The translations under genes were made by a program, and so were the position numbers. Source: Candidatus Omnitrophota bacterium (GTDB lineage Bacteria > Omnitrophota > Omnitrophia > Omnitrophales > JACQQS01). From it: 64,000 bases of DNA. The stretch spans positions 9,254-73,253 of the forward strand of contig JACQQS010000062.1 of the NCBI GenBank assembly GCA_016206925.1. Reading direction: 5' to 3'. The notes beneath the pieces were generated by a model. It saw only the letters and a program-made list of their open reading frames with translations, was not told the origin of the DNA and made no database searches. Numbering within the stretch: the stretch's first letter is position 1; every line of letters starts with the position of its first letter. Positions 1 through 64,000 of this stretch are shown piece by piece.

Positions 1-417
1 GAGAACCAATTCAACCTCTTTTCCGGCACGAAGCCGCATTTCCGATTCCAGCCCCGTTTTTATGTTTGAGCTCTCTTCAAGAAACATACCGGCGTGCGCT
101 TGCTGCTTGCCGGCGGCTGAACGGACGAGCGCATCTTTGCCTGATACCGATTGGACAAGACACGAAGTCGTCAGATCGGTCGAAACGGAATTTGGTGATT
201 TTGCCAGAAAGGGAATAATAACCGCAATTGCGCAGGTAAGTAGTGGGAATGACCACAGGGGGGAAAGTACAGGAACGAAAGGCGCGCGCGGCAGAGGAGC
301 GGCGGCTAGCACTTCTTCTACCGAGATGGCTTTAAAAGCTGGAGCCTCCATCTGCTTAAGGACTTCCAGGGCTTCTTTAATTTCTTTTTCGTCGTTTTTG
401 CTGAATCCTGTTTGCAT
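1..417 (-). CDS. partial ORF (N-terminal ~139 codons, continues past window start); hypothetical protein with one hydrophobic segment
   Basis: Minus-strand frame open from ATG at 415-417 to position 1 without a stop (MQTGFSKNDEKEIKEALEVLKQMEAP...LLTCAIAVIIPFL). Absent from the ORF track because no stop lies inside the window. No family recognised. Confidence 0.3.
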   Translation of the reverse strand, partial: MQTGFSKNDEKEIKEALEVLKQMEAPAFKAISVEEVLAAAPLPRAPFVPVLSPLWSFPLLTCAIAVIIPFLAKSPNSVSTDLTTSCLVQSVSGKDALVRSAAGKQQAHAGMFLEESSNIKTGLESEMRLRAGKEVELVL

Positions 418-519
418 ACAAACCCTTTCGATCTCTAAAAGGTTAGAGGCAGGCCGTGCTCTATTTATTCCATTTTTTTTACTCAAGTAAGAGAACTTAT
501 TTTCGGGCTGAAAGAAAGG

Positions 520-1125
520 CTATTTGACCAGCTCGCCTTTTTCGTCGAATGTCTGTGTGCGGTCGGGTTTACCGTCAAAATTAGAATCAATTTCACGGTG
601 TGTAAGATTACCATCCTTGTAATATTTCCACACATCCGGTTTACCGTCTTCGTTGGTATCCTGCTCCGAATGTTCAAGTCGTGTGCTTTCATCGAAGAAC
701 TCTTTGAAATCAAAAACATTATCGCGGTCAAGATCACGTTCCCTTACTGTCAAACTGCCGTGCGCGGAGAACGTTTCGGTTACGTCGACGACTCGGTCAA
801 AATTTTCGTCCGCTTTTCGGAATTGCCAATGTTCGCCGACGGTATCGATCCACTCATCCAGTTTGCCGTCGTAATTGCGATCACTGTTAATTCTGAATAG
901 CTTCCCGTCGGTGCGATAGTAATAGACATCCGGTTTCTTGTCGCCGTCGCGGTCTTCCGTAGTCACCTCAACGGGTATTGCTTGGCGGGGTTTTGCAACA
1001 GCTTGAAACATGCGCAAAGCGCTTTCGGATTTTCGCCGCACTGCATACGCGATCAGGACAACCGCGAATAAAATAACGACCCCGACAGAAATCCAATTCT
1101 TGCGCACAAGTTTTCTTAATGTCAT
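520..1125 (-). CDS. membrane-anchored repeat protein (N-terminal TM helix, then ~5 Asp/Gly/Lys-rich repeats of DGKPD-type); co-oriented immediately downstream of the ECF sigma factor
   Basis: 201 aa. Residues 11-29 are hydrophobic (ISVGVVILFAVVLIAYAV). Repeated D-x-DGK-x-D ... W/YY motifs follow. A 3-nt gap from the upstream sigma gene suggests co-transcription. Confidence 0.6.
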   Translation of the reverse strand: MTLRKLVRKNWISVGVVILFAVVLIAYAVRRKSESALRMFQAVAKPRQAIPVEVTTEDRDGDKKPDVYYYRTDGKLFRINSDRNYDGKLDEWIDTVGEHWQFRKADENFDRVVDVTETFSAHGSLTVRERDLDRDNVFDFKEFFDESTRLEHSEQDTNEDGKPDVWKYYKDGNLTHREIDSNFDGKPDRTQTFDEKGELVK

Positions 1126-1128
1126 AGG

Positions 1129-1734
1129 TTATCCGGTATTTTCCCTGTTCAAACTGGATTGCTTTAACTTTGCCAAGAGTCTCTTTCGTCCACGGTTTAG
1201 ACGGCTCATGACCGTTCCTATAGAAATATCGAGCGTTTTCGAAATTTCTTCATAGCTGAATTCCTCAAGGTCGCGCAGAACAATGACTTCGTAATACTTC
1301 GGCGGAAGGGATTTAATGGCGCGGCGCACCTGCTCAATTTTTTCCTTCTGTTCCGTCTGCTCGCGGGGTGATTTTTGCCTCGAAATGAACTCCCGTTTTG
1401 CCCTTTCTACTAGTTCGTCCGCCGTCTGGGACGATATGCTTTCGGCCGTTTGCTGTACGCGGAACCGCCGGCTGTTCATTTCCCGATAGCAGGTTCTAAT
1501 GGCTATCCGGTAGAGCCATGTGTAGAAACCGGACTGCCCCCTGAACGTGTTTATGGCTTGATAAGCCTTGAGCAGGGATTCCTGCAATATATCCCGCGCT
1601 TCTTCGGCGTTTCCGACAAAGCGGTAAATCGTGCGGTAAAGCTGCGGTTGAAGATTTTGAACAAGCTCGGCAAAGGCGGCATGATCTCCATGTTTCGCGA
1701 AGTCAATAAGTTCGGTTTCTCGCGTTCTTTGCAT
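1129..1734 (-). CDS. RNA polymerase ECF-type sigma-70 family factor
   Basis: 201 aa with region-2-like LLKAYQAINTFRGQSGFYTWLYRIAIRTCYRE and region-4 HTH YEEISKTLDISIGTVMSRLNRGRKRL. Size and layout are typical of ECF sigma factors. Confidence 0.85.
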   Translation of the reverse strand: MQRTRETELIDFAKHGDHAAFAELVQNLQPQLYRTIYRFVGNAEEARDILQESLLKAYQAINTFRGQSGFYTWLYRIAIRTCYREMNSRRFRVQQTAESISSQTADELVERAKREFISRQKSPREQTEQKEKIEQVRRAIKSLPPKYYEVIVLRDLEEFSYEEISKTLDISIGTVMSRLNRGRKRLLAKLKQSSLNRENTG

Positions 1735-1793
1735 ATTAAATTTGCAGTCCGGGCATCTTGCGGGGCGGGAAGCCCCGCCTACGGCATCAAATT

Positions 1794-3026
1794 TTACGGC
1801 CGGACATAAAGCGCCGCACCGCCGATCCCCATTTCGGTTACCCGGAATGTAACGGTTTCATCATCAAATGTCACAACGTCGTCCATAGCGGGATCGTCAT
1901 CATAATCATATCGGCCCGTTTCGTCAAATGTGAGCAGATCAAATCCTTTGGCAACCGGCGAAAAGACGGGGCGTGTAAGCACATTTTTCCCTACAGGATA
2001 TTCAATGACATAATCGATTAAAGCCGGCTGTTCCTCGATCAAATCAAACTTAAGGCGCGCCAGCCAGGGCTGTCCGGTTGATGACTCAATTTCAAAAGTC
2101 AGCATGGATTTCTCTTTAACGCCCGTGATGTTTACGATTGCGAGCGATCGAATCGCCCTGCTGTTTGGGATAACAACCTCGGTGCCTTCCGTCAGGACAA
2201 TTCCGGATGCGGCCCAGCCCAAATTTCTCATGTTCATGAATTGCATGATGGTCTTTTTTGTCGCTCCCTTTTTCCCGCTGATTAAAACCTTTGCCGCGGT
2301 AATTTGCTGCCGTTGTTCGTCTTCGAGAAATTCTTCTCCGGCCAGCGGCTGAATTTCCAGATTAACGTTGGAGAAATACTGAAATCGAGTGTCCATAAAC
2401 GAAACGCCAAAACTATTTTTTCCGAGGACTTCCGAACTTCCCAGGTAATCACGGGTAATTTCCCCTTTCGCATCGTCCCAATGGATGCGCATGATCGTCA
2501 GCGGATTTTTTAGGTGATCCGGCCGGTATATCACGCGCAGCTGTGCGCCGTCCGGCAATTCATCCAGGATCTGCACGCGGTCATGTTCTTCCGGCGGGTC
2601 TTTTGCGTCGCCGGGCAAAAAAGCAGTCCGAATATTTCTAAAAGAATCAGAATCTTCTGCGCGAATTTGTCCTTTGGGGACCGGCGAGCCTTTAAGGTAT
2701 GGGTATGAAAGAGGAAATGTTTGCTCTTCGTTCCGAAACCGGTCGGGCTCGAAATATTCCATAATAAGCGGCACAAAGCCGATGGAATGTGCGGAAGCTT
2801 CCGTAACGACCAGAGCATCTACGATGCCGGGGCTTACGTAATCTCCTTCACTGATTTGATTGACGAGCGCCGGGATCATCGCTTCAATAGAGGCCATTTC
2901 ATCACCAAATCGCCAGGTTTCCATGGCGGCGTTAAAAATCATGCCGATGGCTCCTCCCACGATGGTTGTTAGCGTTATTGCAATCAGGAGCTCTACCAGC
3001 GTTACGCCGTTCTTAGCAATTTTCAT
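1794..3026 (-). CDS. large (410 aa) prepilin-type N-terminal cleavage/methylation domain protein; minor pilin or pseudopilin, possibly tip-associated
   Basis: N-terminus MKIAKNG|VTLVELLIAITLTTIVGGAIG matches the class III signal (G followed by hydrophobic stretch with Glu at +5) followed by a hydrophobic helix. Last gene of the pilin cassette. Confidence 0.7.
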   Translation of the reverse strand: MKIAKNGVTLVELLIAITLTTIVGGAIGMIFNAAMETWRFGDEMASIEAMIPALVNQISEGDYVSPGIVDALVVTEASAHSIGFVPLIMEYFEPDRFRNEEQTFPLSYPYLKGSPVPKGQIRAEDSDSFRNIRTAFLPGDAKDPPEEHDRVQILDELPDGAQLRVIYRPDHLKNPLTIMRIHWDDAKGEITRDYLGSSEVLGKNSFGVSFMDTRFQYFSNVNLEIQPLAGEEFLEDEQRQQITAAKVLISGKKGATKKTIMQFMNMRNLGWAASGIVLTEGTEVVIPNSRAIRSLAIVNITGVKEKSMLTFEIESSTGQPWLARLKFDLIEEQPALIDYVIEYPVGKNVLTRPVFSPVAKGFDLLTFDETGRYDYDDDPAMDDVVTFDDETVTFRVTEMGIGGAALYVRP

Positions 3027-3041
3027 AACTTCCGGATAGTT

Positions 3042-3479
3042 TTATGTATTGACATCTTCGATCAATGTCGCTAATGAGACCAGCGGTTCGGTCAGGATTT
3101 CATCTTTAAAGACAGCAACATGAATTTTAAGCGGATCGGTTCCCTCGTCCAAATACTGGTGAATGCGCCAACGGGAACCATTCAACTCGATGGGAGGTTC
3201 ATCGGCCAGAGGAAAATAAGCATCTCCGCGCGCTATCAACTGGTTTTCAGAAAGCCGGAAGTTTCGAATTCTTTCCATCCCCTCTCTCGCCAGCGCTAAC
3301 GCCGTGTTCATCTCGGAGATGTAATTTAACTGCGCCACGCTTCGCGAAAACATTTCCATGCAGGGAAGGAAAAAAATGGAAAGAATCAGGAGCGTGAGAA
3401 GTATTTCCAGATACGAGAAGGCGTAAAAATTATTGAGTTTGCCGGGCAAATGCGATTTGAATCGTCCGCGTCGTATCAT
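3042..3479 (-). CDS. minor pseudopilin (GspH/I/J-like), prepilin-type N-terminus
   Basis: 145 aa. ...NNFYA|FSYLEILLTLLILSIFF gives a Glu at +5 after a probable Ala cleavage site, then a hydrophobic helix. It overlaps the upstream pseudopilin gene by 50 nt. Confidence 0.6.
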   Translation of the reverse strand: MIRRGRFKSHLPGKLNNFYAFSYLEILLTLLILSIFFLPCMEMFSRSVAQLNYISEMNTALALAREGMERIRNFRLSENQLIARGDAYFPLADEPPIELNGSRWRIHQYLDEGTDPLKIHVAVFKDEILTEPLVSLATLIEDVNT

Positions 3480-3879
3480 TTACGATTCCCTGGGAGGTCA
3501 ACGTTCGCTCGATCGGATGATAAACAACTTCGAACACGCCGTCGTCAAAAGGTGTTTCGGATACGTTTCCCGGTCCGTTACTGTCGGGATCGTAATCCGT
3601 CTTAAGCTCATGAATGGCTTGGCTGATGCCCGCCTCAGCTACGTAGAATGCTTTGAGCCGGTCATAATCGAGCATCATCATTTCCGAGCGCCAGAAAACC
3701 ATGGAAACCAGTGCTGCGCCGAACATAGAAAGAGAAACTAACCCGATGAGGGCTACGAGAAGTATAGCGCCGCGGCGATTTGACAACAAACGGTAACGAG
3801 TAACGCGTAACGAGTAACGAGAGCGAGTAGACGCAACGCAGGCCTTGCTAACTGTACTATTGAAATTACGTCTGCTCAT
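3430..3879 (-). CDS. pseudopilin-like protein with GspK-type N-terminus (no Glu+5)
   Basis: The ORF runs from ATG 3879, but a GspK-like N-terminus ...RRGAILLVALIGLVSLSMFGAALVSMV appears only after a 35-aa leader. The true start may be a TTG near 3786-3789. A heptamer repeat array sits in the 5' region. Confidence 0.5.
   Translation of the reverse strand: MSRRNFNSTVSKACVASTRSRYSLRVTRYRLLSNRRGAILLVALIGLVSLSMFGAALVSMVFWRSEMMMLDYDRLKAFYVAEAGISQAIHELKTDYDPDSNGPGNVSETPFDDGVFEVVYHPIERTLTSQGIVNDTTRTIQIAFARQTQ
3793..3820. repeat. tandem heptanucleotide array (GTAACGM)x4
   Basis: Read directly: gtaacga gtaacgc gtaacga gtaacga. Lies inside the annotated 5' coding region of ORF 3430..3879. Confidence 0.8.
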
Positions 3880-3902
3880 GTGGAAGTGAAAGGCTGCTTA
3901 TT

Positions 3903-3930
3903 TCGTTACCCGTTACCTGTTACTTGTTAC
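3903..3930. repeat. tandem heptanucleotide array (NNGTTAC)x4, the inverted complement of the 3793-3820 array
   Basis: Read directly: tcgttac ccgttac ctgttac ttgttac. Lies in the 50-nt spacer between the gspG-like stop (3933) and the ATG at 3879. Confidence 0.8.
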
Positions 3931-3932
3931 CC

Positions 3933-4376
3933 TCACCATTTGCTTGGTATTTCCCCTTTGTAGTCCCCCCAATCCTGATCCAGCTCATCGGTAATGTCCA
4001 CCAGCACTTTCGCCTTGTCCGTTATGTAAACCCAACCACCGTCATTCGGGACAGGATCACTTAGCGGCAGATCATCGTAAGTATTATTTCCCTTTTTATC
4101 ACTGATCAATTCGGCCGGCAGCTCCTCGAGGTACTCTTTTTCAATGCCGACGTCGTTATACGTTTCGGTGACCAGCTCTTCCAGCGATTCGGGATAACGG
4201 CCTTCCTTTGCACGAAACAAAGTGATTCGCGATCGAAGCATATCCAGATTGCTCTTTGTCGCCGCAATGCGCGCTTCCGAATCAAAACCGATGAAATTGG
4301 GTATGACCGCCATGGCGAGAATGGCCAGGATGCTTACGACGATAAGAATTTCTAATAGGGTAAATCCTTTTTTCAT
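3933..4376 (-). CDS. gspG: type II secretion major pseudopilin GspG-like (type IV pilin fold)
   Basis: MKKG|FTLLEILIVVSILAILAMAVIPNF is a canonical GspG/PulG N-terminus; 147 aa. Confidence 0.8.
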   Translation of the reverse strand: MKKGFTLLEILIVVSILAILAMAVIPNFIGFDSEARIAATKSNLDMLRSRITLFRAKEGRYPESLEELVTETYNDVGIEKEYLEELPAELISDKKGNNTYDDLPLSDPVPNDGGWVYITDKAKVLVDITDELDQDWGDYKGEIPSKW

Positions 4377-4440
4377 TTGCCCTCCTATGTCATTGCCTAA
4401 ACCGTAGGCGGGGTACTGCGCGGTCGGCGCGGCGCCCTGG

Positions 4441-4746
4441 CTACGCAGACTGCGGTCTTTTCATCACATAGTAGCCGCCGGTTTGCGTTGTAACCAGCGC
4501 TCCGAGCTCCCAGCCATCGCGGCCAAGCTCATTTAATTCGTTTTCAAATACCGGTAATTTGGCATCGGTTAGGCTTATCACCCGGTACTCCCACGTTACT
4601 TTATCCACTCTTGCTTCGATGGTGCCCGTCCACTTTAACCCGCCGAGAAAAGCGTACGCAGTGGCCGACATAAACACGATCAAAAGTATAGCTGCATGTA
4701 TCTTGTAAAAAAAATTTATTTTCATATTTACCTCAAGCTTCGTCAT
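4441..4746 (-). CDS. small membrane-anchored protein, DUF4177-like C-terminus
   Basis: 101 aa. N-terminal TM (AAILLIVFMSATAYAFLGG) and C-terminal ...LNELGRDGWELGALVTTQTGGYYVMKRP, which resembles the DUF4177 signature. Confidence 0.45.
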   Translation of the reverse strand: MTKLEVNMKINFFYKIHAAILLIVFMSATAYAFLGGLKWTGTIEARVDKVTWEYRVISLTDAKLPVFENELNELGRDGWELGALVTTQTGGYYVMKRPQSA

Positions 4747-4797
4747 CCCCGCGAAAGCGGGAATCCAGGATTTAGATCCCCGCTTTCGCGGGGATGA
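4742..4797. repeat. 56-nt palindromic REP-like element (20-bp perfect inverted arms GTCATCCCCGCGAAAGCGGG / CCCGCTTTCGCGGGGATGAC)
   Basis: Read directly. Lies in the spacer between gspF/pilC-2 and the DUF4177-like gene. Each arm contains a CCCGC-GNRA-GCGGG mini-hairpin. A related copy is at 14425-14482. Confidence 0.75.
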
Positions 4798-4812
4798 CCA
4801 CCATTGTTTCTG

Positions 4813-6030
4813 TCATTTTCTGAAGACCTTTACCAAGTTGAATATCGGCAGCAGTACGGAAAGCGCGATAAATGCCACAACGCCTCCCATCATCAACAGA
4901 AGCACGGGCTCAAGCAGGGATGTCAAATTATCAACGGTCGTGGTCACCTCTATATCGTAGAAGTCCGCGATGTCCGTCAGCATTTGATCGAGTTTTCCGG
5001 AATCTTCGCCCGCGGAAAGCATTTGAATAACCATCGGCGGAAAAAAACCGCTCATAGCCAGCGGTTCCGTTAATTTCTTGCCCTCGGTAATTTGCCCCTG
5101 TACATTTTGAAGCACTCGGACAATGACCAGATTGTCCATGGTCTGCTCCACAATTTTTAAGGCCTGCAGAATGGGCACGCCGCTTCGGATTAGCACGGCC
5201 AGTGAGCGGGTAAGCGACGCAATGATCGCTTTTAGGATCAAATCACCGCCGATCGGGAGTCTGAGAAAAAATAAGCCGATGTAGTAACGGCCGGTTTCTG
5301 TAAACCAGAGCCGGCGGAGGGCAAAACCGGCGGCAAGAAGGGCGATTAAGATGAGCCACCAGAATGTTTGAAGGAAACCGCTAAAGGACAGCAGTATTTT
5401 TGTCGGAAGTGGCAGCGGAACATCCGAGGAAAGAAAAATCTGACTAAATTGCGGGATGATTCGGACGAGAAGGAAGACAACGACGGCAATACCTGCCAAG
5501 AGAAGCACGATCGGGTACGTAAATGCAGAGCGGACTTTTGCGCGAAGCTGCTGTTCACGTGTGCCCAATTCGGATAATCGTGTAAGCGATTCATCAAGAC
5601 CGCCGGTATTTTCCCCCACCTGCACCAGGTTGATGAAAAGGTTTGAGAATATCTTGGGGTATAACGCTAAGGCTTGGGAGAGTGCCCGGCCGGCGCGGAT
5701 TTCATCAGTGATATGCCGGAGAATTTGCCGGAGCTTGTCAATCGGTGTTTGTTCTGCACAGCTTTCAAGCGCCGTCAGAATTGGAATGTTGGCGCCTAGC
5801 ATGGCGCCTAACTGCCGCGTGACCACGAGTACTTCTTGACGCGGAATTCCCCTGATCCGCTGCGTAAACCGATCGAAGGCTTTTTCGATAGGGTGCGGTT
5901 CTGAAATGGAAATGACATTATAACCGAGCCGTTTTAAGTTCTGTGCAAGTACCATCCGCCCATCGGCTTGCACCGTTCCCGCTAATAATGACCCAAATCG
6001 ATCACGTGCCCGATACCGGAATTTCGGCAT
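4813..6030 (-). CDS. type II secretion / type IV pilus inner-membrane platform protein (GspF/PilC family), copy 2
   Basis: 405 aa with two T2SS-F-like repeats and three predicted TM regions. Paralogous to ORF 19350..20567. Confidence 0.85.
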   Translation of the reverse strand: MPKFRYRARDRFGSLLAGTVQADGRMVLAQNLKRLGYNVISISEPHPIEKAFDRFTQRIRGIPRQEVLVVTRQLGAMLGANIPILTALESCAEQTPIDKLRQILRHITDEIRAGRALSQALALYPKIFSNLFINLVQVGENTGGLDESLTRLSELGTREQQLRAKVRSAFTYPIVLLLAGIAVVVFLLVRIIPQFSQIFLSSDVPLPLPTKILLSFSGFLQTFWWLILIALLAAGFALRRLWFTETGRYYIGLFFLRLPIGGDLILKAIIASLTRSLAVLIRSGVPILQALKIVEQTMDNLVIVRVLQNVQGQITEGKKLTEPLAMSGFFPPMVIQMLSAGEDSGKLDQMLTDIADFYDIEVTTTVDNLTSLLEPVLLLMMGGVVAFIALSVLLPIFNLVKVFRK

Positions 6031-8044
6031 GTGCTAATTTCCCGACCTCTTCGGTTGATACTTCAAGTATATCCAGCCGCTCGTGCAAATCTTTTTGGCG
6101 CTTTTCGAGCCGCTTGGCTTCGCTTTCCATTCTTTTTTTGAGCTTTTCCATTTGACGAAGGGCGTTATCGGCATAACCGCTGCCCGGCTGCTCCGTGACA
6201 ATGTAACGGTAGACTTCATAAGCTTGCGGGAGATTATTCAACTTCGATTCGTAAAGTTCGGCTGAGCGGTTGAGAGCGTCATCTGCTAAAGCATCTTTCG
6301 GATGGGCTTCAGCAAACCGATGATAGGAGCTGGCCGCTTCCCGATAGTATTGACGCTGAACGTTACGGAAGCGCCGCGAATCATATTTATGCCTTGCCGC
6401 ATTTTCAAACCATTCTGCCCGTTCGAAATAGTTTTTATCTTGCGCTTCGTGGGGAGTCACCGGTAAGTCGAGCGCGTCTTGAATCCCATCTTTTCTAAAA
6501 GGAGAAATAAGCTGCTCATGTTTAATTTCGGCGCCGTCCTTTTCCTCGAGTTGGCGGGCAAGCGCTTCTTTGTCTTCCGGATTCACTCGATCGGCTGAAT
6601 AAAGAATATGCGGCGTCAGGAAAATCACGAGCTCCTTAGTCTCGCGGCTGTTGGCAAAGTTGCCTAAGATCTGTCCCAAAATGGGGATATGGCTGAAAAG
6701 CGGAAGCGATGAAGCCGTTTCTGAATACTCATCTTTGAGCAGGCCCGCGATGACGATGGTTTGGCGATCCGGAACGCGCACAAAGGTGGAGGCTTCCCGC
6801 GTGGTAATCCGCGGTAAATTGTCGACGAAACTGCTGATCGAGCTGACCTCTGTCGTTATTTCCATGGTAACAAAGCCCGCCCTGTTTATAGTGGGGGTTA
6901 CTTTAAGCGTGATGCCGACATCTACGAAGCGGACGCTTTCTATGGTACCACTTGCCGTTTGCGTCTGCTCACGAATGCCTACTTTTTCACCGATAACGAT
7001 CTTCGCGGCCTGATTATTTAAAACCGCCACGCGCGGGGCGGAAAGCAGATTGGCTTTTGTTTTTTGCATGAGCGAGTCAAACGTAAACGAGTTGGAAGGA
7101 GTAAAAAGGGGCGTTGTGAACGATGACACGATATCGTCACCGCTCAAAGATCCGGAAGGACCGGGCAAATTGTAGTCAAAATTCCACGTATGCGTACCTT
7201 CGGATAGAACAGCGGAGTAATTGATATCAACGTCCGCGCCCAAATTCGCCAGATCTTTTGGATCGATATCAACCAACTTGGCTTCGATGATGACCTGCGG
7301 CGGCGGTATGTCAACTTTATACAGTAAGTCCTTTGCTTTCTCTATCCCGCTAGCGGTGTCGGTGATGATTAACTCGTTCACCTTCTCATTGATTTTCAAG
7401 TCACCGGCCTCGGTCATGACGTTTTTAAATAAATCGCTCACGTCAGAGGCTTCCGAAAACTCCAGCCGCAGCACCTCTGTTTTTAAAGATTGGTCTTCCG
7501 CTACGATGGTAATAATATTTCCTTCCATAATATAGGCGTACTTGTTCAAACCGAGAATCGCCTCAAGCGCTTTCTCCAGCGTGACATCTTTAAGGCTGAC
7601 AGAGACCTTCCCGGTAATTTCCTTGCCGGCAATAATGTTCAGGCCATAGGCTTTAGCTAAGGCGCTTAGCACGTCAGCGATTTCCGCTTCCTTGAAATCC
7701 AACGAGACAAGAATTTTGGAATCCGCCGGCGGTACGGCATTTTTAGGTGTATCTTTGGTCTCGTTGCTCGGCGCGGGTTGTTCGGGCATCAGCTTGCTTT
7801 CAGGTTGTTTTGTTTCTTTTATTTGCTGCTGCTCGGCGGTTTGTTCCGGGCCGGATGCCGGGTCGACAACTTCGGTTTTGGTTTCCTGCTGTTCTTGGGC
7901 AGTTTGCTGCGTTCTAGCGGCAGGTGCTTGATCCGTTCCTTTTGATTCGGCAAACGTAGCGATACGGCTCGAAATGATAATGCCGAGAAAACTAGCCGCT
8001 AGAAGGAATGCTGGTCGTCTATTCATTGACCTGCGTGATTTCAT
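6002..8044 (-). CDS. secretin (GspD/PilQ family) with Q/E/T/P-rich N-terminal low-complexity region and C-terminal TPR-like/coiled-coil extension
   Basis: 680 aa. Signal peptide, ~120-aa low-complexity region, N0/N1-like modules. Secretin core: ...LSAPRVAVLNNQAAKIVIGEKVGIREQTQTASG...VRVPDRQTIVIAGLL.... Confidence 0.85.
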   Translation of the reverse strand: MKSRRSMNRRPAFLLAASFLGIIISSRIATFAESKGTDQAPAARTQQTAQEQQETKTEVVDPASGPEQTAEQQQIKETKQPESKLMPEQPAPSNETKDTPKNAVPPADSKILVSLDFKEAEIADVLSALAKAYGLNIIAGKEITGKVSVSLKDVTLEKALEAILGLNKYAYIMEGNIITIVAEDQSLKTEVLRLEFSEASDVSDLFKNVMTEAGDLKINEKVNELIITDTASGIEKAKDLLYKVDIPPPQVIIEAKLVDIDPKDLANLGADVDINYSAVLSEGTHTWNFDYNLPGPSGSLSGDDIVSSFTTPLFTPSNSFTFDSLMQKTKANLLSAPRVAVLNNQAAKIVIGEKVGIREQTQTASGTIESVRFVDVGITLKVTPTINRAGFVTMEITTEVSSISSFVDNLPRITTREASTFVRVPDRQTIVIAGLLKDEYSETASSLPLFSHIPILGQILGNFANSRETKELVIFLTPHILYSADRVNPEDKEALARQLEEKDGAEIKHEQLISPFRKDGIQDALDLPVTPHEAQDKNYFERAEWFENAARHKYDSRRFRNVQRQYYREAASSYHRFAEAHPKDALADDALNRSAELYESKLNNLPQAYEVYRYIVTEQPGSGYADNALRQMEKLKKRMESEAKRLEKRQKDLHERLDILEVSTEEVGKLAHAEIPVSGT

Positions 8045-16763: not shown

Positions 16764-18140
16764 CTACACCCAACCGTATTTCTTTAATTTATATTGGAGA
16801 TTTTGACGGGTGAGGCCGAGCTGCCTGGCGGTTCTTACACGATTGCCGTTATTGGTTTTTAGCGCTTCCTCGATTATCTTTTTCTCGTAGTCATCGACGG
16901 AACTGCGTAGAGAATATGGATCATGTGCCGCAATCGCCGGTGGCTGTTCTTTTACGTTCATTTCACGATGAAGCGCTTCGTCAACTTCTTTTGTACCGAT
17001 CACCTCGTTTTCGAGCAGTGCGAGGATTCTTTCGATTACATTTTCCAACTCCCTGACGTTCCCAGGCCAATCGTATTCCTTAAGTTTTTCAACCGCGCCG
17101 TCTTGGATCGCGATCTTCTTGCCTAAATTCATTTGCTTTGAGAAGGATGAGATGAAATGGCCGACCAGCTTTGGGATATCATCTTTTCGCTGACGAAGCG
17201 GCGGCAGATGGATGGGAATGACATTCAGCCGGTAAAATAATTCTTGCCGGAATCGCCCTTCCTTTACCGCGAGAAGCAGATCCCGGCTTGTGGCGGCAAT
17301 AATCCGTACATCAACCGGAATATCCTTTAATCCCCCGACCCGTTTGACTACCTTCTCCTGCAAAACACGCAATAGTTTGACCTGTATTGGAAGTGTGATT
17401 TCGGCTGCCTCGTCCATGAAAAAAGTTCCCTGATGCGCAAGCTCCAGAAGGCCGGCTTTCGTGGCAACAGCGCCTGTAAAAGACCCCTTTTCGTGCCCGA
17501 AGAGTTCGCTTTCAAGCAAATTTTCAGGCAGAGCGGCGCAGTTAATTCCCACAAAATTACCTGCCTTCCGCTTGGAATTGTAATGAATAGCCCGCGCGAC
17601 AAGTTCCTTGCCGGTGCCGCTTTCGCCGGTAACAAGGACCGTGCTCGATGTCTTGGCCGATTTCTGGATAAGGTCATAAACCTTAAGCATTTCTTTGCTG
17701 CTGCCAATCAGGTTGCGCACGTTGTACTTTTCCGGCAATGCACTTCCCGTTTTCTTGGCTAGCGGAATAAATCGCGTTTCGCTAAGCGCCCGCTGGATGG
17801 AGAGTTCGAGCGCTTCGAATTTAAATGGCTTGATCACGTAATCGCTGGCGCCGTAGCGGATCGCTTCGACCGCCGAGTCCACGGAGGCATAAGCGGTCAT
17901 GATGATAACGTTTATTTCCGGGTCAAAATTCTTGACTGCTTTGATAACGTCGATTCCGTTTAAATCCGTCATACGCAGGTCAGTGATGACCAGATTTGGG
18001 CGAAAATCAGCAAGGTCGCTAATGGCCGTTTTCGCATCCGTGAAGGCAGCCACTTCATGGCCCTCCTGGGTGAGAAATCGCCCCACTACTTCAAGAATGG
18101 AGGCTTCGTCGTCTATGATCATCAATCGTTTCTTATCCAT
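16764..18140 (-). CDS. pilR: sigma54-dependent response regulator (NtrC/PilR-like: REC + AAA+ sigma54 activator + Fis-type HTH)
   Basis: Receiver with phospho-acceptor D in VITDLRM. Walker A GESGTGKELVARAIH. GSFTGA (GAFTGA-like) loop. C-terminal HTH TARQLGLTRQNLQYKLKKYG. Confidence 0.85.
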   Translation of the reverse strand: MDKKRLMIIDDEASILEVVGRFLTQEGHEVAAFTDAKTAISDLADFRPNLVITDLRMTDLNGIDVIKAVKNFDPEINVIIMTAYASVDSAVEAIRYGASDYVIKPFKFEALELSIQRALSETRFIPLAKKTGSALPEKYNVRNLIGSSKEMLKVYDLIQKSAKTSSTVLVTGESGTGKELVARAIHYNSKRKAGNFVGINCAALPENLLESELFGHEKGSFTGAVATKAGLLELAHQGTFFMDEAAEITLPIQVKLLRVLQEKVVKRVGGLKDIPVDVRIIAATSRDLLLAVKEGRFRQELFYRLNVIPIHLPPLRQRKDDIPKLVGHFISSFSKQMNLGKKIAIQDGAVEKLKEYDWPGNVRELENVIERILALLENEVIGTKEVDEALHREMNVKEQPPAIAAHDPYSLRSSVDDYEKKIIEEALKTNNGNRVRTARQLGLTRQNLQYKLKKYGWV

Positions 18141-18151
18141 GCGGCATTTCC

Positions 18152-19345
18152 CTATACCGACGGCAGAATAACATAAAACGTGCTGCCCTTTCCAATCCGG
18201 CTTCGATACGTAATTTTACCTCCGTGCTGACGGACAATTTTCTGAGCCAAGGCCAGACCTATGCCCGTGCCCCCGTTTCTGCCCGATTGAAAAGGCTGGA
18301 ATAGTTTCTTCTGCTGATCCTTGCTCATGCCCGGTCCCGTATCGCTAAAGGCAATCATAATCAGGTTTCCATCCTGCACAGTGTCAACCGAAAGTTTCCC
18401 GCCCTGTGGCATGGCTTGACAGCTGTTGGTCATGACGTTGATAAAAACCTGTTTCAACTTATCCCGGTCGGCTTCCACTTTATGATTGTTTTTCTGATAA
18501 GATTTTATTAATTCAACACGGCTGTTTATGGAGGGATTTTGACTGAAAGATACAAAAACCTCATCCAGGATCGAAGCGAGCAGCGTTTTTTCAAATTCAT
18601 ACTTTTCGTCACGTGTATAATCAAGAATTTCCTCCAGCAGACGGTTTAAACGTCCCGATTCGTTCTCAACGGTTTGGATGAGTTTTAGATCCGTCTCCGA
18701 AAGCGCGTTTTTGATATGCCGGCTGATCAACTGTACGGCGCCGGTTATGGCCATTAAAGGATTTCTGATTTCATGTGCAAGCTGCGCGGTCATTTCCCCC
18801 AGATACGAAAGCCGCTCCTTTAAGCGGAGCTCCTGCTCCATCTCGGAAACCTGCTCGGCAAAGGCGGAGGAAAGGAAGCCGACGAGCAAGTAAATACTTA
18901 CTTTAACGTAGGAAATGTATCCGGCATAAACAAGATCGGAGGGCTCTCTCCAGTGCTGGAAAATGAGCATTACGGTGAAGAGAATGCTGCCCAGTATGGA
19001 CGTAATAAAACCGTCATTTGGCCGTAAGATTACACCGGCACTAAAGATCGTCAATACCATTAAGGTGGAGAAAACGCTGTCGAAACCTCCGGTAAAGTAC
19101 ATAAGCACGATTTCAAGAATCAAATCCAGCGCTAATTGAACAGCGGCGAGCAGAAACAAATGCTTGCCGATCGTCAGCCAGCCCACGTAAATGGTGCTTA
19201 GCACAAGAACGACGACAATCAGCGCGAAAAGCACAAACCCTTCCTTGATGGCCAGAAGCCCGAAGCAAAGGAAGAGCGTGGCAACCAGCAGACGGAGCAT
19301 GATCAGCAGCTTAATTTTTTTTCGGATATCGGCCGGGCGGATCAT
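18152..19345 (-). CDS. pilS: sensor histidine kinase (PilS-like; polytopic N-terminal membrane domain + HisKA + HATPase_c)
   Basis: About 6 TM helices in the first 180 aa. H-box LGEMTAQLAHEIRNPL. G-boxes GGTGIGLALAQKIV. Confidence 0.8.
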   Translation of the reverse strand: MIRPADIRKKIKLLIMLRLLVATLFLCFGLLAIKEGFVLFALIVVVLVLSTIYVGWLTIGKHLFLLAAVQLALDLILEIVLMYFTGGFDSVFSTLMVLTIFSAGVILRPNDGFITSILGSILFTVMLIFQHWREPSDLVYAGYISYVKVSIYLLVGFLSSAFAEQVSEMEQELRLKERLSYLGEMTAQLAHEIRNPLMAITGAVQLISRHIKNALSETDLKLIQTVENESGRLNRLLEEILDYTRDEKYEFEKTLLASILDEVFVSFSQNPSINSRVELIKSYQKNNHKVEADRDKLKQVFINVMTNSCQAMPQGGKLSVDTVQDGNLIMIAFSDTGPGMSKDQQKKLFQPFQSGRNGGTGIGLALAQKIVRQHGGKITYRSRIGKGSTFYVILPSV

Positions 19346-19349
19346 AGTT

Positions 19350-20567
19350 TTATAAATGCTGGGTAATGGTCAGAATCGGAAGAAACAACGCAATGACAAT
19401 TCCGCCGATCACAACTCCCAAGAAAGCAATAATGACCGGCTCGATAATGGAAGTCAGCCCGTTTACGGCGGCAGATACCTGTTCATCATAAAAATCGGCA
19501 ATCTTATTGAGCATTTGCTCCAGCTCTCCGGTTTCCTCGCCCACCGCAATCATTCGGACCACCATGGGCGGGAAGAGTTTGGTTTTACTTAAAGGTCCGG
19601 CAATGGTTTCACCCTCCTTGATGGACACCTCGACTTCATTAACGATTTTTTCGATGCGCACATTGCCCGCAGACTTTGCCACGATTTCAAGCGCGGTCAA
19701 AATGTGCACGCCGCTTTTGACAAGCGTCGACAAAGTCCGCGCGAACCGGCTGATGGCTACTTTCAAAAACAATGGACCAAATATGATGAGCTTCAATTTC
19801 ACGCCGTCGAACCAGTAACGCCCGGGGTTCGTGGCGATAAACCGTGTAAAAACAATGAAGAATATCACAAATCCAAGCACGATGAACCAGAAGTTGTCGC
19901 GCACGAATTGGCTGAACTCAATGAGAAACAAAGTTAATTTGGGCAAAGGGGCCTGCAATTGCGCAAAAATTTCGGCAAACTTCGGAATGACAAATGTGAG
20001 CATGAGCGTCGTGATCACCATAGCCATTACGCTGACGACGGCCGGGTAAATCATTGCAGACCGGACCTTCTTGCGCAAACTGCTCATGCGCTCATAGTAG
20101 TTTGCAATACGGTCGAGAATTTCATGGAGATTACCGCTTTCTTCACCGGCTCTGGCCAGGTTTACAAAAAGTTTAGAGAAAACTTTAGGAAATTTTGAGA
20201 GCGCTTCGGAAAACTTCTTGCCCCCTTCTATGTCATCACGAATCTTTAAGATAACGTCCTGAAAATTAGCGTTATCCATCTGTTCGCCCAGAATGGTGAG
20301 GGCCTGGAGCAAAGGCACGCCGGCATCCACCATGGTAGCAATTTGACGGGAAAATACGACAAGGTCATCCAGCTTTATTTTTCTGCGTTTGCGCGTGAAT
20401 CCCTTGCCGGCGAAGAGGCTCTTTTTCTCGCGTATGGGCTCAACCGAGATGATGTGGAAACCCTTGTCGCGCAGAAGACCTACCAGCCTCGTGACATCGT
20501 CAGCTTCCTGGACTCCCCGTATATCTTTGCCCTCGTGGTCTTTCACGTGATATATAAATTCGCCCAT
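19350..20567 (-). CDS. pilC: type IV pilus platform protein PilC (GspF family), copy 1
   Basis: 405 aa with two T2SS-F repeats. Immediately downstream of the two PilB-like ATPases. Confidence 0.85.
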   Translation of the reverse strand: MGEFIYHVKDHEGKDIRGVQEADDVTRLVGLLRDKGFHIISVEPIREKKSLFAGKGFTRKRRKIKLDDLVVFSRQIATMVDAGVPLLQALTILGEQMDNANFQDVILKIRDDIEGGKKFSEALSKFPKVFSKLFVNLARAGEESGNLHEILDRIANYYERMSSLRKKVRSAMIYPAVVSVMAMVITTLMLTFVIPKFAEIFAQLQAPLPKLTLFLIEFSQFVRDNFWFIVLGFVIFFIVFTRFIATNPGRYWFDGVKLKLIIFGPLFLKVAISRFARTLSTLVKSGVHILTALEIVAKSAGNVRIEKIVNEVEVSIKEGETIAGPLSKTKLFPPMVVRMIAVGEETGELEQMLNKIADFYDEQVSAAVNGLTSIIEPVIIAFLGVVIGGIVIALFLPILTITQHL

Positions 20568-20598
20568 GACGGTCCCTTCTCGTTGAAGTGCGGGTTAT

Positions 20599-22290
20599 TT
20601 AGATGCTTGCGATACGGAAAACTTCCTCCAATGTGGTATTACCCCTTCGGAATTGTTCGAAAGCGTTGTCAAACAAGAGCTTCATCCCTTTCTTTACGGC
20701 GGTCTGCTGAATCAGATCGCTGGATGTGCGCGATATAATCATTTCCCGCAACTCATCATCAAGATCAAGCGTTTCCAGAACAGCGAGGCGTCCGTAAAAA
20801 CCGCTGTTGCCGCAGCGTTCACAACCTTGTCCGCAATAGGAACGAACGTTCTTCAACATGTCGGGGTTAACTTGCAATCGCTTTAAGACTTCTTTGGCAA
20901 CCGGTCGTTCCTCCTTGCAGTTTTGGCAAATTCTTCTGGCAAGACGTTGCGCGGCAAGAAGATTGACCGAAGATGCGATCAAAAAAGGCTCCACTTTCAT
21001 ATCCAAAAGACGTGTAACGGCTCCCGCAGCGCTATTCGTGTGAAGCGTACTGAATACCAGATGTCCCGTCAGTGCCGCCTTTGCCGCAATGTCGGCGGTT
21101 TCATTATCACGTATTTCGCCGATCAGTATGATGTCCGGACTCTGGCGCAAGAGAGCGCGAAGTCCCTGCGAAAAGGTTAAACCAATCTCGGGAGCGACTT
21201 GAGTTTGCGTAATTCCTTCAACCTGGTATTCCACCGGATCTTCTATCGTCATGATGTTCCTTTCGGGCGTGTTCAGGCGGTTCATGATCGTATAAAGCGT
21301 CGTGGACTTGCCGCTGCCGGTGGGACCCGTGATGATGATCATTCCATAAGGTTTTGAGATGGCTTGTTCAAGCGATTCCTGCGGTCCGGGAAGAAATCCC
21401 AGGTCGGCCATACTCAGTTTAAGCGTACTCTTGTCCAGAATTCTGAGCACTCCTTTTTCGCCGTGCACCATGGGAAGCACCGAGAATCGAAAGTCGATAT
21501 CTTTGCCCTGAGTCTTGATTTTGAAACGTCCGTCTTGGGGTTTTCGATGCTCGGTGATGTCCATTCCGGACATGATCTTGAGCCGCGCGAGAAGCGGTCC
21601 GTGCATATTCTTGGGCGGCGTGTAAGCTTGGTTTAGATGGCCATCAATCCGGTATCGCACTCGAAAGGTTTGCTCGTAAGGCTCAAAGTGAATATCAGAA
21701 GCACGTTTTCGTATGGCTTCAAGCAAAAAGAGATCCACCATTTTTACTACGGGCGCTTCCTCGGACGCCGCTGCGGTTTCTACGGATTCTTTCTCCATTC
21801 CTTCATGAATGACCTGCAATTCTTCATCCGCCGCATCAATGAGATCGTCGATTTCCTCCATGTCGGAGTAGTATTTTTCGAGCGCGTTATGAATATCCCG
21901 CTGGGTAGATATGACCGGCCTTATGGTGCACTGGGTCATGCGCTGAACTTCATCCAACGCCATTACATTGAGCGGGTCGCTCATCGCAAGCGTCAATATT
22001 TTCCCGATGCGCGCAAGCGGAATGATCTCAAACTTCTCGGCAAATTTTCTTGGAATAAGTTGAATAACTTTGGGTTCAACAGAAAACAAGTTGAGATTCA
22101 GATAAGGTAATTTCAGTTCATTGCTTAGAAGCATGGTGAGATCCGATTCGGAGATAAGCCCCTCTTGAACTAAAAGATCAGATAGTTTCCCCTCCCCTTT
22201 TTTGTGCTGATCCATTACCCGTTCAAGGTCACTTAATTTGACCGAACCCTGTTTCGTAAGTATCTCAATGATTCTATCGGTGAGCAGCAT
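20599..22290 (-). CDS. GspE/PilB-family secretion ATPase (with N-terminal T2SS-E N domain and C-terminal tetra-Cys zinc motif), copy 2
   Basis: Walker A GPTGSGKSTTLYTIM. Asp box and His box present. CQNC...CERCGNSGFYGR zinc-binding motif. 563 aa, so the N-terminal domain is present, unlike PilT. Confidence 0.9.
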   Translation of the reverse strand: MLLTDRIIEILTKQGSVKLSDLERVMDQHKKGEGKLSDLLVQEGLISESDLTMLLSNELKLPYLNLNLFSVEPKVIQLIPRKFAEKFEIIPLARIGKILTLAMSDPLNVMALDEVQRMTQCTIRPVISTQRDIHNALEKYYSDMEEIDDLIDAADEELQVIHEGMEKESVETAAASEEAPVVKMVDLFLLEAIRKRASDIHFEPYEQTFRVRYRIDGHLNQAYTPPKNMHGPLLARLKIMSGMDITEHRKPQDGRFKIKTQGKDIDFRFSVLPMVHGEKGVLRILDKSTLKLSMADLGFLPGPQESLEQAISKPYGMIIITGPTGSGKSTTLYTIMNRLNTPERNIMTIEDPVEYQVEGITQTQVAPEIGLTFSQGLRALLRQSPDIILIGEIRDNETADIAAKAALTGHLVFSTLHTNSAAGAVTRLLDMKVEPFLIASSVNLLAAQRLARRICQNCKEERPVAKEVLKRLQVNPDMLKNVRSYCGQGCERCGNSGFYGRLAVLETLDLDDELREMIISRTSSDLIQQTAVKKGMKLLFDNAFEQFRRGNTTLEEVFRIASI

Positions 22291-24008
22291 TAGATCTCCA
22301 ATAGGGTTCCCGTGTCAGGATCCGGCATAGTCACACGGTAAACTTCTTCCACGCTTGTTTCGCCATGTACTACTTTCCGTATCACACTTTCTCGTAATGT
22401 TGTCATGCCTTCCTTGCGTGCGGTAGCTTTAATGACATCGGCGGTTTCTTGTTTCACGATGAGATCATTAATTTTTGGCGTGAGCAGAAGAACTTCGGTA
22501 ATAACCGATCGGCCGGCAAACCCCGTTCGACGGCATAACGCGCACCCGGCAGGTTTATAAAATGTATATTTCCGATCCTTGGGAAGTCGGAAATCGATGA
22601 TCAACTTTTCCGGAGGTGTGTAGGTTTCGCGGCAATGGTGGCAGAGGCGTCTAACAAGCCTTTGCGCGGACACCATCAAAACGGATGAGGTTATGAGAAA
22701 CGGCTCGATTCCCATGTTGGTCATTCGGATAATGGAACTTGCGGCATCATTGGTGTGGAGAGTGCTTAGAACCAGGTGCCCCGTCAATGCCGCTTTAATA
22801 GCAATGTCCAGCGTTTCGACGTCGCGTATTTCGCCGATCATGATGATGTCGGGATCTTGCCTTAGGATTGATCTCAAGGCCGCTGAAAACGTGAGGCCCA
22901 CGTAGTCGTTAGATTGAACTTGATTAACTCCTTCCACTTTGTATTCGACGGGATCCTCAACGGTTGTTATGTTTTTGGTTTCATCGTGCAGGTGCTGCAA
23001 AATGGAATAAAGCGTCGTGGATTTTCCGCTGCCGGTCGGACCGGTAACCAGAATCATGCCGTAAGGCCGCCGCGCGCATTGTTCAATCCGCTCCAACTCT
23101 CTCGGATGAAATCCGAGGCCTTTGAGATCCTGTTGGTGGGTTGAGGTATCCAAAATACGTAGGCAAACTTTTTCTCCAAAGCTGGTTGGGATAATGGAGA
23201 CACGTATGTCAATCATCCGGTCAAGAGCCTTGATCCTAAACCGGCCATCTTGGGGGATGCGGTGTTCCGCAATATTCAGATTGGAAACCACTTTTATGCG
23301 TGAAACAAGGGCTTCGGCCATACTCTTGGGAGGCGCTTTGATATCCTCCAATAATCCGTCAATGCGGCAGCGCACGTGCAGCTTTTTCTCCCAGGGTTCG
23401 ATAAATAAGTCGCTGGCTTTTCTGCGCACGGCTTCGGTCAAAAGAGCGTTCGTAATTTTGATAACGGGTGTTTCAGTGGCCAGCCGGATAAGCTCGGACG
23501 ATGATTTCCCCGAGTCGTTTTGCTTTTCCGTGGCTTCATCAATCAATTCCTGCATGGACTCGTTTCCGATAGAAACCTCGCTGTAACACCGATCAATGGC
23601 CTGCCGAATCACTTTTGGAAGCGCGATAACCGGCGAGACGGTGCTATCCGTTATCGAGCGCAAGTCATCGAGAAGAAGTACATCGGCAGGGTTAATGATG
23701 GCTACCGTGATCGCACCGTTTGCGCGGCTGATCGGAAGAACACCGTGCCGTTGCGCAAATCCCGTAGGAATTAATGACAGGAGATCGGCGGGAACCGAAA
23801 TGCTGGAAACATCCACAATGGGATATCTGAAGAAGTCACTCAAAAATGACAAATAGCTTTCGCTGCTGATCCATTCATGGTCCAGGAGACATTCGGTTAA
23901 GCTTTCGTCCGGTGGACAAACTTTTCGGGCGCGCTCCAGGCGCTCTGCTTTGAGTAGGCCCTGATTTACCATCATCTCAAGCATTTTGTTGGACAAGACT
24001 TCTTTCAT
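22290..24008 (-). CDS. GspE/PilB-family secretion ATPase, copy 1
   Basis: Walker A GPTGSGKSTTLYSIL. CHHCRETY...CALCRRTGFAGR tetra-Cys motif. 572 aa. Its stop overlaps the start of copy 2. Confidence 0.9.
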   Translation of the reverse strand: MKEVLSNKMLEMMVNQGLLKAERLERARKVCPPDESLTECLLDHEWISSESYLSFLSDFFRYPIVDVSSISVPADLLSLIPTGFAQRHGVLPISRANGAITVAIINPADVLLLDDLRSITDSTVSPVIALPKVIRQAIDRCYSEVSIGNESMQELIDEATEKQNDSGKSSSELIRLATETPVIKITNALLTEAVRRKASDLFIEPWEKKLHVRCRIDGLLEDIKAPPKSMAEALVSRIKVVSNLNIAEHRIPQDGRFRIKALDRMIDIRVSIIPTSFGEKVCLRILDTSTHQQDLKGLGFHPRELERIEQCARRPYGMILVTGPTGSGKSTTLYSILQHLHDETKNITTVEDPVEYKVEGVNQVQSNDYVGLTFSAALRSILRQDPDIIMIGEIRDVETLDIAIKAALTGHLVLSTLHTNDAASSIIRMTNMGIEPFLITSSVLMVSAQRLVRRLCHHCRETYTPPEKLIIDFRLPKDRKYTFYKPAGCALCRRTGFAGRSVITEVLLLTPKINDLIVKQETADVIKATARKEGMTTLRESVIRKVVHGETSVEEVYRVTMPDPDTGTLLEI

Positions 24009-24013
24009 GGAAT

Positions 24014-24562
24014 TTACTCAGTAGACGGCGGACTCTGGGTAGGTTTCTCTGTTTTCTTCTCGCGTGCGACGCGAAAACTTATTTTGGATACGTTCACACT
24101 TGCATTGTTGTCTTCAGGAAATTCGAGCTTGTAGTATCGCTTGATGGCTTTTTTTATCTCCGTTACCGTGGCGACAAACGGCTGCACATGACAGCCTGAG
24201 GTCGATTCAATGGTTTTAATCGCTTGCGCGTTGCTCGGATCAGACATGACCACGGTGAGAATGCTTTGAACTCGGTCAATTGGAATGCATAGATATTGAC
24301 GAACGGTATCTATCGGAAGGGCTTTTACCGCTTGCGGGTTTATTTCGAAGTTATCTATGGGAAGATAAGGAAAATTGAATTGAGTGGCGAGCGCTATGAC
24401 AATATCTTCTTCTTTCACAAAACCAAGGCGAATGAGAATTTCGCCGAGCAGCCCGCCCTCCGATTCTTGCGTCTTGAGTGCCTGGTTGAGCCCGCCTTCG
24501 TTTAGGATGCCGTACTCAAGAAGAATTTCCCCCAGTTTCTTATGTCCCGCTTCCTTGGGCAT
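24014..24562 (-). CDS. stand-alone T2SS-E N-terminal domain protein (MshEN-like; candidate c-di-GMP receptor)
   Basis: 182 aa. Two tandem motifs matching the MshEN consensus: KLGEILLEYGILNEGGLNQALKTQ and LLGEILIRLGFVKEEDIVIALATQ. They are followed by a GSPII_E_N-like fold region (PIDTVRQYLCIPI...VVMSDPSN). Confidence 0.7.
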   Translation of the reverse strand: MPKEAGHKKLGEILLEYGILNEGGLNQALKTQESEGGLLGEILIRLGFVKEEDIVIALATQFNFPYLPIDNFEINPQAVKALPIDTVRQYLCIPIDRVQSILTVVMSDPSNAQAIKTIESTSGCHVQPFVATVTEIKKAIKRYYKLEFPEDNNASVNVSKISFRVAREKKTEKPTQSPPSTE

Positions 24563-24785
24563 AGGCCTTATCCTTAAGTGTGGTTATTAAAAAGTTTTAC
24601 GATTGGATAAGAACTTGTTAATCTTAAAAACCTTTCTGCTCAATTAAAGTATACATACCGCCCTTCTCTTTTACAAACGAGCACGTGATTATAGAATTGT
24701 GTAACTTATTGATTCATAGGAGTTTGTGTAGTCACCGGTACGATTCTTCTAGAGAAACCGGGTTTAGAGCTGGAAACTTTTGACG

Positions 24786-25349
24786 TTAAGCTAGAGGAAT
24801 ACGGCTGATCACAGAATAGATAGGGCCGCTTGGCGTCAACACACTTTTAAAGAACGCAAGCTCTTTGATCAAAGTGGGGCCGGTTAGAGGTGGTGAAAAG
24901 TCCGGCTGAAAAATCGACTCGGGAAAACCGGCGGAATGTCTTTCCTTGATTCGGGCAATGGTCAAATGGGGTTTGAATGTTCTACCCTCGACGGGAAACC
25001 CGAACGATCTCAACGCGGCATCGACCGTTCGCTTTAAGTTGTGCAACGCACCACCTTTTTCAACGATCTCACGCCAGATTAGCCTCGGCTGCTTTCGATC
25101 CGGAAAAACGCCCAAATTCCCTAACGATACAAAAATTTGAAGGCGGTTTTGCGCAAACCTCTCTTTCAGCTCTCTTGTAATTTCTTGCGCGGTCATCTCC
25201 GGAATGTCTTCAAAAAAAGCCAGCGTTAGGTGAACTTGCTCTGACCGCACAAAGCTTGCATGGACACCTGACTCTTTAAGCTTTTTAATAGTATCTTCAA
25301 CTGCCTTGCCGAAAGAATTGCTTAAATCCAGTGCCAGAAATGCGCGCAT
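24786..25349 (-). CDS. thpR: RNA 2',3'-cyclic phosphodiesterase / 2'-5' RNA ligase family (ThpR/LigT, 2H phosphoesterase)
   Basis: Two H-x-T-x motifs (HLTLAFF and HLTIARI) about 85 aa apart. The likely start is the internal ATG at 25349 (MRAFLALDL...), not the ORF-track start at 25553. Confidence 0.8.
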   Translation of the reverse strand: MRAFLALDLSNSFGKAVEDTIKKLKESGVHASFVRSEQVHLTLAFFEDIPEMTAQEITRELKERFAQNRLQIFVSLGNLGVFPDRKQPRLIWREIVEKGGALHNLKRTVDAALRSFGFPVEGRTFKPHLTIARIKERHSAGFPESIFQPDFSPPLTGPTLIKELAFFKSVLTPSGPIYSVISRIPLA

Positions 25350-25351
25350 GA

Positions 25352-25843
25352 CTATTTTTCGCAGAGTACATTGTAAAGCAAGGACAACGCAGCGGTAACC
25401 GTGTGCCGGCGAATATATACGCGATTGCCTCGGAATTGAAATTTTGCATGCTTGACATTTTTTCCGGATACCACGGCAACGTGAACAAGCCCGACAGGTT
25501 TCGACCGCGTTCCTCCCTCCGGTCCGGCAATACCGGTAACGCTTACGGCACAACTCGAACCTGTAATAGCTTGAACACCTTTGGCCATTGCGATTGCCAC
25601 GGGCGACGAAACAGCGCCGAATCTTAACAGTAATTTCTTTTCCACGCCGAGCAGTTTTTGTTTAACTTCATTTGAATAAGCGACGATTCCACCTAAGTAA
25701 TAACGGGAAGCGCCAGGCACACTCGTAATGGCCTCACCGATTCCTCCCGCGGTAATGCTTTCTGCCGTGGACAAAGTCATCCTTTTCTTCGAGAGCAACG
25801 TTCCGATGGTGAGCAATACGACGTTTGGTTGGCGGGTGGACAT
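25352..25843 (-). CDS. pncC: CinA C-terminal domain protein / nicotinamide-nucleotide amidohydrolase PncC
   Basis: TLSTAESITAGGIGEAIT and overall match to the CinA_C fold. 163 aa. Confidence 0.8.
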   Translation of the reverse strand: MSTRQPNVVLLTIGTLLSKKRMTLSTAESITAGGIGEAITSVPGASRYYLGGIVAYSNEVKQKLLGVEKKLLLRFGAVSSPVAIAMAKGVQAITGSSCAVSVTGIAGPEGGTRSKPVGLVHVAVVSGKNVKHAKFQFRGNRVYIRRHTVTAALSLLYNVLCEK

Positions 25844-26328
25844 TAAGCGATAAGAGATGCTGCCAATCGAAGCAAAAGATTACTTACAACGCCCGCCGCG
25901 AGGTCATCAAGCATGATTCCCCATCCGCCCGGCAACGATTCGAGCCGGCGGATAAGCGGGAGTTTGAAGATATCCATAATCCGAAAAATAATGAACCCAA
26001 GCGCAAGTTGAGTCAATGTGGGTTGAATGAAGATAAACGTGGCTAGGATGCCGCAGACTTCATCAATAACTACGTTTGGAGGATCCGGATGCCCCGTCGT
26101 TTTAACGGTCCGGTCACTTGCCCAAACACCGATCAAAAAACACGCGGCATAGCAAATTGTTTGAAGAGCCTGCGTTAGCCTTGTAAAAGAAGGCACCCAA
26201 AACAGCGCACCCAGACTTCCAAAGGTTCCGGGTCCAACCGGAATATACCCCAGACCCAAACCGGTCGCGACGAGCTTGCTAATTTTTTCGGCCAAGGAGG
26301 TCTGCTCCATTTGCAGAAAAAAAGTCAT
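25843..26328 (-). CDS. pgpA: phosphatidylglycerophosphatase A
   Basis: LVATGLGLGYIPVGPGTFGSLGALFW, the hallmark PgpA N-terminal motif. Confidence 0.8.
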   Translation of the reverse strand: MTFFLQMEQTSLAEKISKLVATGLGLGYIPVGPGTFGSLGALFWVPSFTRLTQALQTICYAACFLIGVWASDRTVKTTGHPDPPNVVIDEVCGILATFIFIQPTLTQLALGFIIFRIMDIFKLPLIRRLESLPGGWGIMLDDLAAGVVSNLLLRLAASLIA

Positions 26329-26857
26329 AACCTGATTTCAATGTAAACCACACCGCGAGCGTGAGTGCGCCATAGGCCAGGAATGTGAGCACATCGAGAA
26401 TGGCTCCTTTAAGCAGCGTAAGCCTGAGCGAGAGGCAGAAAAAGAACAAAATGGCCAAATTTTGAATAGCCGTTTTAATTTTGCCGCTTTTAACGGCGGC
26501 CACTACGCGTTTTTTGGGGATAAGCAATAAACGGGCGACGGTCACGCTTAACTCGCGAAATGCAATGGGAACAAGCCACGCAATGTGGAGAGTTCCGTCA
26601 ATCACAAAAGCAGTTAACGCACTCAATGTGAGTACCTTATCAGCGATCGGATCGAGAATCTTCCCCAGAGAGGTTACTTGTTTGCGCCTTCTCGCCAGAA
26701 TGCCGTCTAGCAGATCGGTCAAGGCAGCTACCATATAAACAAAGCAGGCAATCCACTTATTCAAGTTTCCTCCGAGCGTGAATATATAAGGGATGAAGGG
26801 AGATGCAATCAAGCGGAACCAGGTTAATTGATTTGGCGTTATATCCATTAGGTTCAT
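26279..26857 (-). CDS. pgsA: CDP-diacylglycerol--glycerol-3-phosphate 3-phosphatidyltransferase
   Basis: CDP-alcohol phosphatidyltransferase motif DLLDGILARRRKQVTSLGKILDPIADK. ATG at 26857 overlaps the rimO stop (ATGA). Confidence 0.8.
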   Translation of the reverse strand: MNLMDITPNQLTWFRLIASPFIPYIFTLGGNLNKWIACFVYMVAALTDLLDGILARRRKQVTSLGKILDPIADKVLTLSALTAFVIDGTLHIAWLVPIAFRELSVTVARLLLIPKKRVVAAVKSGKIKTAIQNLAILFFFCLSLRLTLLKGAILDVLTFLAYGALTLAVWFTLKSGYDFFSANGADLLGRKN

Positions 26858-28242
26858 GACTCGATGGTCTTGCCAAAAAGATCGTATGGTAACGCGTCGT
26901 TTATTCGTACCGTTACGAACGAACCCGGTGTGAGGCATTTGTTCCTCGACTCTACATAAACGTTGCCGTCAATTTCCGGCGCCTGGCGATAAGATCGGCC
27001 GATGTACCAATGCGGTTTTTCGGCCCTTCCTTCGATTAATACTTCTGCATCGGATCCCACAAGTTGACGATTTCGTTCCAGCGAAATGGATTGCTGAATT
27101 TTCATTAAGCGCCTGTATCGCGTTTTCTTTACGGTAGAAGCAATTTGATCCGGCAAGTGACCCGAAGGAACGTCGGTTTCTCTGCTGTACGTGAACACGC
27201 CGACATGATCAAATCGGGTTTCTTTTACAAAGGAACATAGTTCTTCAAATTCTTCATGTGTTTCTCCGGGATAGCCCACGATGAATGATGTGCGCAGCAC
27301 CGCTCCCGGGATTGTGTTTCTAATCTGGTCAAGCAGCTGCTTGGTTTTGTGCTTGGTAACGCCGCGGTTCATGCTTTTTAAAATCCGATCGTGGATATGC
27401 TGAAGAGGCAGATCGATGTACGGCACAACTTTCTTGTTCTTTGCGATGGACTCTATGATCGGCGGCGCCATGTGCTGCGGGTGGTTATAGAAAAGCCGGA
27501 TCCAGCGAAGTTCGTTGATTTGATTCAATTGTTCCAAAAGTTTGGGCAGATGATATTGCCGGTCCATGTCGCGGCCGTAGTAAGTTGTTTCCTGGCTTAT
27601 GAGGCAGGCTTCCTTTAATCCCTGTTTGACCAGCTGTCGGACTTCGGCCACTATGGAAGACACGGGCCTGGAGCGGTAAGCGCCGCGCATTTGAGGGATA
27701 ATGCAGAAAGAACAGGTGTGATTACAACCTTCCGCGATTTTGATGTACCGTGAATGAGGAGCTGTTAAACCAATGCGGGGAGTTGTTTCGTCATACAGGA
27801 ATTCGGGGTACGCGACGGCTTCCTGTAACCGCCGGTTTTGCAGTTGGCGGACGATCAAATGGATTTTTTGAAATTCTCCTGTTCCTACGGCCGCATCTAT
27901 CTCCGGAATTTCTTTGAGGAGGTCTTTCGAAAATTTTTGAGCAAGACAGCCGGCTACAACCAGATGACGTATGCGGCCTTTATTTTTGAGCTCGGCCAGA
28001 TGCAAGATTTCGTCAACGGACTCTTTTCTTGACGAATCAATAAACCCGCAGGTGTTAACAATAGCCACATCGCAGGGTTGCTCATCGGTGACCAGACGGT
28101 ACCCATCGCTGTTCAATAGACCCAGCATGACTTCACTGTCTACAAGGTTTTTTGCGCAGCCGAGTGAGGTAAACGCAATTGTAGTGACCGGCGCGTCTAA
28201 GGAATCAGATTTAAAATGTTTTGTTTGTGAGTAAGCTGACAT
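26854..28242 (-). CDS. rimO: radical-SAM methylthiotransferase, RimO-like (ribosomal protein S12 methylthiotransferase; MiaB family)
   Basis: N-terminal MTTase domain (SLGCAKNLVDSEVMLG). Radical SAM CNHTCSFCIIP. C-terminal TRAM-like region. RimO versus MiaB is assigned on length and motif flavour only. Confidence 0.7.
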   Translation of the reverse strand: MSAYSQTKHFKSDSLDAPVTTIAFTSLGCAKNLVDSEVMLGLLNSDGYRLVTDEQPCDVAIVNTCGFIDSSRKESVDEILHLAELKNKGRIRHLVVAGCLAQKFSKDLLKEIPEIDAAVGTGEFQKIHLIVRQLQNRRLQEAVAYPEFLYDETTPRIGLTAPHSRYIKIAEGCNHTCSFCIIPQMRGAYRSRPVSSIVAEVRQLVKQGLKEACLISQETTYYGRDMDRQYHLPKLLEQLNQINELRWIRLFYNHPQHMAPPIIESIAKNKKVVPYIDLPLQHIHDRILKSMNRGVTKHKTKQLLDQIRNTIPGAVLRTSFIVGYPGETHEEFEELCSFVKETRFDHVGVFTYSRETDVPSGHLPDQIASTVKKTRYRRLMKIQQSISLERNRQLVGSDAEVLIEGRAEKPHWYIGRSYRQAPEIDGNVYVESRNKCLTPGSFVTVRINDALPYDLFGKTIES

Positions 28243-28350
28243 GGTCGAAAAATAATCTATAAAATTTTTCCGCGCTTTGCTCTAGACGCGAAAGATACGT
28301 TCTGGAAGTGCTTATTATAAACTCGCCGAGGTTCGCGAGCGGAGCACTTT

Positions 28351-28557
28351 TTAGCCATTCCGAGTGTCTGCCTTAACCCATTTGTTAATCATCTCTTGCG
28401 TCATCTCCATGTGGAATTGGAGTCCGTAAATCAGTGATCCGTAGGAAAACGCTTGAGCTTCATACAAGCTTGAAGAGGCTAAGCGCGTCGCATTCTTTGG
28501 AAGGTCGAACGTGTCACCGTGCCAATGAAATACGGTTCTGGAAAGCGGATCACCCAA
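28351..28557 (-). pseudogene. remnant of a class I glutamine amidotransferase gene (C-terminal ~68 codons only)
   Basis: VFHWHGDTFDLPKNATRLASS...GLQFHMEMT matches the C-terminal His/Glu region of GATase1 proteins. An in-frame stop lies 3 codons upstream and ftsK ends at 28591, so no room remains for the N-terminal domain. Confidence 0.5.
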
Positions 28558-28590
28558 GACGGATAGTTATGAATGAGGACAAGGATGGCT

Positions 28591-30954
28591 TCATTGTACT
28601 GGTGCATCGGCCTTGTGGAGGATTTCTCGGGGTTTGCTTCCCTGGGCGGCGCTGACAATTCCTTCAGCTTCCATCACATCCAGCAGGCGAGCCGCACGGC
28701 CGTAACCCAATCGCAGGCGGCGCTGTAAATGAGAAACAGAAGCGACGCCGGTATCCAAGACCATTTTAACAGCGATATCATACATTTCGTCTTTTTCGCC
28801 GTTCATATGCACGGCATTTACCGAAGACTGGGCTTCTTGGATGGCCGGAATAAATTGCGGCTTCTCTTTCTTTTTGTAAAACTCCACTATCTTTAAAATT
28901 TCGTTGTCGCTTACCCACGGCGCTTGTCCGCGGACGGGCTCCGGCTCTCCAGGTTGAAGATAAAGCATGTCACCGCGGCCCAAAAGCTGGTCGGCGCCAT
29001 TGGCGTCGAGAACCGTTCGGGAATCTACTTTTGACGCCACTTTAAACGACAATCGAGCCGGAAAATTTGCTTTGATAACCCCCGTGATCACATCGACAGA
29101 GGGTCTTTGTGTAGCCAATACCAAATGGATTCCCACGGCTCTTGAAAGCTGGGCGAGACGGCCGATTGCGGTTTCTACCTTGTCTTGTGCCACGAGCATC
29201 AAATCCGCAAGCTCGTCTATAATCACTACGATATAGGGCATCTTTCGCATGGGCGGTTTTTCTTCCGGCGGATCATGCGCGCCCATGTGTTTTTCCTCGC
29301 GGCTATTGAAAGCGTGAATGTTGCGTACGCTGCATTCGGCCAAAATCTTGTACCGCGTATCCATCTCGTTGACCACCCAATTCAACGTCGCCGCGGCTTT
29401 CTTCGGATCTGTGACAACCGGGGTTAAAAGATGCGGCAAGCTGTTATAAATGGACAATTCAACCATCTTGGGGTCAATCATGATGAACTTCAGATCATCC
29501 GGAGAAAGAAAATACAGAAATCCCGCGATGAGCGCATTCAGGCAGACCGTTTTCCCGCTTCCGGTGGTCCCGGCGATCAAAAGGTGAGGCAAATCACTCA
29601 GGTCAGAGATGATCGGTGATCCGCTTGTGTCTTTTCCAAACAGTAAGGGCAGCTTTGGCTTTTTCGATTTCACCTGAGGGGCGGTAATGAGGTCGCGTAA
29701 GCACACCGTATGCGATTCGGGATTTGGAATCTCGATACCCACAGCCGCTTTTCCCGGAATAGGGGCCTGAATTCGAATGCTCTTTGCGCGAAGCGCAAGG
29801 GCCAGGTCATCCTGCCGGGTGAGTATGCTTTGAACTTTCACGCCGGGCGAAGGCAAGACTTCGTATCGTGTGATCACCGGGCCTTGCTCGATTTCAGTCA
29901 CACGGACTTCGATTCCGAAATCACGCAGGGTACTTTCAAGCAGCCTGGAATTTTCCTGCAGAACCTGAGCGCTTGTAGCCACTTTTCGAGGAATTTCAAG
30001 GATATCAATGGGCGGAAATTCGTATGCGCCCTCGGCACTTCCGGTGCGGCCCGGGGTTAAGAGCGGCTCCGTTTTTTCTTCTACGGGCTTTTCAAAATCG
30101 CGCACTTTTGGCTCGATGCGCAGTTTTATTGGTTCTGCGAATATGCTTTCCAATTTCCCTTTCTTTTCCGGTTTAAGCCCGGAGGACGGCCTTTTGACTT
30201 GAACTCCGCTTTCCGCGGCGTGAAGGGCCGGCTGATATTCCTTCACTTTGGGTGGAATATAGGTATGTTCTTCAATTCTTGCGCCCTGGATCATGCCTGG
30301 TTTAGGTTCACGCCTGGGTTTCGATGCGATACCGTGCACCGCTTGTCTGGAATTTGCCGATATCCGGCTGAGTAATTTTGAAATCGCGGTGATCAGCGAA
30401 GCAAGTTTAAGGAACAATACATTGAAAAATTTGCGAATCCACGGGCTTAAGATAAAATCCGTTGATATGGTAAGCGCGATTAAGATACAGAAAATAGCAA
30501 TCAGATATCCGCCCGTAATACCGCAATAGTGTTCGAGTTTGTCGGCAAAATAAAAACCGATCGCTCCGCCCGCTTGAAACCGGCCGTCATCCGGCCACGT
30601 CAGGCCGAATACCGTTGCGCTTGCACAAAGCAACAGCAGAAGCCCTGCACCTTTAACAAACCTTTCTCTGGGGATCTGCAAAGAGAAAAAACAGCCTGCC
30701 CACAAGAGTAAAAGCACCGGCAAGAGATATGAGCTTATTCCAAACCAGAAGCGCATAAAGAAAGCGATGTGCGCGCCCAGAAGTCCGCCCTTGTTCTCGA
30801 TCGGACTATTGGGCTGCGAAACAAAAAAAGAGTAATCATCCGGCTGAAATGTGAGGATGCTGACAAGTGAGTAGGCGCTGAGCAACAGGAGTAGAAAGCC
30901 TGCGACGTGCGGCCAGCGTAGATTATGGGATTTAGAACGGGTTTTCACGTTCAA
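28591..30954 (-). CDS. ftsK: DNA translocase FtsK/SpoIIIE
   Basis: N-terminal 4-5 TM helices, linker, motor domain with Walker A GTTGSGKTVCLNALIAG, and C-terminal gamma winged-helix domain. 787 aa. Confidence 0.9.
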   Translation of the reverse strand: MNVKTRSKSHNLRWPHVAGFLLLLLSAYSLVSILTFQPDDYSFFVSQPNSPIENKGGLLGAHIAFFMRFWFGISSYLLPVLLLLWAGCFFSLQIPRERFVKGAGLLLLLCASATVFGLTWPDDGRFQAGGAIGFYFADKLEHYCGITGGYLIAIFCILIALTISTDFILSPWIRKFFNVLFLKLASLITAISKLLSRISANSRQAVHGIASKPRREPKPGMIQGARIEEHTYIPPKVKEYQPALHAAESGVQVKRPSSGLKPEKKGKLESIFAEPIKLRIEPKVRDFEKPVEEKTEPLLTPGRTGSAEGAYEFPPIDILEIPRKVATSAQVLQENSRLLESTLRDFGIEVRVTEIEQGPVITRYEVLPSPGVKVQSILTRQDDLALALRAKSIRIQAPIPGKAAVGIEIPNPESHTVCLRDLITAPQVKSKKPKLPLLFGKDTSGSPIISDLSDLPHLLIAGTTGSGKTVCLNALIAGFLYFLSPDDLKFIMIDPKMVELSIYNSLPHLLTPVVTDPKKAAATLNWVVNEMDTRYKILAECSVRNIHAFNSREEKHMGAHDPPEEKPPMRKMPYIVVIIDELADLMLVAQDKVETAIGRLAQLSRAVGIHLVLATQRPSVDVITGVIKANFPARLSFKVASKVDSRTVLDANGADQLLGRGDMLYLQPGEPEPVRGQAPWVSDNEILKIVEFYKKKEKPQFIPAIQEAQSSVNAVHMNGEKDEMYDIAVKMVLDTGVASVSHLQRRLRLGYGRAARLLDVMEAEGIVSAAQGSKPREILHKADAPVQ

Positions 30955-31043
30955 TAATTAACGGCATTCTTCCTATAAGGCTTAAGTTAAGCAGAGGAAA
31001 ATGAGTAAATGTAGGCGAAATAACGGCGATTGAAAATCTCTTT

Positions 31044-33296
31044 TTACTCGTCGAATGCTCTGCTGGGATGATGGGTGCCCGAAGGGTGATCGCTGCGAGA
31101 TGATCGGTGATGCCCGCTGTCCCGGCCGGAACGTGAATGCCGGCCGCCGGGACGTTGATGACGAGCAGGTCCACGGCTATGGTGCTCGGATGGTTTGGCG
31201 TCAGGATTGATCGTGAGCTGTGCTCCGGCCTGTTTTGCGCTTAGGTTAACTCTGCCCTGTTCGTCAATATTGATCACTTTGACGGGAAATTCGTCGCCTA
31301 TTTTTGCCACGCTTTCTATGCTAGGCACATATCCCTCAGCAAGCTCCGAAATATGCACCAGACCTTCCACACCCGGCATGATTTCACAGAATGCACCAAA
31401 GTTAAGGAGCCGCCGGACTTTTCCCTGATAAACTTTGCCGACTTCGGCCTCTGCCGTAAGCGATTTGATCCACTCAACGGCTTTTTCGCGCGCAACTTCA
31501 TCGCTTGCGAAGATGGTAACTTTTCCGCTATCTTCGATATCGATTTTTACCCCGGTGTCCTTGGTAATCTCCTTGATCATTTTGCCCCCCGGCCCGATCA
31601 CAATCTTTATTTTTTCGGGATTGATTTGCAAAATCACGTATCGCGGGGCATATTTGGAAATGCTTTCCCGCGGGGTTCTAATGGTCTTTGCCATGAAATC
31701 CAGAATTTCAAGGCGCGCCTTTTTTGCCTGGGTAAGGGCCGTCGTGATGATTTCATAATTCAATCCGGAAATTTTTATGTCGACCTGAACGGCTGTGATG
31801 CCTTTCTCCGTTCCGGCCACTTTAAAATCCATGTCACCCAAATGATCTTCAACGCCGGCAATATCCGTTAGAACCCCAAAACTTTTTTCGTCGGAAAATA
31901 GACCCATGGCAATCCCGCCGACGGGGGATTTAATAGGTACGCCTGCATCCATGAGCGCCAGAGAACCACTTGAGACCGATGCCATGGATGAAGAGCCGTT
32001 GGATTCTAAAATATCCGACACCAGACGGATAGTATAAGGAAACAGATCGCTGTTCGGAAGCACCGCTTTCAGAGCGCGTTCCGCCAGCGCGCCATGCCCT
32101 ACTTCGCGCCGGCCGACGCCGCGGCTTGGGCGAACTTCGCCTACGCTGAACGGCGGAAAATTATAATGAAGCATGAACCGTTTGGTGGCCTCGCCTTCCA
32201 GCCCGTCTATTTTCTGCTCGTCTTCGCCGGCACCGAGCGTGGTCACGCCGAGGCTTTGCGTTTGGCCGCGGGTGAAAAGTGCCGAACCATGCGTTCGAGG
32301 CAGAACACCAACTTCACACGCAAGCGGGCGAATTTCATCGAAACGCCTTCCATCCGGTCTTTTCTTTTCCTTAAGCACCAGTTTTCTTACGGAATCATAT
32401 TCGAGCTCCTCAAAAGCCGCTTTAATCGAGAGAAGTTTAAAGTCAGGACTGCTTTGATCAAAGGCTTCCAGCACTTTGCTCCAAAGTTCGTTTCGCCGCT
32501 CTGCGCGCTCTTCTTTGCGCGCCGGTTGGTTAATTTCATCAAAAGCTTTTTCCGCTATGCCGGCCACCTTTGAACGGATTTCATCCGGTATTTCAAACGG
32601 TTTGATTTTGGGTTTTGGCTTGCCGGCCTTCTTCCTTAAATCTTCAATGGCGTCGCAGATTTTCTTGATCTGATCATGGCCAAATTTAAGCGCCTTTAAA
32701 AACTCCTCTTCACCCACTTCATTGGCGCCGGCTTCGATCATGACAACTTTTTCACGGGTAGCCGCCAAGATAAGATCTAACGAGGCCGTTTCGGTCTGCG
32801 CCAGAGTAGGGTTGCCGACCAGCTGCCCGTCAACCAGGGCTACGCGTACTGCACCGAAAACCGTATCGAACGGCACGGGTGAAATAGCCAGCGCAGCCGC
32901 CGCTGAATTCATGGCAAGAATGTCGGGATTGTTTATACCGTCCGCTGAAAGAACGGTAGCCATAACTTGTACATCGTTAAAGTAGTTCTTATCAAAAAGC
33001 GACCGAATCGGCCGATCAATAAGCCGGCAGACAAGAATTTCACGCTCCGTGGGCTTCCCTTCCCTTTTAAAAAACCCGCCGGGAATTTTTCCGGCCGCGT
33101 ACATCCGTTCACGGTAGTCAACGGTAAGTGGTAGAAAATCAGTGTCTTCTCTGGGTTCTGAAGTTGCGTCTACGGCCGTCAAAACAATCGTTTCGCCGCA
33201 CGTAGCGGTGATCGCCCCGCTGGAGAGTTTGGCAAGCTTGCCTGTTTGAAAAATAATTTTATTTTGGCCTATGACAACCGAAGTTTGGATTTCCAT
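31044..33296 (-). CDS. pnp: polynucleotide phosphorylase (PNPase) with His/Arg/Ser-rich C-terminal tail
   Basis: Two RNase PH domains, KH (VIGPGGKMIKEITKDTG) and S1 (GKVRRLLNFGAFCEI). Extra ~50-aa tail SEHHSRGPARHQRPGGRHSRSGRDSGHHRSSRSDHPSGTHHPSRAFDE. Confidence 0.9.
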   Translation of the reverse strand: MEIQTSVVIGQNKIIFQTGKLAKLSSGAITATCGETIVLTAVDATSEPREDTDFLPLTVDYRERMYAAGKIPGGFFKREGKPTEREILVCRLIDRPIRSLFDKNYFNDVQVMATVLSADGINNPDILAMNSAAAALAISPVPFDTVFGAVRVALVDGQLVGNPTLAQTETASLDLILAATREKVVMIEAGANEVGEEEFLKALKFGHDQIKKICDAIEDLRKKAGKPKPKIKPFEIPDEIRSKVAGIAEKAFDEINQPARKEERAERRNELWSKVLEAFDQSSPDFKLLSIKAAFEELEYDSVRKLVLKEKKRPDGRRFDEIRPLACEVGVLPRTHGSALFTRGQTQSLGVTTLGAGEDEQKIDGLEGEATKRFMLHYNFPPFSVGEVRPSRGVGRREVGHGALAERALKAVLPNSDLFPYTIRLVSDILESNGSSSMASVSSGSLALMDAGVPIKSPVGGIAMGLFSDEKSFGVLTDIAGVEDHLGDMDFKVAGTEKGITAVQVDIKISGLNYEIITTALTQAKKARLEILDFMAKTIRTPRESISKYAPRYVILQINPEKIKIVIGPGGKMIKEITKDTGVKIDIEDSGKVTIFASDEVAREKAVEWIKSLTAEAEVGKVYQGKVRRLLNFGAFCEIMPGVEGLVHISELAEGYVPSIESVAKIGDEFPVKVINIDEQGRVNLSAKQAGAQLTINPDAKPSEHHSRGPARHQRPGGRHSRSGRDSGHHRSSRSDHPSGTHHPSRAFDE

Positions 33297-33310
33297 AAAG
33301 AGGTAGCCCG

Positions 33311-33580
33311 TTACTTTCTGAGATTTAGTTTTGCGACAATTTGTTTATACCGGTCCGGGGCCGTGCGCTGAAGGTAATCGAGAAGCGATCTGCGCTTATT
33401 GACCATTTTAATGAGGCCATATCTTGAGTGGTGATCCTTGACGTGTTCCTTGAAATGATCCGTCAGCTGGTTGATCCGCTCGGTCAGAAGCGCAATCTGG
33501 ACCTCGGGAGAACCCGTGTCGTTATGTTTTTGTTGATGTGTCGCGACGATTGTTTGCTTCTTTTCTTTCGTTAAAGCCAT
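33311..33580 (-). CDS. rpsO: 30S ribosomal protein S15
   Basis: [12 protein letters not shown]...[21 protein letters not shown]. The likely start is the ATG at 33580 (MALTKE). Confidence 0.9.
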
Positions 33581-33656
33581 TATTTCTAACCCCATAATCC
33601 CGCTGAATTTGTTTCGAAATCTCGGATTGCGAAAGGAGAATTATAGTTTGAGGCTC

Positions 33657-34685
33657 TCATATTGTAAAGCGTTGTTTTCTCATATACTTACGCGCGGTTT
33701 GGATATCCTTTTTGATCTGTCTTACGAGGAGAACCGGCCGCCGGAATTTTCTCTCTGGCCGTAAGTACTTTAACAGGTGCAGCTTGAGATATTTTCCGTA
33801 CAGATTGCCACGAAAATTCAGCAAAAACACTTCCGGCAGAGGCCGAATTGATCTATCAAAAGCTTTGGAAAATTTTCGGGCTGGGAATGTCGGTCGAAAC
33901 CCGACGTTTAACAGTCCCGACAAGCCTCTTCTTACTATTTTTTTGTGGAAGTCAAACCCGTACGTTTTTTTCTGGTAAGAATAATCGACGATATCGGCGG
34001 AAACGACGTAAACACCGCAGGGCGGCAGAAGGTCATTTTCAGGGAACATATTGGCGGTAGGAAAACCGAGTACCTTCCCGCGGCTGCTTCCATGAATTAC
34101 TTTTCCAAGAATAGTGGGCGAGCGTCCGAGCATCTTTGCGGCACGGCGCAAATGGCCGCGGAGAATCAGCGAGCGAATTCGGGTGCTATTTACCACAGCA
34201 CCCGCACGTTTTTCTGCTTTGACCGCACGAAATCGAAAGCCGTATTTCTTCGCCAAACGTTTCATAATGTACTGGGTTCCCCCGCGATGATGACCGAATC
34301 GCGCATTGTGGCCCATAAGTACGGAATGCACGCCTATTTTTTTAACCAGGATTTCGCGTACGAATATTTCCGGGCTGTACAATGAAAATTTTTTGGTGAA
34401 GCGAAGGAGGTAGACAACCGAGACCCCTGCATGCCTCAAGAGTTCAAATCGTTCTTTCCAGGGAGTGATTAAGCGAAACGGCTCGTTTGGTTTCAGAACG
34501 GCGTGCGGATGCCGCGCAAATGTGAAAACGGCAGCGGTTCCGCCAATTCGGGCAGCTTCCTGGAAAATCCGGCCAAGCAGCTTTTGGTGTCCAAGATGCA
34601 AGCCATCAAAATTTCCGATGGCAAGGCAGATTTTCTTGTTAAAATGTGGAAGCGCGTTCTTTTTGAAATGGGTAATTACTTTCAC
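33657..34685 (-). CDS. ribF: bifunctional riboflavin kinase / FMN adenylyltransferase
   Basis: CLAIGNFDGLHLGHQKLL (nucleotidyltransferase HxGH motif) plus a riboflavin kinase C-terminal half. Basic C-terminal extension. Confidence 0.85.
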   Translation of the reverse strand: MKVITHFKKNALPHFNKKICLAIGNFDGLHLGHQKLLGRIFQEAARIGGTAAVFTFARHPHAVLKPNEPFRLITPWKERFELLRHAGVSVVYLLRFTKKFSLYSPEIFVREILVKKIGVHSVLMGHNARFGHHRGGTQYIMKRLAKKYGFRFRAVKAEKRAGAVVNSTRIRSLILRGHLRRAAKMLGRSPTILGKVIHGSSRGKVLGFPTANMFPENDLLPPCGVYVVSADIVDYSYQKKTYGFDFHKKIVRRGLSGLLNVGFRPTFPARKFSKAFDRSIRPLPEVFLLNFRGNLYGKYLKLHLLKYLRPERKFRRPVLLVRQIKKDIQTARKYMRKQRFTI

Positions 34686-35394
34686 ACAGTTCTCTGACTA
34701 AGTAAGATTTAAGCTCTTGCGGCGTGCTCAATTTCTCAAGCGACGAGACGGTAACACAATCTTCCAGACGGTATGGCCCTACCCCAACGCGTCTAAGAGT
34801 TTCTAGAAATGCGGTCGAACCCAGCGCGGTTCCGAAATCTTCGACCAGGGTCCGCACGTAAGTACCTTTGGACACCTCGACGGAGAAATGGACATGGGGC
34901 AAATTGATCTGCTCGATATCAAACCGGTATACGGTAACTTGCCGCGGCTGGCGCTCCACTACTTGTCCCGCTCGCGCCAATTTGTAAAGGCGTTTTCCCT
35001 GATGCTTTACGGCAGAAACCATGGGCGGACATTGCATAAGCAGTCCGGTAAATTTTTTTGCCGTTTCGAAAATATCTTCGGGCTTAATATGCTGCCAAGG
35101 CTGTTCTTCGATGATTTTTCCGTCACAATCCTGGGAATCCGTACGAATGCCCAAGCAAAGTGTTCCTTGATATGTTTTCCTCTGCTCGGTCAAGTATTTG
35201 GAAAAAGAGGTATATCGCCCCAATAAGATCACCATTACACCCGTTGCCTGCGGATCCAATGTTCCCGTGTGACCGACTTTTTTTACATGAAACCGTCTCT
35301 TGATGAAATTGCACACATCAAACGAGGTCCAAGTCTTTGGTTTATCGACCAAGAGAAGACCATCCAGTTCACGCGGGTTGTTCAGCAGTTTCAT
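34639..35394 (-). CDS. truB: tRNA pseudouridine(55) synthase
   Basis: LLLVDKPKTWTSFDV...GHTGTLDPQATG (catalytic Asp motif). Start chosen at MKLLNN (35394) by alignment logic to typical TruB N-termini. Confidence 0.85.
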   Translation of the reverse strand: MKLLNNPRELDGLLLVDKPKTWTSFDVCNFIKRRFHVKKVGHTGTLDPQATGVMVILLGRYTSFSKYLTEQRKTYQGTLCLGIRTDSQDCDGKIIEEQPWQHIKPEDIFETAKKFTGLLMQCPPMVSAVKHQGKRLYKLARAGQVVERQPRQVTVYRFDIEQINLPHVHFSVEVSKGTYVRTLVEDFGTALGSTAFLETLRRVGVGPYRLEDCVTVSSLEKLSTPQELKSYLVRELCESNYPFQKERASTF

Positions 35395-35404
35395 GATATG
35401 CGCG

Positions 35405-35770
35405 TCATTTCTCTTCCACGCTGTTTTCGTCGTGGATTTTCTTGATAATCTTTTCGAGCTCAAATGCATGTTCGACCGAAGGGTCGAATACGAAACTTAG
35501 CTTTGGAATTGTTCGGATCTTCAGACGATTATTTAATGCTCTTTGAAGAAATCTTTCCGAATGCGCGAACGCAGCTTTCGTACCTTGTTTATCTTTTTGG
35601 CCTCCGTAGACGCTGAAATAAACTTTGGCATGTCGCAGATTATCAGTTACCTGCACGCGCGTAATCGTAATAAAACCCAGACGCGGGTCCTTCATGCGGT
35701 TTAAAATCACGTCGCTCATAATTTCGCGAATCTGCTCTGCGACGCGGCCAATGCGCTTCTCTGACTTCAT
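35405..35770 (-). CDS. rbfA: ribosome-binding factor A
   Basis: RIGRVAEQIREIMSDVILNRMKDPRLGFITITRVQVTDNLRHAKVYFSV is typical RbfA. Confidence 0.85.
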   Translation of the reverse strand: MKSEKRIGRVAEQIREIMSDVILNRMKDPRLGFITITRVQVTDNLRHAKVYFSVYGGQKDKQGTKAAFAHSERFLQRALNNRLKIRTIPKLSFVFDPSVEHAFELEKIIKKIHDENSVEEK

Positions 35771-35772
35771 AA

Positions 35773-36057
35773 TTAAAAAAACTCTAGCGCGGATTCCGTA
35801 ATTTCATAATCCGGGGATTGTTCGAGGATATGCTTTAGCTGGTCAAGCACGCCGTTTAAATGTTTTTGCTCGTCTCCTACAGCGGCGAAAGCCAATTCGC
35901 TGACTTGCCACAAATCTTTTCCTTCGCCGATCTCGCTGATCGATACATTAAATTTCCGGCGGACACGGTCTTTCAAGCTCTTTAAAACGAAACGCTTTTC
36001 TTTCAGCGATTGCGCTTCCGGGAAGTGAATTTTGAGCCGAAGGGTGCCGACGGTCAC
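35773..36057 (-). CDS. DUF503 family protein (YlxP-like) conserved between infB and rbfA
   Basis: 94 aa, LRLKIHFPEAQSLKEKRFVLKSLKDRVRRKFNVSI. Synteny with infB/rbfA. Confidence 0.7.
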   Translation of the reverse strand: MTVGTLRLKIHFPEAQSLKEKRFVLKSLKDRVRRKFNVSISEIGEGKDLWQVSELAFAAVGDEQKHLNGVLDQLKHILEQSPDYEITESALEFF

Positions 36058-38300
36058 GCAATTCGTGCCGCCACTTTTTCCAACGCATAAGACTGCACGA
36101 TGTCGTGTTCGTGGATCTCATTAAAATTTTCGAAGGACATGCCGCATTCAAATCCTTCCTTGACTTCCTTGACATCATCTTTGAATCGTTTTAGCGCATT
36201 TAATTTGCCTTCGTAAATCATATTGTTGCTGTGAAATACGCGGACCCGGTTTGTGCGCGCAATAGAGCCTTTGACCACATAAGCTCCGGCAATAGTCCCT
36301 ACTTTGGAAGAACGGAAAATTTTTCTTACCTCACAGCGCCCGGTGATCACTTCCTTATAGGTGGGTTCAAGCATGCCTTCTATGGCTTTGGTGATGTCAT
36401 TAACGGCGTCATAAATGATGTTGTAGTACCGGACGTCGACGCCTTCTTTTTCAATAAGTTCTTCGACGTGAGGCCCGCCGGCGCGGACATGAAAACCGAT
36501 AACGACTGCATCTGAAGCCGCGGCGAGGACGACATCCGAATCGTTGATCGGCCCCGTCCCGCCATGTATGACATGCAGGCGGACTTCTTTGAGCGTTAAC
36601 TTTTCAAGCTGTTGCGTTAAGACCTCCAAGGAACCCTGAACATCGGTTTTGAGGACCAATTTAAGCTCTTTGATCTTGCCTTCGGCTATTCTCATATGAA
36701 GATCATCCAGCGTAAGATGTTTCTGGTGGCCGACGCCACGCTGACGCTCACGCACCTCAAGCTGTCTTTTCTCAGCAATACTGCGCGCTTCCGAAAGGCT
36801 CCGTTCGACATGAAATTCATCCGCGGCTTCCGGGACACCATTCAGTCCAATGACTTCAACGGCCTGTGCCGGAACCGCTTCTTTTAAGCGAGTGTTTATG
36901 TTATTTCGGAGCGCCCGTACTTTTCCGTAATAACAGCCGCAGACAACAGGATCGCCGACTCTGAGTGTTCCATTTTGTACGATTACGGTAGAGGTAGGGC
37001 CTTCCCCCTGGCTCATCCTTCCTTCCAAAACAATTCCCCGCGCCCTGGCTTTCGGGTTAGCCTTAAGCTCAAGAATTTCTGCTTCGAGAAGAAGGCTTTC
37101 AAGCAAATTGTCGAGTCCTTTCCCGGTTCGGGCCGACACGGGTACCATAATCGTTTTTCCGCCCCAGTCTTCCGGTACAAGATCATTCTTTTGCAATTGT
37201 TGCCGCACGCGGTCTGGATTTGCACTCGGGAGATCCGTTTTATTAATGGCGACCACGATAGGCACGGCAGCATCGCGGGCATGATCAATGGCCTCAATGG
37301 TTTGCGGCATGACACCGTCATCGGCGCCAACGACCAGCACAACTACGTCAGTTACCATCGCCCCGCGTGCGCGCATCGCGGAAAAAGCCGCATGGCCGGG
37401 GGTGTCGAGGAATGTTATGAATTTATCCCCGCCGCGTCGAACTTCATAGGCACCGACGTGCTGAGTGATCCGGCCCACCTCGTGGTCGGCCACATTGCTC
37501 TTTCGAATCGCGTCAAGAAGCGACGTTTTTCCATGATCGACATGGCCCATCATGGTTACAACAGGATTACGCAGCACCAGATCTTCGGGTCTTGATTCCT
37601 CTTGGGCGGTTTGTTTTTTGGTTTCCTCCTCAGCATTTTTTAATTGCACGCGGAGGTTCATCGCGTCGGCAACACGTTTAACAACTTGCTCATTGACCGC
37701 TTGATTAATGTTGGCGAAAATCCCAAGGACCATGAGCGATTTGATTAATTGAGCGGGCGGTGTGCCGAATGCTTGCGCAAGATCACCCACCGTAACGGGC
37801 GCGTAGATTTCAATCACTTTTTCCGGTTTTACAGGCTGGGCGGGTTTTATCTCCTTTTCAACTTGCTTAACGGTTGTCTCGGATTTAACGATGGGCTCAG
37901 GTTTTTTTGCCTCCGGCGCCGCAGGTTTGGGCGGCGGCTGGATAATCGTTACTTTTACGTTCTTGGGCACAGGCTTATCTTTTTGAACGGCAACAGCAGC
38001 GGGTGCTGATTTCTTTTCAATGCGCGCTTTAGGCTGAGCCGCCGGCTTTTGTTCGGGTTTTGGCGCCGTTTGTTCAAGCGGCGGTCGGCGCGGCGGCAAG
38101 GGCTTCGCAGCCGGGACTTTTTTAGCGGACGGGGCGGATTTTGCCGGACTGTCGGACTTTGCTTTTTTCAAGAAAAGATCGACAACCAACTGGTCGAGAT
38201 TGCTCATATGGTTCTTGGCGGGAACTTTTTTCTCGGCCAGCTTGTCCAAAAGTTCTTTGCTTGTGGTGCCAAGCTCTTTTGCTAATTCGTGCACGCGCAT
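36054..38300 (-). CDS. infB: translation initiation factor IF-2
   Basis: N-terminal [22 protein letters not shown]-domain [27 protein letters not shown]. 748 aa with a Pro/Ala/Lys-rich linker. Confidence 0.9.
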
Positions 38301-39427
38301 TATTCGGGGCTTTCCTTTAATAACGCTTCATGGGCTGATGCGATGATTTTTTTAGCCGTGGCAGGGCCTATTCCTTCTATCTTGGCCAAATCTTCCTCAG
38401 TACTCTTCAATATGTCCTTTAAGGATGTAATGCCGCCGGTGCGGAGAAGCTCTTCGGTCTTTGGACCGACACCCTTAAGCGATGAAATAGGAATCCGCTG
38501 ACTACGGCTGCGAACGTCCAATTTCCATTCGGTCAATTTGGAAGCCAGCCGGACATTCTGGCCTTTCTTCCCAATGGCCAGCGAGAGCTGTTCGTCTTCC
38601 ACAAAGATTTCAGCCGATTTATTTTCAGCATTCATCTTGATTTCCCGGAGCTCGGCAGGACTTAAAGCGTTTCGGATATACGATTCCATGTCGCTGCTGT
38701 AGCGGACGATGTCGATCTTTTCGCCGCCTAATTCTTTAACAATATTTTTGACACGCTGGCCGCGCATACCGACACAGGAGCCCACGCAGTCAACCTTTTC
38801 ATCGGAAGAAAGCACGGCGATTTTCGTCCGCGATCCTGCTTCTCGCGCAATTCCCATGACCTTTACGATTCCCTCATGAATTTCCGGAACTTCCAGCTCA
38901 AAAAGTTTTCGGACGAGATCCGCATGGGCTCTCGAGAGTATGAGTTCGGGGCCGCGCGGCGTTTTTTTAACTTCAAGCAGGAGCGCTCGAATGGTATCGC
39001 CCTGCCGATAGATATCCTTCGGAAATTGTTCGCGCGGCGGCAGAATGGCTTCCGTTTTGCCGAGGTCTACGATGATGGTACGGTTTTCGATGCGGTGGAC
39101 CGTTCCGTTAATAATATCGCCCAAGCGCTTCGTGTATGAGTCGTATATATTTTCACGCTCCGCTTCCCGGATTTTTTGGATAATGACTTGCTTTGCCGTT
39201 TGTGCCGCAATGCGGCCAAAGCCGGTATCGCGAATGGGTTTTCCGTTATGCATGATGGCGATTTGTCCGCTGAGTATGTCAATGCTGACTTCGACCCCTT
39301 CGAGGTTTGGAAATGTTTTCCGGCATGCGCTCACGAGCGCAGAATGGAGCGCTTCAAGAAGCACTTCTTTCGAAATACCCTTTTCGCGCTCGATCATTTC
39401 CAGTTGTTGCAGAAGTTCATCGCCCAT
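38300..39427 (-). CDS. nusA: transcription termination/antitermination factor NusA
   Basis: N-terminal domain, S1 and two KH regions. 375 aa. Synteny with infB. Confidence 0.9.
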   Translation of the reverse strand: MGDELLQQLEMIEREKGISKEVLLEALHSALVSACRKTFPNLEGVEVSIDILSGQIAIMHNGKPIRDTGFGRIAAQTAKQVIIQKIREAERENIYDSYTKRLGDIINGTVHRIENRTIIVDLGKTEAILPPREQFPKDIYRQGDTIRALLLEVKKTPRGPELILSRAHADLVRKLFELEVPEIHEGIVKVMGIAREAGSRTKIAVLSSDEKVDCVGSCVGMRGQRVKNIVKELGGEKIDIVRYSSDMESYIRNALSPAELREIKMNAENKSAEIFVEDEQLSLAIGKKGQNVRLASKLTEWKLDVRSRSQRIPISSLKGVGPKTEELLRTGGITSLKDILKSTEEDLAKIEGIGPATAKKIIASAHEALLKESPE

Positions 39428-39460
39428 AATTTAACCGCTTAGTGCAGGTTTACCTGCTAA

Positions 39461-39497
39461 TTTTCCCCAAAAAAGAAAAGTGGGCTTTTGGCCCACT
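39461..39497 (-). terminator. rho-independent terminator-like hairpin (AGTGGGC-TTTTG-GCCCACT) followed on the minus strand by TTTCTTTTTTGG. Lies 35 nt upstream of the nusA start, so it could also be a leader attenuator
   Basis: Read directly. It lies between ORF 39621..39902 / the giant gene and nusA. Confidence 0.5.
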
Positions 39498-39620
39498 TGT
39501 GTGCGAAACCAGAGTTAAAGTTGTCGTTATTTTAGTAACCAAAAGGACTTATGTCAAGCACTTATAGGGCAAAATGCGGACGAAGCGCCAAGGCGGCGTA
39601 AGGTTGGCTAAATAAGAGAA

Positions 39621-39902
39621 TTAGGCGCTGACGGATATGGCCTGAAGCGCGGTTATGTAGGCGGCATACACAGCGCTTAAGTTACTCATAAGCGAAGCGG
39701 TGGGCCGGTACGTGGTGAAGCGCACCGCGTCTTCCGTGGGGTCCAACCAATTCCGGCCGAGCGCTTCCGCGAATCCTAGTCGCGCCAAGTGTAAACCGAT
39801 GAAGTTGAGCGCGGCATATTCCTCATAGGACCTTCCGGTTCCATCCAATATGAGCTTGGGGACTTGATTCAGCAGCCCGCGTTGATTGAGCGCTTCAATC
39901 AA
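39621..39902 (-). CDS. hypothetical small ORF (93 codons) downstream of giant gene 1; TTG start, no visible RBS
   Basis: ORF-track entry only. The start codon is TTG (reverse complement of caa at 39900-39902). No family recognised. May be non-coding 3' UTR. Confidence 0.25.
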   Translation of the reverse strand: MIEALNQRGLLNQVPKLILDGTGRSYEEYAALNFIGLHLARLGFAEALGRNWLDPTEDAVRFTTYRPTASLMSNLSAVYAAYITALQAISVSA

Positions 39903-39916
39903 TTCGGGCGATGCGA

Positions 39917-42900
39917 CTATGCGGCTTTGGCAAAAACTTCAACCATTTCAATTGCGTCACTGATCATCTCAAGCACGTTTGTCGTGCTGAGGACGCGAAT
40001 CCCGATTCGCTTCATCTGCTCAACCCCAGCCATAGGAAAATTTTCTCCCGCCAGCAAAAGAACGGTATTAGGGTGTAGCAGGGCATATGCCTGTAGCGTG
40101 CCTAAAACATTTTCATGCCTTCCGCTTAATGCCGCAACGATCGGGTCGTTATAGTGGTTCGCTAAAGAAAAAGCATCGGGGTCATCGGTGACTATAACAA
40201 TGTCGTCCAAAGGAACGCCAAAAACGCCCGCAACGATTTCCCGTTGGTTCTGGGAGAGCTCGGGTAAGCCGATCAGATAAATCTGTTTAAATCCGTCAAG
40301 ATGGAAGACAAAATTAACCGTCCGCCGCGCAGATTTTCCGGCTTCAAGAATTTGATTTAGAAACAAGGAATCATCGATAATGAGGGAACCTACTTTTTTC
40401 CCCGCCGTGCCGGGTAAAAGAATTTCACCGAGTTCCACGCTAACTGCATCCATTGCCTCCTGGCCTCTTTCGCGTATTATGAGCGGATTACTGCCGGCAA
40501 CTAATTTCAAAGTTTGGCTTAGTTCTGATCCGAAACCAGTACCATCTGTCGTGCCGGCGTCGGTGTCAAAACTGCCGGAATGCTTGTTCAAAGCTGCCGT
40601 GAATATTTCGTTGTCAACAAACCTGAATTGTTTATCACCATCGACCGAAGCTTCAATAAAAATCTCTTCGCCCTCAAGCCCCAGCCGTGCGTAGTATTTT
40701 TCTTGCAAGGCAAAACTCTCTTTAAAATCCACTGCGCGAAGCCTGCCCAGTTCACCGCCGCGGGCTCCTGCGTTAAGAAAATCCTGATGAATTTGTAGTA
40801 CCACGTCCCATGGCTTATTTAAGGCGAACAAGTCAGCTGTTGTTTCGCCCAGACGGCCCCACGCGTCAAAATATGCTCCTATAAGCGGCGCGATTTTAAA
40901 ATCGCCTTCAATCTTTAGACGGGATATTGCAGCAAACTGGTGAATTCTTCTGACCGCGGGTTCGACATCGCGGAGCCATGCGGCCGGAGCCTTGGAGATT
41001 AGATTATTTGATCGAATGGGGGCAACGCGGAATTGCATGCGAGTGGCCTGGGAGGTTGTGTTAATATCAACCACGGTGAATACCTCTGGGCGAGGAGGTG
41101 AGTAAAACGGGATCTGATAGATTCCCGCATATCGAGCAGGAGTTGGAAATTGAAATTGGGACAAAGTTCGTATATCCGATCTCTTTTGTTCCAGCATACG
41201 CCTGGCTTCCCTAAAGTCGAAGGGCTCGCCCCACTGATTCAGAGGCGGGTAACCTTCTTTGTTGATTAACTCTTCTGCAATATCAATTAATTCAACCTGA
41301 GCTTGGACAAATCGTTCAGCCGCTTCTCCGCTGTCCGGATTATAAACGTCGCCGCTGGTTGTTGAATATATTGACTCACGCGTAGCATCGTAGCCCATGT
41401 CAAGTCGGTTTCGAAGCAGTTGGTAAGGCAGATAGTGTTTCCACAAGACATCGGAAAGATCATCAATAACATGGGACAAAATTTGGATAGGATCGGTGTG
41501 GTCTTTATATCGAAATCTATCCGGTCCCGCGCCTCGATCTATTTCACGGAGCGGCTGAAAAAGCTCACGCAGTAAATCGCTATTGGCGACATATCTTGAT
41601 TCTAAGAGGTGATCAAAAAAGGCACTCAGCCAATCTTGAAGGAAATCTAGTTCCGGTATCGGGGCTTCATAGGAATCTTTGCCAAATTCCCTCGCTTGAT
41701 TGAAATCGTAAGCCACAAGTTGAAGGTAATAGCCAAAATATTTTTTAAAACTCTTTAAGGGATCCCGCTCATTGAACAAATCAATATTGCTGCCCGCATC
41801 GGTATAGTAACCTGTGGCCAGCGTATTGTCCGGATTCAAGGCGATATGGACGTTCGCAATGTGATGCGTAAGAATTTCTGCAGCGTTCCAACCCATCTGT
41901 TGGGCAGCCGATCCCGGATCGAAATCTTCGCCACCACCCTTGAAAATATGCCCTATCCGTTGATTTGTCGGAGAAGCTCGGCCAATAATTTCAAAGCGCG
42001 TGTCGTTGCCCGGATAACGGAACCGCAAGCGAAAAAGTGCGCGCGGCGCAGCGCCGTTAAAATAGGCGTCCGTTCCTACGAGTCGCAGCAAGTGGATAAC
42101 GTCTCCTTCGCCGCCAGCTTGATGACCCGGATAAAGCGCGCCGAGATCGACGCGCGTGACCACATGTTGCCCGGCTTCGTTTTTATCTCCGGCGCCGCCC
42201 TGAACGACGCGCCCGCCTGTCGCGCGAATGTTTTCGCCTCTACCGCCCATGAAAGGCCCCGCTGATTTCAAGTCAACGATAAATTCAGCGCCCATATCTG
42301 AAACAATCAGGACAGGTTCTCCCGAATCCATCCAAAAAAGCATTCCACCCCGTCCCGGAGCTACTGTATCCGGGTCGAGGTTGACTTCCATCATGTATCG
42401 AAGTTTGGTTTGTGCTTCGCCATCGACGGTGGAAAGAATCTTGCCCTGCCCCCACACTTCTTTTGTAAGCCATTCACGTAATTCCCAAGGCAGCCGCATA
42501 AAATCCTCATATAATTCCACCTGGAGATCTTCAACGGGCACGAGGTGGAGAGGCACTTCAAGGGAGAATTTCGTCCACACATCCGGAATAGTCCGCTTGC
42601 TCTCCTGCATGTCGCCGACCCACTTTACCGTAATGCGATTGGAGTAATCATCTGGATCTGTATGGCGTTGCATTCGGCCGTTATGATCCCTTCGGTAAAT
42701 ATGACTTACAAGGAATTTACCTTTGAATCCCAGCTTATGAGCGCGATCTTTAGCCCAGTCAGGTACTCGGGGCGAGCGTTCACTTATTCGAAGGTCGGGT
42801 CTTTCTTGCTGCGTGCGTTCATCGCGCGCAATATCGGACCGCACCCGATCCAGATGGGGTGAAGTAAATAATGCTTCTAATGATGCACCGGTTTGGCCAA

Positions 42901-45900
42901 GGATTCCATGCTGCATTGTAGCGAGACCTTGAGTTAAACCGATTACGCCGGATGCAGGAACGTCGGAAACTATTGTTGACATCGTCTCACCTAAACTAAT
43001 TGCCAGCTTACCTTGTGCCCTTAATGTGGTGCTAACAGATCTAACGACGGGCGACAAAACTTTCGACTGGAGAAATTCTTCGGCCTTAATTTTTGAGTCT
43101 TCTTGCCACGAGAAAAGATCGTCCTCAATATCTTTAATCGAACGCGTTGGCTTCGGAATTGAGGAATCTGCGGCATCTTGATGAAGCCTTGCGTCAGCCA
43201 ACTCTTTTTCCAACTCGGCTGTGTGCCGGCGTCTTCCGGTGGCGTACAGTAAATTCTGCGTAGCCTTTTGCCTGTCATACTCATACCTAAGACGCGAATT
43301 ATTTATCTTCTCCCCTTCGTTGGCAAACGCCTTCCAATAAGCCAGCTTGGCCCCTGCAGTTCGGATCGCCTGATCGATTTCATCCTGCCGGCTAAGGTCA
43401 GGCTCCGATTTCATGGCCCCGAGCTCTTTCAGGAGCGAAGTTAGATGGGCAATTCTTTCATTCGCAGTGATTTGCTTGAAAAGAGGCTGCGAACCGTTAT
43501 AGATATGCCCCTTTCCGAATGTTTCAATCCGCCAGTCTAAAGCGAGAAATATGCGGTAATCCGCATCTGAAAAGAAATCATAGGTATCAACAATTATCTT
43601 GTCTTCAAGACCCATCATGTGCGCTACGGCTTTTATAGGGTCGAGGCCCGGGTACGTTTTCCTCCGCGTCCCCGCATCGGGGTGTTCGCGGCGTTTATGA
43701 ACAGGTTGATTGGAGCCGACGTATTCAAAATGACGTGTAGCAAAAACCAGTGCGTCGAGTTTCGGATGGAAGAATTCCAGCGGATTTTCCACCTTGCGAA
43801 AGGGTATCGAATTAAGGTCATCTTGGTTCAGGCGACCGCGCGCTTGCGATGATGCGCCTCTAGGTTGCTGTAAGGCAAGTTCTGGCCAAAAATCAGTATA
43901 AGGATCTGTGGCCTCTACGCGGCCTCCGAAATGCGCCATTTCGCGGACGACATGCTCTGAACCACTGTGCTTTGTGTTGCCGGTTCCTTCTTTATACCCT
44001 GTTCCGAGAACGCCTACCGTTATTTCCGAAAACTGCACATGCATTTTGCCCGTAAATTGATTAAGCAGCTTCCACGTGACGTCTTTTGCTCTCTCCTGGA
44101 GCATGGATGATGCGAGAAGCCGCGATTGAAATATCCGAAAGATTTGGTCATCCTCCATTTCGAAGTAAGTTCTTAACCCAACTACTATTTTCAAGAGTGC
44201 TTCAGGAGTACAGCTTCCACCGGGACACATGGAGGGAGCGCGCCGCATTCCCATGCGGGACCTTGGGTGAGCGCGTACAATGCCTTCGATTATTTGAAAT
44301 GCGTCGACCCCAATTACTTCTGCGGTTTTAAGATAGCCATCTAAAATTTCAAGCAAATCGTAAAACCAAGATAGTTCCAAAAGCTTCAAAAATTCAACAT
44401 CCTCGGATACATTCCAGACTTTATAAGTAAAACCGATTTTTTTAAAGTAGCGCTCGAGATCTTCCCGCGCGGCAGGTGAAAATGCGGCGCTCTCCCTTCT
44501 AAAATCTCGTAAGGATCGCAGTTCTTCCGCTCCGGGCGCCAAACGTTGAGGTGAATAGGCTAGGCGGACATACGGTGCGCCACCTTCTTTAGCTTCTGGA
44601 AATCGATCGCGCATTACGCGGTCTATCGCAGGCAAAGCTTCTTTCGACACGAACCCAGGTTGTACCGTGCTCTCGATCACTACAAGAGCGTCCTTGCGAA
44701 TGAGCGAGCCGATGGTTTCAAGCAATTTTGCGGTGGGCTGAGTGTTAATATGGGCTTGCTGAAATGTGCCCCGTGGAGGTGCATGCATTTCCAATTCAGT
44801 CTCTACGAGAACGACATCTGCTACCGCCATCACTTCAGGCAAAAATGTCGCGGCAATTACACCGTCACTGCGCGCCGTGCGAAAATTACGAATCATTTCC
44901 TGGTCGGTAGTTGGATGTGGTAACAGCCCGTCGTTTATAAAGTGAACTGCATATCCGGATCTGGAAGTTGGTCTTTGGTAGGCTATAGAAAAATAGGGCC
45001 GTTCTTGTGCGGAGATAGTTCCGCGGAATCGATTGCCCTCCTGCTGGTCGAGCGGGGCTCTCGCTTCGGATGCCAATGCCATATTGGCTTGCGCCACATG
45101 TCCGGCGCCTACATGGACAGAAATCTCGCGGCCTAAGGCACGCTGAATAACAATCTCAGCCATCAGATTAATCCTCATCTGCTCAAATTCGGCAGCATCG
45201 AAAGGCAGTGTGAACGATCTCCCCTTGGGAGCCGTGGTGAGAGTACCCGCTTCAGGGAGCTGATCCAGACTTCTGTATTCAGGAATCTTGTAAGGGCCGA
45301 GCTTTGTGCTACGGTCGGCTTCAATTAGAGCGACAAATGTATCAATGGCCAATTCCCCTCTTGAAGCGAGAAAACGCGAAAGTTCCATTTCTCCGCTCCT
45401 GTCGGATCCGGGATTAAACCACCGAAGCATGGCTTCTTCCACATCGGTTCGGATAGTTTCAGGCGAGATGGGCGGCGCGTCCGAACCAAAGCCGCGTGCC
45501 ATGCGATCTGTAAGTTCTCTCAAGCGTTCCTGAAAGAACTGTACGGTTGTTGAATTTGCAAATGTTCCATTGCCGATAGATTCAATGCGAACTGATTGGG
45601 GCGACTGCGCATAGTTTAGCCATTGCGAGCCGGATTTTCTCATGCCCGGCGACTCATCACCGCGCCAAAGGATGACATCGGTAGTTCCAGGGAACTGCGC
45701 AAAGCGATCACCGATATCATCCGGGACGTTTAAAATCGGATGTTGCGGGCCATATAATCCGCGCATTACTTTGTTCAAAGGTTGCACGGGCGTACGAATG
45801 AGGATTAAATGCCGTGTGTTAGAAAATTCAGGCTCTGACGCAACAATGGGCAGGAGTTGGCCGCCGTGTTCTTGTCCAATCAATATGATTTTTGGCGGTT

Positions 45901-55300: not shown

Positions 55301-58300
55301 CAGGATTTAGCGTCGCTGCAGCAAGTTGAATTTCCGCATGATGTGCGGACGCTAGAAAACGGTCTCTTCTTTTGGATATGAACTCGGCTAATTTCGAGAA
55401 GCGATCACGCCCTAGAGGTTTTCGGATGCGCGCTAAGGTGACATGAACTACGCCGGGCGCGCCTCCCGTTGGTGAAGTTTTTCCGGCAAGCGCTTTGCTA
55501 AGCTCTGTTCGAAGAGAAACTAGATTTAAGTCACGCACGAAACCTTGAGCGATTAAGCTGCCACCTGGGCTTAGGGTAATTCCCTTCCAATCTATGTCGA
55601 ACGGTTGCGATAACACGATTGCTGAATTTATGTCAGGAATAAGCGCTTGGATGGCGTTGTCAGAAAGGTTAGCATCGTAGACATCGTGCGGAATATAGAT
55701 ACTTAGATGAAGGTTTTCATTTGGTATCCAGAGGATTTCGTCGTTCGACCAAGTAAATTCATAACCCAGGACTTCCTCGTGCATTTCCTTACGAATTTTC
55801 TGTACCTGAGTAATGAATGGTATGGACTCCGACAAGTGTGCGAGGACGTTGGAGGTTTTACCAACGCGAGGATTTCCGTCTTCGTCGTAATGTCTGGGAT
55901 GGCCTGCAAAATCCTTTGGATCAAAATCGCTCCTAGATGTACCAATGTTTGTTAAGTTGTTAAATATTTCATCGTAGCGCTCTAAGAGTTTTTTATTAAA
56001 TTGTTCGATCGTACCGAATCCAGCCGACGATCGCGTAATTAGCGGCGCTGGCGCTTCTGCTGATTCTCCTTCGTGCGGTTGAGGGGCAACTACATCTGGC
56101 GGTTGCGCTGCTTCCCCTTGGGCGGGCGGCGACCGTCTCAAAAACTTCCAAAGCCAAATGGTGAGGAGCAACGTAAGATAGTAGAAGGTATCACTCCCAA
56201 CAACAATTGTTCTGATCGTGGCTGTCTGATGACCCACAAAGTTATATAGTTTTACAAAGCTGTCGGCCATGTTTGCGCTGCCGATCAAGTAAGCACCCCC
56301 GATAAGACCGGCGGTGAGCAGTACTTTTAAGGCGGCAATCGGTGCGACGTGCTTAAGGTAGTAAAGGACGTCACTCTCTTTACGTCCTCCTCCCAGAAGT
56401 GCGTGTTTGATACTTGGATATTCGTTTGTCGTGTGCCAATGGAGGAACATTTGCGTCATAAGTAAGCCCGCGCTGTTCAAACCCATGAGTGCGACAAGAA
56501 CGCGGACGGGATCGGGCAATGTGCCGGAGACGGCAAGCGCAATTACGATAACCACCACTAATATATTGAAAAGGGCCATCCCGGCTGGAAAAACCGGTTT
56601 TGTCTTCGCTTTTATTATTTCCAAGTGAGGACGCTCTCCGGTGAACTCAACCTCGTAGTCTCTGTACCCATTAACCGTGATCACGGCGGTTTTTTTGGCA
56701 CCGTTGTAATCTGTAACTCGTGTATCACGGAGACGGACCGATTGTGTTTCTGGATTATCCGGATCAAACCGATTCAGGGCCGGCTCTAGTTCCGATGTTC
56801 TAATCGAATGATCCCTCTTCTCTTCCAACTCAACAATTGTTTTCGAATCTTGCGTCATAAACAGCAAAATACTCGCTGTGACCAGATAGACCGGAGCATA
56901 TATGAAAAGAGTCGATAGTAAACCCGTTTTTGGCGCAAAACCAAAAAAAGGAATATAGCCAGCAACGGCGGCGACAGCGAGCGGTAACGCCAGCATTAGA
57001 GGAATCATACCTGCGGGCGAAAGCGGCATAGAACCCGAGATCATCGAAAGCCAGAATGCTTTGAACGGATTTGCTGAAGTCTCGCGTCTGTAGTCCTTAT
57101 TCAGCTCCTTCGTCCTGGCGAGCGACATGTTTGGGCGCCCAGCCAAGATACGGTAGATTTGGAAGATCAAACCCTGCCGCAAAGGCTGGGCAGATACCCA
57201 GACGGTCCAAAGATAAAGGAAAATGGAGCTGAGCCAAGGGAGAGCTCCGATAGGTAAGGACATCCATCCGAGCGAAAGCGTGGTAATGACTGCGTCTTGA
57301 TGACTGAGGTAGATGAGGCCCAAAAGAAAGCCTGCTGTAAATAACGGACTGACAACAGCGTGGCGTGAGGAAATTAAGAAATCAATATATTCCCCTTGCC
57401 GAAGGTTCCGGACTTGTTTGCTTACCAGCCGTTCAACGATAGCATGACCAAGCCAAGCTGTTTCAGCTTTTACAATAGTCCACATCGCCTTGCCAAGGAT
57501 GAGGAAAAACTCCAGTGTTTTCACAAGATATGCGATGGTGGACTTTACTAATTCAATGGGGAAGTTAATAATATACCGAATAGCGTTGAGCAGTCTGAAA
57601 GAAATCATTCCAAACGTGATTCTGATAAAGCCGATCAGACCGAGGCCTCGTTCGTACCGGACGACATCATAACGTCCCAGCTCCGGAAGGATGCCTGCGT
57701 TTTGTAACCAGTCCAATATCAATTGATTGTCTTCGTTGCGATAGTCAATTTCACCCCACGATTTCGCAATCCTGCCGCTGGAGAGAACGTACGCAATGCC
57801 GGCCAACACTCCGAGCACCATGTTAATCAGTTCGAAGAACGCCTTACCGAGTTTGGTAAGAAGGATAATTGGAATCATACTGACGAGCAGCAAACTGTCA
57901 GCAATAGGGAGGGGAATAATACTCGGAGACAAGTAAGATCCGCCGCCGATCAAGCTTGGTAAAAGCATATCGCGGAATACGTTCTCCAAACCAAGAAAGT
58001 AAGGTACCCCCCTGGAGTAAAACCCCAGAATCAGATACGCAGAGAAGAAAAGAGCTGTAAACGCTCCGCGTGGCGGGATAAACTTAGAATAAAGCGAGCC
58101 TAAGTCGACCGCTTCATCATCGCTTTCCTCGGTTGATCTGACGTAGGGACTAATGGCGGGTGTCCCGGTTACTGTGTTGTAAATATATTGTGCGAAGCTC
58201 ATGGGAACACCGTAAAAAAGCTTCATGGTTCCCTTCTTCAAGGCTTCCCACTCGCCGCCGATCCAGCGAGTTCCCTGGATAATCATATCTTTAATGGTGT

Positions 58301-61300
58301 AATTCACGTCTTCCCACGCGGCAAGAAAAGGAAGATATGCCGTTTTTGTTATTCCATATTTGTATGAATCTTCAATCTGAGCCTCGGCCGGCAGTATTTC
58401 GCCGCCAAAGAGCCGCGTGCGGTAAGTTATGCCGCCCAATGTGATTCTTTGGCCTTGCAAGCTCTCGCGGAGAAAGTCTTTCCGCTCGAGGCCATTCCAC
58501 ATCTCAGGAAATTCCCTTTCATTCCGTTTGGGAGCCGAGCGTCCAAGGATGATTCGTTGGCCACCGATGGTTAATGCGTATTCGTAGAATGACCGTCCCT
58601 GACCTTCCGGATCTTGAATGGAGTGGCCCGCATGCCCGGTATCTGGATCTATCTCAAATTTCACGTCATAACCGATGTACCGTTTCCTTTTGTGCTCGAC
58701 GGTAGGTTGATCAATAGTGAAGTCTGTAGTTTGTTCGAGCTTCGCCGTTTCTTCTGGTGTCAGAATCCAGCTACCGTCTTCGCTGATGAACACGCGATCC
58801 TGCGCAGTCATGATCGTGCCCACGCGGCGATTCTTCGCATCGTAGAGGATGATACGGGGATCCATAAGTTTTCCGATGAAATCGGCCATGCGTCCAATGA
58901 ACTTGCCAAACATGCTGAAACGGCCGCGGGCAAATGTTTCGCCGACGGGCAGAAAATAAAGCATTTCGCGCGCGACTCCCGGCATCCAGCTTATGGGTGT
59001 GAAGACCGTGTTAAAAGCGCGTAAGAATGGCTGGAACATTGAATAACTGCGGTTGGTCCAATGCTCCGAAATTTCCAATGTCGATCGCACAATTCCATCA
59101 GGCCAAAGATTGTCACCGTCACTCACAATTTTATATGGATATCGCCCGCGGAACTCGTAGAAGGTTGTATCTATTAGGGTGCGGTTTCCTTTCAAAATAG
59201 CTTCGGTTACCGTTGTGATCTGACGTTCGGAATTATCGGGATCGGCTACCCCACCCTTGTATTTTCCAGTCAATCCGGCCTTCTGGAGATCCCACACATC
59301 TTGCATTTCACCTTCCTGCATTTTGATCAGATCCTTAATGAATTGCCGGTAACTATACCCTTTAATGTCATACGCAACATTCAGCGGGAGCCCAAGTTTC
59401 TTTAAAGCCTCTTCACCTTCTTGCGGAGTCTGAAACGTGTTTATAAATTGATCAACAAGATCTCCGTCAGAGATACGAGGCTCTTCAGCGCCAAATCCTG
59501 CGGGCGGGCGGTTCTGACCCAAGCGTTGTTCCAAGGCGGCACGCAATTTGGGTATATTGATGTAACCCCAGGCAGGCAGTGCAGGATCTTTAACAAAGTT
59601 ATCGCGATACGCTTCGATGTATGTTAGGTTTCCGTAACGGTCGTAGATAAATTCATAGCTAACGACTCCAATTTTTGCTGATTTGGGATTTCCATTTGGG
59701 CGGCGTGTAATATCTTCTGGTTTAGCTTTTTTTAGAATCGCATTTTTACGCCACGGCGCAACGCGTCGCGTATGATGCAGTTCATTCCTTCGCGTGTATT
59801 CCTCGCCTGTATATTCCGAAGCATATAACTGACCTCGAAATCCAAGAATTGTTGCATCGTCATCCTGGCCGGATTTTCGCAGGTGGCGGTTGGTACGGTG
59901 GATAAACTTGAGATCCCGCTTGAACTGGGCAATGTGGGCGCGCAGAACGGCTTCGACAAAGGCGCCGGTTCCCTGTGTATTTGGAATATGTGGCAGGTCT
60001 TTTTGAATCTGCTCGAAGATTCCAACCCACAAGCCTACAGCATCGTGAAATGAGCCAAAATTCTCTTGAAGCGATTTTTCTGTCTTCTCATCAATTGGCC
60101 GAACCGATTCGCTCAATTGTCTCCAGTCATCAGGTGTGAGTACCGCGCCAGCACGCTGTCTTAGATGGGCGACGACATTCTCAAGGGAAGTTTCCATAAT
60201 GCTTCCAATTTTTTCACGCATCTCTTCCCTCACACGCGCCGTTTCCATCAAAACGGAGAAATTGTTGCTTGCATCCACGATAGTTGTTGTAAGAGTATGA
60301 TTTGGATCCGCATTGCCTAGGTGCGTGCCGTGTCCCTGTTTCTTAAGTAGTTCGGCCATATCCTCTGTAGTCTCGGAAATCCTGTAGAATTGACCCATTG
60401 TTGCATGTCCAAGCGGTATTGCGCTGACAAGCACACGTTTTCCGCCAACCACTACGCGTTTAGCAAAACTGTGTGCCTTAAAATATGCGCGCCGCCGTTC
60501 CGACCTGTCTCTTTCCGGTTTCGCATCGTCCGTCGTTTTGTTCATCGACCCATATAAAATCGAACCGAGAATGTAGGAGAGGAATCCCGCAACGATATCT
60601 CCGAGATTCCAGTAGAGCGGAAATGTCACAAGCGTTCTGAGAGCCGCGGCCTCAAAATTGGAAATCTCGGGAACCATCAGTATCCAAGACCAAATGGTTG
60701 TGATCAAAGCAAATCCGATCGAGACAGGGGCATAAAAGAAAAGAAAGATGGGACCTGTAGTTCGCAGCGCCCTCCAGTTCTTGTATCGATAGAGCGGACT
60801 GATAGTCCATTTGAGTATTTTTAACCCAATCAATGCAGAAATGAAGTAGGAAGGGTAAAGAAATGCCAGGATGGGCTGGCCGTAATGCTCGGTCATTAAC
60901 TGCGGCAGTATCGTGGTAAGCAACCCCACGCTGACAGCTTTTAAGAATCCCGGAAGGAAGCTGGGCAAAGCGCCATACATCAAGCCTATGAATGTGGAGA
61001 AAATCAACGCACCCACTATTGTCAAGATGGTATCGGGGAGAAGTCGGTAATTTTCAAGATGTTTCTTAATCTGAGCCGTTATATGGAATAGCCGCTGGAT
61101 TCGATACTCACGGTGCGTAATCAAAGTATGTATGTATTTTAATAAAAGCAAAGCGAACGGAATCGAAATGGACAGTATAGCCCCAAGGTTCAGTCTTTGA
61201 ACTCCGGCCGCCGTCTCAAGACCTTGTTTTATGTCCACCGGCATCAAAGGAGAGATGAAATCGAACAAATGTCCTGTGATTCCATGAACCAGATAAATTC

Positions 61301-63935
61301 CTAGAGCAGCGACTGCTGAAGCAGTGAGAATACCTGCCACTGACTTCAAGACTTTGCCTCTGATCGCTAATATCTTTGCCGCAAGGTATCGCATCGGGAT
61401 CCTGGCAAAAATCAGCGCTACGCCTCCAAAAACAAAAGCCGTCCACTTGTGCTGGAACATCCATTCAACCATGCTGAAGAAGGCGCGCCATAGACCTTGC
61501 GATATTGGGAATTCCCGAATTGCATCATTTATGCCCAACAGGAAAACAATAATGGTTAAGGCCGCACCAAGATAAAGCCGTCTAGAGAAAAGACGGCGTG
61601 AGAATGTCTTTCTTTTGGCGAAAAAGGTGTAGACATGCGGAAGGACAAGAGCTACAAACCCGCCTAATGCGACGTAAGCCATAATGAAAGCGTTTGTTTT
61701 CTGGGTATGCCGCTCTTCGCGCGCGATGATATCATCACCGACCGCCCTTGCGCTCTGGCGCGTCTCTTGAATAGCGGGAGGCCCCATGCGTTCGAACATA
61801 AACTCAAGGAGTCCTTGCAGCTTGAAGAATGCGTTTGAGGTGATATCAGCCTCAGGCATGCCCATACGTTTGAGCGCGTCGGCATGCACAAGCTGTAAAC
61901 TTCTCAACGTCTGAAAGTGCTCGAGTCTTTTCGTTATTCGTTCCTTAAGTTCGTCTTTGTCTGAGAACGAAATAAGCGGCCACTTTGCCCTCTCTTTTGG
62001 TGGCTCATTATCGTGACCGGAGATACCAAGAAGATATCTTCCTTGACTCATGAAGAAGCCAGCGACGCTACCAGATTTGTCGAAGAAATCGAACTCTTCC
62101 TTCTCTTCTAAAAGTTCTTTCATGTCGGGTCCCAGCAGGAGTCCGGTGTTAAAACTCTCACGTACCTGAGCAAGGCGCTCGCGTAACGGCATTTTCTTCC
62201 ACTCATCCAGCTCCTTATAGGTTGCTGCGCTCCACCCGCTTAAGCCTAATAGGTAAGTCAGTTCGCCAATGAAAAAGCCAACCTCCTTCTTGTTGGTGAA
62301 ATCAAGTGCCTTACCGCTTGCTTTGTGCTCATTAACCTTCTGCTCAATTGTTGTGTGCGTGCCTTCACCAAGTGATTCAACAGCTCCAAGCATTGCAAGA
62401 ATCAGCTCGAAAGTTTCCTCGCGCTCCAGAGTATGAGCGGGCAACGCTTCTTCAATTTCGCTAATCCATTTTGTTGTGTACTCCCAGCCGTTGAGCTGCC
62501 GTGTAATGGCCCAAGCAATCACAAAGCCACGGTAACGCCGGTTCGTAATAAAACTTTCTTGTCCGGGTGGGACTTTCTCACCGAAAAGTATGTCGCTCAG
62601 CTTCGAAGCTTCCTTGAAGGCGGTTGCGCGTTTTTCCTTGTCGTTCAAGACTTCTGTTAAAAGGGTAACACTCCTATTATCTTTGGCCTTTTCTTGAAGC
62701 GGTGGTTCTACGACACTTCGGAAACGCTCCTGAAATTTCTTAATCTGTTCTACTTGTATCCCATCTGGATCGAGTTGACTTTTGTCAGCTAGTCCGTCAG
62801 GCAGTTGAACACTTTTACCTAACTGAGCGTATATTTTTTTAACGGTTTCGTAGCCTGAGAAATTATTGCGCATAATCTCGCGGGTGATCTCTGCTCGCGC
62901 CGCTTGATGCGCCAGTGCTTGTTCAATAAAGGTATAAACTTTTCTAGGAGGTATTTCTCCTGTTTTTGCATCGCGGCTAGGGGTGCCATAGGTATTTACT
63001 CCGCCCGTCGCAAGATAGAGGTGAAAATTCGTGCTTGCCCACGGATCGCCTGTGGCAGCCAAAATGGCTACCGCGTACCCTGCGACTTTGGAGTCATCCG
63101 TCGTTAGCCCATAGTTCTTGTACGGCTCACGCATCGCCAGAATGCTTACATGCTCACCAAATTTCTTGGCTATTTCCGTAGAATCCACCGTTGGTGCGGC
63201 ACCAATTACTTGGTAATTCATTTTGCTCCGCCGCTCTTTATTTAGAGCGAGATACGACTGAACTGCGCGAGTCATAATATCCGGTAGGAAAGCATGTTCT
63301 CCGCTAACGGGGTAGTAAATCACCCAGGAGTAATCAAAAGCGCTTTGGACAAAAGTTTTCGGCACTGTAATGCCATCGATAGTTGTCCAGTCGAGTCGCA
63401 TGCGTTTAAAGGCGCCGTCAGATTTTAAATAACCGAGTGAAAACAATTCCGCAATCAGGTATCCGGCTTCTGACATGATGTATTCATATGTCGCAGGTTT
63501 GCGCGGATAAATCTCCCCTTCAATAAGTGTGGTTTCGCTGCCCCATTTCGGGACAGATTTGCTCTGGACGAGTTTGCCACTTGAATCAAGCTCAACCTTC
63601 ACCGTCACTTTTGTTTTTAGACGGCCTGAAGTTTCATCAATAAAATGCTCATAGTTGTGCCGCTGAGGATCGTTGAATCGATCTATGGCAGTGACGATCT
63701 TCTCTTCGATAGAATCTGCTGCCGCGTTTTTTTCATAGTAGTTTCGAATCACATTGAGCTTGGTAGTCAGCCAAGCCATGTCGATAGGTGAGAATGAAAC
63801 AGTTCCGGTAACCGGAGCACCCGGAATGAAGCGAGTCTTTTTGTCAATGATTATCTTGGGCACGATTTTCCCATTTGCATAGTCATACACCAACCATTCC
63901 GGAAGGATTCCCTCATAGCGTGGCACCTGTTCCAA
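52344..63935 (-). CDS. giant polytopic membrane multidomain protein (at least 3863 aa): ~750-aa N-terminal soluble region, three TM clusters (~22 helices), embedded 2H-phosphoesterase-like, DUF218/YdcF-like and HD-phosphohydrolase-like domains, ~400-aa C-terminal region
   Basis: Uninterrupted 11.6 kb ORF. The first start-like codon is TTG at 63935, three codons after an in-frame TAG. 2H-like: NLHLSIYI ... VVHVTLARI. DUF218-like: ADLILALGSY ... KRILVAGG ... ENRSTNTGANIQNAAQLL ... IILIQFPLGQ. HD: ILWHAVVLHDYGRLV. Confidence 0.8.
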   Translation of the reverse strand: MEQVPRYEGILPEWLVYDYANGKIVPKIIIDKKTRFIPGAPVTGTVSFSPIDMAWLTTKLNVIRNYYEKNAAADSIEEKIVTAIDRFNDPQRHNYEHFIDETSGRLKTKVTVKVELDSSGKLVQSKSVPKWGSETTLIEGEIYPRKPATYEYIMSEAGYLIAELFSLGYLKSDGAFKRMRLDWTTIDGITVPKTFVQSAFDYSWVIYYPVSGEHAFLPDIMTRAVQSYLALNKERRSKMNYQVIGAAPTVDSTEIAKKFGEHVSILAMREPYKNYGLTTDDSKVAGYAVAILAATGDPWASTNFHLYLATGGVNTYGTPSRDAKTGEIPPRKVYTFIEQALAHQAARAEITREIMRNNFSGYETVKKIYAQLGKSVQLPDGLADKSQLDPDGIQVEQIKKFQERFRSVVEPPLQEKAKDNRSVTLLTEVLNDKEKRATAFKEASKLSDILFGEKVPPGQESFITNRRYRGFVIAWAITRQLNGWEYTTKWISEIEEALPAHTLEREETFELILAMLGAVESLGEGTHTTIEQKVNEHKASGKALDFTNKKEVGFFIGELTYLLGLSGWSAATYKELDEWKKMPLRERLAQVRESFNTGLLLGPDMKELLEEKEEFDFFDKSGSVAGFFMSQGRYLLGISGHDNEPPKERAKWPLISFSDKDELKERITKRLEHFQTLRSLQLVHADALKRMGMPEADITSNAFFKLQGLLEFMFERMGPPAIQETRQSARAVGDDIIAREERHTQKTNAFIMAYVALGGFVALVLPHVYTFFAKRKTFSRRLFSRRLYLGAALTIIVFLLGINDAIREFPISQGLWRAFFSMVEWMFQHKWTAFVFGGVALIFARIPMRYLAAKILAIRGKVLKSVAGILTASAVAALGIYLVHGITGHLFDFISPLMPVDIKQGLETAAGVQRLNLGAILSISIPFALLLLKYIHTLITHREYRIQRLFHITAQIKKHLENYRLLPDTILTIVGALIFSTFIGLMYGALPSFLPGFLKAVSVGLLTTILPQLMTEHYGQPILAFLYPSYFISALIGLKILKWTISPLYRYKNWRALRTTGPIFLFFYAPVSIGFALITTIWSWILMVPEISNFEAAALRTLVTFPLYWNLGDIVAGFLSYILGSILYGSMNKTTDDAKPERDRSERRRAYFKAHSFAKRVVVGGKRVLVSAIPLGHATMGQFYRISETTEDMAELLKKQGHGTHLGNADPNHTLTTTIVDASNNFSVLMETARVREEMREKIGSIMETSLENVVAHLRQRAGAVLTPDDWRQLSESVRPIDEKTEKSLQENFGSFHDAVGLWVGIFEQIQKDLPHIPNTQGTGAFVEAVLRAHIAQFKRDLKFIHRTNRHLRKSGQDDDATILGFRGQLYASEYTGEEYTRRNELHHTRRVAPWRKNAILKKAKPEDITRRPNGNPKSAKIGVVSYEFIYDRYGNLTYIEAYRDNFVKDPALPAWGYINIPKLRAALEQRLGQNRPPAGFGAEEPRISDGDLVDQFINTFQTPQEGEEALKKLGLPLNVAYDIKGYSYRQFIKDLIKMQEGEMQDVWDLQKAGLTGKYKGGVADPDNSERQITTVTEAILKGNRTLIDTTFYEFRGRYPYKIVSDGDNLWPDGIVRSTLEISEHWTNRSYSMFQPFLRAFNTVFTPISWMPGVAREMLYFLPVGETFARGRFSMFGKFIGRMADFIGKLMDPRIILYDAKNRRVGTIMTAQDRVFISEDGSWILTPEETAKLEQTTDFTIDQPTVEHKRKRYIGYDVKFEIDPDTGHAGHSIQDPEGQGRSFYEYALTIGGQRIILGRSAPKRNEREFPEMWNGLERKDFLRESLQGQRITLGGITYRTRLFGGEILPAEAQIEDSYKYGITKTAYLPFLAAWEDVNYTIKDMIIQGTRWIGGEWEALKKGTMKLFYGVPMSFAQYIYNTVTGTPAISPYVRSTEESDDEAVDLGSLYSKFIPPRGAFTALFFSAYLILGFYSRGVPYFLGLENVFRDMLLPSLIGGGSYLSPSIIPLPIADSLLLVSMIPIILLTKLGKAFFELINMVLGVLAGIAYVLSSGRIAKSWGEIDYRNEDNQLILDWLQNAGILPELGRYDVVRYERGLGLIGFIRITFGMISFRLLNAIRYIINFPIELVKSTIAYLVKTLEFFLILGKAMWTIVKAETAWLGHAIVERLVSKQVRNLRQGEYIDFLISSRHAVVSPLFTAGFLLGLIYLSHQDAVITTLSLGWMSLPIGALPWLSSIFLYLWTVWVSAQPLRQGLIFQIYRILAGRPNMSLARTKELNKDYRRETSANPFKAFWLSMISGSMPLSPAGMIPLMLALPLAVAAVAGYIPFFGFAPKTGLLSTLFIYAPVYLVTASILLFMTQDSKTIVELEEKRDHSIRTSELEPALNRFDPDNPETQSVRLRDTRVTDYNGAKKTAVITVNGYRDYEVEFTGERPHLEIIKAKTKPVFPAGMALFNILVVVIVIALAVSGTLPDPVRVLVALMGLNSAGLLMTQMFLHWHTTNEYPSIKHALLGGGRKESDVLYYLKHVAPIAALKVLLTAGLIGGAYLIGSANMADSFVKLYNFVGHQTATIRTIVVGSDTFYYLTLLLTIWLWKFLRRSPPAQGEAAQPPDVVAPQPHEGESAEAPAPLITRSSAGFGTIEQFNKKLLERYDEIFNNLTNIGTSRSDFDPKDFAGHPRHYDEDGNPRVGKTSNVLAHLSESIPFITQVQKIRKEMHEEVLGYEFTWSNDEILWIPNENLHLSIYIPHDVYDANLSDNAIQALIPDINSAIVLSQPFDIDWKGITLSPGGSLIAQGFVRDLNLVSLRTELSKALAGKTSPTGGAPGVVHVTLARIRKPLGRDRFSKLAEFISKRRDRFLASAHHAEIQLAAATLNPGQLIGDESLNPVANFHLGFGARLNDLNTLATFLAQRDQLPEKADLILALGSYDMRVPIETARLFKEGKAKRILVAGGAGRLTGFPNAAAYKRGVKLLVDAGINVQVARQMLKGWFRGRKHIKKEADLFREVLIALGIQDKNKLGEDIILVENRSTNTGANIQNAAQLLNDKTLHDKIASIILIQFPLGQKVASATFQKQFMIHYRGQEPNVYNYAPPLAKLEDLSRQELDEAIVLATGSIVRLKAYGPKGRGFLVDVEISGNVQDAFERLASPAQIAEFYHGGYASNAELQLKLEEKQKGLHKTITFEKVKQFYKAAQTAKSPSELKAVYDKYLGIFDWEALVPITGEAWKAADGTTAKMKSHHDAMIALVDALEQGGDIAARALHERALEPLDLDLIQKIVAQYQNLSTSERRILWHAVVLHDYGRLVTNGPQHAQIGARLVNNLLEHLDSFSTQLSAEGIQPFSPQDMDQLIEYTGRELEFGSLHWGETIPANVARGLRRQGIDVSKFLRTMSIVAGIIDPASVGAGRLRNTHLQNVEILSDAHSLSALQRHWSFIRLNALFHDEKLEYPFTPDILSAPALSSRVPHIFTELVYRPDIKTALRNVAFQKFIMLFRNIAERGTTGPENAAKWLILLLGLHERNKINFVGLSIDFGEFVQPFIQILEGIDLNKVAAGEITANLHEDTLVVSDAVTKQTYFSIPYSKTSDRNGIELNMPEFKGPESGFGIAAPAPKPQPNLDQIFNEAESWMGKWANAAAGKDLAFQTSVLADSRRSIAPEEQKLADALVSLLAAQPIQSIGAIHGKVVHAVDFNSGLITADQLGDSSFWQNYFGTQLPTHRVTVYNAPANIALPEPFSEFVEITTETTPASTRTGWNNADRIVVSSNILSSYGSAELEEKVVQVLVDIGDIESKVSAERLATIRALGMQFGRLLAFDLLSGELGRVAAYRVAGTRAYVFNSATVTAILSHFIDEAKKYEAIARAA

Positions 63936-64000
63936 AAGGCTGACTAATCGGTAGTGCCGTTCAGCGGTACGATTGTAACGTTGCGCAAAATCGGTAGTCT

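Follow-up and report, generated by a model that had tools for sequence, protein, structure and literature searches.

What does a pair of inverted heptanucleotide arrays do at the boundary between two pilin-type genes, and how did it come to lie there? The question is raised by a type IV pilus/T2SS-like operon of a Candidatus Omnitrophica genome, situated in the 64,000-nt (64-kb) stretch of DNA analysed here as a whole and referred to as the window. The explanation favoured, tentatively and with the help of modelled folding, is that of a microsatellite-derived intercistronic mRNA hairpin, for which we infer a function in breaking translational coupling.

Structure of the repeat arrays

The first-pass annotation had placed an array, (GTAACGM)x4, at 3793-3820 and its inverted complement, (NNGTTAC)x4, at 3903-3930, 82 nt apart, and both are recovered by Tandem Repeats Finder and by an inverted-repeat search. 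The former delimits a period-7 array at 3789-3829 with 6.1 copies, corresponding to four clean and about two degenerate units, and a second at 3904-3932 with 4.1 copies. The latter yields 29-nt arms (3792-3820 and 3903-3931) that are 86 % complementary with 82 nt between them; the pairing first described thus stands, and is slightly better than the 22 of 28 positions then counted. The parts of the element, in the order of transcription, are as follows.

3903..3931, minus strand: mRNA 5' arm, GG followed by GTAACAA GTAACAG GTAACGG GTAACGA
3930-3924, 3923-3917, 3916-3910 and 3909-3903, minus strand: the units of the 5' arm, one by one
3821..3902, minus strand: spacer of 82 nt, the putative hairpin loop, holding an in-frame TAA (3900-3898) and ATG 3879-3877
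3792..3820, minus strand: mRNA 3' arm, TCGTTAC TCGTTAC GCGTTAC TCGTTAC followed by C

Both arrays consist of head-to-tail 7-nt units at more than chance expectation, as in heptanucleotide SSRs, and each has an array of complementary units nearby on the opposite strand. They are located in an intergenic position near the stop of the upstream ORF, between co-directional minus-strand ORFs: the 5' arm begins 2 nt past the gspG-like stop TGA, while the 3' arm is preceded upstream by about two degenerate units, out to 3829, and ends 3 nt ahead of TTG-TTG (3789-3784). The sequence GTAACNNGTAAC occurs six times in the 64-kb window, every copy within the two arrays, against 0.03 expected from shuffles, and a single inverted heptamer pair is found within the window, rather than a dispersed family of the Xanthomonas kind. 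Neither array has more than two identical units in a row among its four. In the arms, the three mismatches fall in the outer two unit pairs, which form the outer half of the stem, the inner two pairs being matched; the variable unit positions 6-7 show neither co-variation between the arms nor a compensatory pattern.

Inverted repeats of 29 nt around a short segment with a start codon recall a DNA inversion switch or a mobile miniature inverted-repeat element that would flip or move the 82-bp ATG segment, and an invertible segment had indeed been suggested at first. Inversion of this segment is very unlikely, and the reading as a whole, mobility included, has a probability close to nil. The ORFs scanned in the first ~22 kb of the window contain no recombinase, invertase or transposase domain, and Pfam searches of the neighbouring ORFs returned only pilus, secretion, two-component, ParA-like and glycosyltransferase domains and no invertase. 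In addition, a segment of 82 bp leaves very little length for synapsis, in the analogous element of a related operon (locus L140) the loop measures only about 7 nt, and the orientation is the same in both available assemblies. Searches of the window and of about 200 fetched loci gave no second copy of the spacer or of the whole element, no target-site duplication or flanking direct repeat is visible, and the first unit runs on without a break from the ancestral junction sequence. The candidates of a site-specific inversion switch and of a MITE/REP mobile element were consequently rejected, the latter for want of multiple copies and of a target-site duplication.

Flanking genes and the start codon

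The genes on either side of the element, together with a putative trace of their earlier arrangement, read by comparison with loci L002, L195, L198 and L007, are listed below.

3933..4376, minus strand: gspG-like major pseudopilin/pilin, 147 aa, stop TGA at 3935-3933
3430..3879, minus strand: PilX-like minor pseudopilin ORF, 149 aa from ATG 3879, with a weak PilX_N alignment
3913..3939, minus strand: putative ancestral coupled-start remnant, ATG 3939-3937 overlapping the gspG TGG-TGA (ATGGTGA)

The upstream gene matches N_methyl (PF07963; 7.7e-7, 28.9 bits, cutoff 21.2) and T2SSG (PF08334; 2e-4, 21.7 bits, cutoff 21) above threshold and the equivalog TIGR01710 (4e-12) below its own cutoff, in keeping with the gspG identity first proposed. 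The minor pilin identity is less firm, as the downstream ORF aligns with PilX_N (PF14341) at full length but sub-threshold (E = 0.44, 11 bits, cutoff 25.5), the resemblance being that of a PilX_N-like N-terminus. Conservation of this ORF begins at R36-G37 (RRG/AILLVALIGL), the first 35 codons being unconserved in any homologue. Of the 15 aligned sequences, only P0011 lacks the RG/AILL motif, its gene call beginning farther downstream, and prepilin-type cleavage at RG/AILL (the G37 site) is presumed from this alignment.

The start of the PilX-like gene is called in three ways, at ATG 3879, at TTG 3789 or 3786, and at M52 (NCBI). ATG 3879 does lie between the arrays, as first stated, but it is only a candidate start, given the unconserved first 35 codons and the NCBI call. 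A core Shine-Dalgarno sequence accompanies only 9 of the 28 long ORFs of the window, so that its absence cannot choose between ATG 3879 and TTG 3789. The spacing from the gspG-like stop (3935-3933) to ATG 3879, which does hold the array 3903-3930, amounts to 53 nt. The other array was correctly assigned to the first 30 codons: the 3' arm, free of stop codons in every frame, spans codons 20-29 of the ORF 3879..3430. It represents either a non-conserved N-terminal leader or, if the start is TTG 3789, 5' UTR. ATG 3939 is in frame with ATG 3879, and its frame is closed by TAA 3915-3913, which falls inside the third GTAAC unit, and by TAA 3900-3898; the overlapping ATG is thus unusable because the 5' array stops its frame. 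Frame analysis places TAA in all three frames of the 5' arm whenever at least three units are present. This arm is therefore non-coding, and a change in its copy number cannot open or close any frame.

These frame relations bear on the proposal that the locus is a contingency locus, in which slippage in the 3' array (3793-3820) would shift the frame and switch the PilX-like pseudopilin ON or OFF. Phase variation of this type is well known in Neisseria, where it involves CTCTT repeats in the opa leader and a poly-G tract in pilC. In favour of the same at the present locus are a unit length not divisible by 3, the position of the 3' array among the first 30 codons of the longest ORF, and a target that is a pilus component. 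Classical phase variation is nonetheless weakly supported, and we regard it as distinctly unlikely. Documented phase-variable heptamer tracts comprise 8-38 perfect units (PMC2651432), whereas each array has four imperfect ones and lacks a long uninterrupted tract of identical units. The 5' array can gate no frame, the 3' array is inside an ORF only if the start is ATG 3879, both arrays fall outside it if the start is TTG 3789, and the inverted arrangement is left unexplained by the model. Exact-protein look-ups retrieved one Logan contig (SRR12113385), the only second assembly, which is identical to the window and in the same orientation; that of protein P0001 returned no record. No length variant is on record, and the protein search gave no near-identical relative beyond NCBI's call of the same gene. 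No evidence that the repeat is an on/off switch was found here.

Folding of the intercistronic region

The suggestion that the arrays pair in the mRNA as a long imperfect stem is borne out by folding models. The minus-strand RNA 3932-3790 folds with the arms paired at dG -50.3 kcal/mol (z = -5.0), a value equalled by 0 of 200 shuffles, and the predicted structure is a stem of ~29 bp closing an 82-nt loop that carries AUG 3879. A second, unrelated hairpin is predicted in the same operon.

4738..4802, minus strand: perfect 26-bp REP-like stem (GTCATCCCCGCGAAAGCGGGGATC...), dG -54.1, z -9.0

This REP-like hairpin sits between the stop of a T2SSF-family gene (4813) and the start of a DUF4177 gene (4746), so that the two hairpins bracket the DUF4177 and gspG-like segment. 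Long inverted repeats number only three in the 64 kb, two of which flank this unit, and a separate 100-nt folding scan likewise revealed only three strongly folding windows in the 64 kb.

An Rfam scan of 3000-5000 returned no relevant family, the sole match (FtrB, 4710-4816) being at chance level (E = 0.11). A sigma-70 promoter and terminator scan placed no site within the heptamer element or spacer, and a sigma-54 promoter search gave chance-level matches, none of them near the pilin gene. A Rho-independent terminator, defined by a short GC-rich stem, a 3-8 nt loop and a U-tract, was also considered and rejected, since the scan does not call one and the element has an 82-nt loop and a tail of only CGUUUGUUGU. 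A canonical short-loop, U-tract terminator exists at about 16000, and the heptamer stem differs from that type.

Origin of the element

The closest orthologues lack the heptamer element and have no spacer at the junction of gspG and the next gene. In loci L002 and L003 the junction reads AAATGGTAACAAGC..., with the ATG of the next gene overlapping TGG-TAA, and in L006 a GTG start overlaps; among 29 metagenomic loci whose upstream gene is gspG-like, 22 have at most 35 nt from the stop to the R36 codon. The 9-mer GGTAACAAG is common to the L002 junction and the first unit of the window, which, as far as sequence comparison goes, matches the ancestral junction sequence. Judged in the same way, the element appears to be a lineage-specific expansion within an originally overlapping stop/start junction, because the closest orthologues are devoid of it and have the gspG stop overlapping the next start. 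Replication slippage probably enlarged the arrays, with template switching as the probable source of the inverted copy.

The absence of the element from the closest relatives also implies that it is young and could be neutral. A neutral account, which we consider somewhat unlikely, holds that a tolerated microsatellite and its inverted copy occupy an insertion-tolerant junction or cleaved leader, any effect on expression being incidental. It would agree with the report, credited in PMC4679880 to Mrazek (2007), that among long SSRs of prokaryotes heptamers are the most numerous class. As to phase variation, the first-pass annotation had held that it would be refuted by invariant repeats in all reads combined with orthologues lacking the repeats altogether, and the second half of this is what the closest orthologues display.

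Inserts in related pilus operons

Strongly folding inserts, unrelated in sequence, occupy seven of ten enlarged junctions in related operons, namely that of the window and six others. Folding compared with shuffles gave z-scores from -4.3 to -6.7, with 0 of 200 shuffles folding as well, for the window, L140, L141, L190, L195 and L009, and -2.9 for L007. Two of these other inserts are inverted heptamer arrays with different units, (TGTGTCG)x5/(GACRCAA)x5 in L140, where the loop is the short one noted above, and (GTCNACN)x4 in inverted pairs in L007. That seven of the ten enlarged junctions are strongly structured speaks against neutrality, whereas the lack of sequence relationship among the inserts and their variable position with respect to the start codon speak for it. 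The insert lies wholly downstream of the ATG in L198 and L160 and straddles it in the window, which argues against one conserved translational mechanism.

The coding frame is stop-free across the insert in six of ten insert-bearing loci, against 1/20 for the other two frames, as if inserts were simply translated as extra leader, and in L198 and L160 the N_methyl motif is shifted to residues 25-51; both observations favour neutrality. Arrays of 7- or 8-nt units inside prepilin leader-coding regions, with the frame open, occur in three genes of L198 and in one gene each of L140 and L007; L160 has one confirmed leader array, the same element upstream of a second gene being cut by the contig end. 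Such arrays, of unit lengths that are not multiples of 3 and inside cleaved leaders of related pilin genes, make phase variation a proposal reasonable in kind. A perfect direct array, (CAGTCGT)x4.4, in the interdomain linker of a PilB-like ORF (L138) could be counted for phase variation and for neutrality alike. Sliding-window folding, used in place of a strict ungapped inverted-repeat scan that proved too stringent to be informative, reveals hairpins at other junctions of the related operons too, and these, with the PilB-like linker array, fit tolerated positions as well as function. Indels of SSR units were absent from the near-identical pairs L194/L199, L153/L162 and L131/L136, in which there are coding indels only and no informative arrays.

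The same array module stands ahead of at least two pilin genes per operon in L160, in L168 and in the AATTGGTN arrays of a second clade. This is one reason to consider the arrays as binding sites for an oligomeric factor, with one subunit per GUAAC/GUUAC heptamer, that would regulate translation of the minor pseudopilin; recognition of this kind has been hypothesized for the TAACTGA repeats of Beggiatoaceae (PMC4679880). All eight GTAAC units of the window share a 5-nt invariant core and two variable positions at strict spacing, and (GTAACNN)x4 matched at least 120 loci across many phyla. We nevertheless hold such a factor to be highly improbable. The window has one such site in 64 kb, the heptamer sequence is wholly different between related genomes at the same junction, and no candidate binding protein was found. 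Moreover, sites repeated every 7 bp are poorly placed for a protein bound to one face of duplex DNA.

A broader generalization, unlikely as it is, would be that the 5' boundary of each pilin-type gene in Omnitrophica-like operons is a dedicated site for short palindromic microsatellites with units of 7-8 nt. These may be genome-specific in sequence, sometimes identical before at least two pilin genes, and kept in frame. If so, they would form an undescribed control layer, either of contingency switches or of RNA 'punctuation' setting subunit stoichiometry, and the GTAAC element of the window would be one instance of it.

Proposed function and significance

The preferred reading, that of an intercistronic stem-loop acting at the RNA level, would operate as follows. 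The ancestral translational coupling would be abolished, the overlapping ATG opening just an 8-codon dead-end ORF, and the downstream cistron would need a start of its own, either the loop codon AUG 3879 or UUG 3789 at the base of the stem, without a Shine-Dalgarno sequence. The hairpin may also protect or help process the 3' end of the gspG-like segment, upstream of which stands the REP-like hairpin. The net effect would be a lowered output of the minor pseudopilin relative to the major subunit, and the element is proposed to persist because the leader can be dispensed with up to the presumed prepilin-peptidase site (G37). Against neutrality, a stem of -50 kcal/mol at a formerly coupled stop/start must alter downstream translation, of the three long inverted repeats in the 64 kb, two enclose the major-pilin segment, and inverted pairing is far commoner than in the control (40 of 120 versus 4 of 120 arrays, among the matches listed).

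If the hairpin sets the ratio of major to minor pseudopilin, a coupled operon would have been re-tuned by in-place growth of a microsatellite, with no new regulator. The recurrence of structured, often heptamer-built inserts at pilin boundaries of related uncultured bacteria suggests two options, a hot spot of mutation associated with cleaved leader peptides, or else an evolvable device of simple design that controls pilus composition. For annotation, in a gene whose start is called three ways, the 5' array rules out the upstream overlapping ATG 3939.

Comparison with known systems

Among the (GTAACNN)x4 matches listed there is no Omnitrophica-titled locus. Inverted GTAAC-array elements from other phyla are intergenic in 32 of 34 cases among the same matches, where most of the 34 start 0-6 nt past a stop codon and many have co-directional genes on either side, in agreement with the heptamer arrays of Xanthomonas (PMC4692102).

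Intercistronic stem-loops and REP sequences set differential expression within operons, as in the malE-malF REP, Rhodobacter puf and papB-papA of pap. The element resembles them in being a stable hairpin after a highly needed cistron and before low-abundance cistrons, with a REP-like hairpin (4738-4802) in the same operon. It differs in that its stem is built of microsatellite units, closes an 82-nt loop, falls outside the recognised REP families with no Rfam match, and has a role that is predicted only.

With SSR contingency loci of leaders (Neisseria opa and pilC; the heptanucleotide SSRs of H. influenzae, PMC2651432), the element shares a unit that is not a multiple of 3 and a location at the 5' end of a surface-organelle gene, in the part of the protein that is removed. 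The differences are an inverted pair and four imperfect units as opposed to 8-38.

The TAACTGA repeats of Beggiatoaceae, Cyanobacteria and Bacteroidetes are direct repeats upstream of start codons, with 169 sets per genome, only one inverted case reported and a proposed recognition by an oligomeric protein, one subunit per heptamer (MacGregor 2015, PMC4679880). Like these and the cyanobacterial STRR heptamers, the GTAAC arrays belong to the range of 2-6 copies just upstream of starts without a Shine-Dalgarno sequence. The TAAC core is common to the TAACTGA and GTAAC units, and in both the forward orientation has stops in all frames, which limits the sites an array can occupy. The TAACTGA repeats are direct and abundant, whereas the arrays of the window are inverted and their unit sequence is different.

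A close counterpart in arrangement is provided by the GGGAATC heptameric SSRs of Xanthomonas campestris/axonopodis (Rehm et al. 2015, PMC4692102), of which 70-75 convergent pairs occur per genome, in intergenic positions mostly between co-directional ORFs; their mean distance from the upstream stop is 28 nt, the ORF that follows being much farther away. The present element differs in its GTAACNN unit, which is not G-rich and thus without G-quadruplex potential, in the occurrence of one pair in 64 kb, in its host phylum, Omnitrophica, and in one arm that reaches into an ORF. In common with the Xanthomonas arrays, it consists of tandem 7-nt units in few copies, forming two convergent arrays close together, and it is intergenic near the upstream stop, between co-directional ORFs. 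Inverted heptamer arrays just after stop codons have thus already been described in Xanthomonas, and the element of the window belongs to a known kind of repeat.

Structure of the heptamer element and its operon

By the protein search, the window belongs to a Candidatus Omnitrophica MAG. All genes involved lie on the minus strand; upstream are T2SSF-family, secretin and PilM-family genes with two ORFs without assignment as well as a two-component pair resembling PilS/PilR and genes of the PilC and PilB types. The relevant features are as follows.

4738-4802, minus strand, REP-like hairpin
4376-3933, minus strand, gspG-like major pseudopilin gene (N_methyl and T2SSG domains)
3931-3903, minus strand, 5' arm of the heptamer element
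3879-3430, minus strand, PilX-like ORF (N-terminal signature RRG-AILLVALIGL; full-length PilX_N alignment, score below threshold)
3820-3792, minus strand, 3' arm of the heptamer element
After the PilX-like ORF, minus strand, PilV-like ORF and 410-aa ORF (N_methyl at 20.5 bits, below the cutoff of 21.2)
Beyond these two ORFs, ECF sigma factor gene

Elsewhere in the window, two giant ORFs occupy the minus strand at 52344-63780 (~3812 aa) and 39917-47939 (~2674 aa).

The first-pass annotation described both arrays correctly, with GTAACGA GTAACGC GTAACGA GTAACGA at 3793-3820 and TCGTTAC CCGTTAC CTGTTAC TTGTTAC at 3903-3930 on the plus strand. Tandem Repeats Finder calls period 7 for both, and a repeat search returns inverted arms (3792-3820 and 3903-3931) of 29 nt, 86% complementary and 82 nt apart, among only three long inverted repeats in the 64-kb window. 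The six copies of GTAACNNGTAAC within 64 kb (0.03 expected) all fall in the two arrays; binding of a protein to such an array is a slim possibility. The annotation also proposed that the arms pair in RNA, and this is supported by the predicted folding of minus-strand 3932-3790 (dG -50.3 kcal/mol, z -5.0, 0 of 200 shuffles as good). Its further proposal of an invertible segment found little support, and inversion, like a mobile element, is very improbable.

In the mRNA, AAA UGG UGA GG is followed by the 5' arm (GUAACAA GUAACAG GUAACGG GUAACGA), AAUAAGCAGCCUUUCACUUCCAC and AUG, and later by the 3' arm (UCGUUAC UCGUUAC GCGUUAC UCGUUAC) and CGU UUG UUG UCA AAU CGC CGC GGC. Two nucleotides separate the gspG stop from the 5' arm, and 3 nt lie between the 3' arm and a pair of in-frame UUG codons. 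Frame analysis and direct reading show that three or more GUAAC units put a stop in every frame, since each carries a UAA and its 7-nt length is not divisible by three; the 5' arm is thus untranslatable. In the 3' arm all frames are open.

Comparison with a canonical intrinsic terminator elsewhere in the window excludes that type for the heptamer stem. The terminator (AGCCAGGGUAGCGAAAGUUACCCUGGCUUUUUUAUU; ~15990-16035, minus strand) lies where a long plus-strand ORF (14360-15985) ends opposite minus-strand ORFs.

Origin of the insertion

In the related loci L002 and L003 (79% aa identity) the junction reads ...AAATGGTAACAAGC..., the downstream ATG overlapping the gspG TGG-TAA, and a third locus, L006, has an overlapping GTG start. 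The upstream gene has a gspG-like end (...PSEW) in 29 metagenomic loci, and in 22 of these the stop is at most 35 nt from the R36 codon. These overlaps and short gaps indicate that tight coupling is ancestral and that an insertion accounts for the 158-nt gap of the window. The 5' array opens with the very 9-mer, GGTAACAAG, of the L002 junction, which points to growth of the array on the spot, out of the stop/start overlap. The ancestral ATG (3939-3937) persists in the frame of ATG 3879, separated from it by two TAA codons (3915-3913 and 3900-3898).

Start of the PilX-like protein

An alignment of 15 homologues is conserved from G37 on, and unrelated in length and sequence before it. Start calls for the gene (3430-3879) differ: M52 in NCBI (98 aa) versus ATG 3879 by the Logan gene caller (149 aa). 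With M52 as start, half of the conserved hydrophobic segment would be lost; among the in-frame candidates, ATG 3879 gives a 35-aa extension, and TTG 3789 or 3786 leaves 5-6 aa before the glycine, a canonical leader of 6-7 aa. A Shine-Dalgarno sequence precedes 9 of the 28 long ORFs in the window and none of these ATG and TTG candidates; given such weak use, its absence is not decisive. The RG|A motif resembles the prepilin-peptidase site of GspK/PilX-type pseudopilins and may be cleaved likewise, in which case the extension would be a removable leader.

Inserts at related junctions and in other pilus operons

Among ten enlarged junctions, which carry mutually unrelated inserts, seven (those of the window and of six related loci) fold far more stably than shuffled sequence; no significant structure was detected by this comparison at L143, L198 and L200.

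Structured inserts at enlarged junctions
Window: inverted (GTAACNN)x4; z -5.0
L140: (TGTGTCG)x5 then (GACRCAA)x5; z -4.3
L007: inverted (GTCNACN)x4; z -2.9
L141, L190, L195, L009: GC-rich or REP-like hairpins; z -5.0 to -6.7

The coding frame is stop-free across 6 of 10 inserts (other two frames, 1 of 20), which indicates that in those six lineages the insert is translated as extra leader, from a start at or overlapping the gspG stop. In L009 the gspG-like gene (1981-2428) carries an in-frame TAG after 65 codons, which could reflect a pseudogene, a sequencing error or recoding.

Period 7-8 arrays are numerous in the 88 related loci (222 kb; Tandem Repeats Finder), which comprise pilus operons only. 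In L198, paired inverted 7-/8-nt arrays occur in three consecutive pilin-type genes (436-501, 942-1004, 1355-1425), between ATG and cleavage motif in an extended, open leader-coding region. L160 carries one ~70-nt element of paired inverted period-8 arrays in two copies within a single operon (622-687 and 1488-1556); one copy sits inside a confirmed leader, and the other precedes a gene truncated by the contig end. Pfam places the N_methyl motif of both loci at residues 25-51 instead of 1-26. A second, AT-rich clade has (AATTGGTN)x3-6 octamer arrays just ahead of the ribosome-binding sites of two or more pilin genes: first the PilX-like gene, where their position, ~10-20 nt upstream of that site, is conserved, and then the pilin gene that follows. 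Their copy number varies from one relative to another, and other spacers hold AGTATCG/AGTATAT heptamer arrays.

Octamer arrays of the second clade
L159: 1387-1439
L163: 1281-1303
L167: 1399-1442, 3130-3158
L174: 1196-1232, 2932-2968
L182: 1140-1184
L184: 1397-1427

A perfect (CAGTCGT)x4.4 array, identical in two samples (L138/L139, 2374-2404), lies in frame in the interdomain linker of a PilB-like ORF (MshEN and T2SSE).

Phase variation, as first proposed for the window, is plausible in kind, given these arrays and the precedent of SSRs within cleaved-leader coding regions. It is nevertheless improbable here: the window arrays are short and imperfect, frame gating is impossible for the 5' arm, and no polymorphism was seen in the protein search or in a second assembly, which may share the MAG's project.

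Possible function

A second, REP-like hairpin, a perfect 26 bp (GGTCATCCCCGCGAAAGCGGGGATC...GATTCCCGCTTTCGCGGGGATGAC; dG -54, z -9), is also among the three long inverted repeats. Flanked by the stop of the T2SSF-family gene and by the DUF4177 gene, it lies across the DUF4177 and gspG-like unit from the heptamer element; no hairpin was found at this junction in orthologous loci. At 14460-14479 there is a related half-site or partial copy. The independent Logan contig L001 breaks off within the hairpin, as expected of an element that is palindromic or present in several copies.

The element has certainly abolished the ancestral coupled start, so that translation of the downstream cistron must initiate at a new site, and has placed a stem of about -50 kcal/mol between the two cistrons. 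Together with the scarcity of long inverted repeats, the REP-like hairpin and the non-terminator type, this leads us to favour, tentatively, an intercistronic mRNA stem-loop that would uncouple translation of the gspG-like and PilX-like genes and may stabilize or delimit the major-pilin segment. The main rival, a neutral expansion that is merely tolerated, is somewhat less likely.

Comparison with known heptamer repeats

With one genome scanned for each species, at least 120 stretches of (GTAACNN)x4 or longer came to light (L010-L129), the matches listed covering Bacteroidota, Cyanobacteria, Chloroflexota, Planctomycetota, Patescibacteria and other phyla. Among these listed matches, there is an inverted counterpart no more than 250 nt away for 40 of 120 arrays (4 of 120 in a reversed-sequence control), and 32 of 34 inverted elements are intergenic, most beginning 0-6 nt past a stop codon and many lying between co-directional genes (for example L074 1941-2054, L081 4684-4757 and L112 7138-7312).

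Among long SSRs of prokaryotes, heptanucleotides are reported to be the most abundant class (Mrazek 2007, in the summary of PMC4679880). The TAACTGA heptamers of Beggiatoaceae lie just upstream of start codons, with stops in all frames in forward orientation (PMC4679880), and phase-variable heptamer tracts of Haemophilus have 8-38 copies (PMC2651432). In Xanthomonas, each genome has 70-75 convergent inverted pairs of GGGAATC arrays, on average 28 nt past the upstream ORF and mostly between aligned ORFs, with no function assigned (PMC4692102). As a palindromic heptamer microsatellite, the element belongs to a known kind; its unit, host and position are new.

What the first reader, a model, noticed from the sequence alone, without database searches (positions are those of the whole stretch)
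24014..24562. Stand-alone MshEN-like domain with two near-perfect c-di-GMP-binding motifs, immediately upstream of two tandem PilB-type ATPases
Seen in the sequence: the 182-aa protein carries two consecutive 24-residue motifs (KLGEILLEYGILNEGGLNQALKTQ and LLGEILIRLGFVKEEDIVIALATQ). They match the RLGxxLLxxGLIxxxxLxxALxxQ tandem motif established for c-di-GMP binding by MshE N-terminal domains.

The two downstream ATPases (22290-24008 and 20599-22290) each carry their own, more degenerate, N-terminal domain. A free-standing high-consensus MshEN protein heading the operon could therefore act as a dedicated c-di-GMP sensor or adaptor for one or both motors. This arrangement is not part of the canonical T4P or T2SS parts list.
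Basis: partly seen in the sequence, partly recalled or inferred. Interest (0 to 1): 0.65.

Follow-up and report, generated by a model that had tools for sequence, protein, structure and literature searches.

The report
Stand-alone c-di-GMP sensor for pilus motors

Summary
ORF 24014-24562 (-) encodes a 182-aa protein that is a complete MshEN domain plus a 35-aa disordered tail, with no ATPase.

- **Motif match:** both 24-residue c-di-GMP motifs align without gaps, residue for residue, to V. cholerae MshE. The first residues of the two motifs (Lys9, Leu38) are the pair found in Thermus PilF GSPII-B, a 6 nM binder.
- **Neighbouring motors:** the two downstream PilB-type ATPases look catalytically intact, but both lack the motif glycines needed for binding.
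- **Conservation:** the exact protein is an Omnitrophota MAG "hypothetical protein". In every related locus with enough sequence (17 from genomes, 21 from metagenomes) the order is stand-alone MshEN, PilB, PilB, then PilC where sequence reaches. The sensor motif is intact in 50 of 51 stand-alone copies and in none of 48 first or 38 second ATPases.
- **Origin:** the stand-alone proteins form one clade under purifying selection.
- **Best reading:** a c-di-GMP receptor acting in trans on the tandem pilus motors. Ligand binding and partner contact are inferred, not shown.
- **Novelty:** the domain is known and domain-only proteins are common in databases, but I found no description of this cassette. 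It is a new variant of a known kind, of moderate interest.

The parts
24014..24562 (-). Stand-alone MshEN gene (182 aa): a complete MshEN domain with no ATPase. The identical protein is an NCBI 'hypothetical protein' HY587_06995 from a Candidatus Omnitrophica MAG.
24380..24538 (-). 53-residue c-di-GMP-binding module (MshEN_N, res 9-61). Motif 1 is res 9-32 (24467-24538), the linker is ESEGG, and motif 2 is res 38-61 (24380-24451). Key residues are K9 L10 G11, L25 L29 Q32, L38 L39 G40, I54 L58 Q61.
   Evidence: NF053729 56.6 bits over profile 1-53/53. Gapless alignment to MshE 2-68. 22 of 22 key positions of the extended consensus are met.
24122..24379 (-). MshEN_C / T2SSE_N1 alpha-beta subdomain (res 62-147). 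Asp108 is invariant in the family and sits at the number of the guanine-contacting Asp108 of MshE.
   Evidence: Pfam PF05157 res 62-147. AF2 pLDDT above 90. Invariant D108. The phmmer span 2-117 equals MshE 2-117. The Asp108 contact is described in PMC5013675.
24017..24121 (-). Low-confidence C-terminal tail (res 148-182). It carries a short conserved motif, KISFRVAREK, of the type [KQE]-h-[ST]-F-x-x-A-x-E, present only in the closer relatives.
   Evidence: pLDDT 50-60. Tail motif seen in alignment A1.
24563..24785 (-). AT-rich intergenic region upstream of the stand-alone gene. It has an AAGGA ribosome-binding site and a weak sigma-70-like match (TTGTAA-17-TATACT, 24676-24648). No riboswitch or other Rfam family was found.
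22290..24008 (-). PilB-type ATPase #1 (572 aa). Walker A GPTGSGKS, GEIRD, TGHLV and two CxxC are present. The N-terminal MshEN fold is kept, but both c-di-GMP motifs are degenerate (Leu and Thr in place of the two Gly; Cys and Phe in place of the two Gln).
20599..22290 (-). PilB-type ATPase #2 (563 aa). Its start overlaps the stop of #1 by one base. Catalytic motifs are intact, and both c-di-GMP motifs are degenerate (Ile and Ser in place of Gly; His and Glu in place of Gln).
19350..20567 (-). PilC/GspF platform protein, the fourth gene of the conserved cassette.
16054..19345 (-). PilS-like histidine kinase (18152-19345), PilR-like sigma-54 response regulator (16764-18140) and a pilin with an N-methylation motif (16054-16524). 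This is the downstream part of the cluster in the subgroup that includes the window.
3933..12006 (-). Rest of the pilus machine: ParA/MinD-like ATPase (10978-12006), PilM (9547-10974), PilN (8972-9550), PilO (8041-9009), secretin (6002-8044), a second PilC/GspF (4813-6030) and a pseudopilin (3933-4376).

Best explanation
The gene encodes a free-standing, probably high-affinity c-di-GMP receptor of the MshEN family. It is made together with two tandem PilB-type pilus ATPases and PilC, and it supplies in trans the second-messenger input that both ATPases have lost in cis.

Proposed sequence of events:
1. The protein binds one c-di-GMP between its two 24-residue motifs. Leu10/Leu25/Leu29 and Leu39/Ile54/Leu58 stack on the guanines, the backbone amides at Gly11 and Gly40 bond to the Hoogsteen edges, and Lys9/Leu38 cap the bases, as in PilF GSPII-B.
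2. Ligand binding re-orients the N and C subdomains.
3. The loaded protein docks on the motor and promotes pilus assembly, or decides which paralogue is engaged. The docking site would be the degenerate MshEN domains of PilB#1/PilB#2, or the PilM/PilC platform that N1 domains normally contact.

In effect it behaves like the extra MshEN domains of multi-MshEN ATPases such as PilF, detached as a separate polypeptide.

Shown here: domain identity, motif integrity, fold, synteny, complementary degeneracy, single origin and purifying selection. Inferred: ligand binding, the partner, and the sign of regulation.
For: **Sensor identity**
- NF053729 and PF05157 both score above their curated cut-offs.
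- The alignment to MshE is gapless and in register.
- The AF2 model has pLDDT 85.8, above 90 across most of res 10-140. Its best PDB matches are 5htl (MshE with c-di-GMP, TM 0.79) and 8pdk (PilF GSPII-B with c-di-GMP).
- The K9/L38 pair equals K167/L196 of GSPII-B (KD 6 nM). PMC11731258 states that a hydrophobic first residue predicts very high affinity.

**Loss in cis**
- Neither window ATPase has Gly at motif position 3.
- In MshE, G11L abolishes binding, G40I weakens it 72-fold, and Q32A/Q61A weaken it about 10-fold (PMC5013675 supplement).

**Conservation of the split**
- Both Gly are present in stand-alone copies: 15/15, 3/3, 32/33.
- Both Gly in PilB#1: 0/15, 0/3, 0/30. In PilB#2: 0/14, 0/3, 0/21 (same calls).
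- Control: all 65 full-length PilBs of other phyla that are the closest relatives keep both Gly. Tandem PilBs in other phyla keep the motif in cis in at least the first ATPase.

**Synteny and coupling**
- MshEN then PilB then PilB occurs in 17/17 genome loci and 21/21 metagenome loci with enough sequence, with PilC next wherever sequence reaches it.
- Gene spacing runs from -11 to +19 nt in 16 of 17 cases, in varying frames, which fits co-translation and excludes a sequencing frameshift.

**Selection**
- The motif region is the best-conserved part of the stand-alone protein (52% mean pairwise identity). It is the worst-conserved part of the ATPases (29-30%, against 58-60% for their cores).
- dN/dS is 0.07-0.23.
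- The stand-alone proteins form one clade in 100 of 100 bootstrap replicates.

**Fusion evidence**
- Relatives fused as (MshEN)2-4-ATPase exist (PMC5013675 Suppl. Table 4).
- One relative is fused to a PilZ domain with intact RxxxR/NxSxxG motifs.

**c-di-GMP parts in the phylum**
- PilZ and GGDEF domains are reported in Omnitrophota (bioRxiv 10.1101/2023.11.21.568195).
- PilZ genes lie near a relative in L082.
Against: - There is no biochemical measurement, and no structure with ligand.
- No GGDEF, EAL or HD-GYP gene was found among the window ORFs annotated.
- The GGDEF-family gene that precedes many sister cassettes has a degenerate active site in all 29 copies examined, so it is probably not a cyclase.
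- Simple 'outsourcing' is not universal. In L084 an intact stand-alone copy coexists with a single PilB whose motif is also intact.
- Relatives P0057/L082 and L161 have lost the motif yet stay next to PilC. The family therefore has some ligand-independent role.
- PilBs with degenerate MshEN domains exist elsewhere without any stand-alone partner, for example the non-binders listed in PMC5013675.
- The grouping of stand-alone proteins with intact PilB N-domains in the NJ tree (82%) could partly reflect long-branch effects of the fast-evolving ATPase N-domains.
- A physical interaction with PilB#1, PilB#2 or PilM was not testable with these tools.
Confidence: 0.55

Rival explanations
1. Decoy or competitor. 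The free MshEN/N1 domain mimics the N-terminal docking domain of the PilBs and occupies their site on the PilM/PilC platform. It would act as a c-di-GMP-gated brake, or as a selector between the two motors, rather than as an activating subunit.
For: - The C-terminal subdomain is a T2SSE_N1 fold. Weak Foldseek matches (E 0.4-1.4) reach the GspE-N1:GspL complexes 4pht and 2bh1.
- The N1 part is well conserved (47%).
- Motif-less relatives stay next to PilC.
- In L084 the gene lies between PilM/N-like genes and the pseudopilins.
Against: - In the studied systems c-di-GMP binding to MshE/PilF-type domains promotes pilus functions (PMC5013675; PMC11731258).
- Tight co-translation with the ATPases suggests stoichiometric partnership rather than a regulated inhibitor.
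- Nothing here distinguishes the sign of regulation.
Confidence: 0.2
2. Ligand-independent structural subunit. The protein is simply an extra N1-type assembly or adaptor piece of a two-ATPase motor, and the motif conservation reflects folding of the four-helix subdomain rather than nucleotide binding.
For: - Some relatives have lost the motifs yet are retained in pilus clusters (P0057/L082, L161).
- No demonstrably active cyclase lies nearby.
Against: - The ATPases keep the same fold with degenerate motifs, so the fold does not require these residues.
- Residues that contact the ligand (both Gly, both Gln, the Leu triads, Asp108) are precisely the invariant or nearly invariant ones in the family.
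- 50 of 51 stand-alone copies keep both Gly, against 0 of 86 ATPase copies.
Confidence: 0.1
3. Receptor for c-di-GMP (or 3'3'-cGAMP) whose target lies outside the adjacent ATPases. Candidates are the degenerate-GGDEF membrane protein, PilT, PilS/PilR, or a role as a general nucleotide buffer.
For: - MshEN also binds cGAMP (PMC5013675 section heading).
- A degenerate HAMP-GGDEF gene and/or PilT directly precede most sister cassettes.
- P0053 (L085) lies apart from any PilB pair.
Against: - The only invariant neighbours are the two PilBs, followed by PilC wherever sequence extends that far.
- The upstream genes differ between subgroups. The window has ThpR/CinA/PgpA/PgsA and no GGDEF or PilT.
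Confidence: 0.1
4. Gene remnant or assembly artefact. The ORF is the leftover 5' end of a third, truncated pilB, or a frameshifted N-terminus of the first ATPase.
For: - A truncated, transcribed pilB fragment of this kind exists in Paenibacillus thiaminolyticus B-4156 (PMC9765702).
- The ORF ends 5 nt before the next ATG.
Against: - The first ATPase has its own complete MshEN domain and start codon.
- About 50 independent loci keep a 145-210-codon ORF with different spacings and frames.
- dN/dS is 0.07-0.23, and the family is monophyletic.
- 64 database homologues have the same length class.
Confidence: 0.02

Closest known systems
MshEN domain of V. cholerae MshE (PDB 5htl; Wang et al. 2016, PMC5013675)
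   Same: - Same two-subdomain fold (Foldseek TM 0.79).
- Same tandem 24-residue motifs with a 5-residue linker, aligned without gaps at identical residue numbers.
- Gly11/Gly40, Leu10/25/29, Leu39/58, Gln32/61 and Asp108 are all present.
   Different: - It is not attached to a T2SSE ATPase. It is a separate 182-aa polypeptide with a 35-aa tail.
- Arg9 is Lys, Arg38 is Leu and Leu54 is Ile.
- Overall identity is only about 31%.
GSPII-B domain of Thermus thermophilus PilF (PDB 8pdk; PMC11731258)
   Same: - Same K/L pair at the first positions of the two motifs, and Glu at motif position 4 (KLGE...). The paper links the K/L pair to a 6 nM KD and arginine-free recognition.
- Structural match at the same level as to MshE.
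- It is an 'extra' MshEN domain beyond the one next to the ATPase, as the stand-alone protein would be if it works with PilB#1.
   Different: - GSPII-B is covalently part of a 3xMshEN-ATPase polypeptide and lacks one residue in motif 2.
- Here the extra domain is a separate gene product, and the ATPase-proximal domains are degenerate.
FimX-PilZ-PilB regulatory complex of Xanthomonas citri (PDB 7lkm/7lkn/7lko)
   Same: - Works like the proposal: a PilB whose own N-terminal MshEN-type domain is not the c-di-GMP sensor receives the signal through separate proteins that dock on that N-terminal domain.
- The PilB N-domain of these entries is a structural match to the model. The role of FimX and PilZ is described in PMC12943098.
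   Different: - There the sensor is a degenerate EAL domain (FimX) and the adaptor is a PilZ-fold protein.
- Here sensor and adaptor would be one MshEN paralogue.
- There is no sequence relationship between the trans-acting parts.
P. aeruginosa PA3740 (MshEN_N plus a divergent T2SSE_N1, no ATPase; PMC5013675 Suppl. Table 4)
   Same: It is a precedent for an MshEN protein without an ATPase domain, listed as a c-di-GMP-binding, motility-related protein.
   Different: - PA3740 has a highly divergent C-terminal subdomain and is found in beta- and gamma-proteobacteria.
- It was not compared directly with the window protein here, and its gene neighbourhood was not examined.
Multi-MshEN ATPases, (MshEN)2-4-T2SSE (Clostridia, Deinococcus-Thermus, Nitrospirae; PMC5013675 Suppl. 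Table 4)
   Same: Several MshEN domains serve one motor. Such proteins are among the best library matches to the window protein, for example P0065, P0066 and P0078, which have 2-4 motif pairs before a Walker A.
   Different: - There all domains are in one chain.
- Here the intact sensor is split off, precedes two separate ATPases, and is the only copy with a functional-looking site.

Membership tests
MshEN domain (c-di-GMP receptor; Pfam PF05157 + NCBIfam NF053729) | Profile matches above the curated cut-offs for both the 53-residue binding module and the C-terminal subdomain | tested here: met
   NF053729 scores 56.6 bits against a cut-off of 38, covering profile 1-53/53. PF05157 scores 62.2 bits against 23.1.
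MshEN domain (c-di-GMP receptor; Pfam PF05157 + NCBIfam NF053729) | Two tandem 24-residue motifs (R/K/L)LGxx(L/V/I)(L/V/I)xxG(L/V/I)(L/V/I)xxxxLxxxLxxQ separated by 5 residues, in the MshE register | tested here: met
   Gapless alignment 2-68 to MshE 2-68. 22 of 22 scored positions are met, allowing I/V for L at position 17 (Ile54). The extended consensus is from PMC11731258.
MshEN domain (c-di-GMP receptor; Pfam PF05157 + NCBIfam NF053729) | Residues shown by mutagenesis to matter for binding: Gly11, Gly40, Leu10/29/39/58, Gln32/61 | tested here: met
   All are present in the window protein. G11, G40, L29, Q32, L58 and Q61 are invariant or nearly invariant in the family. Mutant data are from the PMC5013675 supplement.
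MshEN domain (c-di-GMP receptor; Pfam PF05157 + NCBIfam NF053729) | Fold: four-helix N-subdomain plus alpha/beta T2SSE_N1 C-subdomain | tested here: met
   The AF2 model has pLDDT 85.8, with helices at 10-16, 22-35, 39-45 and 51-62 followed by an alpha/beta unit. Top Foldseek hits are 5htl and 8pdk at probability 1.00 and TM 0.78-0.80.
MshEN domain (c-di-GMP receptor; Pfam PF05157 + NCBIfam NF053729) | Measured binding of c-di-GMP (KD from nM to low uM) | not testable with these tools
   This needs ITC, DRaCALA or DSF on recombinant protein.
PilB/GspE/MshE secretion ATPases (Pfam PF00437 T2SSE; TIGR02538) | T2SSE ATPase domain with Walker A/B, Asp and His boxes | tested here: not met
   No PF00437 match. 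TIGR02538 matches only profile positions 1-147 of 564, at 68.9 bits against a cut-off of 675. The protein ends at residue 182. The two neighbouring genes do meet this feature.
Omnitrophota 'stand-alone MshEN - PilB - PilB - PilC' cassette (defined here) | A short (about 145-210 aa) MshEN-only gene directly upstream of, and on the same strand as, two tandem full-length PilB-type genes, then PilC | tested here: met
   The window plus 16 genome-derived loci and 21 metagenome loci with enough sequence show the MshEN-PilB-PilB order; PilC follows wherever sequence reaches it.
Omnitrophota 'stand-alone MshEN - PilB - PilB - PilC' cassette (defined here) | Intact sensor motif only in the stand-alone copy, with both ATPase N-domains degenerate | tested here: met
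   The window shows this pattern. Family-wide, both Gly are present in 50/51 stand-alone copies, 0/48 PilB#1 and 0/38 PilB#2.
PilZ-type c-di-GMP adaptors | PilZ beta-barrel with RxxxR and (D/N)xSxxG motifs | tested here: not met
   There is no PF07238 match in the window protein. Only the relative P0052 carries a fused PilZ domain.

The most novel reading that the evidence does not exclude
The stand-alone MshEN protein is an exchangeable, c-di-GMP-loaded subunit. It decides which of the two catalytically competent PilB paralogues engages the pilus platform, or whether they form a mixed hexamer. That would make it a second-messenger-controlled motor switch, for instance between pilus extension for attachment or predation and a secretion-like mode that uses the second PilC and the pseudopilins in the same cluster. 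It would be the first case of MshEN acting as a diffusible adaptor rather than as a cis regulatory domain, and its K/L-type site would respond at nanomolar c-di-GMP.
Probability: 0.2. Interest if true: 0.75.

Novelty: new variant of a known kind. Interest (0 to 1): 0.5.

Why it matters
MshEN is one of only three widespread c-di-GMP receptor domains, and every characterised case acts in cis on the protein it is fused to. Here the sensor is a separate polypeptide and both motors have lost their own site, across a whole lineage. That would show MshEN can work as a trans-acting adaptor, as PilZ proteins do.

It also offers a clean system for asking how c-di-GMP binding at an N-terminal domain is transmitted to a PilB hexamer, a question still open for MshE and PilF, because the sensor and the motor can be mixed and titrated separately. 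It would further give a first handle on pilus regulation in Omnitrophota, an uncultivated phylum of very small, possibly predatory or host-dependent cells.

If binding fails, the family is still a conserved, unannotated component of a two-ATPase pilus machine.

Tried and rejected
- **Riboswitch or other RNA upstream.** Rfam found nothing at gathering thresholds over the whole window, and nothing at E<=1 over 24450-24900.
- **Sigma-54 promoter.** A TGGCAC-N5-TTGCW search gave only chance-level matches, none near the operon.
- **Promoter and terminator scans.** Counts were at or below shuffle expectation. Only a weak sigma-70-like site lies upstream.
- **tRNAs.** None in the window.
- **First locus search.** The 33-sequence alignment was too divergent, so it was repeated with 14 closer sequences.
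- **Active cyclase in the cluster.** HAMP-(GAF)-GGDEF genes do precede many sister cassettes. Their GG[DE]EF motif is degenerate in all 29 copies and there is no RxxD site, so I do not count them as evidence that c-di-GMP is made locally.
- **Second MshEN_N in the cluster.** I checked whether the ParA/AAA_31 protein carries one, as in EpsG. Its N-terminus is Pro/Ala/Thr-rich and has no motif.
- **Giant ORFs as GGDEF carriers.** No such Pfam hit.
- **Truncated or frameshifted pilB.** Rejected on conservation, spacing and dN/dS.
- **Tree building.** The first attempt timed out and the second produced NaN distances. The third run is the one reported.
- **Literature.** Searches for a described stand-alone MshEN next to pilB found none in the searchable library. 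This is not proof of absence.
- **Complex prediction.** A structure prediction of the complex with the ATPases could not be run with the available tool.
Full report
**1. What is in the sequence**

ORF 24014..24562 on the minus strand is a 182-codon ATG ORF. It translates to MPKEAGHKKLGEILLEYGILNEGGLNQALKTQESEGGLLGEILIRLGFVKEEDIVIALATQFNFPYLP.... The plus-strand frame is full of stops.

NCBIfam NF053729 ('cyclic di-GMP-binding domain, MshE-related') matches residues 9-61 over its whole 53-position profile at 56.6 bits (cut-off 38). Pfam PF05157 (MshEN) matches residues 62-147 at 62.2 bits (cut-off 23.1). There is no T2SSE ATPase match.

The gene follows a 223-nt AT-rich spacer and has an AAGGA ribosome-binding site. 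Its TAA stop is 5 nt from the ATG of the next gene.

**2. Register and fold**

The phmmer alignment against PDB sequences places query residues 2-68 on V. cholerae MshE residues 2-68 without a gap. Residue numbers therefore coincide. The correspondences are K9/R9, L10, G11, L25, L29, Q32, L38/R38, L39, G40, I54/L54, L58 and Q61. The longer match spans 2-117 in both proteins.

An AlphaFold2 model built on 33 family members has mean pLDDT 85.8, above 90 across most of residues 10-140, with a low-confidence tail after about residue 146. Its best Foldseek matches in the PDB are:
- MshE with c-di-GMP (5htl, target TM 0.79);
- c-di-GMP-bound PilF GSPII-B (8pdk and its mutants);
- other PilF domains;
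- the X. citri PilB N-domain from the PilB-PilZ complex;
- XpsE-N.

**3. The two departures from the 2016 consensus point to tight binding**

Wang et al. defined the motif as RLGxx... (PMC5013675). The window protein has Lys at the start of motif 1 and Leu at the start of motif 2. This is the pair (K167, L196) of Thermus thermophilus PilF GSPII-B.

[quoted passage not shown] Restoring Arg there weakens binding 25-fold (K167R) and 4-fold (L196R). The authors extend the consensus to (R/K/L)LG... and propose that a hydrophobic first residue predicts very high affinity (PMC11731258).

Leu at the start of motif 2 marks the stand-alone family: 31 of 33 metagenome copies have it. The 65 closest full-length PilBs have Arg or Lys there.

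**4. The neighbours**

The two following genes (22290-24008, 572 aa; 20599-22290, 563 aa) are MshEN+T2SSE ATPases. They sit just below the PilB and GspE equivalog cut-offs. Both have Walker A GPTGSGKS, GEIRD, TGHLV and two CxxC pairs, so both look catalytically competent.

Their N-terminal motifs are degenerate. ATPase #1 reads KMLEMMVNQGLLKAERLERARKVC / SLTECLLDHEWISSESYLSFLSDF. ATPase #2 reads RIIEILTKQGSVKLSDLERVMDQH / KLSDLLVQEGLISESDLTMLLSNE. Neither has Gly at motif position 3 of either motif. In MshE, G11L abolishes binding, G40I weakens it 72-fold, and Q32A/Q61A weaken it about 10-fold (PMC5013675 supplement).

Downstream come the remaining pilus genes:
- PilC, a PilS-like kinase, a PilR-like sigma-54 regulator and a pilin;
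- two PMT_2-like glycosyltransferases and a ParA-like ATPase;
- PilM, PilN, PilO and a secretin;
- a second PilC/GspF and pseudopilins.

Upstream are housekeeping genes: ThpR/LigT, CinA/PncC, PgpA, PgsA, a MiaB-like radical SAM enzyme, FtsK, PNPase and others.

**5. Origin and family**

The identical protein is recorded at NCBI as 'hypothetical protein HY587_06995' of a Candidatus Omnitrophica MAG. 64 homologues of 100-279 aa were found, almost all unnamed or 'hypothetical', and those with names come from Omnitrophota MAGs.

In the family alignment G11, L14, L43 and P65 are invariant. A28, L29, Q32, G37, G40 and Q61 are nearly invariant. Among the 14 closest members D108 is also invariant; it carries the number of the guanine-contacting Asp108 of MshE.

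An exhaustive profile-free search of 1.84 billion cluster representatives gave 19,570 hits at E<=1e-3. Of the best 150, 46 are 220 aa or shorter without an ATPase motif. The rest include two-MshEN proteins and (MshEN)n-ATPases. MshEN-only proteins are therefore common in databases, although some short ones may be fragments.

**6. Synteny**

A scan of one genome per species returned 80 loci. Fourteen hold a short stop-to-stop ORF (155-209 codons), all in Omnitrophota-type MAGs. The other 66 are N-termini of full-length PilBs of Acidobacteriota, Methylomirabilota, Nitrospirota and other phyla.

In all 13 short-ORF loci with enough sequence the order is stand-alone MshEN, PilB-type #1, PilB-type #2, PilC, on one strand. 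The fourteenth (L006) ends inside the first ATPase. Three more distant family members looked up by exact sequence show the same cassette.

A metagenome scan added 33 stand-alone loci. All 21 with at least 3.9 kb downstream carry two tandem ATPases. Some overlap between the genome and metagenome sets is possible.

Spacing between the stand-alone gene and ATPase #1 ranges from an 11-nt overlap to 19 nt in 16 of 17 genome-derived loci, and is 73 nt in L081. The frames vary. This fits translational coupling and excludes a frameshift artefact.

Two subgroups exist:
- The window's subgroup has PgsA-PgpA-x-CinA-ThpR upstream and PilS-PilR downstream.
- The other subgroup has a PilT and/or a HAMP-(GAF)-GGDEF-family gene directly upstream.

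Other arrangements also occur:
- PilB-PilC-PilM-x-MshEN-pseudopilins (L084);
- a motif-less copy next to PilC, with PilZ genes nearby (L082);
- one copy isolated near a Tad-like locus (L085).

**7. Complementary degeneracy**

I scored 11 key positions per motif. The results for the stand-alone copies and the two ATPases were as follows.

| Copy | Score out of 22 | Both Gly present |
|---|---|---|
| Stand-alone | 17-22 | 15/15, 3/3, 32/33 |
| PilB#1 | 10-18 | 0/15, 0/3, 0/30 |
| PilB#2 | 11-18 | 0/14, 0/3, 0/21 |

The controls behaved differently. All 65 full-length PilBs of other phyla have both Gly, and 64 have both Gln. Where those phyla have tandem PilBs without a stand-alone gene, both ATPases (L023, L024, L064) or the first (L079) keep the motif in cis.

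Across the same 14 genomes, mean pairwise identity was as follows.

| Region | Stand-alone | PilB#1 | PilB#2 |
|---|---|---|---|
| Motif (N) subdomain | 52% | 29% | 30% |
| N1 (C) subdomain | 47% | 37% | 41% |
| ATPase core | none | 58% | 60% |

dN/dS for the stand-alone gene is 0.07-0.23, with dS near saturation.

In a neighbour-joining tree of MshEN domains the stand-alone proteins form one clade in 100 of 100 bootstrap replicates. They group with intact PilB N-domains of other phyla, against the ATPase N-domains of the cassettes, in 82 of 100. Long-branch effects may contribute to that grouping.

**8. Mechanism**

The best-supported reading is a trans-acting c-di-GMP receptor dedicated to the tandem motors.
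- Shown: domain identity, ligand-site integrity, fold, operon position and tight coupling, strict synteny, single origin, purifying selection focused on the binding module, and loss of the site in both ATPases.
- Inferred: that it binds c-di-GMP (I estimate about 0.8), that its partner is the PilB pair or their platform (about 0.6), and that binding promotes pilus function, by analogy with MshE and PilF (PMC5013675; PMC11731258).

Fusion evidence supports joint function. (MshEN)2-4-ATPases are a known architecture (PMC5013675 Suppl. Table 4) and are among the best matches. One relative is fused to a PilZ domain with intact RxxxR and NxSxxG motifs.

The nearest functional analogue is the X. citri FimX-PilZ-PilB system, in which separate proteins bring the c-di-GMP signal to PilB by docking on its N-terminal domain.

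The rivals are listed in the report with the tests that would separate them: a decoy competing for the PilM/PilC docking site, a ligand-independent structural subunit, a receptor with another target, and a gene remnant.

**9. What weakens the case**

- Nothing was measured.
- No c-di-GMP turnover gene was seen in the annotated part of the window.
- The GGDEF-family neighbour of sister cassettes has a degenerate active site in all 29 copies (SDHQF, ARDEF, GDNEF, GGSEF, GGDSF and others) and no RxxD site. It is probably not a cyclase.
- An intact stand-alone copy coexists with an intact single PilB in L084.
- A few relatives have lost the motif but persist next to PilC.
- On the other side, PilZ and GGDEF domains are reported in Omnitrophota (bioRxiv 10.1101/2023.11.21.568195).

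**10. Novelty and verdict**

The domain, its ligand mode and multi-domain ATPase architectures are known. Wang et al. list MshEN with many partners, and PA3740 is a precedent for an ATPase-less MshEN protein.

I found no description of a complete stand-alone MshEN heading a tandem-PilB operon, nor of the sensor-in-trans, degenerate-in-cis pattern, in the searchable literature. Database names are 'hypothetical protein' or a mistaken 'PilB'.

I class it as a new variant of a known kind. Interest is 0.5: a specialist would find the lineage-wide split moderately surprising, and it makes the question of how MshEN signals to a PilB hexamer directly testable with separable parts.

Noticed in passing
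L086:3524-4933, L087:3442-4845; also L002, L005, L006, L012, L013, L017 and about 21 metagenome loci (L088-L140). Absent from the window.: A ~470-aa membrane protein (HAMP, sometimes GAF, then a GGDEF-family domain) lies directly upstream of the stand-alone-MshEN/PilB/PilB cassette, with or without a PilT between them. Its GG[DE]EF motif is degenerate in all 29 copies checked (SDHQF, ARDEF, GDNEF, GGSEF, GGDSF and others) and there is no RxxD I-site. It may be a receptor or scaffold rather than a cyclase.
   Followed up: partly
window 39917-47989 (-) and 52344-63935 (-): Two very long ORFs (2690 and 3863 aa, TTG starts) have almost no Pfam matches: only a sub-threshold UDPG_MGDP_dh_C hit and a DUF218 hit. 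They recall the giant genes reported in Omnitrophota.
   Followed up: partly
window 24017-24121 (-), residues 148-182 of the stand-alone protein: The otherwise variable, low-pLDDT tail contains a short conserved motif of the type [KQE]-h-[ST]-F-x-x-A-x-E (KISFRVAREK in the window). It is shared by the closer relatives (subgroup with PilS/PilR downstream) and is missing in the shorter subgroup. It may be a docking peptide.
   Followed up: no
P0052 (279 aa, 1.7-kb Logan contig): A family member is fused at its C-terminus to a PilZ domain with intact RxxxR (RRKSVR) and (D/N)xSxxG (NLSLHG) motifs. That puts two different c-di-GMP-binding modules in one small protein.
   Followed up: partly
window 19350-20567 (-) and 4813-6030 (-): The cluster has two PilC/GspF platform paralogues as well as two PilB-type ATPases. 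The second PilC sits after the secretin and before pseudopilin-like genes. This suggests two motor/platform pairs, or a hybrid pilus/secretion machine.
   Followed up: no
window 14360-15985 (+) and 12464-14329 (-): Two large membrane proteins with PMT_2 (GT-C glycosyltransferase) matches lie next to the pilin gene 16054-16524. They are possibly involved in pilin glycosylation.
   Followed up: no
window 10978-12006 (-): A ParA/MinD-type AAA_31 ATPase lies immediately upstream of pilM and has an 80-residue Pro/Ala/Thr-rich N-terminus. It was checked for an MshEN_N motif (as in EpsG) and has none.
   Followed up: yes
L082/L083:7001-7597 (P0057) and L161: These stand-alone MshEN relatives have lost the c-di-GMP motifs. 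P0057 also carries an insert that includes a CxxC pair. Both remain next to PilC. In L082, STAS-PilZ and PilZ genes lie a few kb upstream.
   Followed up: partly
L023, L024, L064, L079 (Thermoanaerobaculia, Nitrospirota and an unclassified-bacterium MAG): Tandem full-length PilB genes also occur outside Omnitrophota without a stand-alone MshEN. There both ATPases, or the first, keep an intact c-di-GMP motif.
   Followed up: partly
window 24786-25553 (-): The listed 255-codon TTG ORF for the RNA 2',3'-cyclic phosphodiesterase (ThpR/LigT) is probably over-extended. The family match starts at residue 69, and the upstream part overlaps the CinA gene (25352-25843).
   Followed up: no

Follow-up and report, generated by a model that had tools for sequence, protein, structure and literature searches.

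A conserved chromosomal locus of giant modular-protein genes with its own LacI regulator in an Omnitrophota bacterium, and two ATPase genes that are probably mobile insertions

Organization of the giant-gene locus

The window, i.e., the whole stretch of DNA analysed here, comprises 64,000 nucleotides from a Candidatus Omnitrophota bacterium (GCA_016206925.1, JACQQS010000062.1:9254-73253). As pointed out in a preliminary description, two giant ORFs on the same strand fill 82% of the region 39917-63935 ((8073 + 11592)/24019). G1 (39917-47989, minus strand) was called as an ORF of 2690 amino acids and corresponds to HY587_07075 at NCBI (P0001 in our comparison), where the call is 2,673 amino acids; NCBI assigns both P0001 and P0010 to Candidatus Omnitrophica. 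G2 (52344-63998, minus strand) represents the 3' part of a giant gene that starts outside the window. Both ORFs are present as first described; however, the start of G2 at 63935, which gave an ORF of 3863 amino acids (52344-63935, minus strand), is an artefact of the window, as the frame contains no stop up to base 63998 and comprises at least 3,884 codons. Between the giants lie the gene for a LacI/GalR-family regulator of 350 amino acids (48268-49320, plus strand), which is divergent from G1, and two genes for AAA_14/DUF4143 ATPases of the PDC-S01 type, A1 (49503-50885, plus strand; 460 amino acids, likely start ATG 49566) and A2 (50957-52231, minus strand; 424 amino acids). A1 and A2 are convergent and separated by 71 nt, and the intergenic gaps around the ATPase genes range from 71 to 182 nt.

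The locus is located directly upstream of the nusA-infB operon, and the genes annotated on this side are nusA, infB, truB, ribF and pnp. A promoter scan placed the nusA-operon promoter (TTGACA-17-TAAAAT, followed by a hairpin; 39478-39557, minus strand) at the proximal edge of the locus. A type II secretion/type IV pilus cluster encoding two GspE and two GspF proteins, a secretin, PilMNO, PilS/R and a pilin (4813-24562) lies about 15 kb away, with the nusA-pnp-ftsK block in between. In agreement with the earlier description, no integrase was found among the annotated ORFs of the window and no tRNA in the window as a whole, which also lacks matches to any Rfam family. The comparison with the housekeeping block that had been suggested divides the locus: the GC content of G1, G2 and LacI (0.483-0.496) lies within the housekeeping range (0.467-0.512) and the codon usage of the giants and LacI matches that of the housekeeping block, whereas A1 (0.449) and A2 (0.439) have the lowest GC content of the 31 genes.

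Two independent relatives were compared (L004 and L005 share gene layout and coordinates with L003 and L002), and scans of GTDB representative genomes yielded no further ones. Both relatives keep the order giant, LacI (divergent), G1 orthologue and nusA/infB, and in each of the three genomes nusA anchors the giants and LacI; the region is a conserved chromosomal locus of this Omnitrophota bacterium. LacI is 83-84% identical to its counterparts, which is close to the value for NusA (89%), followed by G1 (64-66%) and the C-terminal part of G2 (52-55%). An AAA_14/DUF4143 gene is absent from both relatives as judged by synteny and tblastn, and only 102-147 bp separate the stop of the giant gene from that of LacI. 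It had been considered that orthologues of the giant genes might occur elsewhere without LacI and the ATPases and among unrelated neighbours; the two relatives indeed lack the ATPases but retain LacI and the same neighbours. Since neither relative has an ATPase gene beside the conserved giants and LacI, the ATPases are not part of the unit.

The gap between nusA and G1 (39428-39916) is not empty. The 3'-terminal 99 codons of a further head-bearing gene, the third of the family described below, are located there (39621-39920, minus strand; ending in ...ISVSA); they were recognised by tblastn and in the ORF listing and are 58-61% identical to the third genes of the relatives (E = 1.5e-36 and 6e-39). 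In the relatives, the third gene encodes 1,129 and 2,153 amino acids, with an indel of about 1,000 amino acids between them, and is matched by the HMM of the head (E = 1e-85 to 1e-89). Judging from these alignments, the third family member is deleted in the genome studied here and a 3' stump is left. The locus can be regarded as a tandem set of very long genes for modular proteins, which would consist of G2, G1 and this stump.

Architecture of the giant proteins

G1 is an exported modular protein that can be divided into a head (residues 1-571), two middle parts (572-832 and 833-2484) and a tail (2485-2690). The head region (46277-47989, minus strand) contains a signal peptide at about residues 18-52 and a TIKI/TraB/EreA-like domain, and besides this signal segment a hydropathy scan revealed only one further hydrophobic stretch in G1, which is internal and weak. 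Residues 1078-1423 (43721-44758, minus strand) form a module resembling nucleotide-sugar dehydrogenases, which matches positions 91-391 of the 413 positions of TIGR03026 with 57 bits (E = 1.3e-15), below the cut-off of 189.8, and which also matches the PDB entries 4r16 (E = 2.4e-9) and 4xr9. The GGSC motif containing the catalytic cysteine (residues 1257-1260) is invariant across the orthologues.

G2 comprises at least 3,884 amino acids and is probably much longer, since its frame is open to 63998 and its positional counterparts in the two relatives have 8,092 and 8,323 amino acids. Only residues 3178-3863 align to these counterparts (52-55% identity, E = 0 by tblastn); this C-terminal stretch of 686 amino acids (52347-54404, minus strand), which is common to the 8-kaa giants of the relatives, ends in ...IARAA. 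Residues 1-3177 are mostly without counterpart in the 2,150 amino acids that precede the shared tail in the relatives. A simple hydropathy scan (Kyte-Doolittle) called two transmembrane blocks, one at residues ~750-1090 with about seven hydrophobic segments (60666-61688, minus strand) and one at residues ~2006-2550 (56286-57920, minus strand). Residues 2965-3156 (54468-55043, minus strand) represent a DUF218/YdcF-like module, which scores 38.2 bits against PF02698 as a segment and 29.5 bits within the whole protein (cut-off 27.6) and matches the YdcF structure 3ca8 (E = 1.4e-5). A possible 2H-phosphoesterase (LigT-like) module at 55365-55523 (minus strand) is a weak assignment: the match to LigT_PEase of Pfam (E = 0.007) is below the cut-off, and the H-x-S/T motifs (HLSI and HVTL) were recognised by visual inspection. 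Paralogy between G1 and G2 was not detectable by BLAST, and neither protein contains internal repeats.

A large protein family and the GFG motif

The head of G1 was found in 6,032 cluster representatives (E <= 1e-3), always at the N-terminus of proteins of 426 to 7,853 amino acids, and a second member is encoded in the same MAG (HY587_06220). G1 thus defines a large and so far unannotated family of thousands of proteins of 0.4 to 7.9 kaa, whose members possess a signal peptide, the TIKI/TraB/EreA-like head, variable modules and a C-terminus of the form [AS][ALV]. In nine sequences of 17-51% identity, the residues D100, H102, Q108, E128, G418, G419 and H421 of the head are invariant. The assignment of the head to the TIKI superfamily is weak and in part based on modelling: the match to PF01963 (TraB_PrgY_gumN; E = 0.008, 16.5 bits) is below the cut-off of 26.8, a profile search of the PDB returned nothing relevant, and the best Foldseek match of the AF2 model (pLDDT 72) was EreC (6xcs) with an E-value of 0.029 and a TM-score of about 0.2. 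The head HMM does not match the part of G2 within the window, and the tail HMM shows no link between the tails of G1 and G2. Because the start of G2 lies outside the window, G2 is placed in the family by its GFG linkers and -AA end only.

Across the family, modules are often separated by the motif [AS]GFG[AS], and in one subgroup this motif directly follows the head, separates the modules and directly precedes the tail. In G1, the first of these delimiters, GFG-572 (46268-46276, minus strand), is located directly after the head, and most of the preceding residues 446-571 (model residues 403-528) have a pLDDT below 50 in the AF2 model. The other sites of G1 are at 45485-45493 and 40529-40537 (minus strand), and all three are invariant in the orthologues. 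G2 contains GFG at 59490-59498, 56013-56021, 55242-55250 and 53118-53126 (minus strand); GFG-3604 is conserved at residue 2582 in L002 and residue 2591 in L003. Between the third genes of the relatives, some GFG sites are not conserved. GFG is enriched, but in G1 and G2 alone it ranks only 7th of 3,586 tripeptides.

In the overall architecture of G1, a Sec-type signal peptide is followed by the TIKI-like head, by enzyme-like modules often separated by GFG linkers and by a C-terminal helix with the [AS][ALV] end. Most likely, the giants carry several enzymes on an envelope-anchored or exported chain and belong to the multi-enzyme class already known from Omnitrophota. A more far-reaching proposal considers them members of a vast undescribed "polyprotein" family: the modules behind the Sec signal and the head would be interchangeable enzyme or membrane units, which are released or at least delimited at [AS]-G-F-G-[AS], and the chain would be closed by the conserved C-terminal [AS][ALV] signal. 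This reading is independent of a second one, according to which PDC-S01 genes are self-contained mobile cassettes, and these readings are rather doubtful, if conceivable. If the polyprotein reading is true, the GFG motifs would represent the processing sites that the published work on Omnitrophota giants calls unknown, and it could then become feasible to divide giant proteins into their functional units both in silico and at the bench; according to this work, it is the missing information on cleavage points that blocks structural and functional dissection. The GFG motif offers a concrete hypothesis, which is testable by proteomics.

The LacI regulator and its control region

The identification of the regulator as a LacI-family protein holds: it contains a LacI-type helix-turn-helix domain (PF00356, E = 5.6e-13; 48.9 bits, cut-off 27) and the effector domain Peripla_BP_3 (PF13377, E = 3e-40). 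It also matches an NCBIfam LacI subfamily model (E = 1.8e-59), with a score that does not reach the curated cut-offs set for specific equivalogs. The spacer between LacI and G1 contains a divergent control region with both promoters (48009-48194), a sigma70-like promoter of G1 (TTTACA-17-TATAAT; 48037-48009, minus strand) and a sigma70-like promoter of LacI (TTGACG-17-TAATCT; 48165-48194, plus strand). In the three genomes, these promoter blocks show no or hardly any variation; they reach a scan score of 11/12, and their position was confirmed. A weak inverted repeat was all that was found as a possible operator, and this only in the window, without conservation in the relatives. As no LacI-type palindromic operator was recognised in the spacer, it is the gene arrangement only that points to a control of G1 by LacI, from which the regulator would most likely repress G1, and perhaps itself, depending on a sugar-like ligand. 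A highly conserved LacI protein divergent from a giant gene provides an experimental handle on the timing of giant-gene expression.

The ATPases A1 and A2

Both ATPases contain the Pfam domains AAA_14 and DUF4143, with E-values of 3.7e-28 and 2.6e-31 for A1 and of 1.2e-37 and 2.2e-19 for A2, which together with the 71-nt gap bears out the description of two convergent AAA_14/DUF4143 ATPases. Their designation as paralogs is appropriate at the family level only, as they share 25% identity (E = 7e-27) and match different sub-models of PDC-S01 in PADLOC over their full length, namely PDLC04789 (A1, E = 3e-81) and PDLC04787 (A2, E = 5e-107). By inspection, A1 possesses a PD-(D/E)XK-like motif (EVDF...VEVK), and that of A2 looks degenerate (EVDF...INVT); with INVT in place of VEVK, the E and K are missing. 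According to the available text of PMC12988326, PDC-S01 is a putative ATPase and PD-(D/E)XK defence candidate with cross-domain transfer whose validation is pending, and is treated by PADLOC as a single-gene candidate; the available text of PMC3424549 places DUF4143 in the PD-(D/E)XK superfamily. Among the "defence" candidates of prokaryotes, PDC-S01 is reported to rank fourth in frequency.

A2 is bracketed by perfect direct repeats of 16 nt (50910-50925 and 52337-52352), which delimit a 1,427-bp unit that is absent from the relatives (50910-52352, minus strand). The 16-mer occurs exactly twice in the 64 kb, and two matches were obtained in none of 100 shuffles. The upstream copy consists of the last two codons and the stop of G2 and 7 further nt. 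A2 has its own promoter/operator region (52275-52339, minus strand), in which the promoter (TTGACT-17-TATCAT, 52303-52275) lies inside a second palindrome next to the operator palindrome TGTCTT-N6-AAGACA (52319-52339). The same promoter/operator design is found upstream of homologs in L006, L007, L009, L011 and L012. For A1, a palindrome is present at 49517-49576; a boundary repeat was not found.

Homologs of A2 are found in many phyla of both domains, mostly as single genes, and on 405 plasmids. Those with 52-73% identity are from Armatimonadota, Desantisbacteria, Patescibacteria, Cyanobacteria, DPANN and methanogens, and lie beside unrelated genes (rplS, sulfatase/HepT-MNT, DGR, CRISPR-Cas and HicAB as well as housekeeping genes). 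None of the nine ATPase homologs inspected elsewhere has a giant or LacI gene as a neighbour, and in L008 two AAA_14/DUF4143 genes lie side by side. A1 and A2 appear to be independent, horizontally mobile single-gene units, each with its own promoter and palindromic operator, which would have been inserted recently between the stops of G2 and LacI, in this lineage only; the arrival of A2 would have led to the 16-bp target duplication. Each would be a PDC-S01-type ATPase fused to a PD-(D/E)XK nuclease-like domain, a proposed antiviral candidate. In general, PDC-S01 genes may be self-contained mobile cassettes of gene, palindromic operator and promoter, which may insert with target duplications of 16-33 bp and without a recognisable recombinase. 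Such hallmarks of an autonomous single-gene mobile unit matter for deciding whether PDC-S01 serves immunity or is a selfish element. In the available text of PMC3424549 and PMC12988326, neither target duplications nor a promoter/operator that moves along with the gene is mentioned for PDC-S01.

Origin and coherence of the locus

The explanation that we consider probable is a conserved chromosomal giant-gene locus with its own LacI regulator, in which the ATPases are unrelated mobile insertions. The preliminary description had considered a single functional unit comprising LacI, the two giants and the two ATPases as ATP-driven accessory factors; such factors would act in the folding, export or assembly of the giant proteins. 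The regulator does belong with the giants according to synteny and the conserved promoters, and the tight packing of the genes as well as the position of A2 directly downstream of G2 on the same strand fit the proposal; the part assigned to the ATPases, however, is largely refuted by the synteny, since the relatives keep the giants and LacI without them. Furthermore, a target duplication flanks A2, which has a promoter/operator of its own, the nine homologous genes inspected are all found without giant or LacI neighbours, the GC content of the ATPases is apart from the rest and their family is a nuclease-fused defence candidate. A unit of all five genes is very improbable, and the notion of a five-gene machine should be dropped; the island is a further example of the membrane-associated multi-enzyme giants that have been reported. 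It is also quite unlikely that the 24 kb as a whole were acquired horizontally as an accessory island with the giants among its unrelated cargo. This would fit the plasticity of the locus (ATPase insertions, deletion of the third gene, an indel of about 1,000 amino acids and replacement of most of G2), and the 2026 preprint reports flanks rich in mobile elements at some giant loci. The earlier suggestion of an accessory island in which genes accumulate applies to the ATPases only, as the giants and LacI resemble the housekeeping block in composition and codon usage and occupy the same nusA-side position in three genomes. Moreover, LacI is conserved like core genes, an integrase, tRNA or boundary repeat is missing from the island, and none of 72,556 plasmids carries the head domain.

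A cooperation of A1 and A2 as a two-gene defence module, i.e., a heteromeric PDC-S01 pair, is unlikely. The side-by-side genes in L008 are compatible with it, and the degenerate-looking motif of A2 next to the intact-looking one of A1 could suggest a division of labour; but the direct repeat flanks A2 alone, the low identity and the different sub-models separate the two proteins, and the homologs are mostly single, as is the PDC-S01 candidate in PADLOC. It is extremely improbable that the giant ORFs are chance ORFs, pseudogenes or assembly chimeras. Such an origin would agree with the near absence of Pfam matches in the giants and the low confidence of the AF2 model of residues 1755-2484, but it is refuted for G1, which shares 64-66% identity with its orthologues (P0002 and P0003) over 99% of its length, with the gene collinear and stop-free in three genomes. 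In addition, the consensus-like promoter of G1 is conserved, the head occurs in thousands of proteins and the enzyme modules retain their catalytic motifs.

Comparison with known systems

Giant Omnitrophota genes have already been described as encoding membrane-associated or exported proteins, with a multi-enzyme class among them and with T2SS/T4P genes in their vicinity (Nielsen & Lui 2026; West-Roberts et al. 2023; both preprints); the new leads are the module delimiter and the mobile ATPase cassette. The giants studied here share with the multi-enzyme class (Nielsen & Lui 2026) the phylum, the signal peptide (in G1) and transmembrane blocks (in G2), as well as unrelated enzyme-type modules on one chain without repeats and mostly without Pfam matches. 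Several distinct enzyme domains are present, none of which dominates by copy number: the modules counted were the NDP-sugar-dehydrogenase-like module, DUF218, the weak LigT-like module and the TIKI-like head. A T2SS/T4P cluster is likewise nearby, here 15 kb off and behind a housekeeping operon. In contrast, G1 (2.7 kaa) and G2 (at least 3.9 kaa), as well as the giants of the relatives (8.1-8.3 kaa), stay below the catalogue thresholds of >=10,000 (Nielsen & Lui 2026) and >30,000 amino acids (West-Roberts 2023). Searches of the in-window part of the giants, whole and as 16 segments, revealed no SecA_DEAD, SecA preprotein-binding, C39 or S8 domain in Pfam down to E = 1, and dockerin and TSP3 domains of Pfam were also absent from the in-window sequence. 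Compared with archaeovorin-type giants and their numerous transmembrane helices, G2 contains two polytopic blocks and G1 the signal segment and one weak stretch. The words "polyprotein" and "LacI" are absent from the searched texts of both preprints, which also give no description of cleavage points or of a motif in the linkers.

MARTX toxins offer a functional analogy only: they are also exported chains of several kaa with unrelated enzyme modules and short linkers, and the D-x-H...E...H site of the G1 head resembles the 2His/2Glu site of their RRSP effector. RRSP is an endopeptidase with TIKI fold, whose site consists of E3900, H3902, E3930 and H4030 (PMC6254334); D100-x-H102, E128 and H421 of the head were lined up with this set by order only, and the first acidic residue is Asp. 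Unlike MARTX toxins, the giants have no RTX or glycine-rich repeats and no cysteine protease domain (Peptidase_C80) in Pfam searches, export would use the N-terminal Sec signal of G1 rather than a type I system, and T1SS genes (ABC/MFP/TolC) are absent from the annotated ORFs of the window. The head resembles the TIKI/TraB/PrgY/GumN/ChaN/erythromycin-esterase superfamily in how its conserved residues are ordered and spaced; its best PDB fold match is EreC, with HopBA1 also listed, and it has the weak Pfam TraB match. It differs from the superfamily in a helical insertion of about 290 residues between E128 and H421, in the Asp that replaces the first Glu, in scores that are all below the family thresholds and in its position as the fused N-terminal domain of proteins that reach 7,853 amino acids.

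A1 and A2 resemble PDC-S01 in the full-length model match, the combination of AAA_14 and DUF4143 (COG1373) and the cross-domain spread; apart from the motif of A2, which looks degenerate, they are like the rest of the family. The LacI protein has the features of local repressors of the LacI/GalR family, namely a full-length HTH_LacI domain with a periplasmic-binding-protein-like sensor, a divergent gene and a shared control region; however, not a catabolic operon but just one 8-kb gene, encoding a giant exported protein, is presumed to be its target.

Conservation of the giant genes and their regulator

In the preliminary description, the two giant genes G1 (39917-47989, minus strand, 2690 amino acids) and G2 (from 52344, minus strand), a LacI-family regulator gene (48268-49320, plus strand) and the AAA_14/DUF4143 ATPase genes A1 (49503-50885, plus strand) and A2 (50957-52231, minus strand) were proposed to be a functional unit. 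The five ORFs are present at these coordinates, both giants together take up 82% of 39917-63935, and the domain assignments (HTH_LacI and Peripla_BP_3 for the regulator, AAA_14 and DUF4143 for both ATPases) hold. The start of G2 had been placed at 63935, which is merely the first in-window TTG; the frame is free of stop codons up to base 63998, and G2 is thus cut off by the window edge. As described before, neither a tRNA nor an integrase is present within the window, and Rfam families are likewise absent from it. In NCBI, G1 corresponds to HY587_07075 (P0001) and A2 to P0010, both labelled Candidatus Omnitrophica and placed on a contig of 87,982 bp.

Two orthologues of G1 were found, one on a 252-kb ENA contig and one on a 129-kb groundwater contig, which match G1 across 99% of its length. 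A metagenome scan added only two JGI contigs (L004 and L005), which have the same layout and coordinates as these contigs (L003 and L002). Two scans of the GTDB representative genomes, one with the N-terminal part of G2 and one with the G1 alignment, yielded no relative, and a homologous-protein search with G2 residues 2600-3863 gave no match. Exact matching recovered no contig for P0001 or A2, and for LacI just a Logan contig of 1.5 kb. The gene order is identical in both relatives: a giant gene (8,092 or 8,323 amino acids) is followed by the LacI gene on the opposite strand, the G1 orthologue, a third gene of the giant family (1,129 or 2,153 amino acids) and nusA, which belongs to the block nusA-infB-rbfA-truB-ribF-rpsO-pnp. 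An AAA_14/DUF4143 gene is absent from both contigs, and the distance from the stop codon of the giant gene to that of LacI is 102-147 bp in the relatives versus 3,024 bp in the window. The amino acid identity to the relatives is 89% for NusA, 83-84% for LacI, 74% for InfB, 64-66% for G1 and 52-55% for the last 686 amino acids of G2. The spacer between LacI and G1 contains two blocks that vary little or not at all among the three genomes and can be read as predicted sigma70-type promoters, one directed towards LacI (48165-48194, TTGACG-17-TAATCT) and one towards G1 (48037-48009, TTTACA-17-TATAAT). A conserved LacI-type operator was looked for and not found.

The synteny comparison suggested in the preliminary description thus shows the giants and LacI conserved together and the ATPases missing. 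Based on this synteny and the conserved spacer blocks, the regulator and the giants form a conserved unit, and the ATPases lie outside of it; the proposed functional unit of five genes is unsupported, and its regulator-plus-giants part is retained. Base composition agrees with this split: the GC contents of G1, G2 and LacI (0.483-0.496) lie inside the housekeeping range (0.467-0.512), and A2 (0.439) and A1 (0.449) have the lowest values of 31 genes. Hence, the comparison with the housekeeping block, which had also been proposed, sets only the ATPases apart by GC, and its codon-usage part is uninformative, as no gene is separated from the housekeeping set by codon-usage distance. We infer that LacI controls the giants. 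Overall, the locus is another Omnitrophota giant-gene locus, real but ordinary in kind, with a conserved LacI, which two mobile PDC-S01 ATPase cassettes have invaded.

In this section of the window, every large gene is on the minus strand. On the 3' side of G1 lie nusA, infB, truB, ribF, pnp, ftsK, a miaB-like gene, pgsA, pgpA and a LigT-like gene; rimP was not found ahead of nusA in the window genome or the relatives. A separate promoter close to the consensus (TTGACA-17-TAAAAT) serves nusA and is followed in the leader by a strong hairpin with a T-run, which is located 50 nt ahead of the start codon and may be an attenuator; promoter and hairpin together span 39478-39557. Beyond the LigT-like and housekeeping genes, on the same strand and downstream of the nusA-pnp-ftsK block, is a complete-looking type II secretion/type IV pilus cluster (4813-24562). 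It encodes two GspE proteins, an MshEN-only protein, two GspF proteins, a secretin, PilM/N/O, PilS/PilR and a pilin, and furthermore a ParA-like ATPase and two PMT_2 glycosyltransferases. According to preprints, giant genes of Omnitrophota neighbour secretion and pilus genes, as is the case here.

The ATPases as probable mobile single-gene cassettes

The PADLOC models for PDC-S01 match A1 and A2 over their full length (E = 3e-81 and 5e-107), and the two proteins share just 25% identity with each other. PDC-S01, which joins an ATPase and a PD-(D/E)XK domain in one protein, is described as a putative, not yet validated defence candidate; it is reported to be fourth in frequency among the candidates of prokaryotes and to have been transferred repeatedly between Archaea and Bacteria (PMC12988326). 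DUF4143 is included in a listing of the PD-(D/E)XK superfamily (PMC3424549). Homologues of A2 with 52-73% identity are found in Armatimonadota, Desantisbacteria, Patescibacteria, Cyanobacteria, Aenigmarchaeota, Diapherotrites, ANME-2 and Methanosarcina, and weaker homologues (at most 41% identity) are present on 405 plasmids. The neighbours of further A2 homologues are unrelated genes and include rplS, a sulfatase gene with HepT/MNT, and a DGR with a second AAA_14 gene; other homologues are located within a CRISPR-Cas locus, next to HicAB or among housekeeping genes. In none of the loci fetched does a giant gene or a LacI gene lie beside the A2 homologue. The homologue in the CRISPR-Cas locus (L009, 3001-4278, 57% identity) is flanked by MazE/PIN and Cas1/Cas4, a further sign of the family landing in defence regions.

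A2 is bordered by a perfect 16-nt direct repeat, GCGGCATAATTCAAGT (50910-50925 and 52337-52352), and the stop codon of G2 lies in the upstream copy. The coding-strand sequence of the repeat is GCG-GCA-TAA-TTCAAGT, i.e., the last two codons and the stop codon of G2 followed by 7 nt. No further copy of this 16-mer exists in the 64 kb, and two copies arose in none of 100 shuffles. These repeats are evidence for A2 as a recent insertion; boundary repeats were found neither for A1 nor for the A1-A2 pair. Perfect direct repeats also flank the ATPase genes of the loci L008 (33 nt, 6328-6360 and 7830-7862) and L012 (16 nt, 2894-2909 and 4301-4316), where they copy the end of an adjoining small ORF or an adjoining promoter. 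Altogether, three of the nine ATPase genes inspected have perfect flanking repeats of 16-33 nt, versus 0.7% of random intervals of the same size. This pattern suggests that the mobile unit would consist of a single gene and lack a recognisable recombinase.

A common control design is kept upstream of the ATPase gene at six loci from different phyla (52275-52339 in the window, and L006, L007, L009, L011 and L012). A palindrome, TTGTCTT-N6-AAGACAA, comes first, and behind it lies a promoter, AGTTGACTTCT..AGAAGACA..TATAAT, whose -35 region is located inside a second palindrome. This design is probably an autoregulatory operator. We read the ATPases as autonomous mobile single-gene cassettes, as suggested by the flanking repeats, and the evidence for such mobility of PDC-S01 genes is one of the two most interesting outcomes of this analysis.

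Modular architecture of the giant proteins

BLAST comparisons revealed no paralogy between G1 and G2 and no internal repeats in either protein, and the giants are therefore not repeat adhesins. Pfam is nearly blank over both. By inspection, the N-terminus of G1 is a typical Sec signal peptide, and its head (residues 1-571, 46277-47989) belongs to a large, unannotated family: a phmmer search of 1.84 billion representative proteins gave 6,032 matches with E<=1e-3, corresponding to at least 6,032 clusters at 50% identity, and 2,915 with E<=1e-10. Among the matches listed, the head is N-terminal in 150 of 150, behind a signal peptide, in host proteins of 426-7,853 amino acids. In nine members with 17-51% identity, D100, H102, Q108, E128, G418, G419 and H421 (G1 numbering) are invariant. 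The D-x-H...E...GG-x-H set is similar to that of TIKI/TraB/erythromycin-esterase hydrolases, and its D-x-H...E...H arrangement parallels the 2His/2Glu site found in hydrolases of the TIKI superfamily, for example in the MARTX effector RRSP (PMC6254334). The Pfam family TraB_PrgY_gumN matches the head weakly (E = 0.008), and the best PDB match of its AF2 model (pLDDT 72) is the erythromycin esterase EreC, likewise weak (E = 0.029); HopBA1, a member of the TIKI superfamily, is also among the PDB matches. The scores are weak and point in the same direction; we call the head TIKI/TraB/EreA-like, a putative member of this superfamily.

Further modules could be assigned to both giants. G1 residues 1078-1423 resemble nucleotide-sugar dehydrogenases (TIGR03026, E = 1.3e-15; PDB 4r16, E = 2.4e-9) and contain an invariant GGSC. 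G2 possesses two polytopic membrane blocks, a DUF218/YdcF module above the Pfam threshold and a weak LigT-like signal. A possible HD motif in G2 (HAVVLHDYGR) received no Pfam or PDB support, and a kinase-like motif seen by eye in G1 1755-2484 was unsupported as well; the AF2 model of the latter region (pLDDT 39.9) was discarded.

In variable linkers, the motif [AS]-G-F-G-[AS] (GFG) recurs. It is found in G1 at residues 572 (46268-46276), 833 (45485-45493) and 2485 (40529-40537), and in G2 at residues 1480 (59490-59498), 2639 (56013-56021), 2896 (55242-55250) and 3604 (53118-53126). These three and four sites compare with 1.7 expected, and the other 31 ORFs of the window contain two in 12,732 amino acids. 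For G1 and G2 alone, GFG ranks seventh of 3,586 tripeptides by enrichment; once the non-orthologous parts of the relatives' proteins are added, it ranks first (13 observed versus 2.3 expected, p = 1e-6). The orthologues retain each of the three G1 sites unchanged despite variable surroundings, and the last G2 site is conserved too. GFG-bearing members of the head family include P0142, P0204, P0192, P0205 and P0271; the richest has 16 sites in 3,618 amino acids (0.8 expected), and others have 14, 9, 9 and 6. Not every family member has the motif, and even close relatives differ by the loss of some sites. Its consensus is [SP][SAP][AS]-GFG-[AS], and the polar sequence around it is not conserved. 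Eleven proteins were examined, and in all of them the first GFG follows the head (residues 447-609; the G2 head is outside the window) and the last lies 113-260 amino acids from the C-terminus, with domain-sized spacing between the sites. Around 125 residues ahead of the first G1 site are mostly disordered in the AF2 model (pLDDT below 50). GFG may mark a module boundary or a processing site. Cleavage by prepilin peptidase was rejected because no hydrophobic stretch follows the motif.

A C-terminal amphipathic helix that finishes in [AS][ALV]-COOH (AA, SA, SL or SV) is common to G1, G2, the relatives' genes and the long members of the family, and a P-x-x-P-[FY]-D stretch is often found ahead of it; the corresponding coding stretches are 39920-39940 for G1 and 52347-52370 for G2. 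Alanine is the C-terminal residue in 68 of 157 proteins, and the endings AA, SA and SL occur 30, 23 and 11 times. An HMM built from the tails of 69 family members did not detect the G2 tail or the tails of the relatives' third genes. A single conserved tail domain is thus unsupported, and what the tails have in common is limited to the terminal helix pattern with [AS][ALV]; this pattern could be a degron, a signal for PDZ domains or a tail-specific protease, or an export signal.

Gene loss and possible gain or loss of modules at the locus

The third genes of the relatives also bear the head domain (E = 1e-85 to 1e-89), which indicates that the ancestral locus held three tandem family members. 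The apparent gap of 490 bp between G1 and nusA is not empty: 39621-39920 (minus strand) encodes the last 99 amino acids of the third gene, with 58-61% identity to the relatives' 1,129- and 2,153-amino-acid proteins (E down to 6e-39). This remnant contains no stop codon, begins right at the G1 stop and ends in ...ISVSA. It is what a deletion has left of the gene, although it might instead be a short ORF that is expressed from a TTG at 39902. The deletion of the third gene in the window lineage removed 3-6 kb.

The third genes of the two relatives (L002, 18175-21564; L003, 18089-24550) are collinear at both ends with 65-69% identity and differ by an internal block of about 1,000 amino acids. The edges of this block lie within 12-25 amino acids of two GFG sites in the longer protein (618 and 1708), consistent with the gain or loss of whole modules. 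For the larger part of G2, the corresponding region of the relatives' giants contains nothing comparable. At least one additional member of the family is encoded at another place in the MAG, namely HY587_06220, with 1,839 amino acids and four GFG sites.

Relation to known giant proteins

The architecture of head, GFG sites and C-terminal pattern is the other of the two most interesting outcomes and suggests a polyprotein model, which is testable. West-Roberts et al. stated that the dissection of giant proteins is prevented by missing information on cleavage points, and the terms "polyprotein" and "LacI" are absent from the texts of both preprints on giant genes of Omnitrophota. SecA, C39, S8 and dockerin domains, by which the named types (Archaeovorin and dockerin) are defined, are lacking in G1 and G2. 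In functional terms, the MARTX toxin is the nearest analogue; its RTX repeats, cysteine protease domain and type I secretion were looked for and not found here. In the preprints, giant proteins of Omnitrophota are described as membrane-anchored or exported, and one class is termed "multi-enzyme". G1 and G2 share with this class the combination of several unrelated enzymes in a single chain that is exported or anchored in the membrane, at a smaller size.

Follow-up and report, generated by a model that had tools for sequence, protein, structure and literature searches.

A nucleotide-sugar dehydrogenase-like module with altered catalytic residues embedded in a long Omnitrophota protein

A long protein encoded in the window (the whole stretch of DNA analysed here, 64,000 nucleotides from a Candidatus Omnitrophota bacterium) contains a module whose homology to nucleotide-sugar dehydrogenases is far beyond chance. 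Judged by its sequence, the module truly derives from a nucleotide-sugar 6-dehydrogenase of the UDP-HexNAc type. Since catalytic residues have been lost and the NAD and UDP motifs altered, it is most likely a pseudoenzyme, and we hold, with confidence slightly better than even, that its job is that of a scaffold which binds a ligand or dimerises. The original prediction had left the choice between a pseudoenzyme or binding module and a mechanistically divergent enzyme. These are still the two live explanations, and the evidence favours the former because more catalytic residues are missing than had been noted, the residues of the fold have been retained, and conservation is higher in the module than in the remainder of the protein. 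The searchable literature yielded no previous account of a dead nucleotide-sugar dehydrogenase.

Extent, homology and fold of the module

39917..47938, minus strand: host-protein gene, 2,673 aa, NCBI MBI4431458.1, annotated as 'hypothetical protein' of a Candidatus Omnitrophota MAG
43499..45172, minus strand: nucleotide-sugar-dehydrogenase-like module, aa 940-1497, from TIGR03026, PDB 4r16, AF2 and Foldseek

The mechanical open reading frame of the host protein occupies window positions 39917..47989 on the minus strand (2,690 aa) with a TTG start at 47989. The likely start is the ATG at 47938, which gives 2,673 aa and agrees with MBI4431458.1 and with the start of the orthologues. Gene order is conserved at the locus, with a LacI gene, the host gene and then nusA-infB, and the three orthologues forming the window clade are ~65% identical overall.

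The module scored 57-62 bits with TIGR03026 (best 61.6; E values from 1e-15 to 6e-17), below the cut-off of 189.8. Scores with PF03721 (17.1, threshold 27) and PF03720 (24, threshold 30) were also below threshold, and PF00984 was not detected in the module by the Pfam scan, so that none of these curated family thresholds was reached. A phmmer search against the PDB aligned the module residue by residue with the UDP-ManNAc dehydrogenase 4r16 (E 3e-10). The AF2 model of the module (pLDDT 72.9, pTM 0.71) gave a best Foldseek match with an E value of 9e-23 and a target-normalised TM of 0.77; the top matches were 4r16, CalS8 and hUGDH (E ~1e-22, target-normalised TM 0.70-0.78), and the hUGDH E161Q structure 3khu was also among the matches. 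Model and Foldseek matches together revealed the three-domain fold of nucleotide-sugar 6-dehydrogenases, with a Rossmann domain at the N-terminus, a helical domain in the centre and a UDP-binding-type domain at the C-terminus; three insertions add ~130 residues relative to the 420-aa enzymes. The module originally placed at 43880-45142 is real, but that interval was too small for the true 43499-45172, its 3' limit at 43880 omitting the last third of the UDP-binding domain.

Residues of the Cys loop and of the other active-site motifs

45092..45109, minus strand: dinucleotide-binding motif GAGHVA, aa 961-966, from the family alignment
44969..44989, minus strand: SIAYQRP at the end of strand beta-2, aa 1001-1007, from the alignment
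44666..44674, minus strand: EST motif, aa 1106-1108, from the alignment
44531..44551, minus strand: PQRLAPG, aa 1147-1153, from the alignment
44372..44395, minus strand: EFLKLLEL, aa 1199-1206, from the alignment
44195..44236, minus strand: Cys loop PSMCPGGSCTPEAL, aa 1252-1265, from alignments with the family
43961..43996, minus strand: YKEGTGNTKHSG, aa 1332-1343, at the family DTR motif

The segment MCPGGSCTPEAL (aa 1254-1265, nt 44195-44230, minus strand) gave an ungapped alignment with the GGxCxPKD loop typical of the nucleotide-sugar 6-dehydrogenases. phmmer paired 'psmcpggsctpeal' of the module with 'pgigvgghclpkdp' of 4r16, and MAFFT alignments with 10-23 family members gave the identical ungapped register. 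Cys1260 occupies the position of the nucleophile (hUGDH Cys276) and is invariant, while Glu1263 and Ala1264 stand in place of the Lys (hUGDH Lys279) and the Asp (hUGDH Asp280), where other members have K-D or K-E. Both the dehydrogenase homology and the loop register proposed originally were upheld by phmmer (4r16), MAFFT, TIGR03026 and Foldseek, and the multiple alignment, in its ungapped register, confirmed a retained Cys alongside Lys-to-Glu and Asp-to-Ala exchanges. The substituted Lys had been taken for the general base, which was wrong: its counterpart in hUGDH is Lys279, a structural residue that contributes to the NAD pocket (PMC3129169), and the candidate base is the retained Lys1202.

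A shifted register that would place a canonical Lys and Asp in the loop was rejected, given that the alignment is ungapped from Pro1262 to Gly1271 in every case and that the sole nearby Lys, K1267, sits at +7 and not at +3. The same observations, and the Asn-to-Leu, Glu-to-Gln and DTR-to-NTK exchanges lying in ungapped conserved blocks, make it scarcely credible that the module is a canonical active dehydrogenase whose substitutions are an alignment artefact, an explanation for which the retained Cys, Lys and Thr speak and nothing more.

None of the 30 aligned sequences spanning the loop lacks the Cys, those without the Lys and Asp included. The Lys/Asp pair has been lost independently in three lineages (the window clade; P0031, P0038 and P0046; P0051), all of which keep the Cys. 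Its retention in every member, these three lineages included, would not normally be expected of a dead enzyme, a hint that the residue may still matter. A second GGSCTPEA loop was found in none of 185,579 species-representative genomes scanned with a pattern that permitted such matches.

The window clade alone carries an extra Cys (Cys1255) in place of a conserved loop Gly, forming a CxxxxC pattern that is invariant in the three orthologues. Combined with an export-signal-like N-terminus (see below), it raises the idea that the C1255-x4-C1260 pair is functional, with a disulfide locking the former active-site loop of an otherwise dead scaffold in an oxidising extracytoplasmic compartment, either as a structural staple or as a redox switch. 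We regard this as doubtful: two Cys residues five positions apart could arise by chance, the degenerate lineages other than the window clade keep the Cys without a partner, and the AF2 model lends the bond no structural support, because the loop immediately before the Cys is poorly modelled (pLDDT < 50).

Six conserved active-site residues have been described in hUGDH, namely Thr131, Glu161, Lys220, Asn224, Cys276 and Asp280 (PMC3129169), and the module has T1108, Q1148, K1202, L1206, C1260 and A1264 at these positions. Half of the six are absent, as are the equivalent of Lys279 and parts of the NAD and UDP motifs. Thr1108 (hUGDH Thr131) and Lys1202 (hUGDH Lys220, the candidate general base) are retained, both being present in 23/23 family sequences. 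Leu1206 stands in place of the oxyanion-stabilising Asn (hUGDH Asn224), which is found in all 23 of the other family sequences, and Gln1148 in place of the 'PER' Glu (hUGDH Glu161), which all free-standing relatives have. Glu161 is the base for thioester hydrolysis in hUGDH, and its replacement by Gln (E161Q) lowers kcat 610-fold and leads to accumulation of the covalent thioester intermediate (PMC3265891). Asp280, the Asp of CxxKD, holds the catalytic water (PMC3129169). The DTR motif of the family has become NTK by Asp-to-Asn (D1338N) and Arg-to-Lys (R1340K) exchanges.

The third Gly of the GxGxxG dinucleotide-binding motif is an Ala (G966A) that is invariant in the three orthologues, with Gly present in 20/23 other family sequences. 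In other Rossmann families, NAD(P) binding is still possible with GxGxxA. Gln1005, at the end of strand beta-2, occupies the position of the ribose-binding Asp of most family members; it is a subfamily trait, shared by the free-standing P0035 and PDB 3g79. The original statement that the upstream NAD-binding and central-domain motifs are intact therefore holds for Lys1202 and Thr1108 but not for GAGHVA, Gln1148 and Leu1206, nor is the DTR motif (NTK) intact.

The UDP-HexNAc-type 6-dehydrogenases (WecC and its P. horikoshii counterpart 4r16, TviB, WbpA-like enzymes and CalS8 4xr9) provide the best sequence matches and the same three-domain fold. They share with the module the EST, K-x3 and GG-x-C elements and the final D-x-x-D, as well as the Cys, the Thr and the Lys of the central domain. 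By contrast, the module has Gln, Leu, Glu and Ala for the catalytic Glu, Asn, Lys and Asp, GxGxxA for GxGxxG and NTK for DTR, and it is embedded (aa 940-1497) with its extra residues in a 2,673-aa protein that has a signal-like N-terminus. A free-standing subgroup around the M. mazei NDP-N-acetyl-D-galactosaminuronic acid dehydrogenase 3g79, with the metagenomic proteins P0033, P0035 and P0010-12, resembles the module in its helical N-terminal lead-in, a Gln or Asn at the beta-2 end with a 'QRPS..S.Y' insert, a W-x-E insertion after a strand of the C-terminal domain, and a C-terminal GKGH ending. Unlike the module, these proteins keep the Glu, Asn, Lys and Asp (P0033 has Glu at the Asp position) and score 153-225 bits with TIGR03026. 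From these shared sequence traits they are likely ancestors of the embedded module. The engineered hUGDH E161Q (3khu) matches the module in having Gln at the Gln1148 position, but it is a single mutant of an otherwise intact enzyme, whereas the module has three or four further active-site changes.

A recurrent cassette and the conservation of the module

40760..45487, minus strand: conserved cassette, aa ~835-2410, from BLASTP segments, phmmer and the representative search
41000..42727, minus strand: downstream conserved block of unknown fold, aa 1755-2330

The module belongs to a cassette of ~1,600 aa in which a helical lead-in is followed by the dehydrogenase-like module, a ~250-aa helical linker and a ~650-aa block of unknown fold. 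BLASTP showed that this cassette (window aa ~835-2400) is common to 11 other long proteins as one unit. An exhaustive representative search, in which the module matched end to end (~555 aa) in relatives at 35-41% identity, revealed the family of dehydrogenase-like modules; an earlier domain-only search had missed even the orthologues, and a word-indexed profile search with the module alignment returned canonical dehydrogenases only. These ~555-aa modules are an undescribed family, and the embedded cassette family as defined here comprises P0020-P0031 and L001-L007. Its hosts are long proteins of 1,500-5,000 aa, most with a signal-like segment at the start, and come from Omnitrophota and from Planctomycetota-labelled and Elusimicrobia-labelled MAGs.

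All embedded cassette modules lack the hydrolytic Glu, having Gln, His, Pro or Thr instead, and all have the Cys, while the free-standing relatives keep the Glu. The majority state in the cassette family is a GGYC[IV]PK[ED] loop with the Asn and the DTR motif, as against GGSCTPEA, Leu and NTK in the window clade, whose three sequences are the most degenerate of the family. Scores with TIGR03026 (cut-off 189.8) were 224.6, 183 and 153 bits for the free-standing P0010, P0035 and P0033, 120 and 102 bits for the modules embedded in P0024 and P0021, respectively, and 61.6 bits for the window. Catalytic residues given up throughout the family are now separated from those given up in the window lineage only. 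If the module is a pseudoenzyme, the 2,732-aa relative that one source names 'UDP-N-acetyl-D-glucosamine dehydrogenase' also cautions against such automatic labels.

An amino-acid conservation profile was used because synonymous sites are saturated at the ~65% protein identity between the window and the P0002 locus. Invariant columns among the orthologues made up 74% of the module and 57% of the remaining protein. Of 45 family columns conserved in at least 85% of the 23 other sequences, the window keeps 38, and the fold-defining Gly, Pro and Asp residues are retained. Five of the six clade-fixed changes (G966A, N1206L, K1263E, D1338N and R1340K) fall in known cofactor, substrate or catalytic motifs, and all residue substitutions of the module are invariant across the three orthologues. 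The module thus combines the features by which a pseudoenzyme is operationally recognised, namely homology to an enzyme family, absence of essential catalytic residues and conservation above the average of its protein. That the module is instead a functionless relic of a domain fusion drifting toward loss is very improbable. The loss of several catalytic residues and the sub-threshold family-model scores would fit such a relic, but its conservation relative to the remaining protein and its retention of family-conserved positions argue against drift, as do the intact reading frame in the three orthologues at a syntenic locus and the persistence of the cassette across distant lineages.

Possible roles of the module and location of the host protein

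We propose that a dehydrogenase module was incorporated into the ~1,600-residue cassette of a long protein with an export-type signal sequence, and that in the window lineage it no longer performs the classical NAD-dependent two-step oxidation. It has retained the fold, C1260, the general-base K1202 and T1108. Replacement of Asp by Ala1264 is expected to abolish activation of the Cys and of the catalytic water, that of Asn by Leu1206 to abolish oxyanion stabilisation, that of Glu by Gln1148 to abolish thioester hydrolysis, and that of Lys by Glu1263 to remove the shaping of the NAD pocket; the NAD and UDP motifs are altered as well (GAGHVA, NTK). Selection would then act on a non-catalytic job, such as holding the cassette together or dimerising via the central helical domain, and the module may still bind a nucleotide-sugar or dinucleotide as ligand. 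To our knowledge, all enzymes of the nucleotide-sugar dehydrogenase family dimerise. Against a pseudoenzyme, the sequence offers the retained Lys1202 and Thr1108, the NAD(P)-compatible GxGxxA, and the presence of the beta-2 Gln in the canonical-looking P0035 and 3g79.

The main alternative is that the module is still an enzyme, with altered chemistry acting through Cys1260, Lys1202 and Thr1108, which we consider unlikely but a serious contender. Such an enzyme might oxidise or reduce a sugar nucleotide in just one two-electron step. It might also form a covalent thiohemiacetal or thioester with a long lifetime, which would escape hydrolysis and be transferred to another nucleophile, perhaps one in the adjoining block. 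The invariance of the Cys even without Lys and Asp, the invariance of the general-base Lys and of the Thr, and the strong constraint on the module would be consistent with it, as would the absence of the hydrolytic Glu from all embedded modules, a natural equivalent of the thioester-accumulating hUGDH E161Q. The downstream block is the most conserved stretch of the host protein and is present in all full-length cassette members according to phmmer, and it always travels with the module. In relatives, GHMP-kinase, nucleotidyltransferase, UDPGP and aldo-keto-reductase domains are fused to the same cassette, and these sugar-activating domains suggest that real nucleotide-sugar chemistry occurs somewhere in the cassette family.

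However, the window clade lacks the oxyanion Asn, the Asp activating water and Cys, and the Lys of the NAD pocket, and its NAD and UDP motifs are altered, so that even the first oxidation step should be badly impaired (roles of the residues: PMC3129169). Nor did the downstream block (aa 1755-2330) yield any partner chemistry: a PDB profile search and Pfam gave no match, and its AF2 model (pLDDT 53) retrieved by Foldseek nothing at E < 0.4, with scattered insignificant kinase matches. Finally, if the host protein is exported unfolded by Sec, the module would have no supply of NAD(P).

A more speculative extension, to which we assign little probability, is that the embedded modules constitute a natural class resembling E161Q, in which an NDP-sugar is oxidised, held on the Cys and handed to a nucleophile other than water in the adjoining block. 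Thioester hydrolysis would have been given up and the product kept bound to the Cys in a covalent acyl or hemiacetal adduct. The result would be assembly-line-like covalent sugar chemistry, carried by exported giant proteins or by effectors that are delivered to host cells. The window clade could then be a further specialised form in which Cys1260 is still at work, or else a dead derivative with a regulating or templating effect on active paralogues. A Cys still in use would make the family nature's counterpart to the hUGDH mutant that traps the intermediate, and covalent sugar chemistry of a new kind might come to light.

47834..47938, minus strand: signal-peptide-like segment MRVKRRASARRK-FAAFILILLHLCVL-PSSETFG/QS (slash, putative cleavage site), from heuristic sequence reading

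By this heuristic reading, the segment has a basic n-region, a 14-residue hydrophobic core and small residues at -3/-1. It is conserved in the orthologues, whose putative cleavage site reads ...TTIFA/QPS, and is present in most relatives. No further hydrophobic segments were found in the host protein beyond those explained as buried Rossmann-fold strands. A type II secretion/type IV pilus (T2SS/T4P) gene cluster lies 16 kb from the host gene, and such clusters have been reported around Omnitrophota giant genes (bioRxiv 10.1101/2023.11.21.568195). From the N-terminus, the lack of another hydrophobic segment and the nearby T2SS/T4P cluster we infer that extracytoplasmic operation of the host protein is plausible. 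Export of a folded, cofactor-loaded protein by Tat, considered because of an 'ARRKF' in the n-region, was rejected given that the orthologues have no twin Arg.

The host protein resembles the Omnitrophota giant proteins of two preprints (West-Roberts et al. 2023; a 2026 complete-genome preprint) in phylum, in being long and mostly Pfam-dark with an N-terminal signal, in an adjoining T2SS/pilus locus, and in the sugar-metabolism enzyme domains of its relatives. Unlike them, it has 2,673 aa, far under the focus of both preprints on proteins of at least 10 kAA, and neither mentions a nucleotide-sugar dehydrogenase module or the cassette. In Omnitrophota and neighbouring uncultured phyla, nearly all long and giant proteins are annotated as 'hypothetical', the host protein included, and a recurrent ~1,600-residue cassette around a recognisable enzyme fold provides a concrete module for studying them. 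The same host protein also carries an alpha/beta-hydrolase-like domain in which the nucleophile elbow GRSHG of P0020 reads GQEHG and the His of DGHG/DDHG is lost in GNGT, making it, by sequence, a second dead-looking domain.

Fold and register of the embedded module

The nucleotide-sugar-dehydrogenase-like module is carried by a long gene lying in ordinary bacterial chromosome, with nusA, infB, truB, ribF and pnp downstream of it and a divergent LacI-family regulator upstream.

39917..47989, minus strand: long open reading frame, 2,690 codons counted from TTG
47938, minus strand: ATG of the deposited host protein MBI4431458.1 (2,673 residues, 'hypothetical protein', Candidatus Omnitrophota MAG)
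43499-45172, minus strand (aa 940-1497): module, predicted complete three-domain nucleotide-sugar-dehydrogenase fold
44195-44230, minus strand (residues 1254-1265): peptide MCPGGSCTPEAL, Cys-loop part of the module

The NCBIfam model TIGR03026 (nucleotide sugar dehydrogenase) matched the whole protein with an E-value of 1e-15 and the excised module with 6e-17, and phmmer against the PDB retrieved UDP-ManNAc dehydrogenase 4r16 (E 3e-10) and CalS8 (E 1e-7), placing 'psmcpggsctpeal' of the window over 'pgigvgghclpkdp' of 4r16. The Cys loop fell into this ungapped register again when MAFFT aligned the module either with canonical enzymes or with 29 sequences of the family. Foldseek matched an AlphaFold2 model of residues 940-1500 (pLDDT 72.9, pTM 0.71) to 4r16, CalS8, human UGDH (hUGDH) and BceC, with E-values of about 1e-22 and TM-scores of 0.70-0.78 normalised to the target. 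Combined, these results argue that the module is, as modelled, a complete three-domain nucleotide-sugar-dehydrogenase fold. The dehydrogenase homology and loop register of the original prediction are thus borne out, and its approximate position for the loop peptide agrees with the coordinates above, while the interval it assigned to the module was too short. Misalignment as the source of the apparent substitutions is disfavoured by the data, to the point of being negligible. The fold and the family are already known.

Active-site residues and the fate of the chemistry

Six highly conserved active-site residues have been described in hUGDH by Egger et al. (Thr131, Glu161, Lys220, Asn224, Cys276 and Asp280), and in their account Lys279 stabilises a loop and helps to form the NAD pocket (PMC3129169). 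In the alignments, the window equivalents in the same order are T1108, Q1148, K1202, L1206, C1260 and A1264, with E1263 at the position of Lys279; hUGDH itself was outside the alignments, and its numbering was transferred through the motifs EST, PE(F/R), K-x3-N and GG-x-C-x2-K-D and their spacing. A retained Cys with Lys changed to Glu and Asp to Ala had been read correctly from the sequence. The substituted Lys had also been taken for the general base, a role that belongs to K1202, which is retained, and the upstream motifs had been called intact, which GAGHVA (the GxGxxG motif), Q1148 and L1206 contradict. The C-domain DTR motif is NTK. A Gln stands where the end of strand beta-2 usually carries Asp; the whole subgroup shares this Gln, PDB entry 3g79 and the canonical-looking free-standing relative P0035 among them, and it was therefore not counted as a loss.

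Some of these changes are family-wide. The hydrolytic Glu is replaced in every embedded module of the cassette family, mostly by Gln, by His in four and by Pro or Thr in two, and is kept in the free-standing relatives and in one unrelated embedded copy (P0044). The E161Q mutation of hUGDH lowers kcat 610-fold, makes thioester hydrolysis rate-limiting and lets the covalent intermediate accumulate (PMC3265891); there the Gln was engineered, whereas in the embedded modules the same Glu has been replaced naturally. The trapped hUGDH structure, 3khu, is among the fold matches of the module. Most embedded modules otherwise retain GGYC[IV]PK[ED], the Lys, the Asn, DTR and GxGxxG. At least three independent losses of the Lys/Asp pair are seen, in the window clade (the window protein and its orthologues P0002 and P0003; CTPEA), in P0031 with P0038/P0046 (CVTNQ) and in P0051 (CVIEQ), while loss of the Asn and an altered DTR are found in the window clade alone. 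The Cys was never lost among the aligned family sequences. TIGR03026 scores (cut-off 189.8) drop in parallel with the residue losses, from 224.6, 183 and 153 in the free-standing P0010, P0035 and P0033 to 120, 102 and 61.6 in the embedded modules of P0024, P0021 and the window. A scan of 185,579 representative genomes, with a pattern permitting such a loop, found no GGSCTPEA-type loop elsewhere.

The changes are not scattered. In 45 alignment columns, 85% or more of the 23 other sequences of the family agree on one residue. The window retains 38 of these, and six of the seven changed columns are fixed across the three orthologues (G966A, N1206L, R1241H, K1263E, D1338N and R1340K). Five of these six lie in motifs recognised for cofactor, substrate or catalysis, and the Gly, Pro and Asp positions that define the fold are intact. 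At the level of sequence, such a pattern marks a scaffold that was preserved as its chemistry was given up or altered, not general decay. Beyond P0002 and P0003 (64-65% identity), no orthologue was found among 5.8 billion clustered proteins. A functionless relic is unlikely, because all audited residue states are identical in the three orthologues, invariant columns make up 74% of the module versus 57% of the remainder of the protein, and synteny is kept at the P0002 locus; decay of the module is likewise disfavoured by the data and has very little probability. Only residues 1800-2200 exceed the module in conservation.

Given the losses and their conservation, we lean toward the module being a pseudoenzyme, the favoured one of the two readings first proposed (a pseudo-enzyme or binding module, or a divergent enzyme). 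Its fold would serve the cassette as a structural, dimerising or ligand-binding part, with the classical two-step oxidation lost. The main rival, an enzyme still using Cys1260 with Lys1202 and Thr1108, is rather unlikely; in its favour are the unbroken retention of the Cys and a hydrolytic base removed throughout the family, but both arguments are weaker for the window clade than for relatives with a CIPKE Cys loop. A disulfide within the clade-specific Cys1255-x4-Cys1260 pair is improbable.

The cassette shared by long proteins

Searched exhaustively with HMMER, 1.84 billion representatives gave 267 matches to the module, and the best 12 after the orthologue aligned over the whole 557 residues at 35-41% identity, embedded at varying positions in host proteins of 1,009-5,034 aa. 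By BLASTP, the unit shared with relatives is window residues ~835-2400, not the module alone. In this cassette the module sits between a helical lead-in and a helical linker of ~250 residues, after which comes a block of ~650 residues.

41000-42727, minus strand (aa 1755-2330): downstream block, the best-conserved part of the protein, always accompanying the module

The block had no Pfam or PDB sequence match and no fold match, its model being of low confidence. Motifs conserved in it family-wide include DVNLD..ARGRGG and HIALNPDN..YYTD.GSNIDLFNERDP. Outside the cassette the relatives differ, carrying GHMP-kinase, MobA-like and UDPGP nucleotidyltransferase, left-handed beta-helix or aldo-keto-reductase domains, which is a sugar-activation repertoire. 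The module occurs at eight loci in species-representative genomes, from MAGs labelled Omnitrophota, Planctomycetia/Planctomycetales, Elusimicrobia and, doubtfully, proteobacterial. Most members open with a signal-peptide-like hydrophobic segment, and source annotations are 'hypothetical', with one 2,732-aa protein called 'UDP-N-acetyl-D-glucosamine dehydrogenase'. The searchable literature yielded no description of the module's embedding in a conserved cassette that long, signal-bearing proteins share, of the loss of the hydrolytic Glu throughout the family, or of the further degeneration of the window clade. The module, of putative function, is a firm starting point for work on a protein class that is still unexplored.

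The tetrapeptide GLEE is strongly over-represented in relatives P0021, P0027, P0031, P0038, P0046 and P0025, with counts of 9, 10 and 9 copies versus 0.15-0.27 expected. Copies fall where domains meet, in P0021 for example immediately on either side of the cassette, which gives GLEE the look of a motif for junctions or cleavage in polyprotein-like giants.

Other domains of the host protein and its neighbourhood

45500-46222, minus strand (aa ~590-830): alpha/beta-hydrolase-like domain, homologous to segments of long relatives P0020 and P0030
46550-47812, minus strand (aa ~60-480): N-terminal domain, weak TraB/PrgY/GumN (Tiki-like) match, E 0.004, below threshold
46262-46282, 45479-45499 and 40523-40543, minus strand (aa 572, 833 and 2485): GFG copies from the tripeptide count

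The alpha/beta-hydrolase-like domain has weak BAAT_C, Abhydrolase_3 and PGAP1 matches. Its nucleophile elbow is GQEHG versus GRSHG in P0020 (Ser to Glu), the His of DGHG/DDHG is replaced in GNGT (His to Asn), and both states are conserved in the orthologues. Judged from these residues, it is apparently a second silenced enzyme fold, which supports the host protein being an assembly of such folds. The N-terminal domain also occurs in long proteins P0004-P0009, which carry GNAT, lytic transglycosylase, PEP-utilising or HD domains. The host protein has exactly three copies of GFG versus 0.69 expected (p ~0.03); all are invariant among orthologues with variable flanks, each at a domain junction where BLAST segments to other proteins start or end, and may be a linker or processing-site motif.

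4813-24562, minus strand: type II secretion/type IV pilus-like cluster
12464-14329, minus strand, and 14360-15985, plus strand: two divergent PMT_2 (ArnT/dolichyl-phosphate-mannose-type) glycosyltransferase genes inside that region
48268-49320, plus strand: LacI-family regulator divergent from the long gene, an arrangement kept at the P0002 locus
52344-63935, minus strand: second very long open reading frame, 3,863 aa, sole Pfam match DUF218 near residue 3000

The N-terminus of the host protein bears a single signal-like segment, whose -3/-1 residues are acceptable in each of the three orthologues, and putative Sec export would part the module from NAD. The secretion/pilus cluster encodes a secretin, two T2SSF (GspF-like) proteins, two T2SSE (GspE-like) ATPases, PilM, PilO, a ParA/MinD-like ATPase, an extra MshEN protein, a PilS-like histidine kinase and a sigma-54 response regulator, resembling the locus reported beside Omnitrophota giant genes (bioRxiv 10.1101/2023.11.21.568195).

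The surroundings are the same at the P0002 locus (L009), where a giant gene and LacI are followed by the orthologue and by nusA-infB-rbfA-truB-ribF-rpsO-pnp. Between the long gene and nusA this locus has an additional 1,129-aa gene without a Pfam match (18175-21564); in the window the corresponding interval measures only ~490 bp (39428-39916). LacI and two AAA_14/DUF4143 ATPase genes stand between the first long gene and the 3,863-aa reading frame, whose position at L009 is taken by an 8,092-aa gene. Beside the LacI gene, the intergenic region 47939-48267 holds an imperfect inverted repeat at 48041-48070, ATTTCTAGAACT-6 nt-AGTTCTAAAGAT, and together they hint at sugar-responsive control.
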